Shown here: piece by piece, positions 1 through 64,000 of the stretch
Position numbering within the stretch: position 1 is the stretch's first letter
Layout of the letters: the number at the start of each line of letters is the position of its first letter
Assembly: GCA_030704615.1 (NCBI GenBank)
Contig: CM060734.1
Location: 372,001 to 436,000, forward strand
Source of the DNA: Takakia lepidozioides
Taxonomy: Eukaryota; Plantae; Bryophyta
Reading direction: 5' to 3'
Length of the DNA: 64,000 nt
The notes under the pieces: model-generated
What the model saw: the letters and a program-made list of their open reading frames with translations, nothing else
Database searches by the model: none
What the model was told of the DNA's origin: nothing
Position numbers and translations under genes: made by a program

Positions 1-34
1 GGCGTAACATTGTCTTGTGCCCCGAAAACCAAGC

Positions 35-702
35 TCACTGGTCCCCTGGATCCATGTTCAGAAGAGTGTACACCTCGTTGGGGCTCAATGATGGTGCATG
101 TATGTAGTAATGAGTGGTCGAATTACACCCTAGTCTCTTTAGGTACACGTAGTACAGATGTTTGCAAAGGCAATACGATGCCCCCTTCTTCGCCATGATC
201 TGGAAGTCGGTGCAATTGCAGGTGGGTAATTCTGAAATGGTGATGGTGTACACCTCGTTGCGGACAACTGGGCCCGCCGTGACCATCTGATAAACACGCC
301 CAAAACCTGGTGGGCCCGCACTTATGTTGAGCTCTGGATTGTACAGTTCATCCCAAGTGCATTCCCCATCCTTGTCTCATTCACTTTTGAGGAAGGTCGC
401 CGTCTCCTCAGTTTCCCCCAACGATGTGTAGGATGCGCAGAGTTGTCGCGTCGGTCTGCTCTTGCTCTCATAGGGGTCGGTGGTCGACGCTATGGAACCA
501 AAAATGGTTGTCTGGGGACGTCAGTTCGTTGCACCATCCGAAATCCTACTACAGTAAGGGCATCAACCTCAACCTTACTCAGATTGCATCCCGGTTCCAC
601 CGGCGGGTAGTTGCAGTCTACAGTGGACCAAAATGAGACACACCATGAGTCCCTAAAAGGACATAAAGGGGGATGTGGCGAATCCTCAACCATTGGATTC
701 AC
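35..702 (-). pseudogene. SWIM zinc-finger protein, disrupted, probably transposon-borne
   Basis: ORF 35..286 has YTITISELPTCNCTDF...CLCKHLYYV (CxCx(n)CxH SWIM signature). Upstream frames to about 700 are broken by stops and frameshifts. Confidence 0.7.
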
Positions 703-1237
703 TTCAATTTACAATCTCAACCATCTATTATTGACCATTAAAGACTTTATTTTCAAATCGCAATAGTTTCAGATCACGATAGTTTTTTTCAAATTTGACC
801 TTGATCCATTCCGGGGGTCTACCCTTGGTCTATGTATTTAATGAGGTAGTGTTGATATTTCAAAGAATTCTATATGTAAAGGAAAATAGTTATTTTGAAG
901 GCTCAAAATAGTACATAAAGTTTATTTTACTTAATATTTTTGAATGGATGTTTTCATTCTAGATTCTGTATCCCTCAAAGCACATTTGGTCAAGTCCATT
1001 TTTCTAATTTTCTATGAATCATGCTTTAAAAAAAATCCATAACGGCCTTTTATATGGACTATAACAAATCCTTATGGACTTGTTGAAAAGTCCATAATTT
1101 CTAACCATTTGTTTTTTTGGTTATGAGACTTGGAATAAGGGAAATATATGTAGTTGAGCCTTCATAGCTTAGTCCCTTTTTACTATCAGCCTTGCCATTT
1201 AGGAGTATGATAATTTACAACTAATCAAGGTCCCAAA

Positions 1238-1288
1238 AAAACAGTGTTGTGACAACATTTTTGGTCCACCGTAGGCTGCAACTGCCCC
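1238..1288. mobile_element. DNA transposon terminus related to the MITE at 38351-39097
   Basis: aaaacagtgttgtgacaacatttttggtccaccgtaggctgcaactgccc resembles the MITE right end aaaactgtgtcggtgatgctaattttggtccaccttaccctgcatctaccc. Confidence 0.55.
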
Positions 1289-1805
1289 GGCCACACCGGG
1301 GGAGCCTCTGGCATTGTTTGTATGCCGTACTTGGGCTTTCCATAGAGGGGCGTGCTAGATTGTGAGCAGCTCACGTGAGCAGAAAAAACTGTTGCAGGAT
1401 TCTGCTCATAGTTCTCGCCCTATTACCGCGGACCTGTACTTGCTGGAAGCCCTATTACCGTGGGCTTCAAGTATGGAAAAGGGAGCATTTTTTTGAAGAG
1501 TGAGTCTGTGGGTTAGCAGCAACATTGTGGAGTGGTTGATTGATGTTTGAGTGTGTTTTAAAAATGAGTTGGATGAAAGAAGTGGATGAACGATGGATGA
1601 ATGTGCGATAAAAAAAGATGGATGAGAAAGTGGATGAATGAAAACACATCTTCAAACATGCAAGGGAGGGAAACTGGTGCTTCATAAATGTATGTCTTAA
1701 AACAAATGAGTCAATCCAAAAAGGCACTTCCCTATCCGATTTTGAACCCAAAACTGATGCAGAACTGTCTATAAAGATACTAGCCCTGCTCTGCACAAAA
1801 CCGGC

Positions 1806-4800
1806 TTAAAATAAATTTAAATTGTGGAATGGCTTGAGGGGGGGAGCGCGTCGATGGGGAGGCAAATGATATATTAGTCTGTTGTGTCTCCGCACATGTT
1901 CAAGCACATGCAGGCAAAAGAGGGGTTTCAACCACATCCGTTCAATGGGTGCAATAGCCGTGCATGCATTGCAGGATTTCTTTTTCGCATTGAACAAAAA
2001 CCAGATGACAAGTGAACGCCTCATTGGACAATCGAATGATTTTGTATTACACTGGGACGTATCAGAGGGTACATTGAACACACTGGCCAAGTTTCAATTT
2101 TTGGCGGGGGAGTAGCCGTGGGATGCTGGAAGCCGCAGAACAAAATCGATACGTACCAAAAACCCCCACTGAAAGGCAGTGCAAACCTATTTATTGGCTT
2201 AAAATAAATTTAAATTGTGGACTAGCTTGAGGGGGGGAGCGCGTCGATGGGGAGGCAAATGATATATTAGTCTGTTGTGTCTCCGCACATGTGTCGCACA
2301 CATGTTCAAGCACATGCAGGCAAAAGAGGGGTTTCAACCACATCCGTTCAATGGGTGCAATAGCCGTGCATGCATTGCAGGATTTCTTTTTCGCATTGAA
2401 CAAAAACCAGATGACAAGTGAACGCCTCATTGGACAATCGAACGATTTTTGATTGATCTCGTATTACACTGGGACGTATCAGAGGGTACATTGAACACAC
2501 TGGCCAAGTTTCAATTTTTGGCCGGGGAGTAGCCGTGGGATGCTGGAAGCCGCAGAACAAAATCGATACGTGCCAAAAACCCCCACTGAAAGGCAGTGCA
2601 AACCTATTTATTGGCTTAAAATAAATTTAAATTGTGGAATGGCTTGAGGGGGGAGCGCGTCGATGGGGAGGCAAATGATATATTAGTCTGTTGTGTCTTC
2701 GCACATGTGTTGCACACATGTTCAAGCACATGCAGGCAAAAGAGGGGTTTCAACCACATCCGTTCAATGGGTGCAATAGTCGTGCATGCATTGCAGGATT
2801 TCTTTTTCGCATTGAACAAAAACCAGATGACAAGTGAACGCCTCATTGGACAATCAAACGATTTTTGATTGATCTCCTATTACACAGGGACGTATCAGAG
2901 GGTACATTGAACACTCTGGCCAAGTTTCAAAGTGAACGAAAATCATTTGGATGGGCAACCATCCGTTCACCCGTTGAATGTATTCTGTTGGAGTTGCTAT
3001 TGCTTTGGGACCTGCTGGACTGTGTTTCGCGTGCTCACGATTTTTTTTTCATTCTGTTTTTGAATGGGTCGTGTAATGTAGCCATATGCAACGTGCGTGC
3101 CAAATTTGGGAGCGATCAAAATTCATTTGGACCCAAAACGACAGTTTCTTCCCTGTTTTGCACTCCAAACTTGATTTGTGTTCTACTTCATGCACTCTTC
3201 ATATAGAGTTCAGCAATAGTGAGCGAAGAGAACATTTTTTTTTGGGGGCATTTTTTATTGGTCGAAATTTCGGTGGGGGAGTAGTCGTGGGATGCTGGAA
3301 GCCGCAGAACAAAATTGAGCCAAAAACAAAATCAATACGTACCAAAAACCCCCACTGAAAGGCAGTGCAAACCTATTTATTGGCTTAAAATAAATTTAAA
3401 TTCAATTAAATTGTGGAATGGCTTGAGGGGGGAGTGCGTCGATGGGGAGGCAAATGATATATTCGTCTGTTGTGTCTCCGCACATGTATCGCACACATGT
3501 TCAAGCTCATGCGGGCAAAAGAAGGGTTTCAACCACATCCGTTCAATGGGTGCAATAGCCGTGCACGCATTGCAAGATTTCTTTTTCGCATTGAACAAAA
3601 ACCAGATGACAAGTGAACGCCTCATTGGACAATCGAACGATTTTTTATTGATCTCGTATTACACTGAGACGTATCAGAGGGTACATTGAACACACTTGCC
3701 AAGTTTCAAAGCGAACGAAAATCATTTGGATGGGCAACCATCCGTTGGCCCATTGAACGAATTTCAATTGATCTCATATTACTCTGGGGCCTCTTACATG
3801 GCACATTGAACATAGTGGCCAAGTCTCAAAGCGAACCAAAATCATTTCGATGGACAGCCATCCGTTGAGTCATCGAATGAATTTCGATTGATCTGATATT
3901 AGTCCGGGACATGCGAGAGGGTGTCTGGAACGTGCTGGAAAAGTTTGGAAGCTAACAAAAATGATTTGGATGGGCAACCATCCGTTCACCCGTTGAATGT
4001 ATTATGTTGGAGCTGCTATTGCTTTTAGGACCTGTTGGACTGTGTTTTGCGTGCTCACGATTTTTTTTTTATTCCGTTTTTGAATGGGGCGTGTAATGTA
4101 GCCATATGCAACGTGCGCGCCAAATTTGGGAGCGATCAAAATTCATTTGGACCCAAAACGACAATTTCTTCTCTGTTTTTGTACTCCAAACTTGATTTGT
4201 GTTCTACTTCATGTACTCTTTATAGAGAGTTCTGCAATAGTGAGCGAAGAGAACACTTTTTTTTGGGGGCATTTTGGATTGGTCGAAATTTTGGCGGGGG
4301 AGTAGCCGTGGTATGCTGGAAGCCGCAGAACAAAATTGAGCCAAAAACAAAATCGATACGTGCCAAAAAACCCCACTGAAAGGCAGTGCAAACCTATTTA
4401 TTGGCTTAAAATAAAATAAAATTCAATTAAATTGTGGAATGGCTTGAGGGAGGAGCGCGTCGATGGGGAGGGAAATGATATATTAGTCTGTTGTGTCTCC
4501 GCACATGTGTTGCACACATGTTCAAGCACATGCGGGCAAAAGAGGGGCTTCAACCACATCCGTTCAATGGGTGCAATAGCCGTGCACGCATTGCAAGATT
4601 TCTTTTTCACATTGAACAAAAACCAAATGACAAGTGAACGCCTCATTGGACAATCGAACGATTTTCAATTGATCTCGTATTACACTGGGACGTATCAGAG
4701 GGTACATTGAACACACTGGCCAAGTTTCAAAGCGAACGAAAATCATTTGGATAGGCAACCATCCGTTGGCCCATTGAACGAATTTCGATTGATCTCATAT

Positions 4801-5050
4801 TACTCTGGGGCCTCTTACATGGCACATTGAGCATAGTGGCCAAGTCTCAAAAGCGAAACAAAATCATTTGGATGGCCAACCATCCGTTGAGCCATCGCAT
4901 GAATTTCGATTGATTTGATATTAGTCCGGGACCTGATACATGGTATGTTGAACATAATGGCAAAGATTGAAAGCAAACGAAAATCATTTGGATGGGCAAC
5001 CATTCAATCGCCCATTGAATGAATGGGGTTTCGTCTTCGATTATATTGGG
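1806..5050 (+). repeat. Hierarchical tandem array: five 0.4-1.0 kb units containing about 120-bp sub-repeats with a GGATGG-GCAA-CCATCC hairpin
   Basis: The unit start ttaaaataaat...aaattgtggaatggcttgaggg recurs near 1806, 2199, 2616, 3385 and 4406. The sub-repeat aaaatcatttggatgggcaaccatccgtt recurs from about 2940 to 5000. The repeated short ORFs in the track reflect this array. Confidence 0.92.
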
Positions 5051-6622
5051 ACCTGTTATATGGTATGCCCTTTGAAGCTCTTTTTGTAGTGTCTCCTGCC
5101 TCGTAATGCGGTGCTTCTCCATGTCCACTTTATCCAATATGTTAATATTCTCCACCTGGAACAGATCCACATATGTGTGCAGAAATCCTTAAAAAACAAA
5201 TGACCATCTCAACTTTTATAAGCCTCATCCCCAGCTTCCAGTTTTGATGGTCATTTGGTTTTTTAAGTTCGAATGTGTGGATATGTTCCAGATGGAAGAT
5301 ATTAACATTGGAAAAATAAGAGTTGGAGAAGCACCTCATTACGAAGCAAGAGACATTACAGAAGACCTCAGCATGTTGAACATCTGGATGAAGAACCTTG
5401 CCCATCGTCGCTTCAAAGTTCTAGCGCTTCTGAAATGATCACATGTTTGTTGGTGGAAGCAGATCTCGTAGGCCACATTGATCTCGTACCCATCGAAGAC
5501 TCCCGTAGGCCATATGGAACGGTTCGTGTGATACATTTTCACAAATGCGATGTGATACATTTGTGAAATGGTATCACATCAACCGTTAATGTGGCCAATG
5601 CACGTCTTCCGCACCATGGCGAAAATGTTCGTCACTTTAAAGCACAAACACAACTCATTTTGCTACTCCCATGCCAACAACATCAGGTCCACTGCGATTG
5701 CCATATTCCGAATTCCGTATCAGCCACCACGGACATGAAACCAGGAACTTCGCACAAAATCTCCAATTCATTCAATTTATGGTGGGCCATGGCTGCAGCC
5801 TTCAAGCTGGCCGTGGTGGCTGATAAGTCCGTTTGAACATGACAGTCTCAGAGGACGTTGGCATGGGAATAGAAAAAAGAGTACTACAGAATTCAGCTAG
5901 AGGAACAACAATAGCATGAAACACCTTACCGTAAATATGATTGTTGACATTGGCTGTGACAGCTCCAATCAATAGAGAACTCGCACCATCAGTTGCGTTC
6001 CAACAGCAGTACCGGTCCCTCGAGTAAATAAAATTTTGTTGTAAATAATAAATTGCATACGCTCGAACCTCACAAATGTCATTTCAACAAAACCGGCCGT
6101 GTATTGTGGCACTGTTTGTAACTGCGAATGTTTCAATGTTTCTGACAGGGTACTGAGAAAATGATATATTGGATCCATAGGAGTTGGACAACAAACGTTC
6201 CATATCTCATTCAACTATGCGATACCACCATGAGTGGCATGGATAAAAAAGTAATAGCTGTACATGCGACCTCCGCATGTTTAAGTAGAGACATAGTATC
6301 AAACGTTCGGAGTCGCATGTGCACCTATTACTTTCCGATCCATGCCTCTCATGGTAGTGTCGCATAGTTGAATGAGAGGAGACGTTTGATGTCTAACTTC
6401 TACGGAACTAATACATCGTTTTCTTATAACCCTAACCGAAACCTTGGAACATTACAAATATAAACAGTGAGCCAGTACACAAACCATTTATGTTGCGATG
6501 ACAGGTGCCAGGGTCGAGCATATGCAATGTAATATTTACAATGGGACTTTATTTAAATTGAGTTATGTCTTCATAAAAGAACCATTGTACCGCCAGAAAT
6601 GTCATATCTACGAGACTATGGT

Positions 6623-8009
6623 CTACTCCGTCCTATATACGTCTTTCGGCTCAGGCCAATTGAATGGCTTGCCCATGAACCGAAGTACTACATGGGCTAA
6701 TGTGATTCTCTCATTCTTGTTGTTGTCGTACAACCTTTGTAGCATTGAATGCCAACAACCTTCCGTAAATTGGTCCTAGAACATACTTTGATCATAATGA
6801 ACATCGCCATTTATTCGTACCGCTATCTTCCCAGCGGCAAAGGCCTCCGACGTCATGTCCTGGGGGGAGGGGGTGACATTCGCATTGAAAACCGATGCAA
6901 TATCTTTTTCCACCCACCATCTTTTTGCGAGTTCCCGGTCCAGCTTGTCTTGGTTTTCAAACTGGTACGACGAGGCTTTGCGTATGCCCAATGGGGTGGC
7001 TAAGCCCCAATCACACACCCCAATCTTGATCTCATCGGTGCCATCTGGAAAATGCAACAAGATGTTGTCGGGGGACAAGTCGTTGTGCATGACACCGTTC
7101 TTGTGGACAACATCCATGATGCACACCAGGGCCCATGCAAGTTTACTGCGCACTTTCCGGAAACGAAGCAAGCGATCGCATTCCTGGAACTCTGTTTCCG
7201 TTCCCCTTTGTTCCAAAATCACTCCGTTGTCCGAATCGTTGCCCCATTTTCTGTCAAGGTTCATCATGTCACGTATTGTCCCCCCATTCCACCAGCGAGT
7301 GTAACCCTCTATCTCACGTGCATTCACAGCAAAATACGAGATAACACCCGGATGCTGGAATTTCACTGCCAAACACTCATTGTTATGTTGTCTCAACGCA
7401 TTTTCTGGATTTTTGGACTTGGGTTTTTTTCCCGCTAGCTCCCAACGCTCCGGTATTCTAGAATCGCCAACAATCCTATAGTGACGGACCTTAGCATACC
7501 CTCCTTCTTTGTAAGGGCCAATCTCTACCACCTTGGCACTAGAGTTCAGGTAATAAAGACCAGTTGTGCCTCCCCGCCTGATGACCCCGCCTTCCAAGGC
7601 ACAACCCTAGTCCGGCGACGTGAATTCTGACTTGCCGAGCAAGCCCAATACTCACCACGCCGCATTAACTCGGCTTCGGCGGAGGGCACTCGACCCTCGG
7701 TTGTTCTACCCTTCCATGTCTTCATTAGCTGCCTCAAATTCCACGTGGCGTCTTTCGCCCTGCTTTGGATCCACACTTCGGCTTATCCCTGTCCGCCGTC
7801 CACTTAGCCCCCGCCAAAGCGTTTGTCATTTTCCTCTCCATATTTTGCTGGAAATGAAACCCATCCCATCCATGCCTAACATAAGCACTCTCCAGCCTCA
7901 TTATGTCCCTACCCTTGAAATAATCCGCTACCACTTCTTTCACCCTATCCAAGGCATCCGGTCCCCGGGTAGTCTGGCTTGTTGACCTGGCTATCCCGCT
8001 CGTGGGCAC
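6623..8009 (-). pseudogene. Intronless protein kinase, frameshifted
   Basis: ORF 6776..7597 has a Gly-loop (EGGYAKV), Lys (LAGKK), alphaC Glu (NNECL), catalytic loop HNDLSPDN and DWG. The C-lobe continues in another frame (..LQRLYDNNKNERITLAHVV..) to a stop at about 6623. N-terminal pieces extend to about 8009. Confidence 0.8.
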
Positions 8010-8690
8010 GTTTTCTCTTCCTCCGCCCCCCAGACGATCCCGCCCTAGAACTTGAATTCACAACCCCCGACATTGTATAAACATTTGCCCACTACAGGGT
8101 CCAAAACCTCAGAAAAATGGCAATGAACGCGTGTGGATGGTGTCTTCGTAGTTTTTTGCAAAAAAACAGGCCGCCGGAGATCCGGAAACGACAAAATGGT
8201 GATACGATGATTGTACCGTGAACAAGTGTGTGGGACTGACCAATAGAAAACCGACAAAACCTTCCCCCCCCCCCAAAATAATCACTTTTGCTCCTCCTGT
8301 TAGCAGTGCCAAGCAATGAAGTCCGAAAGGACTACAGGATGCCAAGGAACCACACCACAAAAGGGGCAAAAGTGATCAGAAAAGGAGGGGGGAATGGTTT
8401 ATATAGGCGCCCACCCCGTCCCCCCAAAAAAATGGCATTATGCTTGAAAAGGCGCGACTGACCAGTCGCACCTCGCCACGCGCACCTACATGGGAGAGGT
8501 CAAGGGTTCAAAACCACCTCCCCCCATCCCATTTGTTTCGTTTTTCCTGACCCGTGGCACCTCACCACGTGGCTGGCCGAGGCGCCGCTTCATGATTAAA
8601 AATAAAAAAACAAAATGTCACACGGCGGATCCCTGGATTTCTAAGAAAAAAAAAAACACGCGACCGCTTATTTTAAAATATAATAAAATA

Positions 8691-9215
8691 CAGGCGACCG
8701 CCAATATGGGCAGTCGCTTCATTTAAAAATAAATAAATTACGGGCGACCGCCAATTTGGATGGTCGCTTCATTTAAAAATAAACAAATTACGGGCGACCG
8801 CCAATATGGGCGGTCGCTTCATTTAAAAATAAATAAATAATGGGCGACCGCCAATATGGGTGGTCGCTTCATTTAAAAATAAATAAATTACGGGCGACCG
8901 CCAATTTCGGCGGTCGCTTCATTTAAAAATAAATAAATTACGAGCGACCACCAATTTCGGCGGTCGTTTCATTTTTATAAAAAAATTTACGGGCGACCGC
9001 CAATATGGGCGGTCGCTTCATTTATAAATAAATAAATTACCGGTGACCGCCAATATGGGCGGTCACTTCATTTAAAAACAAACAAATTACCGTCGACCGC
9101 CAATACTGGCGGTCGCTTAATTTAACAAAATATTAAATTACAAGCGACCGCCAATATGGGCGGTCGCTTTTATTAAAAATAATAAATTATATGCGACCGC
9201 CAATATAAGCGGACT
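8691..9215. repeat. Tandem array of 11 x 50-bp units, each a GC hairpin (gcgaccgcc-aatatg-ggcggtcgc) plus an AT-rich linker
   Basis: Units start at 8691, 8741, 8791, 8841, 8891, 8941, 8990, 9040, 9090, 9141 and 9190. Confidence 0.95.
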
Positions 9216-9354
9216 CATTTTTTTAAAAGAATTAATAAATATTAATAATTGGCCACGTCTGTTTTACACCGTGGCTGCCATGTCATTACAAAGGGTAGAA
9301 GTAAATCGTAAAAGTCAAATGTAAAAAAAATTATGTGGATAAACGTCCGGATTC

Positions 9355-9410
9355 GACGTGACGTGACGGCCGACGTGTCAACGCCACGTCACGTCAGGAA
9401 TGATAACTAG
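9355..9410 (+). mobile_element. Candidate Helitron-like 3' terminus (hairpin plus CTAG)
   Basis: Stem gacgtgacgtg (9355-9365) / cacgtcacgtc (9385-9395), with CTAG at 9407-9410, 11 nt downstream. A truncated gag begins right after. The expected T after CTAG is absent. Confidence 0.35.
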
Positions 9411-9414
9411 GGCT

Positions 9415-10135
9415 ACACCGGCAGCTTCTGCAAGCAGCAGTGGGACGTCAAGTGGAACATGAGCTGGGAAGTCCACCCAAGCTCCTGCTGCAACACCAAC
9501 ACCCGTGCCTGCCTTTAACCCAGTTGTGGAGTTCTTCGAGGAATTAAGGAGAAACTACTAAGGGATAAAGACGGAGAAATTGCGGAGTTTGCAAGAGTTC
9601 CAACGAAAGACTGCTGAGAGTTTAAGGGAGGCTTACACGCGCATGAGACAATTGATAAATGTAAGCCAAGGGGTTACAGAAGCTCAAGCAGTCTAATTCC
9701 GGTATGGGATATTGGACAAGGAGTTGAGGAGAAGGGTGCGGGATGCAACTCTCCTACAAGTGGCCCAACCCACCTTAGCAAACGTGTTGGGGTTTGGTAA
9801 GGAGACACAACGAAGTGGGGCTCCTAGCCAACAACAACCACTACCCCAACGTATTCAAGGCAACAAAGGGGCTCAGGCGAAGCCCAGGGAAGGACAGAGA
9901 GGATGTCAATTGCAGAGGTCACTTCCTTCATTCTCATGCCAACAACAGTCGGGGGTGACATGTTGGGATTGTGGAGGACCCCATGTTAAGAGAGATTGTC
10001 CGGAGAGAGGCAAAGGGCCGGCACAGGCACAGCCTACACAACCACAGTGTAGGCATTGTGGCAAGTATGGGCATGAAGAGACCCATTGTTATGACTTTCA
10101 TCCTGAGCTACGGCCAGGCCAGTCAAGATTCCTGA
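9415..10135 (+). pseudogene. Gypsy gag fragment of the same family as the DNMT-bearing element
   Basis: Retrotransposon-gag-like FFEELRRNY*GIKTEKLRSLQEFQRK..ESLREAYTRMR with stops, plus knuckles CWDCGGPHVKRDC and CRHCGKYGHEETHC. The segment CYDFHPELRPGQ matches CGHCGKYGHEEAHCYDLHPELRPGQ at about 51200-51280 (-). Confidence 0.8.
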
Positions 10136-11403
10136 GAAGCCACAGAAGGTCAGGAAATAGTACGGCCAATGGGGGGAAGATGATTCTGATACTATTGGTT
10201 CTGTGGAGGAAACTTTTGACATGGCTGAGGATTATGCGATACAAAAGGCAGAGAAGAAACGACGGGGATCTCCTATGCCTAAAAAGTTACCTCCTTATCA
10301 GCCAAAGGCAGGGCTGTTAGCTCCATCTAGTCGACAGCCATCCCCACCAGCCACAGACATGGCTCGGACTCACACATAGAGCCCTCCAAGGCACTCTCAC
10401 CAACACAAGGGGGTTTGTTCACAGAGGTTTGTTGATCCTAAGAAGTAAACCGTGAGGACACGGCTTTTTGAGATGGGGAGGGATAATGTTAGAGGGCTGT
10501 CTGGGACTTAGACAGTTTTACGGGTTCTGTGGGGTACCCTTAATTTTGCGCAGACCTACGGTGGTAGACTCAGACCTATACAGACCTTAGGGGTGGTAGA
10601 CAGGCTTACACAGTCAGTCACAGCCTTACACAGTTAATAGCTTGACACAGCCTGTCACAGCCTATCACAGTCTATCACAGCTCGACACAGCCAGTCACAA
10701 TCTGACACAGCCAGTCACAGCTCGGCACAGTCACTGCTCGACACAGCTTGGCACAGCCCGTCACAACGTTCACAGAGAACGGTTATCATTGGCAGGGAAC
10801 GATTGTGTGGGAACGACATCTGCAGAGGGAACGTGCATTCTGTCTTGGATGACAATTAGTTAGTTAGGCGGTTAGAACAGCTTGCAGGTAGAATAGGCAG
10901 AGTAGCGACATGGAGGGGGCCACTTCTGAGATCGCTTCTTGGACATCACTTGAGGAGATCAAGCGGAGAGCACGATCTTAGAGCACATGGATGGAGATTA
11001 CACGGAGGAGGAGATACGACGAGATGATGCTTAGCTGTAGAGATGCATTGTAGAGCAGATTAGAGACACCATGGCTTCGGCCTGATACATGATAGATATT
11101 AATATGATTCCTATTTCATAATCACACCGTGTAGAGAGATATGAGTGAAGCTGTGGAATGAATGCTTGAGTAGATGGAACATGGTAGATTGCAGAAGCAA
11201 TTTGATACTTAATCATAGACAGTAAGGTAACTTGCTAACATGAATACGAGAAGGAATACAAATAGGAAGCACCCCCATGATACACTAGTTGCAGGTCATG
11301 ACTGATTGTTCTGAGCGGGCTGAGTACTTAGAGATTTCCAACTCTTCTATCTTGGAGTTTCCACCTCGGATAGCTAAGGGATGTGAGTAAAAGCCGCTCG
11401 ACA
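10136..11403 (+). mobile_element. 3' internal end, PPT and a 917-bp LTR (10487-11403) of an LTR retrotransposon
   Basis: PPT gagatggggaggga precedes TGTTAGAG at 10487, and the LTR ends CTCGACA at 11403. The segment is homologous along its length to 35528-36790 (-). It contains cacagcc micro-repeats at about 10610-10765. Confidence 0.85.
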
Positions 11404-11416
11404 CGGCCTTCTTCTT

Positions 11417-11428
11417 TGGTATCAGAGC
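11417..11428 (+). promoter_or_regulatory. tRNA-iMet primer binding site
   Basis: TGGTATCAGAGC is the canonical plant PBS-Met. It lies 13 nt after the LTR end and precedes a gag. Confidence 0.75.
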
Positions 11429-11689
11429 TGATGTCGTTCTCTTGGTTGTGGTTTAAGCTTGTTGCTATGATCTGCTGTTTGCATTCATGATTCTTCCTTA
11501 TATGGCCAGTAGGGATCATACCTTAATACCCAATGATCCGAGCATTGGGGACATACTGACATGCTTCAGTCAGCGTACTGGTAGTGTGAATACTGTGCCT
11601 AGGCTCGATTTCCTTAACCCTGCTTGGGGATTGAGGGATGGTGACCTATGCCTTGTGAGTTATACATGCGGGAAGTCGCAACACCATGG

Positions 11690-12849
11690 CATGTTGGATG
11701 AGAGAAGCAGGAAGAAAAGGGAGAATGGAACTTTTCCGCATATGGGGGCAGCATGAGGCCCCAAAAATAGTAGAAGGAGTCACTGAGGTGAACGGTAAAG
11801 TTTCACAATGTTGATCCAGGGTTTGTACGACGCTCCATTCTTTGGTAGAGAGTATGAAGATGTTAATGATTGGATTGATAGAATCCAAATGTCGGGTGAT
11901 GTTCGAGACCTGAGCGAGGACAAGATATTTAAGGTCGCTCGGCTGAATCTGCGTTCAAAGGCAGATGAATGGTTCCGAAAACAAAACCCTCGGCCAGACA
12001 ACTGGCCGGATTTTCAGCGATTACTGCGAAGTTTGGTGTAGTGGACATGGCGGAGATAGAAATGAGGCTTGACTCAATCAAGCAAGAACACAAGCAGAGG
12101 GTGCAGGTTTATTTTGATAAGCTGAGCCGACTGTTTTTGAAAGGAGGCATTGCCGATTGGAGCAGCGCAAGCGGTTCGTTGGAGGCTTGCGGCCAGAGAT
12201 AATGCGAGCTATGCTTGGAAGGAAGTTTGGTGACGTTGATGAGGCACTAGATACAACAATTGAGATTGAAAGACGTCTGGGAAAATTGGGTGAAATCCCT
12301 TGGGAGCCCCTGGAAGGAGAAGAGAGTGATGATGTAGCATACTTGAGCCCTACGGACAAAAGATTGGACAGTCTTACGAATACCTTGCAGAAATATTTTG
12401 ACAAGGGTATATCATTTGGAGAGTCGTCAGGCAACAGGACACCACCAAGAGGGGTACACACCTGCAACACTTGCAATTAGGAGGGACACATTGCCACCAA
12501 CTGTCCTGCGGAGAGAGCACCACCGACTTGTGGAAAATACCACCGAGTGGGCCACCGAACAGAGATATGTGGGGTTAGATGTTCATGTTGCAAGATGTTG
12601 GGGCACCTTGAAAATGTGTGTAGCCGAAAGCTTGAGGCAGCCAGTGTTGGGACACCTGCAACTTATTTTGTAGAGGTGTTTTGTGATGATGAGGACCAAA
12701 TCTTGGCAGAGATAACTGCCTTAATGAGGGAACATGATATCAGGGAGGTGAGACTTCCACCGAATCACACCCCACTACCACTTACTTCTGCTATCAGCAA
12801 CAGTCTGGAGGACTTCTCAGTTGCGTTCATTGAAGCCAATGTGGGTTAG
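11690..12849 (+). pseudogene. Retrotransposon gag (frameshifted) with zinc knuckles
   Basis: FFGREYEDVNDWIDRI..ARLNLRSKADEWF, LDSIKQEHKQRVQVYFDK, FVGGLRPEI, and knuckles CNTCN*EGHIATNC and CSCCKMLGHLENVC. Confidence 0.8.
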
Positions 12850-13689
12850 AGACATTTTGAGAAGGGTGTTATCTTGAGGGAGCCGGGCACCCCTGTGGGC
12901 AATGCCCAAATTGAGAATAAGAATTGAGATTTACTGACCATGAGATGGTGCTAAATGAGAGTGTCAGGACTGCGTGTGAAGTTATGCTTTGTGGGGACCG
13001 TAATTTGGCAGGAAAATCCAATTGTGGAGGGGTGCAGCCTGCACCAGATCCAATACGAGCAGAAATATTCAATGTTGTGGGGGAACTGCCCTGCCCACTG
13101 TTCATGATGTGCAGCCAAGAGCACCTGAACAGCATCACAATATTGAGGTTAGTTCAGAGACAACACATGCATTGCAAGGCTCTTGTGATGGTGTAGGCAG
13201 TGTCGATGGTGAAATCAAGGAACAAGGAGTGAACGATCAACTTTTACCAGAGGGACTGGCAGAGCTGGTCTTGATTGCTAAAGAAACCATGTCACAACAG
13301 CCAGGCAGTGACTTGGGTTTGATTGGGTGCGAGAGGCAAACACAAATTTTTAATGAGGTGTTGGCAAAGGAGGAAAGCGAGCTGCCCAGAAGCATGCTCT
13401 GGAAGACATGGAAAACGAGGGTGCAATTGACACGGTGCAAGGAAGAGTCCCAACCTGCTGTCTTGGATGATATCAAGAATGTTTATGTTCTCACTATTTG
13501 TGAACCAAAGACCAGCCTGTGGAGCTTGATGGTTTCAGCCATATTGGAAGGGTGCAGCAAAAGGGCAGCAATGAAAGAGGGAATACCTGAAAGGTTGAAC
13601 GATGATGAAGGAGAATGGCGGACAGGTCTGAGACATCTGTTGCAGCAACACCACTCGCTGCTATATGCTTTTGTTCATCTGTTTGGCAG

Positions 13690-13960
13690 GCTGAAGATTG
13701 TAGCTTTGATAATATGGTGGAACAAAATGTAGTCTCGTGGAGTGCAATGATCACAGGTTATACCCAGCATGGGTGTAGGATGGAGGCTTTGAAGACCGAT
13801 GAGCAATTGATTCCAGAGGAGTTGAAACCCCATAAGGTCTCGTTCATTTGTGTTCTGAATACGCTTGCCAGTGTTCCAGCCCTGGGAGAAGGCAAAGATA
13901 GCCATGTTGGTAAGGGCAGAATGCAGATCATGCCAGATGTCACCCTTCTATTCAAACCAA
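13690..13960 (+). pseudogene. PLS-class PPR fragment
   Basis: FDNMVEQNVVSWSAMITGYTQHGCRMEALK...LKPHKVSFICVLNTLASVPALGEGK. Confidence 0.8.
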
Positions 13961-14861
13961 GTATTACAATTTTCTGGTATGGATCATGAAGGCTGCCAGA
14001 TCCGCTGTTCTGGCACAAATCACTTTCCAGATGATACGGGAATTCATCATGGAGGCAGCCTGTGAATTTGCAGCTGACCCCAATGCTAAGTTACTCGTCA
14101 GATTGGGTGATTCCAAGACACAGATACATTGAAAGGATGCTGAAACCTGGTACTTTCTCGGACAGCCAACCCAAGCCTCAGTTTAGTAACTACAAGCGGC
14201 AGCGTGTGGAGGGGCAGACACCTCACCAACAAGGTAAAACATATGCTTCCCGGGGAAGAGGCACCCCGGTACGAGGAAGAGGCCTCTACCAAAGGGGTGG
14301 ACACTCTGGCCGGATGCAATCTTCTGCCAACACATCCGAAAATACCAGACCACCCAACCGTTCTACACCTGGCGGATCAGGGTCTAATTCTACTTCCACC
14401 ATCAACATTGCCAGTCAAGAATCATACAAGACCCGGAGGGGCTCGGAGGGTTTCTCCCCGATCCGCAAACGGGATTTCGGATCTTGGAAGGATGTCTGAT
14501 TGGGTATGCTCTCTTCATTTACTTGTATGCACATTCATGAGTACTCTTCTGGATATATGTAGACTGATATCCACATCCATAGTAGTTAATTATCTACTCA
14601 TGGCAATGTGGTACAATCATCTATATATCATACCAAGGTTTAAGGAGAATCTGTCCCTTGTTTGATTATCCCTGTTTTCAGTTCGAATGACATGCAACTG
14701 CTATTCTTTGGAAAAAGAATTCGAAATGGCTGTATACAGGTCCTCTTTTATTCAAGTGGCTGTTATGTATTTTATGGGGAGGAAGTAGGTTTTCCAACCC
14801 CTTTTGACAATCTTGTCCAGGGATTTGAAACTACTTTTGCAGTGGGAGAAACCTTATGAAG

Positions 14862-14980
14862 GGGTCTGGTATGCACTCCCTTACGGGGTGAGTGCATACC
14901 ACACTCACTCCATAAGGGACTGCCATACCAGGGGCTGGTTGGTGGGTGCCCCCTCTCTCCCTCTGTCTCCCTCCTCGGAA
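14862..14980 (+). mobile_element. Terminus of a dispersed repeat (GGGTCTGGTATGCACTC...), also at 17792 and inverted at 18405-18470
   Basis: A near-identical core of about 65 bp plus ct-rich continuation occurs at 14862 and 17792 with unrelated upstream flanks. Confidence 0.7.
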
Positions 14981-16134
14981 TTGGCTGGTTGTATCAGTGT
15001 GTTTTTCATGTTTTTCATCTATACCGGATGGATTCTAAACAGTGTTTTCAGCCCTATAAAAGATTTTCTATCCATACCGGATGAATTACCTGGGTGGACA
15101 CTAAAATACCTCTAAAATGGGTCTATGATTTTTTCATTCCTCTTTTATTGACTTTCATCTATACCAGATGAGTCACCAGAGAATGAGGAATTACCTCTGT
15201 AGGGGTTGACATTGGCATCCTATCTATAATTTTTCCATCCATACCGGATGAAAAATACCAGGATATTAATTTGTTTATTCCTTCTTCCAAGTCCAGAGCA
15301 GATTCATCTTGTGGCCCTGCATACCATACCTTCTTTCTCTTCTTATAGTTCATGGCAGGTTGGTCCGGACCTCTCTTCAGCTGTGTGATCTCAAATTTGC
15401 CCACATCTGGTCCTGTTTTGATGTCAACTCTCCTCGTACCCAATAGCAGGACAGATCTGGATTTTTCCGTTACCTCCCATGCAATCCATCGTTCCCAATT
15501 TCTGATGTTGCACCCTAGCAACCCTGGTTTTGCTCCATGTGCATCATGGCTGAAGCCTTTCAACTTGAAATCAGCTGTCAATCCAGCCACCTTCTGACCC
15601 TCGTGCTCAATCATGATGGTGCCATCACCCATTGGGTACAGTTCCAGTTCCTCCCCATGGGGACCAGCCTTATGCCCATGATCACTGTCAACATTTTTTA
15701 TTTCCATCAATGCTTGCAGGTCTGAGTCACACAAAGGGGCCTTGCTGCATCCCCATAAATGCACCCTGCTCCCTTTTCTTCTTGAATTTGCATTGACCAT
15801 TTGTAACACTAGCCCTCTTGGGTCCCATGCTTTCTCTTGGTGACAATTCAATATAAAGGTTCCAAAGTAGGGCGAGATGACGGCCCGTTTGGATAGTAGA
15901 TCTGGGGTATTTGAGGTTGAATTCTTTAGGCGTGAGTAACCTATACCCGATTTGTGCTCCCTATTGTGATGGTGCCTTGTTCATGAGCATCCCACTTCTG
16001 GTCCAGATACATTCGAATGTCCACTCAGTCGGCACCAGTGTCTCCTCTCCACCCCCGTTTTTATTGACCAACGGCAATGACCTCCTTGGCCCTCCACTTG
16101 CCATGCATGGTCTGTCCAACAGGGTTTTGTTCAG

Positions 16135-16640
16135 ATTGTAATTTGGCACCATTCCAGCCCTCATGATATCAGCATGAATCTGCCTGCCCTCTTCAAACGA
16201 TGCAAGGCTGGTGCACGTTTTGCAGATAGAAATGAACATGACCTGGTTGGGCCTCCTACCTTCCCAAATCAATTGCTCACACACCTCCAGAGCATCCTTA
16301 CCAGCCCCATGAACAGCATATATTCCTGCTATCATTGCACTCCTGGACACCACATTTCGTTCAGACATATTGTCAGGCACTTGACGAGCATCCCTCATGC
16401 TTCCAGATTTGGCACACAAGTCAACCAGGGCAGTCTCCAGAGCAGTATCCGTCCCAATTCCGGATTTGATGATGTTACCATGGACCTCCCTGCTTTTTCC
16501 CAGGTCTGCCAGGCCCGTACATGTATTGAGAATATAAATGAATGTGGCCTCGTTGGGTGTTAATCTTTCCCTTCTCATCTGCTCATAGAGTTCCCAAGCT
16601 TCACTCCATAGCCATGGTGAGCATATGTTGTGATCATCTT
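16135..16640 (-). pseudogene. PLS-class PPR fragment
   Basis: EAWELYEQMRRERLTPNEATFIYILNTC..GIGTDTALETALVDLCAKSGSMRDARQVPDNMSERNVVSRSAMIAG. Confidence 0.85.
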
Positions 16641-16689
16641 GGTCCATGAATCCATCCCTAGAGGGGGTGGGGAGAAAAGGAGAGAAGTG

Positions 16690-16920
16690 GCCGCTAAGGT
16701 GTTGATATGCAGGTACAAGTGAAATAGTGTCTGTTTGGAAATATAGTGCATATCTCTTTTGAAAGCTTGTTGATGATGCTAGTGATGGTAGAGGGGCCTG
16801 GGTTGGGGTGGATGTCGCCGCAGCGTAGTAGTATAAGCGTTTCACAGGCAAGTTTATAGGGCTTAAAGTGGGACGGTGGATGGTGAGATGAATGTTTCGA
16901 TGAGAGAGGTTTTTGGTGAT
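16690..16920 (-). mobile_element. Non-LTR retrotransposon fragment with a 2A-like motif
   Basis: Translates ..ETLILLRCGDIHPNPGP.., the LL(x)xGD(I/V)xxNPGP motif typical of non-LTR ORF N-termini. Confidence 0.55.
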
Positions 16921-16923
16921 ATC

Positions 16924-17372
16924 TGGGAGAAGCCAATGAAATCACCACATTGTATGACTGATTCACCGGTCTATTCCAGCCATATATTACACTTGGGCAA
17001 TTTTTAGTGGTGCTACAAAGGGCGAGGCCACATACAAGAGAAGCATAAAAGCATATGAGCCAGTAGGTATCTAAAAGTGACATGAGGCATCGGCTACAGG
17101 GGACTGGTTGATGGTCTCTTTCAATGATGAATGGCCTTTAAAAAAAAAAAACCCCCCACCCTCCCATCCTGAGATTTCATGTACTCTGAAATCCCCTGTA
17201 GCCGATGCCTCATGTCACTTTTAGATACCTACTGGCTCATATGCTTTTATGCTTCTCTTGTATGTGGCCTCGCCCTTTGTAGCACCACTAAAAATTGCCC
17301 CAAGTGTAATGTATGGCTGGAATAGACCGGTGAATCAGTCATACAATGTGGCGATTTCACTGGCTTCTCCCA
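16924..17372. repeat. Inverted repeat with arms of about 180 bp (16924-17103 / 17192-17372) and a spacer of about 90 bp
   Basis: The arms are reverse complements with only a few mismatches. Confidence 0.93.
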
Positions 17373-18947
17373 TTATGTATCTTTCCAGCAGCGTTGATAC
17401 GGCTTGGAAAGAGTGTCACGTACTGATTCATACCTTGGAAAATTGATTCTGAAACCAGTAAGTTGACTCACATCATGATAAGGTTCCTCGAACAAGGATC
17501 CTTACCTGGTTAAATTTGGCTAATAGGGTGAAATGATGTGCAACAATTTGCTGCCATTGGCTGAAGAACACTTATAATTTCTATGCTCATGCCTGTCCAC
17601 TTGTGTGAAGGCTATGTTGACAAGCTAAAAGGTAACCTAGAAACTGATCAGTACTATGTTTTGCCTAGCATGATTTATGCTTCACCATTGTTCATTCTTG
17701 GTCCGGGAGGAGAGATTGTAGGCCTTTTATCCTTTTGGTATTTAAAGTCCACGGATAAAACTACAATGTAGAGGGAGAGCTTTACGAGAATGGGTCTGGT
17801 ATGCACTCCCTTACGGGGTGAGTGCATACCACACTCACTCCGTAAGGGACTGCCATGTCAGGGGTTCGGATGGTGGGTTCCCTCTCTCTCCCTCTCTCTC
17901 CCTCCCTCCCTCCAGATATCTATTTGGGATTTAAAATATGATTTTCCAGTTTGGAATCTATTGTTATATAACCCCCAAAAAAATTAAAAATTTCAGGGGC
18001 TCATCCGTACTAGATGAACACCTCATGAAAAATGTGGCTTGATGTTTTTTGCCTAAAATGGATGATTACTGGACAGCCTGGTATTTTTTGAAGTATTGCT
18101 TAAAAACTGATGAATGGCTGGTTTTTTCATCCATGTTGGATGTCATCCATAAAGGAGCATTAATAGAATGTCTGATTTCTAAAAAGCTCTTCGGATGTGC
18201 TGCTCAGCAATTTTTAAGCTACAGCAGAATAACAAGCACTGTTTACCACCCCATAAACACTTCACAGGTCTGGATATAGTGTTCCAGAACCCTAGCATGT
18301 CGTTTTTAGTGCATCACAAGAACTTTCAAAGCATTGCCAAAGGTAAAAAATAAAGCCAAAGGGTCATGAAAACATATGACAGATCTGATATAGCATAACC
18401 AGGGCATGGCAGTCCCTTACGGAGTGAGTGTGGTATGCACTCACCCCGTAAGGGAGTGCATACTAGACCCATTCTCGTAAAGCTCTCCCTCTACATTGTA
18501 GTTTTATCCGTGGACTTTAAATACCAAAATGATAAAAGGCCTACAATCTCCCCTCCCGGACCAAAAATGAACAATGGTGAAGCATAAATCATGCTAGGCA
18601 AAACATAATACTGATCAGTTTCTAGGTTACCTTTTAGCTTGTCAACATAGCCTTCACACAAGTGGACAGGCATGAGCATAGAAATTATAAGTGTTCTTCA
18701 GCCAATGGCAGCAAATTGCTGCACATCATTTCACCCTATTAGCCAAATTTAACCAGGGAAGGATCCTTGTTCGAGGAACCTTATCATGATGTGAGTCAAC
18801 TTACTGGTTTCAGAGTCAATTTTCCAAGGGTATGAATCAGTACGTGACACTCTTTCCAAGCCGTATCAACGCTGCTGGAAAGATACATAATGGGAGAAGC
18901 CAGTGAAATCACCACATTGTATGACTGATTCACCGGTCTATTCCAGC
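17316..18947. repeat. Long inverted repeat with arms of about 540 bp (17316-17857 / 18405-18947) and a spacer of about 550 bp
   Basis: The arms are reverse complements. Mirrored ORFs 17583..17771 (+) and 18491..18679 (-) differ at one residue. Confidence 0.95.
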
Positions 18948-19034
18948 ACAGAGGAATTGGAAGGGAAATGTTGTTGATGACAATGGTGTTTGTGGGGTTG
19001 CAGAGGGCTAACCATCGTCATGAAAGCTCCTCGA

Positions 19035-19265
19035 TTGAATTCAAAATTGGTTGAGGGGTGAGTGCGCTGTTGGGGAGGCAAATGTTTTTTTTTTTTTTCT
19101 ATTGAATATTTGCACATGTGTTACACATATCTTCAAGCATATGCGGGCAAAAGTTGAGCTTGAACGTTCATGGGTGCAATAGCCGTTCACCCATGAAAGG
19201 ATTTTGTCTTACAATGAACAAAATTGGATGACGGGGTGAACTTGTCCTTGGGGGACAAATGAATA
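19035..19265 (+). repeat. Diverged copy of the 1806-5050 array unit
   Basis: Shares ttgaggggtgagtgcgc..ggggaggcaaatg, gcacatgtgttacaca..ttcaagcatatgcgggcaaaag and atgggtgcaatagccgt. Confidence 0.75.
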
Positions 19266-19279
19266 TGTTTTGTTTTGAA

Positions 19280-19358
19280 AGAGAAGACTCCGATCGAGGC
19301 CAGCATAACTAAGAGCCACTTCGCCTTGCGGCTACTGCCTTTTTTCAAAGGGTGGGCC
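19280..19358 (-). mobile_element. Extremely 5'-truncated copy (3' tail only) of the non-LTR element at 36897-39929
   Basis: The reverse complement ggcccaccctttgaaaaaaggcagtagccgcaaggcgaagtggctcttagttatgctggcctcgatcggagtcttctct aligns with 39842-39918. Confidence 0.85.
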
Positions 19359-19388
19359 ATGTACTAGAACAAAGTTTCAAAGTTTCAA

Positions 19389-20000
19389 TGTCGCGGCCCT
19401 TTACCTTGAGGGCGGGGGGTCGGGATAGAAGAGGGACTGCCCCTGTGGTGGGGGGAAATGGTAGTAGTAGGGAAGGGGGCTGAAGCACCCTTGAGTGCCA
19501 AAGGCATTCAAAAAGGCAGAGGCGCTTACTATTCCAAGTTAGGACATCCAGAATTTCTTGTCGGATCATTCTCAAACAACGCCAAACATTAATCTCGTTC
19601 AAATATCAACCTGATGTCATCTTCGAAAGACATCATCTGTGGAAGCATAACCCAATGTCGCTGTAGTTCAAAAATCCAATGCTGCTTGTAAGAGTGCAGA
19701 TTTCAGAATCAGTCTAGATTGTAAGCATTGCAAATGAATCCCGTCAAGATTGAGGCCTCATAAATTATGGATTAAAGAGAGGTCCACGAGCATTCACGAA
19801 GGACACATTGTAAGACTAAACCCTAATCCTCTTCAGAAGACAAAATTTCAATTAACTCTCTAATTATGTGACCAAAAGCTAGAGAGTAAACTCCGGAAAG
19901 CGACTAAGGTGTGGGGAGCTATTCAATACTGCCAACTACCAACGGGAAATTCCACTGGGCCCGATACCTCGAGGGTCCCGAGGGAGAGGAAGGGGCCCAC
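19389..20000 (+). mobile_element. Degenerate LTR of the family at 21490-22236
   Basis: Starts TGTCGCGGCCC like 21490. Segments 19389-19530 and 19895-20000 match 21490-21635 and 21990-22095. Confidence 0.65.
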
Positions 20001-20014
20001 AATACTACATCCAT

Positions 20015-20590
20015 GCAAAAATTCGGACCAAACAAAAATAAAAAAATAAAAAATCTTGGGTCACTATTGCAGAACTCTCTATAAAGAATGCATGACGTTG
20101 AATTCAAATCAACTTTGGAGTGCAAATGAGGGCATAAAATATGGTTTTGGGTACAGATGAATTTTGTTCACTCCCAAATTTTGCACACACATTGCATATG
20201 CTGTCATTAAACATATGGTTGAAAAATAGAGTTAAAAAAAAATCATGTGCAGGCGAAACACAACTTTCCGTCTCCACAACACGTACATGTCCATTCAAAG
20301 GGCGAACGAACAGTTGACCATCCAAATGATTTTTGTTTACTTTCAAACTTTGCCAGTATGTTCAATATGCCATCTAACAGGTCCCAAATAAATATGATAT
20401 CAAAGAAAATTCATTCAAAGGGCGATCAAATCATCGCCCATCCAAATGATTCTTGTTTGCTTTGAAACTTTTGTATGTTTTGCATACCATCCGACATGTC
20501 CCAGACATATACGAGATTAATCGAAATTCATTCACTGGGCCAACGGATGGTTGCCCATCCAAATGATTTTTGTTTGCTTTGAAACTTTGC
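20015..20590 (-). repeat. Inverted, diverged copy of the 1806-5050 array, directly downstream of the CACTA ORF
   Basis: aacggatggttgcccatccaaatgattttt (about 20542-20570) is the reverse complement of the 120-bp sub-repeat core. Further copies lie at about 20310 and 20430. Confidence 0.8.
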
Positions 20591-20599
20591 TTTATTAAA

Positions 20600-21489
20600 G
20601 ATGAGCAACAAGAAGAAAGATACCCATCGACGGATACTACTACTCCGGAATATTATCGGAAGGGTCATCTTCATTTCAAAATCTTCTCTAGCGTACTCAT
20701 GATCATCATCAACATTAATGTCGTCCCTATCTGAAGCCTCATCACACGACGAATCATCATCCGTATACCCATGATATGGCTCATGCACCGGCTGAACCAT
20801 AGGATGAGGATCATGTTCTTCATGTTCTTCATTATCGTTCTCTTCCTCGTCTTCGGACGCCTCCTCGTCATCCTCCTCTTCAATGCCCACCTCAATGTTT
20901 ACTTCACGATCTCCAACGTTAGTGTTGGAGGCCAGTTGTTCCTCAATTGCCTCCACCCATGCATCATCATCTCTACCGGCCTCATCCTCGGCCTCCTCTT
21001 CCTCTTGCACAACCTCTTCCCCCTCCTCTTCGTGATCCCGTGGGTCTTCATCTTCCGTACCCCACTTAGAACCCTCGCCATGATAAATGCGCCTTCCTCT
21101 TGGCCGAGCATGCACAACCACCTTCCAATTGCCCGATCTAGTATTATCCGTGGAAAATAAGACTTGCTCCATATCGGAAGGCCATGCAAACGGCTCGTCA
21201 GCGATGCGACTACAGGGAAGGATCCTATCCGCATTGACTCGCATGAAGCCACGTTCATCTTGTTGTAGTGTTGCATTTGCCCCTACAGTGTTGGATCGGA
21301 ACCACCTCCCCTTGAAAATAATAGGTCGATACTCATCATACTGAAGTTGCAAAATGGCATCAAGCTCCCCAATATATTCAAGCTTGTTTCTTTCGGGTCG
21401 AATGTCCCTTGTGCTTGACACGGAATCAAAAGTGGTCTTCCAGCGCATGTCAAGAGAGCGGATGCGGAAATGACCCTCGCCACATGCAG
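20600..21489 (-). pseudogene. CACTA/En-Spm transposase C-terminal region (DUF4216-like) with acidic tail, 5'-truncated by an LTR
   Basis: HFRIRSLD..TTFDS..EYIGELDAILQLQY..FKGRWF..QDERGFMRVN..DEPFAWPSDMEQVLF..WKVVVHARPRGRR. Confidence 0.8.
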
Positions 21490-22236
21490 TGTCGCGGCCC
21501 TTTGCCTTGAGGGCAGGGGGGGTCGGGACACATGAGGGGCTGCCCCTGTGGTGGGGGCAGCGGCAGCGATAGGTACGGGGGGCTGAAGCACCCTTGAGTG
21601 CCCAAGGCACTCAAGGAGGTGGAGGCGCTCACTAGGTGGAGCCCCGCACACCGGGTTGCGGTGGGGGTGGCTCCACAAGGGGTGGTGGTAGCTTAGCGGG
21701 ACTTAGTGGGGGTGGCATAGGACTCACCATGGGGGCGGAGACCTCGTGGTGGGAGTCGTGGGGAGTCTTGGGACTCATCACGGTCCATAGGGCCGTGGTG
21801 AGTGGGCCAAGACTCACCGCGACTCACCACCGGGAGTCGAGGGTTTTCGTGGTGGTTCGCCATAAAATGGCATGGCTGGTTGTGAAACCCCCGCGGACAG
21901 CTACAGAAGTATATATAAGGGGAGTAGTGACCCCGAGAACGGTGCAAGCCCGTTGGTGACCAAAAACTAGTGAGTAAGCGAGCGAGCCGGAAAGCGACCA
22001 AAGAGTGAGGAGCTGTTCCGGACTGCCAACTACCAAAGGGAATTCCACTAGGCCCAAAGAGGTGGAGGGTTTAGTGAGAGAGCGAAGGGGGACCGTTATA
22101 TCCCGGTGAGCAGCCGAAGCTCCAAGTTGGCCCGGCGGCCAGGTTGGGAGTCAGGCGCGCGCATCAGAGCGAGTAACTATGACTTGAAGGGGAGCTTACC
22201 GAAGTGAGGTGCGCAACATGCAGGCCTGAGGTCACA
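21490..22236 (+). mobile_element. Probable solo LTR
   Basis: TGTCGC start, TATATAAG box at about 21912 and candidate GTCACA end. A second copy lies at 19389. No clean TSD. Confidence 0.55.
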
Positions 22237-22699
22237 GCACGTGGCGCAGTGAGTTGTCTGTTGGTTGCCTTCACGACTTGCAAGTGGAGTCGAAACTGGA
22301 GTGTTGAAGTGACAGATGCAACTGGAGGTTTGAAATGCACTACCTCATTAGTGACTACATCGACTGTGGGTTGGGAACCAGACACTCCTGCTGGTTGCAC
22401 TGACTTGGGGGCTGCGACTTGTAGTTCATACATGTGCAATATTGTTGCTACTGTTCCTGAATAGCAAAACGGATGCTACGATCGATCTACTACGACATTG
22501 CAACCAACACAATCCTTGCACACTGGGGATGATCATGTCATTGTCTATGTGATTTAGACTTCAGAACATACAGACCATGCCATCAATGCACGAAATCAAA
22601 TGAACTGCATGAAGAAGAGCACGCGACAATGTATTAAGATAACACCTCTAACCTGCCCCATACAGTGCACAAATCCATGAGTCCGTAACGACCAAGATT

Positions 22700-24060
22700 G
22701 GAACCTGTTTCTGGATACTTTTGTGTTGTCACTTTGGCAGTATCATGTCAAAGTCACTCCAAACTATCAAATGTTCACTCAACCAGCTAATTTGCAGAAT
22801 TCAACATGAAAATTTAGGGCCGATTCTGATAAGAGGGGAAAACATGGTAAAGTGTGTTGAAGAAGGTGCCTTGATTAGCAGTGACTGATTTTATGAATTG
22901 TGTCGCTGCTGCTGTGGCTTCCAGTTGACCATGTACCCATGCAGGTTTCCCTTCCACAAGGAATCATAGGTAATCTGGAGCTTGAAATCCGGCCCTCTTG
23001 GATGAATCTGGACCCACACTCTATCCCTGCTCCTTCAGCTATCCATGCGTCTGCACAAATCATGCATTCATCCTTGCACTTGTTGCTAGCAGATGACAAT
23101 GACAGCATAGAGTTGTTCTAGGAAACACCCAACTTAGCTTATCACTCTTAGTTCTTATGCTGAATTGTGTCGGCTACTCTCTGTAATCTAACAGGCATTC
23201 ACCTTTTGGTCTCGATTGTCCCACCGTTGACTGGGGTCAGAAACGTGTTCATTCCCCAGCTTCTCCTCATCTCTGTTACCTGTTTTCCAATACTTTCCTG
23301 GTGTCACATTGGCAGTATCATGTCAAAGTCACTCCAAACTAGATTCACTCAACCAGCTAACTTGAAGAATTCAACATGGAAATTTAGGGCTTGTTCTGAT
23401 AAGAGGGAAAAACAGGGTGAAATGTGTTGAAGAAGGTGCCTTCATTAGCAGTGCCTGATTTTATCAATTGTCCCGCTGCTGCTGCGGCTTCCAGTTGACC
23501 ATCTTCCCATGCAGGTTTGTTGTAGCTATCATTCCATAGGGAATCATAGGTAATCCGGAGGTTGAAATCCGGCCCTCTTGGATGAATCTGGACTCTATCC
23601 CTGCTCCTTCAACCATCCATGCCTCTACACAAATCATGCATACATCCTTGTTTTGCTACTAGCAGTTGACAATGACAGCCTACATTTGTTCTAGGAAACA
23701 CCCAACTCAACTTATCACACTCATTCCTATGCTGAATTGCGTCTGCTACTCTCTGTAATTATACAGGCATTTACCTTTTTGCCTCGGTTGTCCCATCATT
23801 GACTGGGGTCAGAAAAGTACTCATTCCACAGCTTCTCATCATCTCTGTTACCTGTTTCTGGATACTTTACTGTTGTCACTTTGGCAGTATCATGTCAAAG
23901 TCACTCCAAACTATCAAAGGTTCACTCAACCAGCTAACTTGCAGAATTCAACATGGAAGAAGAAGGATTCTGATAAGCTATCCTTCCACAAAGAATCATA
24001 GATAATGTGGAGCTTGAAATGCGGCCCTCTTGGATGAATCTGGACCTACACTCTATCCAT
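22700..24060. repeat. Tandem duplication with a unit of about 575 bp, roughly 2.3 copies
   Basis: ttggcagtatcatgtcaaagtcactccaaact occurs at about 22734, 23309 and 23881, and flanking sequence also repeats. Confidence 0.9.
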
Positions 24061-24637
24061 GCTCATTTACCTATCTTTTGTATTCCTTCAAATAGTTGCA
24101 CGACCTCCCTATGACAACCATGCTGTGCATATCCTACGATCATCGCACTCCACGACACCACATCTCGTTCAGCCATATTGTCGAACACTCATTTTGCATC
24201 CTCCATGCACCCACATTTGGCATACATGTCCACCAGGGCAGTGTTCAGGATCACATCTGATACAATTCCAGCTCTGACGATGTCAACATGCACCTCTTCG
24301 CCCTTTTCCAGGGCTGCCAGGCTTGTACACGCACTGCAAACACACACAAACATGATGTGGTCGGGCTTTACCCCGTCGCACATCATTTGCTCATAGGTCT
24401 CCAAAGCCTCCATCCCATGTCCATGCTGTGCATACCTTGCAAGCATCGCACTCCACGACACCACATCTCGTTCAGCCGTAGTGTTGAACACTCTCTTTGC
24501 ATCTTCGATGCACCTACATTTTGCAAACATGTCTACCAGGGCCTTGTTCAGAATGACATTTGGTACAATTCCAGCTCTGAAGATGTCGCCATGCACCTCT
24601 TTCATCTTTTCCAGAGCTGCCAGGGTAGTGTTCAGAT
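24060..24637 (-). pseudogene. PLS-class PPR fragment (tandem 303-bp P-L-S triplets)
   Basis: ALVDMFAKCRCIEDAKRVF..RDVVSWSAMLARYAQHGHGMEAL..VKPDHIMFVCVCSAC..ALVDMYAKCGCMEDAK*. The next repeat is degenerate. Confidence 0.9.
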
Positions 24638-25293
24638 TGTCGTGCGCATACATATTGCTACACAACTACATCGCTGTCCAAAATCACACAACACATGTGC
24701 ACACCAAACACTACTCTATCACTAGTCCACCACTAGTGCACCACTAGACTGCCACTAGACAACCACTAGTCACCACTAGTGCAACCACTAGTCCATCAGT
24801 AGGCTGCCACTAGCCACCACTAGTGCAGCCACTAGTCCAACCACTAGTCTGCCACTAGCCATCATTAGTGCAGCCACTAGTCCAACCACTAGGCTGTCAC
24901 TAGCCACCACTAGTGCAGCCACTAGTCAATCACAATGATAAATAAAGGAATAATACAAGCACACAAGCTCTCTCAAACTCACACACTTGCACATGAAAAC
25001 ATCACTCATATATTAAGTCGAGCCAAGTGCACTCCACGCCATGGGGAATCCACACTACGGCGCCATAGCTAGACGCGGTGAGGCTCAACTCGAGAAAGAT
25101 GAGCCCACCGCGATCTGCCGTGAACATAACCACGCCAGGTGCCCAAACATGTATTGGCCCCTGGATTGACACTTGGGTCAATCCCAAATATCAATATATA
25201 AAAGCTAGCTATTTCCTAGCTAACTTCACACTAGTGGTAAAATAACTTGACAGCTGTCGTGCGCATACATATCGCTACACAACTACATCGCTG
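24638..25293 (-). mobile_element. LTR related to the 3' LTR of the DNMT-Gypsy element, containing ccactagt micro-repeats (24720-24930)
   Basis: Shares gacagctgtcgtgc..cacaac..catcg, aggctcaact..aagatgagccc and cacaatgataa with 44268-44822. A 39-bp direct repeat lies at 24638-24676 / 25255-25293. Confidence 0.65.
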
Positions 25294-26369
25294 CGCGCAA
25301 TGACTCCCGCTTGACTCCAGAAGCGTCAGTAAAAACAGAGAGCCAGACAATGAACATCGCATAATCGTGGCCATGATAAGGGCAGTCAGCAGGATTGCGG
25401 CGGCAGGGCATCCTTGCAAAAAAATAGCGGAGTACGCTGAATGACAGCAGCTTCTGGATGGAGGAGGCACCAGCGCGGAGGCAGGAAGTTGTGCAAGGAG
25501 ATGACAATTTGTTTGCAAACGATGCAATTCCTCACTTACACTCCAGGGCACATTTAAATTTCCCCCTTACAGGAACTTGCACGGAAGAAGATTGGCTGCT
25601 CCATGAATGTAGCCGTTTCAGTTTCCTTCCGTGCCATGCAAACTATGGGCCGTAAGTGCCAGGTAGGCCTATTGCCCCTCGAGACGACTTCATCCATCTC
25701 CCCTTCGATGTAAATGCGGCGCCGAATTTCCATCCGGGGGGATGGACTTCGGTGGCAGGTGGCCGACTGTTCCCCGTGGATGAGAATGAGCAAGCGGTTC
25801 ATCCGCCGCTGGCATGATGAACACGTTACACGATGATACGTGGGTAGGTGGGACCCAGTTCCTCCATTATTGGACCCAGCAGTGCTCTTCCGCTTGTCAT
25901 CAGGGGAAAAATCAAAGGGCTTCGTTGCTGTCTGCAAGGTCATTGTCATCGACAACACACACGTCCTCCGAGCCTCATTTGCAAGGATGTCATGCTTGCG
26001 GAACCACGATAACTGCCCTTATGGAGGCTTCAATTATGCAATGTATACGGCCACATTGGGAGACATCATTATCTGGCACACAGTTTCCACAGAAGATAGT
26101 GGGGCGAATGTGGAAACATTGTCAGCTTTTGAGTATATCCCAGGCCACTGCGCCTTTGAGCGGGGTGACGATCTTGGTCTGAGGAGTCCGTGGCTCCTGC
26201 ACATCTTTGGTTTTCATGCAGATTATGAGGTCAACCTGCAACTTAGGGGTTCTATGGACATGCATAGGCAATTTCTGTTCCCCCATCAGGGCTGGATGAC
26301 AAAGGGAATGCCAACCCAACACTGCCAACATGGCTGGAGATGCAATGGGCATACCACTGTTCTTTGATT

Positions 26370-27180
26370 TGGTTTTTATCTTACCCTCTGGATGCTTTGC
26401 AGTTTGACCAGGGTGAATGGAGTTGGAAAAATGAAAAGAAATCCCACTTCTTTGCCTACTCAGTCAAATTGGGTTACACTCTTATGAAACCTGCTACATC
26501 TTTCTTGGCCAGGTGGAATGAAAATGCCCTACTTGGCAAATGGATTCCAAGGTTCTTGGGGCCTGAGGGAGGCTGCTGGAAATTTTTGGTTTATGATCAC
26601 ATAATCACATCTTCTCATCTCAAAGTTCCTACATGGCAGCCCTCGCTACGCTGGATCACCCATGGGTTCAATCTTTAAATAGTTGGATCAGCTCTTTGGA
26701 ACAATATATGGCGAGCTTGGGGCAAGCTCCGCAAACACCTGGTTAAAGCCCAACCCTCCAACTTCTATGAAATGCTCCTGAAGACAACATAAAAAAACAA
26801 CATCTTTTGCTATGAAGACAACATCTTTTTCGAAATACAAAACACCCCAAACACTTCCCAGCGAAACCAGGCCAAGCGATGGTTAGGCTGGGATACTCGG
26901 GGCATCAGCCAGGTCAACAATGTCTGGAAGAACAATGCCCTTAGGCCCATGGAATCTATTGCTGAATCGGTTGGTAAAAGCAGAGCAGCCCGTGGTTATC
27001 ATGACCTAATCAGCTCCATAAACCCCCAATGGCTGGCCACTATCCTTGACACAGGCCCCACCCAACCTGCTAACAATACTTGGGCTCTGGTTATCCTTCA
27101 AGGTCAGCTATCCATCCTCTTTGTCCAGTATGTGACCCCACAACAGCTCACAGTTTCTCCTTCAGCATTAACACCAATAC
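26370..27180 (+). pseudogene. L1/Tx1-like ORF2 post-RT fragment
   Basis: ..ARWNENALLGKWIPRFL..GCWK.. and ..GSALWNNIWRAWGKLR.. resemble plant L1 ORF2 C-terminal regions. Many stops. Confidence 0.5.
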
Positions 27181-27589
27181 ATTAGTGCTCTCCCTTTCCT
27201 CCACCCTTCCTCAGTCCATCCAACCTATCCCGCCTTGTTCTGACTCGGATGCAGTCACCTTACAAGATCCTCCCGCAGCAGCTGCTCCCCCATTCTTGTG
27301 ATGTTTTATCCCCTCTCTGTCTCTCTTCTATTTCCCATCGTTTGGGCCTATCTGCTTTGGTCCACAAATGCAAAATCCTTAAAAGGAAAAACAAGCAGTT
27401 TGTTTCCTGCACAAATAGCAGAAAGTACAGACGTCATGTTTTCGTTTTCTCTTTTTTTCTCAAATCTTCATTCTCCCCACCTCCTAGCTTAGATGGTTAT
27501 TTTCTCTCTCCCCTACGGACAAAAGGTCTACCTTCTTCTTCTCCTCCTCCGGGCCATCATTTCGAGATGAACTCTCGGGCCCTTTGCTT

Positions 27590-27978
27590 CCACGTCATGT
27601 TATTTAACATTAGATCCTGGAATATTCGGGGTATTGGCTCTAATGCAGTGGGCCTCTTCCTAAGTTATGTCGGATGACTCTATTGTTTTTTTGCAAGAGC
27701 ACAAGCTTAACGACCTCAAAATCGCCTCCCTTGGTCACTCTTTATGGCCCAGCCACCTGGCCTGGTGGAACAAAACGATGTTGGATTCCAGGGGAGGAAT
27801 TGCAATTCTTATTTCTCCAGCTCTAGCCGGATTCGTCTCTCAGGTCGACACCTGGGAGACAGGTAGAGCTCAATTTGGCCTCCTCTCCTTTCCTGCCTCT
27901 GGTTCCAAGGTGGGTTTCATTAATATCTATGCTCCCAATGCTATTGATGAAAGGATTTCCTTCCGGCAGCTTATTTGA
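27590..27978 (+). pseudogene. L1-type AP endonuclease N-terminal fragment
   Basis: IRSWNIRG, IVFLQEHKL, RGGIAILIS and FINIYAPN motifs across a frameshift. Confidence 0.8.
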
Positions 27979-29355
27979 TCCAAAATGCACCTTGTTCAAA
28001 TGTTATAATCTCCCCTAATTTGGGGTGCTTGTGCATCTGGTAGGCAGCTACAGGCTGACGTGTGAGGGTGGTCCCCGTTTTGTCCCAAAATCCTAAAACA
28101 GTCTCGCCGCTTAGGGGTTAAATGGCGCATTAACGCTGCCCTCATTGCCCTTCCACTTTCTGCGCGCAATGAAGTTGACCGTTCTGCCACACACCCTCCG
28201 GACCCAAGGATACAAGGACCCAAGGATCCTCCGGTAGCACAACTCGGACCAACGTATCGTATCTGAGACTTTAGGCTACGGAGTTCTCCTTCTTCCCACC
28301 TTCGCATAAAGCTCGATACCCGCGGGTTAAAGGGCCGCCGTCAACCCAACACAGACTTGTTGTGGTGCTGTGCATGTTCGATGAAAGGGAGAGCACGCGC
28401 TCTCTCCTCTATTTTCAAAGCTTTCTGGCAGCTGCTCGAGGGCCAGCAAGCTTGCTGCATGATTGGGGATATGGTTGGCTAGTCTGTGCAGCGCAGGTCG
28501 CGGCTTTGTCGTTGGATCATGCCTTGAAGCTGACGCGGTTGGTGAAGGAGAAGAGTTCGTCGACCGTGTGAATCTGTTGTTGTTATCAGCAGTCCTTCAA
28601 GGGTGACCGACCGAGCTGCCTGCTATGGGATGGAGCTTGGAGTCTAAGAGGATGTCAAGCTTGTGCATGAGAGGGTGCGGGTCTCTGTAGATAATCCGCG
28701 CATGATAAGGGCTGCACTACTCTTTGTTGGTAGCGCCCCTCCATTGAAGCTGCTGCGGTGGATGAAGCAGGAGAGATTTATTATCACTTTGTTGCTATTA
28801 TCAGCAGCCCATCATGCGTGACCGTGAATACATTTTGAGTTTGAGCGTTTTAAGCTATCATCGAGATTGCGGATGGTCGGGATTGCACGTGTGTTGGTGG
28901 GCGTTTCTTCAATCTGCATGACGGTTCTAATTCCCTAAGGGCTCGGCTTGGGCACTGTACATCCAGGACTTGGATCAAGACGTTAGCGTTTTTGTGCATT
29001 TTCTCAAAGGAGGTGGTAGGAATAGGGAACTCACAGCTGGATACTCTAGCTTGAGGTTGGCAGTCGTGGAGGTCTTGCGGAGTCAGCCTAGTCATTCCCC
29101 TACTGAATGTCCTAGGACTGTCCCAATTACGCCAGTGGATCAGATAACAGCTTACCTTCCAACTGAAGCCCGAGATCACGGGGGCTTGCACAAGGCGATC
29201 TCTTTGGTCATGCAGACAGGTTGTACCAAAATTCCCTTTTGAGGATATTGAACTGACGTTTTCCAAGTTGTGGGTTTTTACTGGATTTTGTAATTAACGT
29301 CTGGCAGTGGAATCCTCACTAACGCGGAAGAAAGGGATTCAAAGCTGAGGAGAGT

Positions 29356-32300
29356 ATGGGCAAGCTGCATGATGGTCCAACAGGGGCTATTGTTGGAGGG
29401 ACTCCCGTATATACAGGGGAGCCTGCCTATGTGGGACCACCTGCATACGCACCAAGTGCACCTGCATACTTGGACCAAGAAGCTGGTGGGATTGTGCAGA
29501 AGCCGCACATCAAAGAAAACCGGAAATGCCGAGACCTTCTGTTCCTGGTTGCCTTTTTTGCCTTCGGGATAGGCTTTATTATTGAATCCGCCTTCGGTTT
29601 TAATAAAGGAGACCCTCGCAGGTATGTTTCTTTGTATATCCTGGGTGAGAGCACCGTGGATGTTCAAGTACATTTATGAAACGGAATGTGCAAATTGTTG
29701 GGTGCTGAATATTGGTTTATGCTGCCACGGTGGAAATTTTGGGCTGACATCTGGGGATATGGATCTTCTGGCGTTCTGTGGGACATTGGGTATCAGTTGG
29801 AAAGGGGATGATTAGAGGATACAAAACCAGGGAGATTCTTTGCTCTGGATGCGGGCCGAGTGACCAGGAGTCACCATCCACCTGCCATGGAGGCTCCAGC
29901 ATCCACTGAAGATACTTGCTGGAATGCTAGCCAAGCTGTTCTTCTGGTGCTTGCTACTCAATTGAGTGTAGATTTTATGACCTGAAGTTTTTCTCTGCAC
30001 ATTGCTGGCTTGTCTATGCTGGGAAGGAAGAACTAGTTAATTATAACAAATTAATTTGTGGGGTCCATAATACCCCCTCTCTTGCTTGTTCCCCTGTTTC
30101 CTCTCTTCCCGGCTCCTTCCAGCTAACAAATTGTGGGGCTTGGCAGGCTGATGTATGGTTTAGATTACAAGGGCAATGTATGTGGTGCTAATAAGGCATC
30201 GCCAGATCTGAAAAACTTTGATGTACGATACTGGGTCAATCCTAACCAGGTCTACAAGAGCGGTGTGATCTCGGACACTTTCAACCTTGCTGATGCCCGC
30301 AGCATCTGCCTGCAAAATTGCCCCACCCCTAATAACACCACCCTCACCTGGGTCTGTGACTACCCGGAAGGTCCCATCAATTTGACCCTGTCAGATTGGG
30401 CCAGCAGGAACTACGACTACTATGACACCCTGACTTCCGAACAAAAAGCTTCCTCCAAGAATTTGTCAGGCCCATGCTACCCGGTTCTTTTTGCAAGCAC
30501 CAATTGTATGTTCTCCACCCTCTTCCTCCTTTCCGCCGTGCTTGCGCATCTCTCTCTCTGTCTCTCTCCACGCCAAAATAGTTTTATGCTTATGCTCTAT
30601 TCTCTGTTCTCTGTTCCTTGCGTCCTTTGGGCCTCCTGCAGACTAAATTTCTTCCTTTCTTTCTTTCTCTTCCTGTCATTTCATTTCTTTCTTTTCTCTT
30701 CCTGTTCCTAATCTCTTTTGCTTTCTTCTTCCCTCGAGGAATCTTGGGTGGTGGAAAGGTGGCTCTGTGGGGTGTGTGGAAGCAGGTAAGCAAATTTTAA
30801 GGTCAAACTTTTGTTGTTTGCTTCTGGATTGTGTTGGAAGCTTTGTGACATGGAAGGTGCTAAAATGCTAGACAATACAATTTTCTGTGAATCAGCACAT
30901 CTGGATATGCCTTTCAATGCCTTTTAGCAATTCTGTGCTTTCTCTTACCAGTGTATGGGTTCTTGCTTGTGGATGTCAGTTTTCTGGACTTGTCAATTAG
31001 AATCATCCCCAGCAAATGAGACGCTGCTACTTTGGAACAAAATTAATGGAACTCAGATTGAGTCTGGCGATGTGATTGTGAAAGTTGTCCACAAAGCACT
31101 GTCTGCGCCCATTACTGTCCTCAAGGTGTGTTGACCTTATGGTGTATGTAGGATTTGCTTCTCAACATAATTTCTAATTGTGTCATTGTGAACTCAATGA
31201 AATGGCGAAGTTCTGGTGAAGAGTGTGCTCTTCGAATGTTTGTAGGACCGTGATGTCTAACAAGATATTGGGTAAGTGCAGAGATACGTGGCAGACTTGG
31301 GAAGGGCATGGCCAGTTCTGGTGGTGTGTGGAGGTCTAGCCCCCCTTCTGCTGTCAGTAACATGGCTGCTCATAGTCCGTTACTTTGTTGGTGTCATGAC
31401 CTGGCTCACTATTGCTCTTCTGAACATCCTCACGCTTTTAGTTACGCTCTTTTTCTACATCAAAGGTGACTCTCTCTCTCTCTCTCTCCCTTGAACTAAA
31501 GAATCACTTGAAGTTGAATTGTAGTCTTACAGTTCTGGTGCTGGTTGTTGAGTGCCCCACTGTTGTGGTCATTCTATGGTTTCCTTTGTTTGTTCCATAG
31601 GCTGTTCAAGCTCCCTGTGGACTTGATGTAAGGTTTCTTTCTTTCTATCTCTCTCTTTCAGTCTGCCATGGATGTGATAAATGCCTGTCATCTTTCGTGT
31701 TTCTTAAATACCAGAAGCTGGCTTACACTACATGGATAACATTCTAGTGAACTAGTAACATCATCACATCGGATGGCTAGAGAACTCAATAGTAACTGTC
31801 GGTGTTGTGTGAGCAGCGGGGTGGATAGGCACGGATGCAGTAACAGCTGTAATTGGAGATGGTGCCAACAAAGTTCTGTCCTCTTCCACCAGTGTGAGTC
31901 ACAAGTTTCTGAAACCCAGGTGCTGAAGCAAGTTGTGCAACCATTTCATTCGGACTGAGCAGTCTGCACGCATTGTGGTGGCAAAATTTGTCTGGACCTC
32001 TATAACTAATCAGAAAAGCTCCTAGTCCATTGTATAGATGCTCAGGGGACCTGGCTCCAGGCATAGTAGATAGTATTGTGGATATGGCATATACTTGTGG
32101 CCAAGCAGAGAGCCAGGGAAAGCAGCTGACAATGTATATAGACTGGAACTTGTCTCTGTGCAGGAGCAAAACCATTTGAAGATCGTGGCAGTAATAATGA
32201 CAATTGTCCTGGTTGTGGTTGTGCTGGTCACTCTCATTCTGCTCAAGCGTGTTATTATTGCCGTGGCTGTCATAAAGGTGTTCTTCTTTATTAAACTTTT

Positions 32301-35026
32301 CTTTTCTCCATCCGAATAAGTATGAATTTAGTCATTGCATTAGTACCATAAAACCCAAGGAGGTGATGGTTGAGGAGTGATGTGTTACAATGAGAAGATG
32401 TGTATGCTTCAATGAATAGGAGAATTAGAGGGAGTCAGAAATGCATTTTACTCAGTGCCGATAGTAGGGAGAATGGAAGTAGGAAGATTGTCCTGTCCCA
32501 AACACTGATTACACTAATAATGGTTGCCATCTAATAGACAGAAGGAGATAATTACTCATAAGACGTTGTTTGGCGTAGCCTTGTGGCCATAGACCCTGTG
32601 CCCAGTGTGGAACAAGAGGGAACAGACACTACCTTTTTGAGGGGCTCACTCCAGTAGTGGGACTTACCTTGATATGAACAATCAGTCCTCTGGAAAGCCT
32701 TTCATATCAATCTGCTGTTTTGAGCTGCCAAGCAATTAGACCCCAACATGGCCGGAAAGGAGAAAGGAGAGAGAGAGAGGGGGAGTGAAATCAGAGACTG
32801 ATAGAATTCGCTCCTGGGTATGAAGAGATCCACAGTTGAGAACCGGGGGTGAAATCAACAGATAGGCATATCACTGTTGAGGGTTTATTCAGGTATCCCC
32901 TTGGTGGGAAGAGAACGCAAAGAGTGTCACAGTGCAAGCGCTGAGGTGACATGCCCATATGTTCCCCACACTCCAAGAATATGTTGCCCTCTACTGTGAC
33001 ATGCCCATATGTTCCCTCTAGACAAAAACTCAGAGAGCGAAACTGCACTTCATATGTTCCCTCTAGACAAGAGAGATACAAACTGCACTTCTAAACTTTC
33101 TAATTGAGATATTGAACAATGTTCAGTTAGCGAATGGAGGGAAAGTATTTACTAACGAACAGACATTGGTGACATGGTGCAGGTGGCAGCAAAGGCAATC
33201 GGGGTGATTCCGAGTCTTATTATATACCCAATCATTCCCTTCCTTGTGGAAGCAATATTTCTCATTTACTGGGTGGCAGCGTTGCTCTACCTCTTCAGTG
33301 CTGGGGAGGTCCGCCAAAACCAGTGCAATAACAGCTGCGCAGCGTACGACCTTGCTTTGCAATCCATCAGGGATACTGATTGCTGTGGATATGATATGCA
33401 CCACACTAAAAATATTGTGTGGGCCATCCTGTACCATATTTTTGGCGTCTTCTGGATCACACAATTCATAACTGCATGTTGTCTTACCACAATTGCTGGA
33501 CCTATTGCGGCCTACTACTGGGCGAGGGGAGAAACAGCTGTAAGCCTTTATAACCACGTCCTTACTTAGGCATAGTCGAAACCACGGAAGCTTGGACAGA
33601 GCCAAAAGGCTGGAGGTTTCAGGGGGGTATTGAATTGGAGAGTATTAATGTGGAAGAGTGAAGAGTGTGGGTTGAACTTCTACATGCAGTAAAGTCAAGT
33701 TAGTGAGGGAAAGTGTGTTTGCTGAAAAGCAGTTGAAACATATTCTTGGAGTGTGGGGAAGTAGAGGGTTCAAATAAAACATACAGCGCAGATCAATGTG
33801 GAAAGCATTGTTCACTGAGACTGAAAGATTGGACTGCAATGATCTGGCAGGACATGGGCTGGCTGTCCGTGGTATCGTCAGCAAAGCGGGTAGTGCGCTA
33901 CAGCTTGGGGTCGATGGCACTGGGGTCATTATTGGTGGCCATCATTCAGATGATACGCTTCCTGCTTGAGTTGTTGCGGAAAAAACTCAAGCCACTGGAG
34001 ATGGCTCCTGGTGGCTGCTGTCTCTCTATTTGCTTCTGTTGTGCTCAGTTTTGCCTGGTTTGCATTGAGTGGACCATCAAATTCATCAACCGCAATGCGT
34101 ACATTGTGGTACGTGTCTTTGCTCCATATGGGTCCCTCCATCGACATTACCTTCTTTCAGCTCCTCTTCTTCTGCAGTCAGATTATGGACAGGCAGTTTT
34201 TGACGTGATGGAGAGGAGGAGAGTGTCACTCATGTGGCTGTATATATTCACACGGTGTTGAGTGATTTATCTGATTACTGTTAAAAGGAAATGATGTGAT
34301 GACTTCAATATGGGGATTGCTGTAATAACATCTCAACCTTGCAATGCAGATTGCCATCTCTGGAAAGGGATTTTGTGGAGCTGCTGGAAAGGCCACTGGT
34401 TTGATTGTTAGCAACATATTGAGGGTAGGTGCTGTCAATATAATAGGAGACCTCATATTATACTTGGGCAAAGTCTGCGTGAGCCTGGCCTGTGCTCTCT
34501 TTGCCTTTCTCATGCTGGATACCCATAAGTACAAGAGCGGCCACAACAGAGTGTCTTCGCCCCTCTTTCCTGTTCTGGTAAGTGCTTTATCCTTCTAATG
34601 CACGCTGTCCAATTTGCTGGTCCTTCTATCACCAGTTTAGTCCCCATGGAAGCGAGATCCCTTTGACCATCACAGTTTAGTGCAAAGGTCATGATTAAGG
34701 GTAGCTTGATCACAGCATCTTTGCTGTTTCCAAGGGACATATTTGTCAGGTTTTATCCCCCATAAAGCTCAAATCACGGGTGGTGGGTGTTGCAGTCTTG
34801 CTGGTTAATTGGCTACATCACGGCCTCCATGTTTTTTGCGGTGGTAGAGATGGCCCTCGACACTATACTCCTGGCCTTCTGCATGGATTCAGAGGAGCAT
34901 AATGGTACTCCCATGTACGTGCCACCATTGCTCATCGATACATTGACTAATCACACCCACCGGCAAGAGGCTGCTGAGGCAGAGCGAGCCAGGCGGAAAC
35001 AGGAAAAGGCTGCTGGTCGAAATTGA
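29356..35026 (+). CDS. CTL1: Choline transporter-like protein (CTL/SLC44 family), 10 exons: 29356-29621, 30147-30505, 30980-31125, 31282-31465, 31817-31893, 32164-32277, 33183-33539, 33851-34108, 34350-34577, 34796-35026
   Basis: GT-AG introns join in frame. Family motifs RKCRD, YGLDYKGNVCG, RYSLGSMALGSL, IKFINRNAYI, GKGFC, NILRV and DTILLAFCMD are present, and no disruptions were seen. Confidence 0.93.
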
Positions 35027-35527
35027 TTTTGGAACTCTGGCATTTCTCCTCCCCATGTCAAGAGACAAGATTATACCCAAGGCCATCACGTGAAGTCTTT
35101 GATGACCAAGCCCCTGTTTCCCTCGAACATTTTGGTCAGAGATCAGAACAAACTAGATAGTGTCTCCATGTCCAGAATTTTGTTTCGTCTTCTGTACAGC
35201 TTCAGGGTCTTTCTCACATGAGCTGTAGGAGGGGCAAGTTCACAGAGAACCAGTGTAGCCCTCTCTGCCTGTAGGGGCAGCATGGCTACTGGCATCCTTG
35301 GGTAACCTTGATCTAACTAACATTCAATCACAAACCCGGCTTGAAAACTCCCGAATGAAGATAGCCTAACCTTGTCAAGCCTGTTGTCCCACCCCTCAGC
35401 AAGTGCTTCTTACTCAGATAAAAGAGGTGGAACCATTGAATAGGTAGAAGACACGATTGTACGACCTAGAGTTAAAATCTCTGAAGCAAGCAGCCTTTAG
35501 AGGACTAGCTTATGAATTTGTGACCTT

Positions 35528-36434
35528 TGTTGAGCGGCTTTTACTCACCCATCCCTTATCTAAGGTAGAAGAGTTAGAAGACTCCAAGTACTCAGCCTGC
35601 TCAAAACAATCAGTCATGACCTAGTGTATCATGGGGTGCTTCTCTATTTCTATTCCTTCTTGCATTCATATTCAGTTAAGATACCTTACTGATTAGAGTT
35701 ATGTATCAGATTGCTTCTATAATATGCCAAGTGCCATTTTTATATCTTAGTTATACATTCCACAGCTTCTCTCAAGTCTCTCTACTCAGTGTGAGAATGA
35801 AGTATGAATCGTATTTATAACTATCAATTGTTAGGCCGAAGCCACGGTGTCACTATAGTATCATCTCTACAGCTTGCAAGTATCAAGCTGCACTCCATTG
35901 TCTCTCTCCTCTTTCATGTACTCTCCTCCGTGTAATCCCAGTCCATGCATTCAAGAAGCGATCCCCCCTCCGTAGCTAGTCTCCCCCTTTTTATCCGCAA
36001 GCTGTTCTAATTGTCTAACTAATTGTTTCCACTCTAATTGTCAGTCACAACAGCACGAACTGTATTGCCGTTCCTTAAGTTGGTGACGTTCCGCATTCCG
36101 CGTTCCCGTTCCTCTCCTGTGGTAACAACACCCTGTGACCTGTGTGAGGCTGTGTGGAGCTATGACCGCACACTTATGAGGGTCACAGCTGTCGTACCAT
36201 GTACCTGTGGTAGCCTCTGCTGCTATAGCCCGTGCGGACCCGTGTCTCCCCTACCCTGAGGCCTGTGCGAGCCTATGACTGCCGCACAGTAAGACCTGTG
36301 TGGGTCTGTGTCTGCCGCACCTTAAGGCTTGTGTGGGCTTGTGATGACTCATGGCAGCAGAGCCATGTCTGCGCAAAATTAAGGATACCCCATAGAACCC
36401 GTAAATCGTCCAAGTCCCAGACAGCCCTGTAATA
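35528..36434 (-). mobile_element. 3' LTR (907 bp) of a minus-strand LTR retrotransposon, same family as 10487-11403
   Basis: PPT gagaggggagggga at about 36438-36451 (-). The LTR runs from TATTACAGGG (TG mutated) to GCTCAACA. Confidence 0.85.
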
Positions 36435-36896
36435 TTATCCCCTCCCCTCTCAAAAAGCCGTGCCCTCACGGTTTACTACTTGGGGTTAGCAAACCTCTGT
36501 GAACGGGCACATGTAGGCTTATGAGAGTCCTCGTGAGGGCTTTGTGTATGAGCCCGAGCCTTGTCTTTGGCTGGTGGGGATGCTTGCCTGCTTGTCGGAG
36601 CAGATTGCCCTGTCTTGGGATTATATGGTGGCAATTTCTCAGGCATAGGAGATCCTCATCTCCTCTTGTCCTCCATAGCTGCTGCATAGTCCTCTGTCAT
36701 GTCAAAGTTGCCATCTAAGGAACCAGTAGTGTTAGATTCACTGTCCCCCCGCTGGCCTTTCTGAGACCTAACCTTCTTCTGAACCACAGGCAGTATAATT
36801 GGTAACCCATCATGTCTGGTACATCCTGCAACAATACTTGAGCCACCTTCTGTCGGGCAAGTGTAGTATATGCCCGTAGCAGTCGACTGCTACCTC

Positions 36897-39800
36897 AAAG
36901 ATACCCCCCCCCAAGAAACCACGCTCCCTTACCAAACTAGAAGGGGCATATGCACACCATACGCTACCTCATGATATCCTCGCTTTATTTATCAACACAT
37001 TCTAGCTCACTCACTCATATTACTCCAGCCCACTCTCATGCCCTATCAACACATTTGCTAGTCCACATCAGAGAGATTGTATCTTTGGGGCCACAGGCAG
37101 TGCAACACAGCACTCATGAGGGTAGGGGTATTGCCCACCCCGCTCCGGGACCCCTGGCCCATGAAGCCCTTCAATGGGCATGATTCGCCGCCCACTCATC
37201 CTCCCAAGCCTCCACAATACTTATACTCACTCAACAAAACGCACCCGACGCCTCTCATCCTCTCCTACGCCTCCCAACTGGGGTCAATTTACTAGCCACT
37301 ATCGAACCAAACCAACTTAAATATGTGCATACCCCACCTCTTCCCAAATATCTTAGACGAAAGGAACCTACTCTAACCTTGATTCTACATGTCCACCATT
37401 CCCCCCATTTCCATATGCCGGCCCCCTTCTTGCACCAGTTAACGCAATTACTAACTGTAACACACAAGATAAAAACTACCATCCATCACCTGCCTACCGC
37501 CCCATGCCACTATTCATCCACCACATTTCCCAAGATTAAACCAAATAAAGCCTGGAAGGCGTTGTCGCCCCCCCCCCCCCCCAGGACACTCCACCAATAC
37601 CCCTACCCCATATCCCTTCAATATATCGGCAAAACACCACCCTTAAATACCCCCCGGCCAACTCACACTATACTGATGGATCCCTCACCAAACCCAACGC
37701 AGGATACAGAATTTACCACGCCGGTACCGGCCAAGGGGTTGCCCTCAGGCTCCCTGGCCCTGCCACCATCCTAAGAGCTGAACTCATGGCCATACACGAT
37801 GTTCTCTCCCTACTTGACGCCTTCCCCCCCCCATACTGCATCTTCACCGACAGCCTCACCTCTCTATTTCTTGTTTGAAACCACATCTCCCGCCCTTCCT
37901 CCCAGCACCATCACCCTGACTGATATCTCATTGCCGCCATTGTCAACATGGCCATTTCTAAAAACCACCCAGTCCACCTACTCAAAGTCTGCTCACACAC
38001 TGACATTCATCGCAATGAGGAAGCAGACCTACTTGCTCAACTTGGCGCCTCAAAACCCAAAGTTGACCCCTCGGACGACCCTATCCATATTGCCCACACC
38101 CACCCCTTCTGGTTTATACACCCCGTCCCAGACCCCCCTACACCCAGATCAATCCGTAACCTTCTGACCACTCTTACCCGGGAAGCAAATAAACAAACTG
38201 AATCTTCCATCAACCACACTAAAGTACACATTAAAAAATGGACTCAATCCAATGTACTACACCACAAACTCTCCAATCACTTCTGGCTAACCAAAGTTAC
38301 CACTGATGCACAAATCCGACAAACACTCAAATTTCAGATACGCCCAGTACAGCGTAGTTGCAGGATAAGGTGGACCAAAAACGGCAGATGCTGCCTTTAA
38401 CGGAAGTCCATGACCAAATTTAAATTGACAATATTTCCCCAAATAATTTCAAATGATGATAGACAATGGTATATTTAACATTTTTAGTAAAGGGTCTTAC
38501 CCCAAACATCAAAGATAATTTTTACTATAAATTTTAGTTTTTAATTTGAATAAAATTTGATATATCAAAAATTAGAATTTACATCAATTTGTCTATATAC
38601 AACCAAGCCATTGTAGATTATATTTTTGTATCATTTGCAGTAAAATATGACACCTCAAAAGCCCAAAACACAATATGTACTAAACTAGAACAAATCCACT
38701 TATATATAACACTCATATTAGTTCATAAGTAGTAAATGACAGCTGATATTGTCATTTTAAATTGAAATCTAGAGTGCTCTCTAAATCGACCCCTTTACCT
38801 CAAAAGTTCAAAACAATACACCAAAGGCACAATGGCTTATTTTGAGTCTATGTATTTCCATTTGCAGTGGTGACAGTCCACAATTGTCGTGTTCAAAAGT
38901 CCATACCTCTTGGACATTTTATTTGATTGACAATTTGACGATTGATATAGGTAGACATTGAAGTTAGGAATCCGGCATGGAAATGTTTCTCAACCATACT
39001 GATTTTATTCAAAGCAATTCATGATGTCATGCACGACAGTCATTGAAAACTGTGTCGGTGATGCTAATTTTGGTCCACCTTACCCTGCATCTACCCTACA
39101 TGGGACATCAACACAAACATATCTTCTGGCCGCATCTATTCCCATCCCCCTACTGCCCATTATGCTCAACTACTCACCAAGAACGTGACACTTGGCCGCA
39201 CCTCCTTAGCCAATGTACGCACCCAATTATACATTGCCTTCATATCACACGTCATAACCACGCAGTCTGACATCTCCACAAACTCTTTTTAAACCGCATG
39301 GCTGCTACCATGCATATGCACCCGATCACCATGCTCCTGCCCTACTAGGCTTTGCCCGGACATACTCCTTGTCCAGGGCCTACCCATTAACACCCTGTCA
39401 CCCACCTCACCATCCCCACAACTCACTATACACTTCATTGAATTTACATTCTGCCATGATCGATATCCCAACGACTCGATTATAGAAAAACGGCAAAAAT
39501 ATGCTCCGCTTATCCTCGCAATCCGACGCCGTGGCTGGAAAACCGGCCCATTAACCGTCATCACCGCCAATACTCGAGGCGGCATTCATAACGCCAGTAT
39601 CAACGACATACATGATAACTTCAAAATCCCCATCCTCCCCATCCACTAATGTTTTAAAGCAATCCACCTCACGACGCTCCGTTCCCTCACAACTATTATC
39701 ACCAATAAACGCCAATTGGAATCCCGACACTCCAAACGCACCCTAGGTCCCCCAAGGTACCCCTGGGTACCCAGGGGTACCACATACCCCTCTATTTTCT

Positions 39801-39929
39801 ACGATCACTTGGTGTCCCACAAGACACCTTTCTTTTTATAGGGCCCACCCCCGAAAGGGGGCAGTAGCCGCAAGGCAAAGTGGCTCTTAGTTACGCCGAC
39901 TTCGGCCGGAGTCTTCTCTCTCTCTCTCT
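36897..39929 (+). mobile_element. 5'-truncated non-LTR retrotransposon with RNase H, CCHC zinc finger and restriction-like endonuclease (Dualen/RandI-like)
   Basis: RNase H: YTDGS (about 37670), ILRAELMAI, IFTDSLTSL, LLKVCSHTDIHRNEEAD. Zinc finger: CPLC..DTWPHLLSQC..RHN. RLE: PDILLV..HFIEFTFCHD..EKRQKYAPL..RGGIH. Ends in a (CT)n tail. Confidence 0.8.
38351..39097. mobile_element. 747-bp AT-rich MITE with TIRs of about 30 bp, inserted in the LINE ORF
   Basis: Left end agcgtagttgcaggataaggtggaccaaaa versus reverse complement of the right end agggtagatgcagggtaaggtggaccaaaa. Flanked by AC (or TAC). Removal restores FRYAQ-Y-MGH. Confidence 0.88.
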
Positions 39930-42900
39930 GTGCCTGTAGCTCCTCATCTGTGTAACTGAGTGGCGTGCCCACAACTTTGGAATGCTCAAGCCATTTCCTG
40001 GCTTCATGCCCCTTTGTGAAAATGTGACGGTGATCCCAGACTAGATTGTTTAAGTCTTCCTGAGCAAACGAGAACCAGTCTCAGAGCTGAGAATCACGCT
40101 GAAGCATGGTCCGGACATCATACAGAAATCTCTGCTCTGGAATTGGCGGTAAGATCCAATGCTCCCCATTGGAGTAAGTCTGGTACCTCATCTGCATTTT
40201 CTGCTGCTCTGTGTGGTAACGTAAAATAAAACCAGCAGCATAATATGTACCACAGCCCATAGCAAGGCTAGCTACTTCCCTGGTCTTGGTGTATATGAAC
40301 CCTTGAATGACCTGGAAAGCAAGTAGTTCCTTGAGCATCGTCCCTGCTTCATGCCAACAACGCACAAAATGATGGTCCTCAATCGGCTTATCAGATAGAA
40401 GAACTTTGTTTCGAGTTGCCAATGGCAACCAAATGCGCATGAGTTGGTAATAATGTACCAATGACTCGGAAGGAGCCATTTCCTTCCAAACCAGATCCAT
40501 AACAAAGGGAATATGGTTGAAGGGTAGAACTATAGCATTGCTATATTCTAGGTCACCAGGAGTTTTAGGTGGGTTAAGAGTCGCCCGAGACAGCAGGTAA
40601 TGTTTGTTGCACCAGTGACATGGTATCCATGTTATCCTCACGAAGTGGCTGCTGTGAAGCCAATGCACTCCCTCCTTGTGCTGGCAAGACTTTGTACCTC
40701 TTTCACTGGAAAATGAAAAACCAAAGTCTTTGCCCGCAAGTCTGTGGCCAGTAATTGTTCCTCAGGAACAAACTCCCTCTTGTCAATGTTAGAACCAACT
40801 CATCCACTTGAGTCTGAAGTCCTTCCACATCCTCCTGCAACTTAGCTATCCGACTATAGACATTGTCTATAGTTCCTGTGGCAATATTCTGCACCCGTTG
40901 TCTGAGATCCTTCATCTCATCTTGAGTCAACTTCCTAGGTGTCTTTCCCTCCACTAGTCCTTGTGTCAACCACACCTGCAAGAGATGGTCGTCCACCAAT
41001 TTCTGTGTAGCAATTCGGATATACTGCTCCTCCTTGAGCTTGTATGCTTCCAGCTGTTGTTGTAAACTCTCTAGTCTCTTCATGTGAGGATCTACCAGGG
41101 CTGCATAGGCAGCTGACATGTTGTTGGCTTCCCTCCATGCTCCTCCAGTGACAGAGAGTTCGTTGTCCCGCACTTTGACCTTTTGATGCAACTCTAAAAG
41201 TTGCTGGTCCTTTTCCTCATTGAGGCGTTTCAACTGCTTGATGGTATCCTCATTGCGACAAAGAGTATTTTTCATGTCAGCAATGAGTGTGCCCTGCTCT
41301 AGTGCCTGTGACTCTGCCCATGCACCCAGCCCAGTTTTCTTCTTGATTTCCTCATCAGCTTGTTCCAGCTTAGCCGTCAGTGTGGCGAAGTGCATAACAA
41401 GTTTCTGGTTGGTTACTACCAACCCAACATTAAGTACTTTCTCCGCTGCAAGAGTTTCCTCATGCTTAACTTGCAATTGGTAGAGCTGCTATTTGTGAGC
41501 ATCTTGTAATTGTTCCTGCTCAAGACCTGCATTGATTAAATTCTTTTTTTCAAGCTGCAGGGCAGCATTAGATGCATCTAAGGCTTGCTGCAATTTGAGG
41601 CTTGCCTCAACATCAAATTTGGTCTCCCGCTCGGATAGAATTGTGGCCTCAAACTCTTGTTTGAGCTCCTCTCTCAGTTTTGCCAACTGTGCTGAAGGAA
41701 CATGAGTTTTCAAGTAGTTCCCCAAAAGGTTAAGGGTTCTGCTTATAGAACTCATGACCATGGCCTGTTGTGGATCTTCCTGTGGACCCTGTTGTGGTTC
41801 ATACTAGCTATCGACAGTTTGGTGTCTTGCAAACCATTCAGGCCAAGTTCCCACTTGATTTTGTACTGGTACAGCCTCGACCACTGTAGGTGCAATTGTA
41901 CCCTGGCCCTAAACCATTTCAACATCTACCACAGGTTTGGCTTTACTTTGCACAACCGGAATCACCTTAGACAGAATTGGTATTTCTGGTACCATTGAAG
42001 CTTGCCTATACCAGAGTTTTCATGGAGAAGATCTCCCTTCTCAATATCTGCCACTATTTGCTCCTTAGTGGGAATGTCCAATCCCTCCCTTTCTGAAGAC
42101 CAAACGAAGTTACCTGCGGGGTAACTTGGTCAGTTTGTTGTGTTGGTTGGGGTGCCAAGGTGACCTCTTCCTCCCGCTCCACTGCTCGCACTTCCTGTAA
42201 TGACAACTCTTTGTGTTGTTGCTGCACTTCATCTTGTGCAGGAGCCGTGGAAACATCGTCCATCACAGGTTGCCTTACCGCAAGCGGAACCACCTCGTGT
42301 ACCACCATTACGGACCCTCCTCTTTTCTGCCTCTTCGCATTGCGCTGCTTCTCCAATTCCCCTTCTCCTTGTGAGGATCCCTGTTCCTCAACCGCAGTAG
42401 AGCCTAACTCAAACAAACCCATGTCTTTTTGCTCTTGCACAGTAAGTAAGCAAGAGTCATGAATAATCTGTGCAATAATCGGGGCTGAAAAGATGATCGG
42501 GGCCTTGGCCTGAGTTGTCTAAAGCCATTTCATCTCATCAATTAGGCCTCGGTGCATCATTTCCGCCCATGCTATATCCTCTTCCTTCAAAGCCTTCAAT
42601 ATTTCCTCAGTAAAGGATTTGCTAAGATACAATTGGTTTTGTTTCATAGCAAACAGAACATTCAGTATCTGGCCTACCTCCCTCAGTCCTGGATTCTCTG
42701 CCTTTATACATGTATAACCCTGAGTTTTGAAAAAGTTCTTTTCCTGGAAAAGATTTATAATTTGCAAACTTGCTCTGTGTTCATCCACGCTCACTGCACC
42801 AGCTGGTAAGTCGAAGAGTTGCTGCAAATATTGTGGGGTGATTTGTATGTTAACCCCCTTCACTTGCGTAGCTTCCGTTTTCGGATCAAAATTCTTAATG

Positions 42901-43000
42901 AACTGAATCGTCAATTCCCTGTGCTGCTAAGACCAATCCTTGCGTAGTAAACTCTCCAATCTCAATTCCTTCAAAAGTTGTATTGCGAATGCCTCCTTAA
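39930..43000 (-). pseudogene. Long extra 3' ORF of the LTR element ending at 35528 (ATHILA-ORF/plant transposon protein-like N-terminus plus coiled coil)
   Basis: ORF pieces 42519..42914 (IQFIKNFD..VKGVNIQITPQYLQQLFDLP), 41489..41761, 40703..41476 (heptad-rich) and 40081..40668. Coding sequence appears to resume beyond the LINE at about 36895-36500. Confidence 0.55.
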
Positions 43001-45077
43001 CTGTTTTTTTACTTGCTGGCCCCTTCGTCGCTGTAGGATAAAACTAAAATCAATCCTAAAAGAGGATTAATCAGTTCTAAGGTTCATTCGCTGGGGAAAG
43101 CACTATACGACTAATACATAATGATGCTAGACTATTCTATCTCTCTCTATCCCTTCTTTGAAACGACTTTTACCCTCAGTCATCTTCAACTAACACGATC
43201 ATCATTCTTCCAGATTTATAAATATTCTCTCCATCTTCTATTAACTTTGCTCCATTGGCTGAAATCAAATACCATTGCTCAACTATATTCTTCCTCCAAT
43301 AATCTCTCTGATACAAAGTCAACAGCTCTCGATACCATTCTTTATTTACTAACCATAGATTAATTATCTCCTTGTCACTACATTGTAATCTCTTAAAATG
43401 AAAGCTATCTTTTCATCCATCCAATTAGATGACTAGTTAGTGCGAGTTGTCATTTCATCCATCCAGCTCCTCAAGGCGAATTCCAGGATTTTTCATCCAT
43501 CCAAGAAGTAGAAATACAAATAATAGGCCTTGTGAATGCCGTCGACTCAATAATTTGGCCCTGCTGCTAATCAGCTCCATAAATCACCAAACTTGGTGAA
43601 AAACTACAATTATATATCTTGTATTGGCCTATAAATTCTTAGCTCCATCGGTGGTAAAAAGTTGCGCTTCTCGCCATTCGTCGTATTTTCGCTACACACA
43701 TATTTTGTGGTATATTTGGAAATCAAATCCCTGGTGATGGCTCTAGGGTCTTTGACCCTGCCACTGAGTCATAGGTTGTCCGGAGTCCCCTCCAGTTGTC
43801 CCGCACCGCTAACAAGTCCACGCTTCGCCGTTTGAAGTCGTCTTGACTTGTTGTCATTCCGATGCGGCCAATTGCTTTGTTGCGATATTTCATCGTTATA
43901 CATGTCGCTTCCACCAATTGCCAAGCTCTTCGCCGTGTGTTCATACTGGACTTGAAAGGCGGGAGAAAAGAGAGATCGCAATCTGGGACTGGAACAGTCG
44001 TCCTGTATTGTTCGAACAGGATTAACTCGTTGTTTCTGGTACCGAATTGGCAGCCTAATCTGCTGTCGATGCAGCTTCCTACGGTCATCTTGACGCCAGA
44101 GTTCCACTCCATGGTCGTCGCAGACACTGTCTAATTTCCTACGTGCTTTACCAACGATTTCCAGACAACTAACAAACTAACATGTTTTGGCAGTACAATG
44201 CCGAAACCGCTTGTCTTATGATAAAAAACGATCTGAAAATAAAAGTGTACCAATATATGCATCTACACCACCACACATTCTAAGCATACAATCCTAGAAA
44301 ACTATGCCACAATGATAAGAGATAAGAAATGAGAGAAGTGGAAGACAATGAAAGCTCTCTAAGCATGAAGCAATCACACTAAGAACAAGCCTTAGTCCTT
44401 CCAATTGAAATCCACTCTATCACATAAACTAAGTCAAGTCAAGGGCACCTTTGCTTAAGGAATTCACCCTACAAAGCCCTCAACACACTCCCTCTCAATA
44501 CCTAGAGCTATGGAGGTGAGAGAGGCTCATGAAGGCTCAACTACAAGAAGATGAGCCCTCCTCAACCCTCACAAGGAGAAAACCCATCCCTATGTCCCAA
44601 GTGAGGCTTGACACCTCACTTGGCATATGAGACCAAATGAAGTCCTAACACACAAAATATAAATATAAATATCTAAAATGTCCTAGTTAACTAGAAGTAG
44701 GTAATTCTGGTTAACCATGACTAAAACCATGACAGCTGTCGTGCACCTAAGCATCGTGCCACAACATACATCGTTGTCCACCACACATTCTAAGCATACA
44801 ATCCTAGAAAGTTATACCACAATCGCCCCCTAGCTGGTGATTAGGTCCCTCTAACACCGGATAGCCGACAAGTATCCATCTCAATAAGATCATCGCTTGG
44901 TCTTCAATCACACAAGTCCCAGCATCTAAAATCGATAGATCAAGAGGCCGGGTGCAAAAGTAGCCCCATCATTAGTCGCCTTCCTACAATCCATGATCTT
45001 CAGTTGAGTATCCATGGCATTGAAGCCCCACTAGCTAGACCTTGGATCACTTGTCAGCCTCACCATTGCCATGCCCA

Positions 45078-45235
45078 CTACCTCTGTCCAAGGCATCGTG
45101 GACACAACCACTCTCCGCTATGAACCTCCTCAAGTGGCGGTGTTAAACATCCCATGTGCCACCCCCTTGAGCATTTATCACACACCAACATGGTTGCGGC
45201 ACCACCAGTATGCCCACATAGCATGCAATGCAATC
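45078..45235 (-). other. PHD finger at the integrase C-terminus
   Basis: CMLC..MLVCDKCSRGWHMGCLTPPLEEVHSGEWLCPRC (C4HC3). Confidence 0.92.
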
Positions 45236-48200
45236 CTGCAGGTACCACTGCAAGGTTGGGATCTATCCTCCCATCTACATGGAAAAGGTGACATGGCGCA
45301 CAATTGCGCACATGGTCCTTCCATACCATGCCATCCCGTCCCTCCAGAATCAACACTTCTGAAGGCAACACCTCCCTGACCCTTAGAATCACACGTCCGG
45401 CTGTGACATCCAAGGTTGTTGGTGTTGTCTGCTGCAGATACACATAGTCCCCAGGGTTGAATCTCCAAACACCCGGTTGATATCCTCCTCCATGTATAGT
45501 GGCTTACCTCAATGTGTCTCGGTGTTGGGCAATAGCAAGGTTCTCAAAAGCCAATAGGCACGACTCTCTTGAAATACTCTGTCCGCTGATTACACGCTTG
45601 TGTCCACACATCCGGATCATCAAGGTCGAGGACTACTGCAACCTCCTTGCGAATAGATGCAGGCAAATCTGGCTCTGGGCCGAAGAGAAGAAAGTAAGGT
45701 GAGAACGAGGCAAGTGATGTTTGCTTACTAAACATGTAGCCCATGGCCAACCAAGGTAGCTGAAGGTCCCAATCCCCTAAGTGTCCCTTCTGCAAGCCAT
45801 ACTTGTGCAAGCCTCTCTTGACTATCTGAACAACTCTCTCCGCCAAGCCATCAGCCTCGGGATGATCCCGAGAAGTAGTGCGGTGATCTATCAAGGTTTG
45901 CTCGCACAAAGCCTGAAACTCCCCCAAGAACTCTCTCCCCTGGTCCGTGAGTACCTCGGCTGGAGCACCAAATTGGCTAAGCACTCAATCTAAGAATGCA
46001 TACGCAGCCCCATCACTTGCCTTGTCAGGCAATGCCACCAGTTCAATCCATTTGGAGAAATGTTCCACCATCACCAGTACATACTTGTTATGGCGAATCG
46101 TTAGTGGCAATGGGCCTGCGAAGTCAAGGCTCCAACGATAGCCCAAACCCATAATGGGTAAATGATGCAATTGTGGAGTAGGGGCATTGAAAGAAGCCCG
46201 CACTCTATCACACACCATGTATCTTGCCACTAACTGCTGCACATCCGTGTGCATGCCCCGCCACCAGTACTGCCCTTGCAACAAACTATGAGTGCGCCGC
46301 ACCCCAAAATGTCCCAACTCCTCATGGCATGGCGTACCAATCGCGCTCGTTGTGTTGGATGAGGCACAATCCTCACTTGTCCATCCTCCCATACACGGAG
46401 TAGGTGAGTCCCCTCCTATTTGAACCTCTTGGCTCGTTGTAGGATCCGATCTCTCTCCTTCGCAGTCACACTAGCTACTATCTCTCCGGCACGAAGATAG
46501 GCCAACACTGCTGCATCTTCATGCACATCCTTAGCACCACCAAGCTCCTCACTAATCTCTGGATCGTCATGCACACTATCTCCATGACCAATCCCATGGG
46601 GTGGACCAGCTTGAGCTCATATTGCTAGAATGCACAAAAAGGCAGATGCATGTCATCCTGGCACCATCTCCTCGTCCATCTCACCATGCCAACGAGCTCT
46701 TGTACCATCAAGCTCACTTGTGCATGGATTACGACTCAATCCATCCGCATCCCGGTTGACTATACCGGCTCGATGCACCACTTGAAAGTCGTACTTTTGA
46801 AGCATAAGTGCCCACCATGCAAGCTTCCCTATAAGCTTGTCTGACTCCATCAACCACTTCAATGGTTGCTGATCCGTGACAAGGGTGAAGAGATTGCCAT
46901 AGAGATAGCATTTGAAATGTGCCACTGCCCATACTGCAGCTAAACACTCTCCTTCATATGAGCTATACTTTGCCTCAGCATCATTGTTCGAGCAGTAAGC
47001 ATATGCCACTACGAACTCTCTTTCCTCATCATCCACTTGTGTGAGCACTGCTCCAATCCCCAGCATACTCCAATCCGTATGTAGCTGGAAAGGCCGCCCC
47101 CGAATAGGCCACCTCAGAATAGTTGCAAAAGTCAATTGAGCCTTGAGTTCCTCAAAGGCTTCCTCCTGCTCCTCCTCCCACTGCCACTCCTGACCCACCT
47201 TGGTCAACTTGGTAAGAGCTTTCGCGCAATGCTGCTAAATCCCTTGACAAACTGACGATAGTAGTTTGCCAACCCCATGAAAGCATGAACTCTGCTTACA
47301 TCTATGGGGCGTGGAATGCGTGCAATGGCCTCCACCTTTGTCTGTTGAACACCCAATCCTCCAGGGTATATCATGTGGCCCAAATACTCAATCTGATCGT
47401 GGAAGAACTTGCACTTTCCAGGGTGCAGTTTCAATCCATGCGCCCTCAAGCGCTCAAACACCACCTGAAGGTGTCTCTTATGCTCCTCAACCGTGGCACT
47501 AAAGATGATGATGTTATCAATGTAGCACCAGGCGAAGTCTAGCCCTGCAAGAATCCTATCCATGACCCTCTGAAACTCTGCAGAAGCATTCTTCAACCCA
47601 AATGGTAGGAAGCGCCATTGGTACAAACAATCCTTCCCATGCTGGTCAATCCCCCAGAATGCCGTTTTTTGCATGTCAGCCTCTTTGATTGGCAACTGGT
47701 GATAACCCGATCGTAAGTCCAATGTGCTAAACACCTTTGCATGCCCAATGGCATCAAAGATTTCCTCTGGAGTTGGCATGGCATATCTATCGGACTTAGT
47801 CTGACGGTTCACCGGACGATAGTCCCCACACATCCTTCTTTCTATCCAATTGCCATAGATATCCTTCTTAGCTGGCATCACCGTTGCCGAGGCATACTCC
47901 CCGCCTGACAACTCCACCAATTCAGCTTCAAACAACTCCATAGTCCGTGACTGGATCAATGACCTCTCCATGTCACTATACCTGTGGGGCCTTTGAAAAA
48001 TTGGCGTGTCACTTGCCAAATCAATACAAATCTCCTGGCCCTTCAACCTCCCCAAATCCTTCAAACCAAAGATAAAGCAATTTCTATAAGCCCTTAGAAA
48101 TTGTCGGATCCTCCGTCTCTCTCCTCCGGTGACTATAGGTCCAACATCTGGTTCTTAATTGTCCTCAGTGACTGCAACCTTGGGTACACCAGGCTTGGAG

Positions 48201-48599
48201 GTAGGAGACGCATCCTTTGATTGCTAGATAACAACCTCTTGGGCCTTGTCTGCCCACCCTGACTGTGGCGTAGCCTCCACTTGCTCCGCCATAGCCACCT
48301 TGAAAACATCCTCCGCAAAAGAAACATCCTCAACCTCTTCAACAGCCTTGGCCACCTTGGAACTGATCCTCCGTGTATGGCTCTCCCCACTCCTCATATT
48401 GCTCCTTGAGAGATCCAAAGACTATCTCTTTCCGCATCTCATCCCATATCCGCCATGGGTGTTTGTACTCCATGATGCTGTGCTCGGCCCCACTCACTGT
48501 CTCCACCATCCCGGTTGGCAGAGAGGGTACAATATCCAATGGAAGTGCAGAAGTAGCCACCAATGCTTGCAATCTCCGTTGCTCAGCCATGCACAAGCC

Positions 48600-49550
48600 A
48601 ATGACCCATGTCAAGCAATTGAGATCCATTGCCTGACCCAACACCTGGCGTCGTGATGCCTCTAACAGAGCTGACACAGCTGTAGTGCCCGTGGCAAACC
48701 CCATTGCCCGCTCTCGCTCATCCGCACTAGGCTCCACCAATTGCTGTAGCGCATTGTCCCAAATCAACCCTGGACCATTGTCTCAAAAAGCATGAGACGA
48801 GGGAAAACTCATGAGTGTAGGCAAGGCCCCACGTGGCTACCCTAATCGATTGACCACCGCCAAAGGTGGACAGTCATCATGTCGCACCCTTTGTGGTTGC
48901 CTCCCTTGGTCCAAAATGCCCTCAACCGTGAGGTTGGGTGGCCGTTGAATGGAATCGTATGCTCTCTTGAGCAACTCTGGTGGTACAAGATTGGTCCACC
49001 ACAACCTAGGCCTATGTGCCCGTGAACCCATTGCAGCTGCATCTAATAATACAACTGGTCCAATCCAAGACCGCACCTGATGCACACTAGCCATAACCCT
49101 GGCCCGAGAATCCCCCATGAGAGGAACATTCTCCAGGATGTAAGCTGGAGGTTGCACTTGCCTCACCTGCAAGTCATGCAACACTCGTAACATCTCCCAA
49201 AACGAATGCAACCTTGCATCATGCAAGCCATTCCCATGACCTGCGGGAGAGTGTCATTGGCAAGGCCATCCAGCTATCACCAAATCAATTGCATCATGCC
49301 GGCCCAAATCATCCCCTCCCCAGCAAAGTAATGTCTGCTGGCAAGGCCTTTTGGTACCCTTGAATTGCTGAGAAAGGCAGCAACTGAGGATACTGGTGAT
49401 ACACATGAGCAAAGCAACGTGGTGCATAGAAACACGTCGAGCTATCTCATTCTTTTCCACATACAAGTACTTTTGTACTTTAATCCCAGCTTGCAACACT
49501 CCTGCAAGCCCAGTGTTCATGCCTCCAAACAGGTCTAGCAAACAAATCCC
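48600..49550 (-). pseudogene. C5 cytosine DNA methyltransferase domain within pol
   Basis: Motif I LDLFGG, II YVE, IV IAGWPCQ, VI ILENV, VIII AHRPRLWWTN, IX ERERAMGF and X LGQAMD, in canonical order. Stops and frameshifts are present. Confidence 0.9.
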
Positions 49551-52500
49551 TGAGTTAGGTGGTTGCTAGGTAATGGGCACCGTGTCCAAAGAAGCTAACT
49601 GAGGAGGTCCAGGTGATGTCACTGAACTCCCCTCACTCATCAATGGAAAGGCCTCCTGCCATGCTTGGTGCACACTCTCGCCTGCTACTTGCTGTAAATT
49701 CCCAACCGTACCCCACAGTGGAATATGCACAGGCACATGAGGAAGCAACTCAGCCTTGTATGCCAGTTGCTTGTCCTCATCAGATGGTGGCCTATCATCT
49801 GCATGGCTATTGCCCTCCAAGAGCTCACCACCCCAAGCCACCACCCCTGAGAATGCAGCCAATGTGGGCATCATGTTCCTATGATCCACCGCTACATTCC
49901 CAATAAACCACACTGGGAGCAGTGCACGTCGGCCATTACCTGACTGCCACTTCGGCCTATAGGATGTCGTTTCCTCCCAAAAGTTCAAAGTAAATCCCAT
50001 GGGGTATAACACAGCCCCACCAACAAGCACATCATATGACATCGCATCTATAACAATGGCTTTAGCTCTCATGACTGAGCCGTCCATAGGATGATCCGGC
50101 TACAATCGAATAAAGAGCTCATGGCGTGTAATCCTTCGCGCCTTCTCTGAACCACCCAAAGATGTTTAAATTTGGAAAGGGCAAGGCTCCAAATCCACCT
50201 CTGTAAGGCCCAAGCCTATAATTGCTGCCCTCCCCAACATCAATGGTTGTGCTCCCGAGTCCAACAAGACCCCTAGTGGCCTATGCCTCCTCCCGGTTGG
50301 GCCATCCAACTGAAACACTCCATCTTGATTGTCCACCAGGACTACTCGAAGAGTCACCATGCTGCGCTCAATGGCTGGTCTAGCTGGCAACTCTTGCAAC
50401 CTTGCAGCTGCCGCTTGCCATGGCGCAGCTGTGGCTGACTTCACCCTCGAATCCAAAGCAACCATAGACTGCAGCTTATCTGCTATCTCCGCAGATAGTG
50501 CCGATACATCACCACTCTCACAGAGTCTAGCTGCTAATCTGAACACAGCAGCTGGCCGAATCCCTAGCATTGCAATGGTCATTGCAGAAAACAATGGAGT
50601 TTGGCAAACAGCCGTAGCCGCCCCCAACAATGTACTGGCTGCACCTTGCTTTGCAGCACCACCCACTAACATTTCCTGAGCCACACCTGCTCTCCCCAAT
50701 GACACTCGTGGCTCTATCTCTGACACACTTGGATGAGCGGGTGTTGTCGATGGCGTAGTTGGCACTGTCTCAGCCAATGTAAAAGGATTGTGGAAGCATT
50801 GTCTGACGACTTGCTTCCCCCTTTTGTGGATCAAAATCCACATCCGCTCCTCTTGGCTTAGGAGCACACGTTGCTGCTCGAGTGACAGCAACAGCAGAGT
50901 CGAATACATGCAATGGCCCTGCAAGTGCGGCTCCACACATGAAGCCCATACCAATCTGGTCTTCCCTAGGCATAGGAGGTTGTGCAGGTGGGGCTTGAAC
51001 CTCAGGCCTTGGAGCTGGCGCAACATGAGTAGTGGCCATGGCAGCAAGACGTTGCTCTAGCTGGGCAAGTCTATCCACTGGTCATGACCTTGACCCTGAC
51101 CCTGTGCTCCTTGGTTTTGGTTACGACCTCCACCACGACCTCTACCTCCTCTACCTCTCTGGACTACATTGCCTCGTCCTCGGCCACCATTGTTCCCTTG
51201 GAACTGGCCTGGCCGTAGCTCAGGATGCAAGTCATAACAATGGGCCTCCTCATGCCCATACTTTCCACAATGCCCACAGTGTAGTTGTGCAGGCCAGTAG
51301 GCTGGATCTATGATATCAGGCCACTATAAGGCCACTATGTGCTAATTCCCCCCCCCACTAGCAAGCCATAGAGGCCTAGGGGAGGGTGGGTTGTATTTTT
51401 TTGTATTGGGGTTTGGGCGGGTAATTTTGCTTGACAGCAGCTGCCCCAAAGTCGCGAGCAGCCCGAGAGGAGCCCGGGTGCTGCGCTTAGAGAGTAGGGA
51501 CTCGATTACTAAAAGCGTGGAGGCAGCTGTGGCCCAGCCACGACGTACGGGAGCGGGGCCCCAGCACTGACCTTAAGTCGTACTGAGATCAAGTACATCA
51601 GCCGCGTGGCTCAGGCGTGAGGCCCTGAAGCGTGCGAGCAGGGTGCGGGTCTTTACCCGCTGGATAACCAAAAGTTGAGACGGACCGGCGGACGCTGGCG
51701 TTAACCGCAGCGGTCCACGGTTTGGACCGCTACGCACGGATCTGCGCCCCGTCATGTGGCGGGGGAGTTTTACGCAGCGGGCAATGTGTCTGCAAATTCC
51801 CTTAAAGGGAGATTCTTACCTTTAGCTATTAGATTCAATTTATACCCCTCTAAGGGTTAAGAGCCATTATCTAAGGCGCCAGTGGTAGATAAAATCTAGG
51901 ATTTTGGGAGGACGTAGCCTTGGAGGGGAACGTTCTTATGACTCCAAGAGAGAGCCAAGCGGGCCTGTGAGCAGTGAGCTAGAGGCGGAGACCTCGAGAG
52001 ACAAGGGAGGAGAGAAAATACTCTATCCTAAAAACTCGGCTACAGTGCGCCTTTCTGTCAGAGCCCAAGGTAGAGGATGACTTTTTCCACGGAGGGAAAG
52101 CGCACCAGCGCCTTAAAATAATGTAAAGGGGTGAAATCTGGCTTGGACCCACCAGTGGTTATTTTATTATTTACGCATGCATGTTCTGGACTAACGAATG
52201 TAGTGGCAGGGATGAGCTCTCAGCGAGATTCATTCATCCGATAGGGCCGCGGCAGTTACCCGCGGCAGGGAACGGTTCCCGGGTGTTCCTCGGTTCTCAT
52301 TGGGTTCCCACAGGGTTCCCAATGGCATCTTTAGGCGCCAAGGATATCTTTGGATTCCCCACATGATTTCCCACAGGGGAGGTATTTTTCCTGATTTTCT
52401 TAATTTCTTTTATTTTCCAGCATTTCTGATTTGCGAAATTGCTTAAATAGGATAGATGCACGTGGTGCTCGTTATAGCCTGCAGGGCGTTGATTAAACTG

Positions 52501-54028
52501 ATTGAACTTGTTGAGTTGAAGGGCTTAGAACCACCTTATTGAATTGAGTGAACCTATTGGATGACGATAGGCATTTTGGCCACTCATTTGTTAACACAAA
52601 GTATTTAGGCACTGGGGTAGAAAGCGTTGGCCCTTCCATTTAGAGGTGACTTGAACTTAAGCCCTCGGCGAAGGAGGGGCATTGGGAGAGGACGATTTTC
52701 CCTCTTCTCCCTAGGCTCGGCAGGTGCCTTGTGAAGGGATTAAAACATGTCCCGGCTATAGGCGGCTCGGGGGCCTAGGTGGTAGGAATTAGACAATAAA
52801 ACACAAAGACTTGGAAGGCAGTTACTGAGTAGATTGTAGGATACCGTAGGACTTAGAAACGCAAACTCGCCCTGTGAAGAGGAGTACGTGATTTCTCTTT
52901 GCCGGTAGGACTTAGATAGTGATCATAGCCACCATGTACGACCACGGACCCCCTGCACTAACCGCAGTCGGGTAGGCGGTTCAGTGAGCCCAACCTACAC
53001 CGCAACTTACCTCGGCCAACTGTGCTTCTGTGATTTGCTACAGCCTAGCCGATCCATTGTAGATTGTGGAGTGCATCTGGTGCGGGGCTGCGCATGGTAC
53101 TATCTACTCCATGTCACTATGGTCTGTTTATAGGCGTGGTGATAAATATAAACAGAGTTTTCTTGTTCTACACACGACTAGCGACAAAGTCAAGGAGTAG
53201 AACGAAAGAAACGTTAGCGGTAGGCTAGAAGGGAGGGCAGAGCGGAGAGTGGAGTGAATGCCTGCTGCAGCCTATCTATAAGGTAGATTTCCACATCATA
53301 TATGTACACATACGAGGCGACAGATCGATGGCTCATTTAAAAGTACGTTAGATTTCGGAAGTCTTAAATGTAAGAGGCGACGACTTATTCATGGATATCC
53401 TCATACTGAATAGATTGCTCTGCTGCTCACTATTGTACATGTGTATATATGAACTGTTAGATCGGCTTCTGTATGTTTGGCGGAGTTTTGCGATTTACTG
53501 TTCTGCTCCAAGTGTGCATGTCTTATCTAATATACATAGAAAAACCCATTTGTATGAACTAGTGACATTTGTGTGGAGCGCAATTTGCGATACCAGCTTT
53601 TCACTATTAGTTTCATAGATCCCTTATGCAAAGGCCTTTGGAATCACCGTTTTCGACACTGTATATAGTCCAGTGATCTTGAGTAAACATGCTACAGAAG
53701 CCTTCAGCACTTCCGGAGGACTGGTAAGCGAGGCCGCACTAGTTTGATGGTGTGCTTAATACCTTTAGGGGTTTAGGTGCGGCATCGTTGCAGTCTGTGG
53801 CACACGTAAAGCCATGGTATCTTCTGTAGTTCTGTAATTGTACATCTTACCAGGTCTGTTCATCTGTCCTCCGCATGTAATTAATTCTTCTTGTTGGATT
53901 GCAGCAATGAATGCTGCGTGTTGACAAGCGCATCTGGAGTCTAGTAGGGCCAAGGCAAAGCCAAAGGCTTATTGACTCTGGGATTGGCAACCTTGTGTAA
54001 CGACGTCTTCTGAGTGCTGAATACAAAG

Positions 54029-55804
54029 ATGGAGGCTATTTTTCCGAGAGGGGTGGCACTTACAGAAGATAGGTGTCAACAAATCTGTGCACACCTAAAA
54101 TCCCGTAAAATATCTGAGGAGGATCTCAATACGGCTTTGCTCCAGGCTGCCAGTAGAGGCTACGAGGACATTCTACATATTCTTATTGACGTGGGGGCAA
54201 CCAATTTGGTAGGTGCTATGACCTGTGCGGGATGGTCTGGCCACATCCACATCGTGGATGCCCTTATTTTACGAACAAGGCCTGTTGCCTTTGGTGCTGC
54301 CTTTGTGGGGGCGCTTGTAGGGCTTAAAGAAGACATGGTAAGACACGTGGTGCGGTTGGCCAACATAGAGGGGCTGGATAAGTGCCTGCTTATGGGAGCC
54401 GCTCGAATCTGGAGTTGCAAGACACTGGAAGAAGTATCTTTCCTGTCAAATGCGATTGAATGATTAGTGACAGCTGGGGCTAGTAGTTTCCAGAGAGCCA
54501 TTCAAATCGCTTGTGGTGATGCTGTCATGGGTTACTGGAACGGGCATGTCTTTGAAGATAAAGCCAGGATTCTGCAAAGAATAATTTGTTGGGGCTCAAC
54601 CTATCTGACAGCCGATTTCTTTGGCAGAATCCTTCTGATGATTTGTGTCACTTTTCTGTCTAAGTTGACTAAGCGCCGAGAAAGGAATTCGAATCTGCTG
54701 AGCTCAACAGATTCTAGAGGTGCCTCACCGGAGCAAAAAATGAAGCAACTAGGATTTATGCTTACAGATTCCAAAACTAGGGACATTCCATGCTTAGACA
54801 CAGTTGTCAAGGACATGATCAAAATCCTCTCCGTTGTGTGTCGAAATGGAGCAGCCCAGCTAGTTAGTAGTCGACTTCTTGAATTCACTGACTCCAACAT
54901 GGAGGATGTCAGGTCTTTGCTTCACATCACAACTTGTTTTCATCAACGTCCAGAGGCAAGTGTTGAGTGCACAACGTGCAGAGCTGAGTGGCCCCTGAAG
55001 ATGATGAAGTTTTTGCTCGTGGAATGCAGAATCAAGGAACTCGGTGCTACTGTAACAGTCCTCCCAGTGTTCCAAGCAGCCCGTTTGGATGTGCTGCTTC
55101 CAGTTGTACAATGTTTTCTGGAGCAGCAATGTGCTGATGCTTCATTTGTGTACCTTGACATGTCCCTAACATTTTGTCAAGGGGAAGCTATACAATACCT
55201 TCTTGATGTTATTCCCAGGCCAATAGATACAGCCAGCATGGTTGATGCTGTGAGATCTGCAGCCTCCAATACAAGAGGGCCCCCGCGTGGGCCAGAGGGG
55301 GTTCTCTTTGCTCTGCATTCAAACTTCCTGAATGATCCAAAAGCAACTTTGGCAAAAGCCACAGTACTGGCAGGATTGGCAGAAACAGACCACATAGTGA
55401 AGAGGCGCTTGAAGGAAGAGTGGTCTCAGCAAGCATTCACAGAAGGTATTCAAACTGGACATCGACACTTTTTTAATTGGATGCTAGTCAGAAAGCGGAG
55501 CTGCTCCTGGTTGCCAGTAGGGGAGCTTCCCCTGGAGCTTCAGGTGGCAATTGGCTACCTACCACTGTACAGAGACATTGTCACAACCCCTGGCAGTCTC
55601 TTATCTCAAAAGCAGCAGGGGGAGTTAGTAACAGCGGTGTGCCATCTATATCGAGGGAGCAGCAAGGTGACTGAAGAAGCTGTGCTGGAAGCTGATAAGT
55701 TCACCCTTTTGAGCTGGCTTGGGGCCTGCCTTCCTAACTGGTGCCGGGAAGTTAATGGTTCAAATAGTGCATCATCCCTCCACAGATTCTTCAGTGAGCA
55801 TTGA
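54029..55804 (+). pseudogene. SKIP35-like ankyrin-repeat protein, intronless, with one in-frame TGA at 54461-54463
   Basis: Ankyrin-like ALLQAASRGYEDILHILIDVGA and AGWSGHIHIVDAL. C-terminal FLNDPKAT..EEWSQQAF..LPLELQVAIGYLPLYR..LLSQKQQGELV resembles the SKIP35 family. The two ORFs are in the same frame. Confidence 0.75.
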
Positions 55805-56218
55805 GTGCCTTCACACGTTGAGTATGAGAAGCACCAGCACTGGACAACTGCTAAGTCGGTGCTTGCTATGAAATGGAAATCGTGGATTGGTGCCAGGTCA
55901 TTTCCCAAGGCATGGAGGTGAACACTTAAAAATTGTGGTATAATTGTGGCCCTGGAGATGGATGTCTTCAGTTGAGGGGATCTTGTTGGAAAATATGGTC
56001 GATCAAGACATTCAAACACCAATGCTGAGGCACAGGGACCCTTCCACTAGTCAAGGTGCTAGCTAGCAAGGTATGTACATCTCTGTATTGTAAAACCACG
56101 CAAGTCTGATTGTCACAAATGCAAAGAACAATGTAGTGACCACCTGACAACATGAACCATCTGGATTTGACAAACACAAACAGCACAACCTCCTGATACA
56201 ACTCACAAGAAAATTTGC

Positions 56219-56524
56219 CTACCTTGCAAGTCCTGGCGACCACCGCTTCCACCAAGCGACTAATGTATCTTCCGACAGCTCTATGGTCGCCCGAGTTATG
56301 TTCAATTGCCGGGGCTTCGTGCACTTCTTGGCCATGTGCCCGGGCTCCCCGCAATTGAAACACACTCCATCAAAGGTCGCCTTCTGTCCGCCATAGGCCG
56401 CTCCACCCGCTTTTCCTTTCGAAGCACCGGGTGCCGCCTTGACTTGTGAAGGCCCTCCCTTCGATTTCGGGGGATGCTTGCGCGTGAGCCTGTGAGCCTG
56501 GCTTTGCTCACGCCACGTAAGCAA
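56219..56524 (-). pseudogene. Gypsy gag C-terminal fragment
   Basis: Zinc knuckle CFNCGEPGHMAKKC after a basic, Gly-rich linker. Confidence 0.75.
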
Positions 56525-57294
56525 GCATCCACGTGTTCAGGCCCTAATACCGTGCTTTCCCCCTGGCTTCCCCTATTACCGCGGATCCTTATTTTTTATC
56601 CCTCTTCATTGCCCCCACATGAATATTCTTTTTAGCCGAGAACAATGGCAGGTTTGCAGATGGTTTATGATTGAGGTCATCCCTTTGGAATGAGGAGATC
56701 GCCCACTAGAGAACTGAATATTAAAAGCAAACCCTTTTGTTTTGCAAAGCAGTACATTCATTCCAACCCACAAACATTTTTCAATTCCGGATTCCGAAGA
56801 CCTACCCCAGGCAATCCCTAACTGTACTTACGGGAACGCGCAAAGAACTAGAAAAACAGTTTGGGGATGGAAGCAAAACCAAAACACAATTTATTGAGCC
56901 TCGGTACTTGAACCTCAAGAACTATTGGAGGTTTCAAAGGAACCACTTCCAGAGTTTATAGCAATATCATCTATGAATACAGCAGCACATCCGCAACGTT
57001 TTTTTTTTCCACGACCTTCATGTAGATGCGAATACATTGATTGTTGGGATAACACCCGTGCGCAAGCTTCAGCGTAAACCGGCAAGCGGTAAGCTCTAGG
57101 GGGACTCGGGGACATGTAGTATCCTTGGAAACCGAAAGGTGTCTGCTGATTCGATGACTGGTGCCGAACTTTGGAAAGCAAGAAGAGGAATGGTGGTAGA
57201 TGTTAACATCCAGATATAGACAATGTAAGCAACCATCTGTCAAACGGGAATGACACAAGTAAATGCAACATATTTTGCACGACTACAGCCGAAC

Positions 57295-60200
57295 TTACTC
57301 ACACTCAAAATCGGAGTCCACGTCGAGATCCTCCTCAGGCGCTTCGGGCTCCTCCAGAAGTCCCTATGTGGATGGGGCAGAAGTAGTGCCGGACTCAAGC
57401 TAACGAAGCTCGCTTGAGAAGAGCTCCGTATCAGCCTCCATGCCAAAGAAGTGCCTTCCGGCGCTCTTGCAAGCATGAAAAGATGCTCCTGCAAATCCAA
57501 GACGAACGAGAAATTAAAACAGGGCTTCCCTAAGGTCACTGCCCATATGTCAAACACAATGTGAAGGGCCCCACCTGTGCCCATAGACAAGTCAACCACT
57601 CGTCCACCATGACGGCTGCATGTCTCCACCAAAGTTTGCATGAAAGCTGGAGATTTCTCCCGTGCACCTCTCCAAGGGACACCAATCGACCTTTTCATAG
57701 TTCGACCCGAGTCGACGTAATTGAAGATAACATCATCCTCCACAGGCTCGCAGGTGGGGTCAATGTGAGCTGCAAGGTCCCTCAACTGGAACTTAGCAAC
57801 ACCAGGAGGAAGAGTGTCCTTCCGCCTCACCAGGCACAAAGCTTCGAACACTCGAGTCTGTCAATAATCACGAAGAGAGCATGAGGCAAAAGACACAACC
57901 TACCTTTTGATTTACTGAAAAACCATGAAACTTTAATTGAAAGGAACCAACTCACTTTCTGCCCCGGGAACTCGCCCTTCGTAAGAGGCAGAGTATTGAT
58001 GCATGTCCAAGTTTTGATGACACGAAACCCGGAAGCTTTCATGTAGCTGAAAAGAGTTCTTCGTGCCGACGTGTCCTTTGACTGCATGAGAAGAAGAGCC
58101 CCCGAGTCAGAAAGGAATTTGTTGCTGAATGAGAAAGCCCACTGCCAGTAACGAGAATCCGATTTGTTCCAAGTCGGGGTCGAATTGGAAGGGAACACAT
58201 CAGGGACAGGAAAACCGTCAGGAATGTCCAGCACCACAAGGTCAGTCGCGTATGCCTACTGAACTCCATTCACCCAATCCGGACTTTTTGTGACCTTCAG
58301 CAAAAAACAGGAGACAGTGTAAGAAGCCAAATCCAAATCCAGCACGAGATCAACACCTTGGACAAGTCAGAACAAGTGGCCAAACCAAAATCACTCATAC
58401 AATAGTTAAGACATATGTGCTTACCTGAGTGAGGAACGAAACAAGCATGTCCCATGATTTCGAGGGCACCCCTTTGAATGTGGACTTCCTGGACTCCATC
58501 ATTGCAAGAAAACTTTCACTCAGCACCTGACGATTGAACTGTCCCAAAACCCTAGAGGGATGTTCTCTCGCCTCGAAAGGCTGCTCCCTCGACCTTGATG
58601 TTTTCCTATCCCTCCTAGTTGGAGAAGGCTGTCTTTCAGGGACCTCTGACGGTCCCTGTCCTTGAGGAGCTGCACTTTTCCCCTTCCCCTTTGGATCCCC
58701 GACAATCTTCCCCTTTCGTTTTGGAGTAGCAGATTTCTTGGGCTCTTTTGCAGCCAGAGCAGAAATGATTCTATCCTGAATGTCTTTGTCAGCCAGTGGG
58801 GCAATTGCTGCGGCGTTGTCGTTCAGGTTTCTCAAAACAACTTCATCGAATGGTGTGTCTTGTTTTGGCAGGTCGAGGTACCACCCGCAGTCTCTGAAGT
58901 GCGCCCTGCTCCAGTCTCTGGCAATACCAGCCGTGTACATTGTCTTGTCATTGGAGGGGTCAGCCCATGAGTAGATGAAGTCTGGGTCATCGCTAAGGTA
59001 CTTTCCCGGTATGAGGACATGATACATGTACCTGAATCACACACACAAAATCCAGGCAGTCATTCAATCTGAAAATGAAACAGATCACACATCAGGAAAA
59101 GGATATTGAAATGCAGGAAAGCAACACGCATAAATCACCTTTGTAGTCCCGAATCAACCTTGCGTTGACGCAATGTTGAATCGAGCAGAAATGGGAAACA
59201 CAAAATGCGGAGAACTGTTCTTTGACAAGGGCAATTCAACATTGCTTCAAAACAAGGTTGTTTTCATTTATAGTGGAAATGGAAAACAGTGCTTGAAAAC
59301 ATCCTTTCGAATATCTACTGGTACGGATATTCAACATTGCGTTGGCGCAATGTTAATTTCCTGTGTTGAAACACATGTCCATGGTATTTGACAACCACAA
59401 CTTTCCTACAATTGTATGGAAATCGGGATATTGCTGCGGGACATTTCTAGCAATCCATACCACCAAACAACGTTGCGTCAACGCAAGTCTGTTTGATGGT
59501 ACAGAATAAGCTCTAAATAGCATTTCAAACAGACTCCAAACAGACTTTATGTTCATCTTGGCAGCATTGAAACTGGAAATGACAGCAAATTATAGCCCAA
59601 AAACCCAGCTAAACCTACATAGCCTGGCCCTTCATCAACCTTGCGTTGACGCAAGGCTGATTTTCCTGTCAGTTTTTCACCTTTCACATGGAGAAAAATG
59701 GCATTATGGGAGACCCCACCTATAGGAAATTGAAACCAAAACAACGGGATACAAGCTTGCGTTAACGCAATGTTGCTCAATTGCACATCCAGAGCCCTCA
59801 AAGCTCCCTCATAACCTGCAAATTCGAGCTGCTATATAGAAAGTACAACACAAGAATGCAGAAACATGCCCTTCAAGTACCAAATTTGTTTCAAGGAGGT
59901 CACACCTGTACAACACTCGTTTCATTGCTTGCTCGCTGTTGTACTGGTTTTTGAATTCGTGCGACCTGGAGATTCCTTTGTCTTTCTCAAACTCCCTGAA
60001 GAAGCAGTTGTTCCAGACAGCGAGCTTCCATCTCCTGATGTAGGCCTCCAGTGTGATCCAGGGCGAGCCATCTGGATTTTGTAGTCTGCCATGGACTCCC
60101 CAAGTGCAGCGACTGCACGTTTTTCTAACTGCAACAAGAAAGCTCATAAGAACTCGCGAGACATTACGGAGCAACACTACTTTCTGAAAATGGTTTTGTG

Positions 60201-61122
60201 GAAACCATACCTGGCTCCAGAATGTGGCTTTGTGTAGCCACTGGTCGAATGTGTGGTCGCTAACAACTTTTATTGCTTGTGTCTTTGAGTCCCTCTCAGG
60301 AGTTGGGAATATGTTGGTGTCTCTCACAAGTGGATCCGAATTCCAGATCTCCAACCACCTGATTTTGGTTGCATTGTCCACCATTGAAATGGAAAGGCGA
60401 TGTAGTTTCTCTTGAGTCATTTCTGGCTTAGAGCCATACTTGTCATAATGTGCTTTCACCTGCTCCAGAAATTCCGTGCCAAGACCTGGATCTGCTATCC
60501 GGATTTGTTTGTCGAATGCACTCATGAGGTTCTTCCTTTGATTGTTCATCTCGAATTTCATCATGTCCTCAAGCCCAGTTGCAGACCTCTGCTCTTCTGT
60601 GTGGGAATCATAGTACTCAGCTTTCGCCTTCAAACCAGTTTCTGCTATTTCTTGCTGCATTCATAACAGGTAAAAGAATCAAACACTGGCGTTTCTTGAC
60701 AAAATCTGCAGTAACAACAAGCAAACAGGTGTCAAGAAGCTTACCGTGTACATGTAGTCAAGAAAAGCCTCTCTTGTCAAGCTGTACCATGTGTTTGTCT
60801 TCTTCTCAGCACACCTCTTCATCTGCTGAGGACTGAGCACGTTCGTGAATGAATCCAATGGCATCAGCCCTATCTTCTGGATGCGGAATAGAGTGTGGCA
60901 GAGATTGGTCGTCACATGAGAGGTTTCATTGGACCTGCAAAAACCTTCAACTCATAAGTGGATTCCAAATTGTGGGAACTCGGAACAGGCACAATGTTGG
61001 CAACTTACTTGTTTATGTCGTGCATGGCTGTAAGGAGCTGCGTGACACGTCCTTTGTGGTTGAGAACCATGGAAACCGCGCTCCAATGCCATTCGATGTC
61101 GTCCGAGCGCCTTACGTAAAGG
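57295..61122 (-). pseudogene. Multi-exon gene ending in a beta-class N4C/N6A DNA methyltransferase-like domain; 5' end truncated
   Basis: TDLVVLDIPDG (motif IV position, about 58215-58248), FLSDSGALLL, then EKSPAFMQTLVETCSRHGGRVVDLSMGTG|ASFHACKSAGRHFFGMEAD across a GT-AG intron (57489-57574). Upstream exons extend to about 61120. In-frame TAG stops are present. Confidence 0.75.
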
Positions 61123-64000
61123 GAGTCAGTTATTGTTCGTGGATGGGATAATATCCAGAACTAACGTGTCGTTGTTGGTGGACACAGGAGCGTCGCACTC
61201 CTTCATGACACCGGCAACGGCACAAAAGCTGGGACTCCCGACAAGTGACGTGGGGGCCTCTATTGAGGTGCGTTCTGCCAAAGGAGAACCGCAATTGGCG
61301 ACAAGGTTGGCGTTTGATGTTCCTCTTCAACTGGGGAGTTGGGAGGGACGTGAGAACTTCACCATCTGCGAGATCGATGGAATGGATCTCATTTTGGGGA
61401 TGACCTTTTTGAGCAAATCCGGAGCGGTCATAGATGGCCGCAAGAGAGTAGTCACGCTGCCATGTGGGAATGGTGGCGAGGTCTTACGAGTGTCGGAAAC
61501 GCCCAAACCCATGGGAGGGCGAATAAACCTTCTGTCAGCAAGGGAGTGGGCCGCGGAGGAGGCACACGAGCCCCAGTTTTTGCTCTACATTAGAGAAGTG
61601 AAGGGAGAAGGCGATGGGGAGCCGAGCCCAGATTGGATCAAGGGGATTTTGGAGAAATACCAGGATGTGATACCGGAGGATTTACCAAGCGGCTTGCCAC
61701 CGCGAAGAGGAGTTGACCACAAGATTGAGGTGATACCGGGATCGGAACCGCCTGCCAAGGCGCCCTACCGGTTGAGCCACAGAGAGTTGGTCGAGCTGAA
61801 GACTCAGCTCAAAGATCTAATGTCAAAGGCGTACATCCGGCCGAGTAAGTCACCTTACGGAGCCCCGGTGCTATTCGCAGACAAGAAGGATGGGACGCTG
61901 CGGATGTGTGTCGATTACAGGGTTTGAATAAGGTGACTATCAAAAACCGGTACCCTTTGCCAAGGATCGACGACCTTTTCGATCGGTTGGCAGGAGCGAA
62001 GTATTTCAGCCGGATCGATCTGCACTCCGGCTATCATCAAATTTGAGTGGCGGAAGGAGATGAGGAAAAGACCGCGTGCAGGACAAGGTATGGTTCATAT
62101 GAGTTCTTGGTGATGCCTTTTGGACTCACCAACGCTCCCGCGACCTTTAGCACGCTGATGAACAGCCTTTTCCAGGAGTGGTTGGATGACTTTGTGATCG
62201 TGTACATTGACGACATCTTGGTGTATTCAAAAACAAAGGAGGAGCACCTGGAGCACCTCAAAAGGGTGTTCCAGAAATTGCAGGAAGGGAAGTTGTATGC
62301 CAAAGCTTCAAAGTGCAAATTTGGGGTCACAAAAGTGGAGTTCCTGGGGCATGTGATTACACAGGATGGGATCAGAATGGATGACAGGAAGGTGAGGGCA
62401 ATCTTGGACTGGGAGCCTCCGACTTCGGTCCCGGGAGTGCGATCCTTCCTAGGACTCGCCTCCTATTACCGGAAGTATGTGAGAAATTTCGCCAAGATCG
62501 CGGGGCCGCTGTCAGACCTTCTGTGTAAAGTCTGGGCATGGAACACCTTTTGTGGCCAAGCTTTTGCTGAATTGAAGCAGCGGATGGCGGAAGCTCCAGT
62601 CTTGAAAATCCCGGAGTTCGATCGTCCGTTCGAGATTCATACAGATGCATCGGACTTCGCGATTGGGGGTGTACTGATGCAAGATGGACGTCCAGTGGCT
62701 TATGAAAGTAAGAAACTGAATGAAGTGGAGCGACGGTGGCCGACGCACGAGAAAGAGATGAAGGCGGTGGTGCACTGTCTTGAGTTTTGGCGCCACTATG
62801 TTGGTTCCAACCCAGTGAAGGTGTTCACGGACAATGTCACGGTGAAGTATTTTGCCACGCAGCCCAAGTTGTCCCCAAAACAACTTAGGTGGCAAGATAC
62901 TTTGGCGGTGTTCGACGTGGATATCCAGTACAAACCGGGACGGGACAACGTGGTGGCCGATGCTTTAAGTAGAAAGCAACAGCTCTTGTTGGTGTACAGG
63001 GGCGAGACGACGCTCCAAAGGAAGATCCGGAAGGCTTGTCGGAAGGATGAGCTGGCGAAGTCCGTGATGCAGGACTTGAGGATGGGGGTTAAATCGCAGT
63101 TCCACTTGCAAAATGGACTGCTTCGATATAAGCAAAAGCGTCTCTACGTGCCGAAGGGAGGGATCAGAGATAGCCTCTTGAGAGAATGCCATGATAGCCC
63201 GCTTGCGGGCCACGGCAGAGCCAAGCGCACTGCGGCACTCTTGAAGAAAGAGTATTTCTGGCCCAAACTGAGGGAGGAGGCAGAGGAGTATGTCAAGACA
63301 TGCACCACATGCCAACAAAACCGGAGCGAGTACAAAAAGCAAGCGGGGTTGTTACAACCCTTGCCGATTCCAGAGGGGACTTGGGAAAGCGTCTCGATGG
63401 ATTTCATGACTGCTTTGCCGCTGTCAAAAGGATTCGATGCAATCATGGTAGTGGTGGATAGGTTCAGTAAAATGGGCCATTTCATCCCCACCAAGGAGAC
63501 AGCAACGGCGCAAGAAACAGGGCGATTTTACTTCGTCCACGTCTTAAAGCATCATGGAGTCCCGAAGGATATTGTCTCGGACCGCGATTCAAAGTTTACG
63601 AGTAAATTTTGGAGGGCACTTTGGAAGAAGATGGGGATGAGGCTGAAGATGAGCACCACCTTCCGACCTACGACCGACGGCCAAACGGAAAGAGTGAATT
63701 CCGTAGTGAAGCAGATCTTGCGGAATTACGTGTCGGCAGACCAACAGACTGGGTGGAACACTTAGACGCGACAGAGTTCTATTATAATAACACAGAACAC
63801 TCCGCAACGGGAGTTTCCCCTTTCGTATTGGTCTATGGAAAAGCACCTCTGGTGCCGACAAGTTGGGCCGCCCAGGACGTTGAGGAACCGGCAGTAGCGG
63901 CGGTACTGGAAAAACGCGAGCGTTTGTTGAAGCTCGCAAAGTACAACATTGCCAAAGCTAGGAAACGGTATTAAAGGCAGGCGAATCGGAAGCAGAGGGA
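61123..64000 (+). mobile_element. Ty3/Gypsy pol (PR-RT-RH-INT), chromovirus-like, slightly decayed, running off the window
   Basis: [41 protein letters not shown] zinc domain, SMDF, SDRD and DGQTER. Frameshifts at about 61920 and 63750 and a stop at about 62044. Confidence 0.95.

Follow-up and report, generated by a model that had tools for sequence, protein, structure and literature searches.

SINEs normally need the head of an RNA gene for their transcription. In UnaL2, a stringent 3' stem-loop is taken as the recognition signal for the reverse transcriptase (RT). Maque, at about 60 bp, has been explained by an 'RT signal only' model and is not known to have a Pol III promoter. The cited excerpt on Maque, which comes from Anopheles gambiae, names it as a SINE (PMC2278371). 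Maize LINE1-1_ZM with ZmSINE2/3 has a conserved hairpin with compensatory changes next to the tail, taken in the part of the source consulted as an RT recognition signal (PMC3472496). According to an excerpt of another source, RandI LINEs have partner SINEs with common 3' ends, i.e. SINEX-1, -2 and -4 (PMC3747384).

Here, a 64-kb window was analysed (the whole stretch of 64,000 nt of Takakia lepidozioides DNA), in which a LINE remnant ends in a module of about 85 nt with a predicted tight fold. The same module is found elsewhere as stand-alone copies. As a LINE-tail-derived short retroposon it belongs to a known kind, here with a nucleotide-sharp 5' end.

The Chlamydomonas elements SINEX-1, -2 and -4_CR, with their RandI-2/Dualen partners, are like the module short and non-autonomous, with a common LINE 3' end, simple-repeat ends and, in the passages cited, no identified RNA-gene head (PMC3747384). 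In contrast to SINEX, and as compared by description only, the whole module (~85 nt) corresponds to the shared 3' part; it lacks an additional head, its tail is (CT)n and its fold comprises several helices. Like Maque, the module is an extremely short interspersed element that would comprise little beyond a putative RT recognition signal and a repeat tail. Maque differs in its host and LINE clade, whereas the partner LINE of the module is still attached in some copies and its fold is elaborate, with covariation. The stringent 3' stem-loops of other LINE/SINE pairs are single stem-loops on tRNA-headed SINEs, while the module is predicted to form a three-way junction plus a hairpin and is amplified headless. 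Finally, R2 SIDEs (PMC3414825) and Perere-3 twister variants (PMC8501958) are, in the cited passages, non-LTR elements with a precise 5' end set at the RNA level. These use known HDV-like or twister ribozymes at their 5' end, and the module has none of those cores.

The LINE and its 3' module

The preliminary description had placed a compact structured RNA at the 3' end of a LINE, starting at 39841. The module does terminate a 5'-truncated Dualen/RandI-like LINE, and the reported hairpin, AGTA/GCAA and CT-tail letters are all present at 39841-39929. Its start has to be corrected to 39838, based on the groups of 5' loose ends in the contigs described below. The features of the LINE and of both module copies in the window are as follows.

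36907..39763 (+): decayed, 5'-truncated Dualen/RandI-like LINE ORF remnant, with pre-RNase H region, RNase H, CCHC and RLE-type C-terminus
38343..39104 (no strand): AT-rich MITE-like insertion with ~38-nt imperfect terminal inverted repeats, which interrupts the LINE ORF in the CCHC region
39811..39837 (+): upstream 6-bp hairpin (39811-39828) and CTTTCTTTTT tract (39828-39837), directly 5' of the module
39838..39929 (+): module copy 1, LINE-linked, ~76-nt structured core and CT tail, 5' edge at A39838
39840..39887 (+): P1, closing stem of the predicted three-way junction, 39840-47 with 39881-87, C39844 bulged
39848..39861 (+): P2, hairpin of five C-G pairs with GAAA loop, the best-supported helix (pair probability 0.98-0.99)
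39862..39880 (+): P3, hairpin with GCAA (GNRA) loop and predicted AGUA/GAA loop E-type internal loop
39889..39914 (+): P4, hairpin adjoining the tail, majority ccggc-UUCG-gccgg, possibly extended by AG/AC with GU/CU pairs
39914..39929 (+): TT(CT)n tail, with copies ending at 39921, 39923, 39925 and 39929 in the loose-end tables
19275..19360 (-): module copy 2, stand-alone, same 5' edge within 2 nt, short tail

Within the LINE, the RNase H lies at about 37666-37854 (Pfam RNase_H, E 8.8e-6). The C-terminal piece (39293-39733) has 301 relatives at E<=1e-3; it has no Pfam match, and we take it to be of RLE type from its PD..IEFT motif. The two longest of the top relatives, P0001 and P0005, are colinear with the window LINE by tblastn and both carry RNase H. 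RNase H is followed in the window LINE by a CCHC finger and a C-terminal restriction-like endonuclease, which is the order given for the C-terminal half of Dualen/RandI elements in the cited part of the source (PMC5029228). APE and RT domains are not seen in this copy, which is truncated at ~36900, and a longer relative was not found, a weak negative. Because both domains are absent from the truncated copy, membership in Dualen/RandI is, judged from the sequence, likely rather than proven. LINE and module together lie between flanks that read as one continuing minus-strand LTR-element ORF. A gene with introns, the LTR and CACTA-type elements and a plant metagenome among the runs with matching contigs point to a eukaryotic host, probably a plant.

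Two minor features of the LINE were also observed. Near the end of its ORF, a perfect 26-nt palindrome is present at 39756-39781, of which 39757 and 39772 vary among other copies. The stretch 36907-37450 aligns to the part of P0005 and P0001 that matches Pfam PCIF1_WW below the cut-off (E 7.8e-7 and 0.014, respectively); a cap-methyltransferase-like domain may have been captured here by these LINEs.

Copy 1 reads gggcccac / ccccc-GAAA-ggggg / C-AGTA-gcc-GCAA-ggc-AAA-G / tggctc, followed by the CT tail to 39929. Copy 2 shares 82.9% identity with it over 82 nt (E 6e-16) and is indeed module-only as previously proposed, its 5' flank being unrelated to the LINE. A profile built from both copies detected no third copy in the 64-kb window (next match E 1.7), and no clear target-site duplication was seen at either of the two window copies.

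Copy number and the fixed 5' end

Population data consisted of public sequencing contigs placed on the module at 80% likeness, with X1 to X3 derived from one sample and X5 and X6 from two other studies. The summed depth in X1 is ~1,000-2,600 across the 100 nt before the module and reaches 287,000 on it, and only 68 of 2,313 X1 records lie solely upstream. Overlapping contigs inflate such depths; therefore, copy numbers were calibrated by simulating the contig-placement procedure. This yields a rough estimate of ~500-1,300 module copies and, equally roughly, ~20 LINE-linked copies within 80% of the window LINE, more diverged LINE UTRs being missed. A figure of ~8,000 copies, obtained by dividing raw depth by single-copy depth, was rejected as the simulation revealed this inflation.

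The largest group of 5' loose ends listed is at 39838, with 75 contigs in X1, 75 in X2 and 17 in X5, and no consensus emerges from the flanks at these starts (agreement 0.37-0.44). In a second group, at 39836, there is partial resemblance to the sequence found upstream in the LINE itself. At 39840-43 the depth is 23% of the peak. In the simulations, this value was 24-36% when all copies were full-length, 12-18% when half were and ~2% under uniform truncation. Thus, at least half of the copies begin at A39838, and uniform random 5' truncation is a poor fit. In the excerpt consulted on R2, truncations in vitro had no preferred start (PMC13000458).

At the other end, the tail ends vary in steps of 2 nt (39921, 39923, 39925, 39929), a pattern that priming of reverse transcription on a CU repeat would be expected to produce. 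Diverged LINE copies, with 11-23 differences each, continue into the module in all eight X1 pieces among those listed, a list in which long pieces are favoured. X6 contributes 66 records on the module, several of them inside long contigs and on both strands; the RNA origin of X6 is a guess, so no expression is inferred from it. None of the listed runs with matching contigs is recorded as RNA.

The module-only copies are a high-copy family with a fixed 5' end, which had been missed in the preliminary description. As in SINEs, the module is short, non-coding, dispersed and multi-copy, has fixed ends, and combines the 3' end of a partner LINE with a simple-repeat tail. No tRNA, 5S or 7SL-type head was found in the module (Rfam, ARAGORN; A and B boxes by regular expression). 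In this the module departs from a classical SINE, which would have a tRNA-, 5S- or 7SL-derived head with Pol III boxes.

Evidence on the RNA fold

The GAAA hairpin of copy 2 reads ccttt-GAAA-aaagg. The letters of both copies bear out the three C-G to U-A swaps reported earlier; one extra C before this stem in copy 2 had gone unnoticed. Relative to the population majority, copy 2 carries six C>T, four G>A and one T>C change. When C>T/G>A decay was simulated with CpG-weighted random placement, at least three two-sided changes arose in 797 of 100,000 cases (P=0.008), and for this reason the three swaps exceed such decay. The two-copy paired-change scan omits P1, where the copies are misaligned.

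Variant shares in the population data are summed contig depths and not allele frequencies. All changes of at least 1% were listed between 39860 and 39900, and elsewhere the strongest 40 of 113 variant rows (~12% and up). The pair closing the GAAA loop varies on both sides, with shares of 39852 C>T and 39857 G>A of 16.6/15.9% in X1, 14.1/12.8% in X2, 18.6/16.8% in X3 and 9.2/5.8% in X5 (four runs, two samples); linkage of 39852T with 39857A is seen in copy 2 only. In P3, 39871 C>T (16.5%) affects the N and 39872 A>G (7.2%) the R of the GNRA loop, 39876 C>T (23%) turns a G-C pair into G.U, and 39877 on the GAA strand is ~10% non-G. In P4, 39903 C>T (31.6%) changes UUCG to UUUG, which is also compatible with the alternative fold of ViennaRNA.

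Background decay in X1 (39860-39900) amounts to 3-5% for six CpG positions; other C/G sites range from <1% to 6%, and 14 of the 15 A/T sites stay below 1%. The sole A/T site above 1% is the R position of the GNRA loop, and its N position is the most variable of seven non-CpG C sites. Just one G>A reaches 12%, and it affects the base that pairs with an elevated C>T, a match open to 2 of the 27 G sites. All five visible non-private variants of at least 12% fit the fold proposed before the population data; three of them represent C>T changes within CpG, and a stem can always accommodate C>T as a wobble pair. As these common variants fit a fold that was drawn up without them, several source elements under structural constraint are indicated.

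The fold claimed earlier is therefore retained in part. Its GAAA and GCAA hairpins are supported by the swaps of copy 2 and by the population variants, while the closing stem, the UUCG hairpin and loop E are without covariation. For the closing stem, gggcccac/gtggctc, pairs are possible, but it is absent from the minimum free energy (MFE) fold. The two-copy consensus that had been derived for the GAA strand and for ccggc-UUCG-gccgg equals the population majority, with G in ~90% (39877) and ~97% (39899) of X1 summed depth. The UUCG hairpin thus has the majority letters, but no two-sided change, and one pair is broken in each window copy. The AGUA/GAA letters of loop E are present in the population majority and in copy 2, copy 1 having AAA; the closing C-G of the motif competes with P1, and its invariance is not distinguishable from the low mutability of A/T sites in general.

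Three tetraloop-capped stems of at least 3 bp occurred in 7 of 100,000 dinucleotide shuffles, a feature picked after it had been seen. MFE z-scores of -0.40 and +0.20 for the two copies and -1.34 for the majority core (199 of 2,000 shuffles) are not beyond chance, and a two-sequence shuffle control was uninformative (146 of 500). ViennaRNA keeps P2 and P3 in its MFE structure and re-pairs the rest, at -34.1 vs -28.9 kcal/mol for the fold proposed earlier, with loop E unmodelled. Taken as a whole, this is a real RNA module, partly supported by covariation, in which P4 is predicted to be the RT-proximal stem-loop.

Comparison with known RNAs and database searches

The Rfam search of the window and of both copies returned nothing at gathering level, with sub-threshold matches only on either copy. 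With the GAAA and GCAA hairpins supported and no Rfam family assigned, the two outcomes named beforehand as speaking against the proposed RNA, namely changes explained by random decay and a match to a known family, were therefore both not observed.

The nearest Rfam shape is the glnA glutamine riboswitch aptamer (RF01739), which scores 13.2 bits where 35 are required for gathering (E 2.3). The module has the same hairpin-AGUA-hairpin-GAAG order and a predicted three-way junction with an E-loop, the latter as described for glnA in an excerpt of the source (PMC5393176). It differs in having no GGA before AGUA, an unmatched P1 and a eukaryotic retroelement context. Identity with the riboswitch was ruled out by the sub-gathering score and the missing GGA junction letters, and glnA is a shape analogue only.

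The exact module pattern has no match in viral contigs. A degenerate pattern retrieved 3 viral, 51 metagenome and 22 prokaryote-genome loci. None of these 76 is BLAST-similar to either copy at E<=1e-3; eight have 3-4 pairable bases in the gap, none with flanking hairpins. Lacking both similarity and flanking hairpins, the loci were treated as chance. A second viral pattern gave at least 120 stretches, at least 94 of them distinct, none of those listed similar to the module, and phage records contained no module match. LINE protein-guided locus searches in viral contigs and word-index protein searches yielded nothing, and a protein atlas search with P0005 returned only RNase H-bearing clusters, under 0.9, which serve as a lead only. 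No description of the module or of a Dualen 3' RNA fold was found in the literature searched, which was mostly open-access with Repbase and supplements outside its scope; absence of a description is therefore not proof of novelty.

Origin of the module-only copies

Three functions had been suggested in the preliminary description: an RT recognition signal for target-primed reverse transcription (TPRT), a 3' stability element or an unrecognised ribozyme. The first would fit best, and no known ribozyme core was found. Our preferred explanation, which we consider to have about an even chance of being right, is that the module is a stringent, folded 3' signal gripped by the LINE's reverse transcriptase. 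A short RNA, likely beginning at A39838, would be retrotransposed by itself and give rise to a headless mini-SINE. The LINE protein would bind the module fold and prime TPRT on the CU tail. The short template would be released from longer LINE or read-through transcripts, most likely by trimming or cutting by host nucleases, and trimming might proceed as far as the U-run, at the 5' foot of a domain that is both folded and bound by protein. If templates are released from longer transcripts, many genomic copies could therefore act as sources without a promoter of their own. Directly supported are the LINE linkage, the many stand-alone copies with unrelated flanks, the sharp 5' edge, the 2-nt steps of the CT tail and the structure-compatible variation in P2 and P3. 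As modelled here, the module is likely a minimal parasite copied by the LINE's enzyme; it might also be an RNA that cuts itself.

The hairpin and CTTT tract upstream of the module count against this preferred explanation and favour a rival, one that we regard as unlikely while giving it real weight. Here, the module is a separately transcribed small RNA, produced under an external promoter at a single master locus or a few of them, with A39838 as its start. The LINE's true tail is then the upstream hairpin and CTTT tract, with junctions formed via template jumping or targeted insertion next to the module. The sharp 5' edge is explained in this way without processing. The hairpin directly upstream looks conserved (4 of 6 loop positions and 0 of 12 stem positions are among the strongest 40 of 113 variant rows), and with its CTTTCTTTTT tract it may resemble a complete LINE tail of its own, older or separate. 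According to the excerpt cited above, SINEX-2 of Chlamydomonas, which is partnered with RandI, has a (CTTT)n end (PMC3747384). Contigs linked to the LINE also show less difference from the window copy in the module than in the upstream UTR; one 395-nt contig has 13 differences in 71 nt upstream vs 9 in 100 nt over tract and module. However, all eight listed long X1 pieces that start in the LINE run on into the module (the list favours long pieces), there is no Rfam match to a non-coding RNA, and the module start was not found at the LINE's 5' junction.

A ribozyme is less probable still, and we consider it a rather improbable origin of the edge. The fold would belong to a so far undescribed class of self-cleaving ribozymes, cutting at U39837/A39838 with downstream sequence as its only requirement and freeing the module from LINE or read-through transcripts, after which the 3' hairpin and tail serve TPRT. 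The nucleotide-sharp edge coincides with a UpA step, 2-3 nt 5' of the predicted P1. The junction is compact and has a loop E-type motif, the three tetraloops are stable, and the single-stranded linker does not vary. According to the cited passages, the 5' ends of R2 SIDEs (PMC3414825) and Perere-3 (PMC8501958) owe their precision to ribozymes, but these known 5'-cutting ribozymes of retroelements sit at the element's 5' end. Neither copy has an Rfam ribozyme match at E<=10, and simple descriptors for HDV, hammerhead, twister, hairpin and pistol cores gave 0 matches on both strands. Moreover, the linker is no more invariant than other A/T sites are, and a cut would leave the LINE without its own priming signal if the RT did not jump back. 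In its full form, which strikes us as a similarly long shot, the module would be both a new self-cleaving RNA class and a TPRT handle. It would be an 85-nt minimal replicon excised from any transcript at its 5' edge and repasted by a Dualen-like RT, the LINE being regenerated by template jumping across the cut.

That the module-only copies are ordinary 5'-truncated LINE insertions, with RT drop-off at the U-run just upstream, is improbable. The edge abuts a 9-nt U-rich run and the copies have no extra head, but a single base would have to be the stopping point of most events. Additional T's would be expected from drop-off or microhomology in the run, whereas the start of the largest 5' group is exactly 39838, and uniform truncation was rejected by the simulation. 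Most improbable of all is that no fold is selected and a GC-rich repeat decays by C>T/G>A with chance compensation within subfamilies. The non-significant MFE z-scores, the uninformative shuffle control and the predominance of transitions would allow it; against it stand the decay null (P=0.008) for copy 2, the pairing of the only G>A of at least 12% with an elevated C>T, and the top A/T and non-CpG C sites being the GNRA R and N.

A high-copy element consisting of a LINE tail only, with a sharp 5' end and signs of structural selection among the copies that act as its sources, raises the question of how a retroposon that has no recognisable promoter keeps making templates. With its 85 nt, the module is a testable candidate RNA signal for the little-studied Dualen/RandI enzymes, and also a candidate new ribozyme. 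If it does not self-cleave, it would still be an unusual but understandable mini-SINE.

Other features in the window

Copy 2 sits in a diverged relative of nested tandem repeats (1800-5070 and 20015-20590; units ~120 bp and ~1 kb), which are related to sequence near a CACTA-like, DUF4216-bearing ORF. At 17316-17857 and 18405-18947, a 543-bp inverted repeat pair with 98% identity is probably a DNA transposon of recent origin whose terminal inverted repeats are long. A further reverse transcriptase ORF, the second, at 47204-48154 (-; RVT_1, E 7e-31), in a strand-skewed region, probably belongs to another LINE and has no module at its end. Finally, a multi-exon host gene, choline transporter-like by eye, is located at 33100-35000 (+).

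Follow-up and report, generated by a model that had tools for sequence, protein, structure and literature searches.

Why a retrotransposon should carry an enzyme that silences it has been an open question since 2018, the sole gypsy example having shown no activity in yeast. The locus analyzed here lies within a 64,000-nucleotide stretch of DNA (the whole of which is referred to here as the window), where a first-pass annotation had described a Gypsy element containing a C5 DNA methyltransferase (DNMT). The locus holds a decayed member of a Ty3/gypsy family that is present at high copy number in seedless land plants. ORF1 of the family encodes Gag, protease and a DNMT3-like enzyme and ends at a conserved, likely leaky stop. 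In the account that we regard as reasonably probable as a whole, readthrough at a low rate would yield reverse transcriptase (RT), RNase H, integrase and a PHD finger, and the methyltransferase would be produced in bulk, at the level of Gag, be packaged in the particle and methylate the element's own new cDNA.

The element and its host

The Ty3/gypsy domain order Gag-protease-RT-RNase H-integrase is present in the element, whose parts are given below together with three features outside it.

51216–51294 (−): Gag, last zinc knuckle (CxxCxxxxHxxxxC); six-frame translation and comparison with relatives
50776–51072 (−): Gag-protease linker, frame shifted in the window copy; tblastn with Marchantia ORF1 residues 401–479
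49930–50310 (−): aspartic protease, LLDSG at 50267; translation and relatives
48582–49556 (−): DNMT3-like C5 cytosine methyltransferase domain, motif order unrearranged; motifs, PF00145 and fold
48218–48226 (−): conserved in-frame stop, TAG CAA TCA, 120 nt ahead of the RT anchor; row comparison
47207–48148 (−): RT; PF00078 (RVT_1), E 7.1e-31
46790–47180 (−): RNase H; PF17917, E 3.4e-30
45547–46360 (−): integrase zinc-binding (H2C2) and core domains; PF17921, E 6.4e-13, and PF00665 (rve) as two weak halves
45093–45470 (−): integrase COOH-terminal part and PHD finger (PHD at 45093–45227); PF00628, E 8.6e-11
44824–44837 (−): polypurine tract preceding repeat B1; relatives L034, L043 and L016 have this motif in the corresponding place
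44737–44822 (−): repeat B1 (TGTGG...CACGACA); repeat comparison
44313–44736 (−): repeat A2, beginning at the junction CACGACA-GC-TGTCA; repeat comparison
44268–44312 (−): truncated repeat B2, matching B1 over 46 bp at 93%; repeat comparison
9499–10123 (+): gag fragment belonging to a different family copy; comparison with relatives
24638–25293 (−): solo-type repeat from a related subfamily, comprising part of B, the junction, A and B and inserted beside a PPR fragment; repeat comparison
30145–35026 (+): host choline-transporter-like gene with introns, used for host placement; tree

The copy had been called dead, and it is: six stops interrupt the protease-DNMT stretch, with three internal stops and one short out-of-frame stretch (near 49320–49400) in the DNMT domain itself, and ORF2 contains further stops and frame changes. 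Neither the NH2-terminus of gag nor a 5′ repeat was found upstream of about 51295; the polypurine tract and 3′ repeats are retained, but neither the 5′ end nor the outer 3′ terminus. The second gag reported in the annotation proved to be a real fragment of another family copy, located at 9499–10179 (+), 91% identical over 92 bp to the window element (51203–51294) and 47% to Marchantia ORF1. The repeat at 24638–25293, described as a related LTR, shares the junction motif with the element but is otherwise only loosely related (47 bp at 79%).

Terminal repeats are present, not as a plain LTR pair but as split direct repeats in the order A-coding-B-A-B, of which the window keeps B-A-partial B. The full layout was found in 6 of 25 self-compared loci (L034, L043, L042, L048, L055 and L074) and a partial one in five more, the rest being cut by contig ends or giving no match. 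The relatives' termini are TGTCA...CGACA. Target duplications of 4 bp flank five of the six full relatives (aagg, cata, ggtc, ccaa and tttc), with none in L048, and no tRNA primer-binding site was seen by eye after A1 in the relatives whose ends were analyzed.

The PHD finger, which went unmentioned in the first-pass annotation, has those of CHD4, KDM5B and KDM5A as its nearest solved counterparts, and the part of the integrase ahead of it (within 45093–45470) is presumably SH3-like. We judge the chances that the finger targets H3 tails to be about even.

In a tree, the choline-transporter-like gene grouped with land-plant orthologues but fell within neither seed plants, Sphagnum nor the Ceratodon-Physcomitrium clade and had no resolved place among the remaining land plants; the 36 matches to the gene included no liverwort, hornwort, lycophyte or fern orthologue. 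Judged from this sequence, the host is a seedless land plant and not an alga, in agreement with the land-plant host supposed in the annotation. Pfam matches for PPR repeats lie at 15964–16941 and 24192–24665, with a weak one at 13609–13986; their PLS type was judged by eye only.

The methyltransferase domain and its substrate

Six-frame translation placed the protease motif and six C5-MTase motifs in one minus-strand frame and in the canonical I-IV-VI-VIII-IX-X order (DLFGG at 49535, GWPCQ at 49271, ENV at 49133, RPRLWW at 49013, ERAMGF at 48713 and LGQAM at 48641), which confirms the full set noted in the annotation. The catalytic Cys, Glu and Arg-x-Arg are likewise present in canonical order. 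A search with the domain translated with X at stops, a check of the kind that the annotation had proposed, matched PF00145 (E 2.5e-9, 37.4 bits versus a cut-off of 22). Profile comparison with the PDB gave DNMT3A (1e-25), a DRM-type enzyme (9e-14) and M.HhaI (4e-10). The domain model, built from a 67-row alignment, reached a pLDDT of 91.4 (31 for a single-sequence fold) and was of low confidence only at residues 83–93, which correspond to the out-of-frame stretch. Its nearest folds were DNMT3B (Z 27.4) and DNMT3A (26.2), followed by M.MpeI (24.6); DNMT2 scored 22.0.

The domain is under purifying selection. Between the window DNMT and three loci of the peat-moss type, dN/dS was 0.09–0.13; two pairs of open elements gave 0.11 and 0.13, and the range between families was 0.09–0.21 (five of eight such pairs computable and three saturated, the dS of deep pairs being close to saturation). 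Within families it was 0.38–0.81, as expected of decaying copies. Among ORF1-type rows, the catalytic Cys and the Glu of ENV were conserved in 46 of 46 and the Arg of motif VIII in 45 of 46. Catalytic activity of intact family members is quite probable.

Packaging of the enzyme and its release by the protease seem rather likely. That cDNA is the main substrate, such that new copies would arrive already methylated, is a proposition for which we see the balance as even. CpG depletion was considered as a footprint of self-methylation and dropped: the value for the element (0.43) is not distinguishable from those of host genes in the window (0.42 and 0.36) and is therefore uninformative.

An active enzyme might instead act mainly on the insertion site, on copies in trans or on element RNA, or might serve mainly to bind DNA in the particle or integration complex; we consider this possible but not the likelier course. 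An integration role would fit related chlorophyte elements, in which the DNMT lies between RNase H and integrase, directly before the latter (36 of 218 were full RT-RNase H-DNMT-integrase-PHD proteins), and a Gag-level excess could act in trans. However, the fold is nearer to DNMT3 and M.MpeI than to the tRNA enzyme DNMT2, and a binding-only role would not need invariant catalytic residues.

The stop between DNMT and RT

The annotation had placed the DNMT inside pol. It does lie between protease and RT, but it closes the Gag-protease frame and is followed by one conserved in-frame stop and then by RT-RNase H-integrase-PHD, so that it would belong to pol only by way of likely readthrough. Along 1580 codons from gag to RT there was one near-fixed stop (30/31). 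L025 has open frames of 1369 and 1047 codons in the same frame with a single stop between them, and L030 carries the same junction. The neighboring stop at 48155–48157 is private to the window copy. In the host's own family, no variant at or above 15% was found at the TAG, and the context showed only a pyrimidine-to-pyrimidine change. Marchantia ORF1 proteins end 97 residues past motif X, the junction being known there from proteins alone.

The stop is followed by CAR-YY in 26 of 29 close rows, compared with none of 27 distant rows and 5 of 121 decay stops. The readthrough signal published for TMV-type stops is CAR-YYA (PMC2194720, PMC2754532); the exact form follows the stop in four of the 29 close rows (the window, L025, L027 and L030), and its base rate is 13 of the 5313 stop triplets of the window. 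Of the 29 close rows, 25 belong to a single peat-moss-type family with near-duplicate contigs, whose context, CAA CCC, departs from CAR-YYA at one base; the independent lineages behind the motif thus number about four. As in type I readthrough of TMV and BNYVV, UAG is followed by CAR-YYA, with the polymerase frame downstream in frame; in-frame stops also occur in MuLV gag-pol, SIRE1 pol-env and Tca2 (PMC2754532, PMC2194720). The stop of the window clade sits after protease and methyltransferase, not after Gag, and readthrough here is predicted from sequence. We consider it probable that the conserved stop is read through at a low rate into RT-RNase H-integrase-PHD.

Production of ORF2 by restart, splicing or its own transcript, with the stop as an ordinary terminator, appears unlikely. 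In the peat-moss-type family an ATG that would also allow restart follows the context, at codon 3 past the stop, in L027 and L030 the first Met comes at codon 5 or 14, and a separate pol RNA is how the gag-pol stop of Candida Tca2 is bypassed (PMC2194720). The first Met is not reached until codon 85 in the window and 117 in L025, however, so that the five elements share no restart site; ORF2 invariably shares the frame of ORF1; and CAR-YY persists in linkers that show no other alignment.

A second bryophyte-associated clade (L041–L080, about 40% identity) lacks the stop, its DNMT and RT lying in one uninterrupted frame, and Gag-level enzyme dosage is therefore not required for element function. 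A gag/pol frameshift in the distant clade was dropped as a candidate: in L044 and L047 a single frame spans gag and protease, and a private indel in the reference locus probably accounts for the apparent signal.

Distribution, origin and related systems

Matches were obtained for 75 of 7991 scored candidates, with names including 15 Marchantia, one Calypogeia, one Sphagnum fallax and one Klebsormidium; elements of all four carry the same domain in the same place, and K. nitens KFL_009030040 is a direct match (E 1.4e-45, 42%). Marchantia has at least five open ORF1 copies (1278–1281 amino acids, 95.5–97.8% identity) with all catalytic motifs. Most of 80 metagenome loci, chosen on presence of the DNMT, have protease, DNMT and RT collinear. 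Contigs from DNA runs of the species represent many variant copies and together span all 30 element bins (33,126 of 3,038,600 contigs, X1), in line with the multi-copy family that had been proposed, and of the joints in that comparison none of the 15 listed (138 lie beyond these) skips the DNMT; two putative RNA runs contained only scattered, divergent pieces. No relative of Marchantia ORF1 was found among viral contigs (four pattern matches, none confirmed), and no vascular plant names occurred in the element clade, a weak negative because annotated protein sets usually mask transposons. By sequence, the DNMT-bearing element is abundant in bryophytes and common to liverworts and peat moss.

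Trees of DNMT and RT, as called for in the annotation, both grouped the window element next to copies from Marchantia and Calypogeia and those of the Sphagnum type. All DNMT-bearing RTs fell in one 156-row clade (FastTree support 93); K. nitens P0061 was not sister to the window clade, deep nodes being weak. A phage or bacterial origin, with mere resemblance to DNMT3, is improbable. In its favor, 138 of 50,697 phage records match an intact relative (best 23–31% identity, 58–75 bits), Atlas clusters two and three consist of phage enzymes, and the CpG-specific M.MpeI took third place among the folds. Against it, DNMT3A/3B came first in every search of the PDB, and de Mendoza et al. 2018 (PMC5890265) placed the Klebsormidium relatives as a divergent Dnmt3 clade. 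A single capture event involving a host DNMT3 retrocopy, or an algal contig, can be dismissed, given the shared position and clade in Marchantia, Calypogeia and Sphagnum, the species' DNA runs, the metagenome loci and the host-gene tree, with nothing found in its favor. None of the three outcomes named in the annotation as refuting its reading (family copies without the domain, no PF00145 match, algal contamination) was observed.

The element is a variant of the KnitGypsy-Dnmt3 kind, known from Klebsormidium nitens since 2018 as a retrotransposon with a Dnmt3-related domain, which gave no methylation in yeast, a result termed inconclusive by its authors (PMC5890265). The two share the Gypsy domain set, an unrearranged Dnmt3-related domain between protease and RT, a DIRS-like repeat layout and purifying selection. 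The window element differs in its land-plant host and apparently far higher copy number. DNMT and RT share one Pol frame in that paper and in P0061, whereas in the window clade the DNMT ends ORF1 at the conserved stop; the integrase PHD finger was not seen in P0061, a partial sequence; and target duplications and termini like those of the window relatives are not described for KnitGypsy-Dnmt3 in the accessible part of that paper. The novelty for land plants suggested by the annotation holds insofar as no paper was found on land-plant members or on readthrough, but not as a private capture. Such elements in land plants go unmentioned in the accessible text of papers on methylation in Marchantia and hornworts (10.1101/363937, PMC10952607, PMC12344493), on Apopellia (PMC12885004) and on plankton RTs (PMC5029228).

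SymbioDIRS-Dnmt3 of Symbiodinium, which methylates CG de novo in yeast, and SymbioLINE-Dnmt are likewise retrotransposon-borne cytosine methyltransferases, of another retroelement class or DNMT clade (PMC5890265), as are those of the EpiLTRs of Cymbomonas and Euglena, whose DNMT, unlike that of the window element, is sister to DNMT4 and accompanied by DAM and a chromodomain (bioRxiv 10.64898/2026.05.21.726589). Phygy of Physcomitrella (Neumann et al. 2019, PMC6317226) is also a bryophyte non-chromovirus gypsy with 4-bp target duplications and is of similar length (7.7–10.0 kb, compared with 9.1–9.3 kb for L034, L043 and L042); it has NCGN target sites (100% in REXdb), a tRNA-Trp primer-binding site and, in the accessible text, no extra domain listed. 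A CG target preference modeled on Phygy was rejected, given that none of the five target duplications of the window relatives is NCGN.

A broader and tentative reading is that chlorophytes, Klebsormidium, Closterium, liverworts and mosses share a single ancient Ty3/gypsy lineage of green plants, in which an active DNMT3-like enzyme and a PHD reader were retained throughout. Enzyme dose might have been tuned through the location of the domain, which follows RNase H in some elements, forms part of a single polyprotein in others and, in the land-plant clade, closes the Gag frame before a stop taken to be leaky. With the enzyme carried in bulk, the particles would deliver pre-methylated cDNA; a circular intermediate would be cut at an internal ACA-GC-TGT site for integration, and the split repeats would result.

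According to an opinion paper, land plants, for instance tracheophytes, lack methylase-encoding transposons (PMC6338049), and five DNA methyltransferases, all host genes, have been counted in Marchantia (PMC5784723). With open ORF1 copies in this genetic model, activity, sequence context and readthrough become directly testable. The unannotated methyltransferases could be expressed when silencing is lost in Marchantia and, were the old-lineage reading true, the elements could seed de novo methylation there independently of host enzymes.

Methyltransferase domain and host of the contig

The first-pass annotation had placed a full set of C5 DNA methyltransferase motifs between the protease and reverse transcriptase (RT) of a gypsy retrotransposon in the window. 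Six-frame translation located the element on the minus strand and confirmed that all of these motifs follow the canonical order and share a single reading frame with the protease. The domain (DNMT) scored above the Pfam cut-off for PF00145 (E 2.5e-9, with stops read as X). A domain search located RT, RNase H (RH), integrase (INT), and then a PHD finger downstream of the DNMT. The copy is dead, as had been proposed, and it is also truncated at its 5' end at about 51295.

The closest solved relative of the domain was human DNMT3A (E 3.2e-11). A profile built from 67 relatives also ranked DNMT3A first (1e-25) and DNMT3C/3B next, with a DRM-type enzyme at 9e-14 and M.HhaI at 4e-10. The domain model obtained from the 67-row alignment had a mean pLDDT of 91.4, with low confidence only at residues 83–93, which correspond to an out-of-frame stretch of the window copy. 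Among the Foldseek matches listed for this model, 32 of 32 were DNMT3A/3B/3C. A wide structural search returned DNMT3B (Z 27.4, rmsd 2.8, 278 aligned) and DNMT3A (26.2) at the top, M.MpeI (24.6), M.HhaI (22.2), and DNMT2 (22.0) among the others, and DRM2 at Z 8.3 across 136 residues. The domain is DNMT3-like. Given that phage enzymes also match at 23–31% identity (138 of 50,697 phage records), we limit the label to this term and make no claim of descent from a host DNMT3.

The window also contains a choline-transporter-like gene with introns (30145–35026), one exon of which had its best named matches in Sphagnum (80%), Ceratodon (73%), Physcomitrium (70%), and Ginkgo (64%). A tree based on four exons, with no lycophyte or fern among its rows, placed the gene within land-plant orthologues, apart from those of seed plants, Sphagnum, and the clade of Ceratodon and Physcomitrium, with finer placement being weak. 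The host of the contig is probably a bryophyte, with a lycophyte or fern as a less likely alternative. The land-plant DNMT-bearing element is real and a variant of the kind known from Klebsormidium nitens, in which a DNMT-bearing gypsy element has been described (PMC5890265).

Further features of the window were as follows.

1795–5064: block of 120-nt and 400–1000-nt repeats
6779–7606, minus: protein kinase–like frame (PF00069, E 5.8e-8)
8628–9236: 50-nt units arrayed in tandem, located upstream of a gag fragment
13609–13986, 15964–16941, and 24192–24665: three PPR fragments, all broken and, by eye, PLS-like
16924–18947: long inverted repeats in a nested arrangement, of 425 nt (98%), 127 nt (97%), and 109 nt (100%)
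20531–21610, minus: DUF4216 frame
54014–55804, plus: ankyrin-repeat-like frame without introns, about 596 codons long; weak Ank matches; one stop (54461–54463)
61064–63765, plus: second gypsy element with protease, RT, RNase H, and integrase; no DNMT match; CpG o/e 0.87

The second gypsy element is probably younger because of its CpG o/e. Two of the three PPR fragments carry a common 209-nt repeat family (D4).

Stop codon between DNMT and RT

In two related metagenome loci, L025 and L030, an open ORF2 (RT-RH-INT-PHD) of 1047 codons lies in frame with ORF1 (Gag-protease-DNMT) and is separated from it by a single stop; ORF1 of L025 is open for 1369 codons. The junction was compared across 80 loci plus the window (81 sequences in all); both anchors were present in 59 of these, and 3 exact duplicates were removed. 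In the close clade, to which the window belongs, a stop was located 87–150 nt upstream of the RT anchor in 28 of 29 rows and was followed by CAR-YY in 26 of 29, with exact CAR-YYA in four (the window, L025, L027, and L030). The same context was found in 0 of 27 rows of a distant clade (L041–L080) and, for comparison, in 5 of 121 decay stops within DNMT and RT. When 38 close loci were mapped on one reference, the junction was the sole near-fixed stop in 1580 codons (30/31), and five other codon positions carried stops at 30–42%. The host's own family retains the junction TAG and its context, and a stop 70 nt past this TAG is private to the window copy. Since 25 of the 29 close rows belong to one family, with the junction context CAA CCC ATG, about four lineages support the readthrough argument. 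In some elements, the sequence would also allow a restart after the stop.

CAR-YYA is the readthrough signal of TMV (PMC2194720) and confers 6–32% readthrough in plant reporters (PMC2754532). ORF1 would yield Gag-protease-DNMT, to which rare readthrough would append RT-RH-INT-PHD. In gag-pol recoding, products upstream of the stop are made at the capsid level, so that the DNMT would be abundant in the particle, the site of cDNA synthesis. Its substrate may be the cDNA, as the nearest unmethylated DNA, and methylation could hide the new copy, dampen the element and so spare the host, or mark the target. The fingers closest to the PHD of the integrase were those of CHD4, KDM5B, and KDM5A, which read unmethylated H3K4.

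Split repeats and integration

Self-comparison revealed an A-coding-B-A-B arrangement of split terminal repeats in six loci, the same layout as that given for the K. nitens element KnitGypsy-Dnmt3 (PMC5890265). The elements end in TGTCA and CGACA, and 4-bp target duplications were found in five of the six loci, which fits a DDE integrase. The inner B/A junction reads CACGACA-GC-TGTCA or a near variant, and the window carries it too, at 44737 and, within a solo repeat, at 25253. A palindromic junction, ACAGCTGT, was observed within the 3' repeats at both window positions and in L012, L025, L030, L034, L042, L049, and L055; in it, two integrase-type ends face one another, which suggests integration out of a circular intermediate. 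The polypurine tract is positioned ahead of B, not A. We infer that B-A would be the true reverse-transcription LTR and that the integrase would open a two-unit circle at one internal junction.

The flanks of the window element (43600–44260 and 51330–52400) are also covered by many contigs, one joint connecting 51910 with 43950, and the element may be nested within another repeat.

Relatives and range of the DNMT-bearing elements

A long-protein search gave 75 matches among 7991 scored candidates, the best at 55–63% identity. Named matches were from Marchantia (15 records, including some single loci under two annotations), Calypogeia fissa, Sphagnum fallax, and K. nitens (KFL_009030040); a cluster look-up added the chlorophyte Hariotina, and a full-library search yielded 210 representatives with E up to 1e-30. 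Domain-order typing of 218 proteins identified 28 with Gag-PR-DNMT stopping ahead of RT, 16 with PR-DNMT, 36 with RT-RH-DNMT-INT-PHD, and 61 with DNMT alone, the remainder being partial. In Closterium, the DNMT lies ahead of RT. The RNase H-DNMT-integrase order was seen in a large set of related elements (P0068, P0093, P0048, and others), including those of the chlorophytes Hariotina and Scenedesmus.

In both a DNMT tree (150 rows, midpoint root, without host outgroup, short and DNMT-only rows excluded) and an RT tree (174 rows, FastTree), the window grouped with copies from Marchantia and Calypogeia and those of Sphagnum type, at support 1.0 and 92, respectively. Every DNMT-bearing RT fell within one 156-row clade of the RT tree (support 93), the deep nodes of which are weak. 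Judged from domain order and phylogeny, the DNMT has shifted position within a single RT clade. Its catalytic residues are near-invariant across the alignment, and between-family dN/dS is about 0.1. In one of the DNA runs of the window's species, 33,126 contigs together covered all 30 element bins, DNMT included, which shows many variant copies, the figure being no measure of copy number.

As aligned, the residue ahead of the catalytic Cys is an apparent Glu, in place of Pro, in 40 of 88 RH-DNMT-INT, 7 of 15 DNMT-RT, and 5 of 46 ORF1-type rows. Six DNMT-RT proteins (P0040, P0051, P0059, P0066, P0152, and P0219) start 8–90 residues ahead of the DNMT, which may reflect a stop or frameshift at that point in those lineages or mere truncation. 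The distant clade shows about 40% DNMT identity, and its RT groups with Calypogeia P0423; it has split repeats like those of the close clade, but without a stop separating DNMT from RT, and the metagenome sets in which it occurs also contain the peat-moss-type family. The gypsy polyproteins P0435, P0440, P0444, and P0454, which branch immediately beyond the DNMT clade, carry PF05869, which we take to be a Dam-type adenine methylase, and some also a PHD finger; they are probably the DAM-LTRs of a 2026 preprint (bioRxiv 10.64898/2026.05.21.726589).

One paper states that land plants such as tracheophytes lack elements of this type (PMC6338049), and two papers later than the K. nitens description give the host range, in the text available, as 'streptophytes' only (PMC12344493; bioRxiv 10.64898/2026.05.21.726589). 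The names Marchantia and Sphagnum are absent from the accessible survey files of the K. nitens paper (PMC5890265). A search of mostly open-access full texts gave no report of land-plant members, readthrough, or the chlorophyte order; the supplementary tree of the preprint (10.64898/2026.05.21.726589) may include land-plant sequences. Beyond the 2018 finding, the present analysis adds a land-plant range, a stop that, from its sequence context, likely sets the dose of the enzyme, and open copies in Marchantia.
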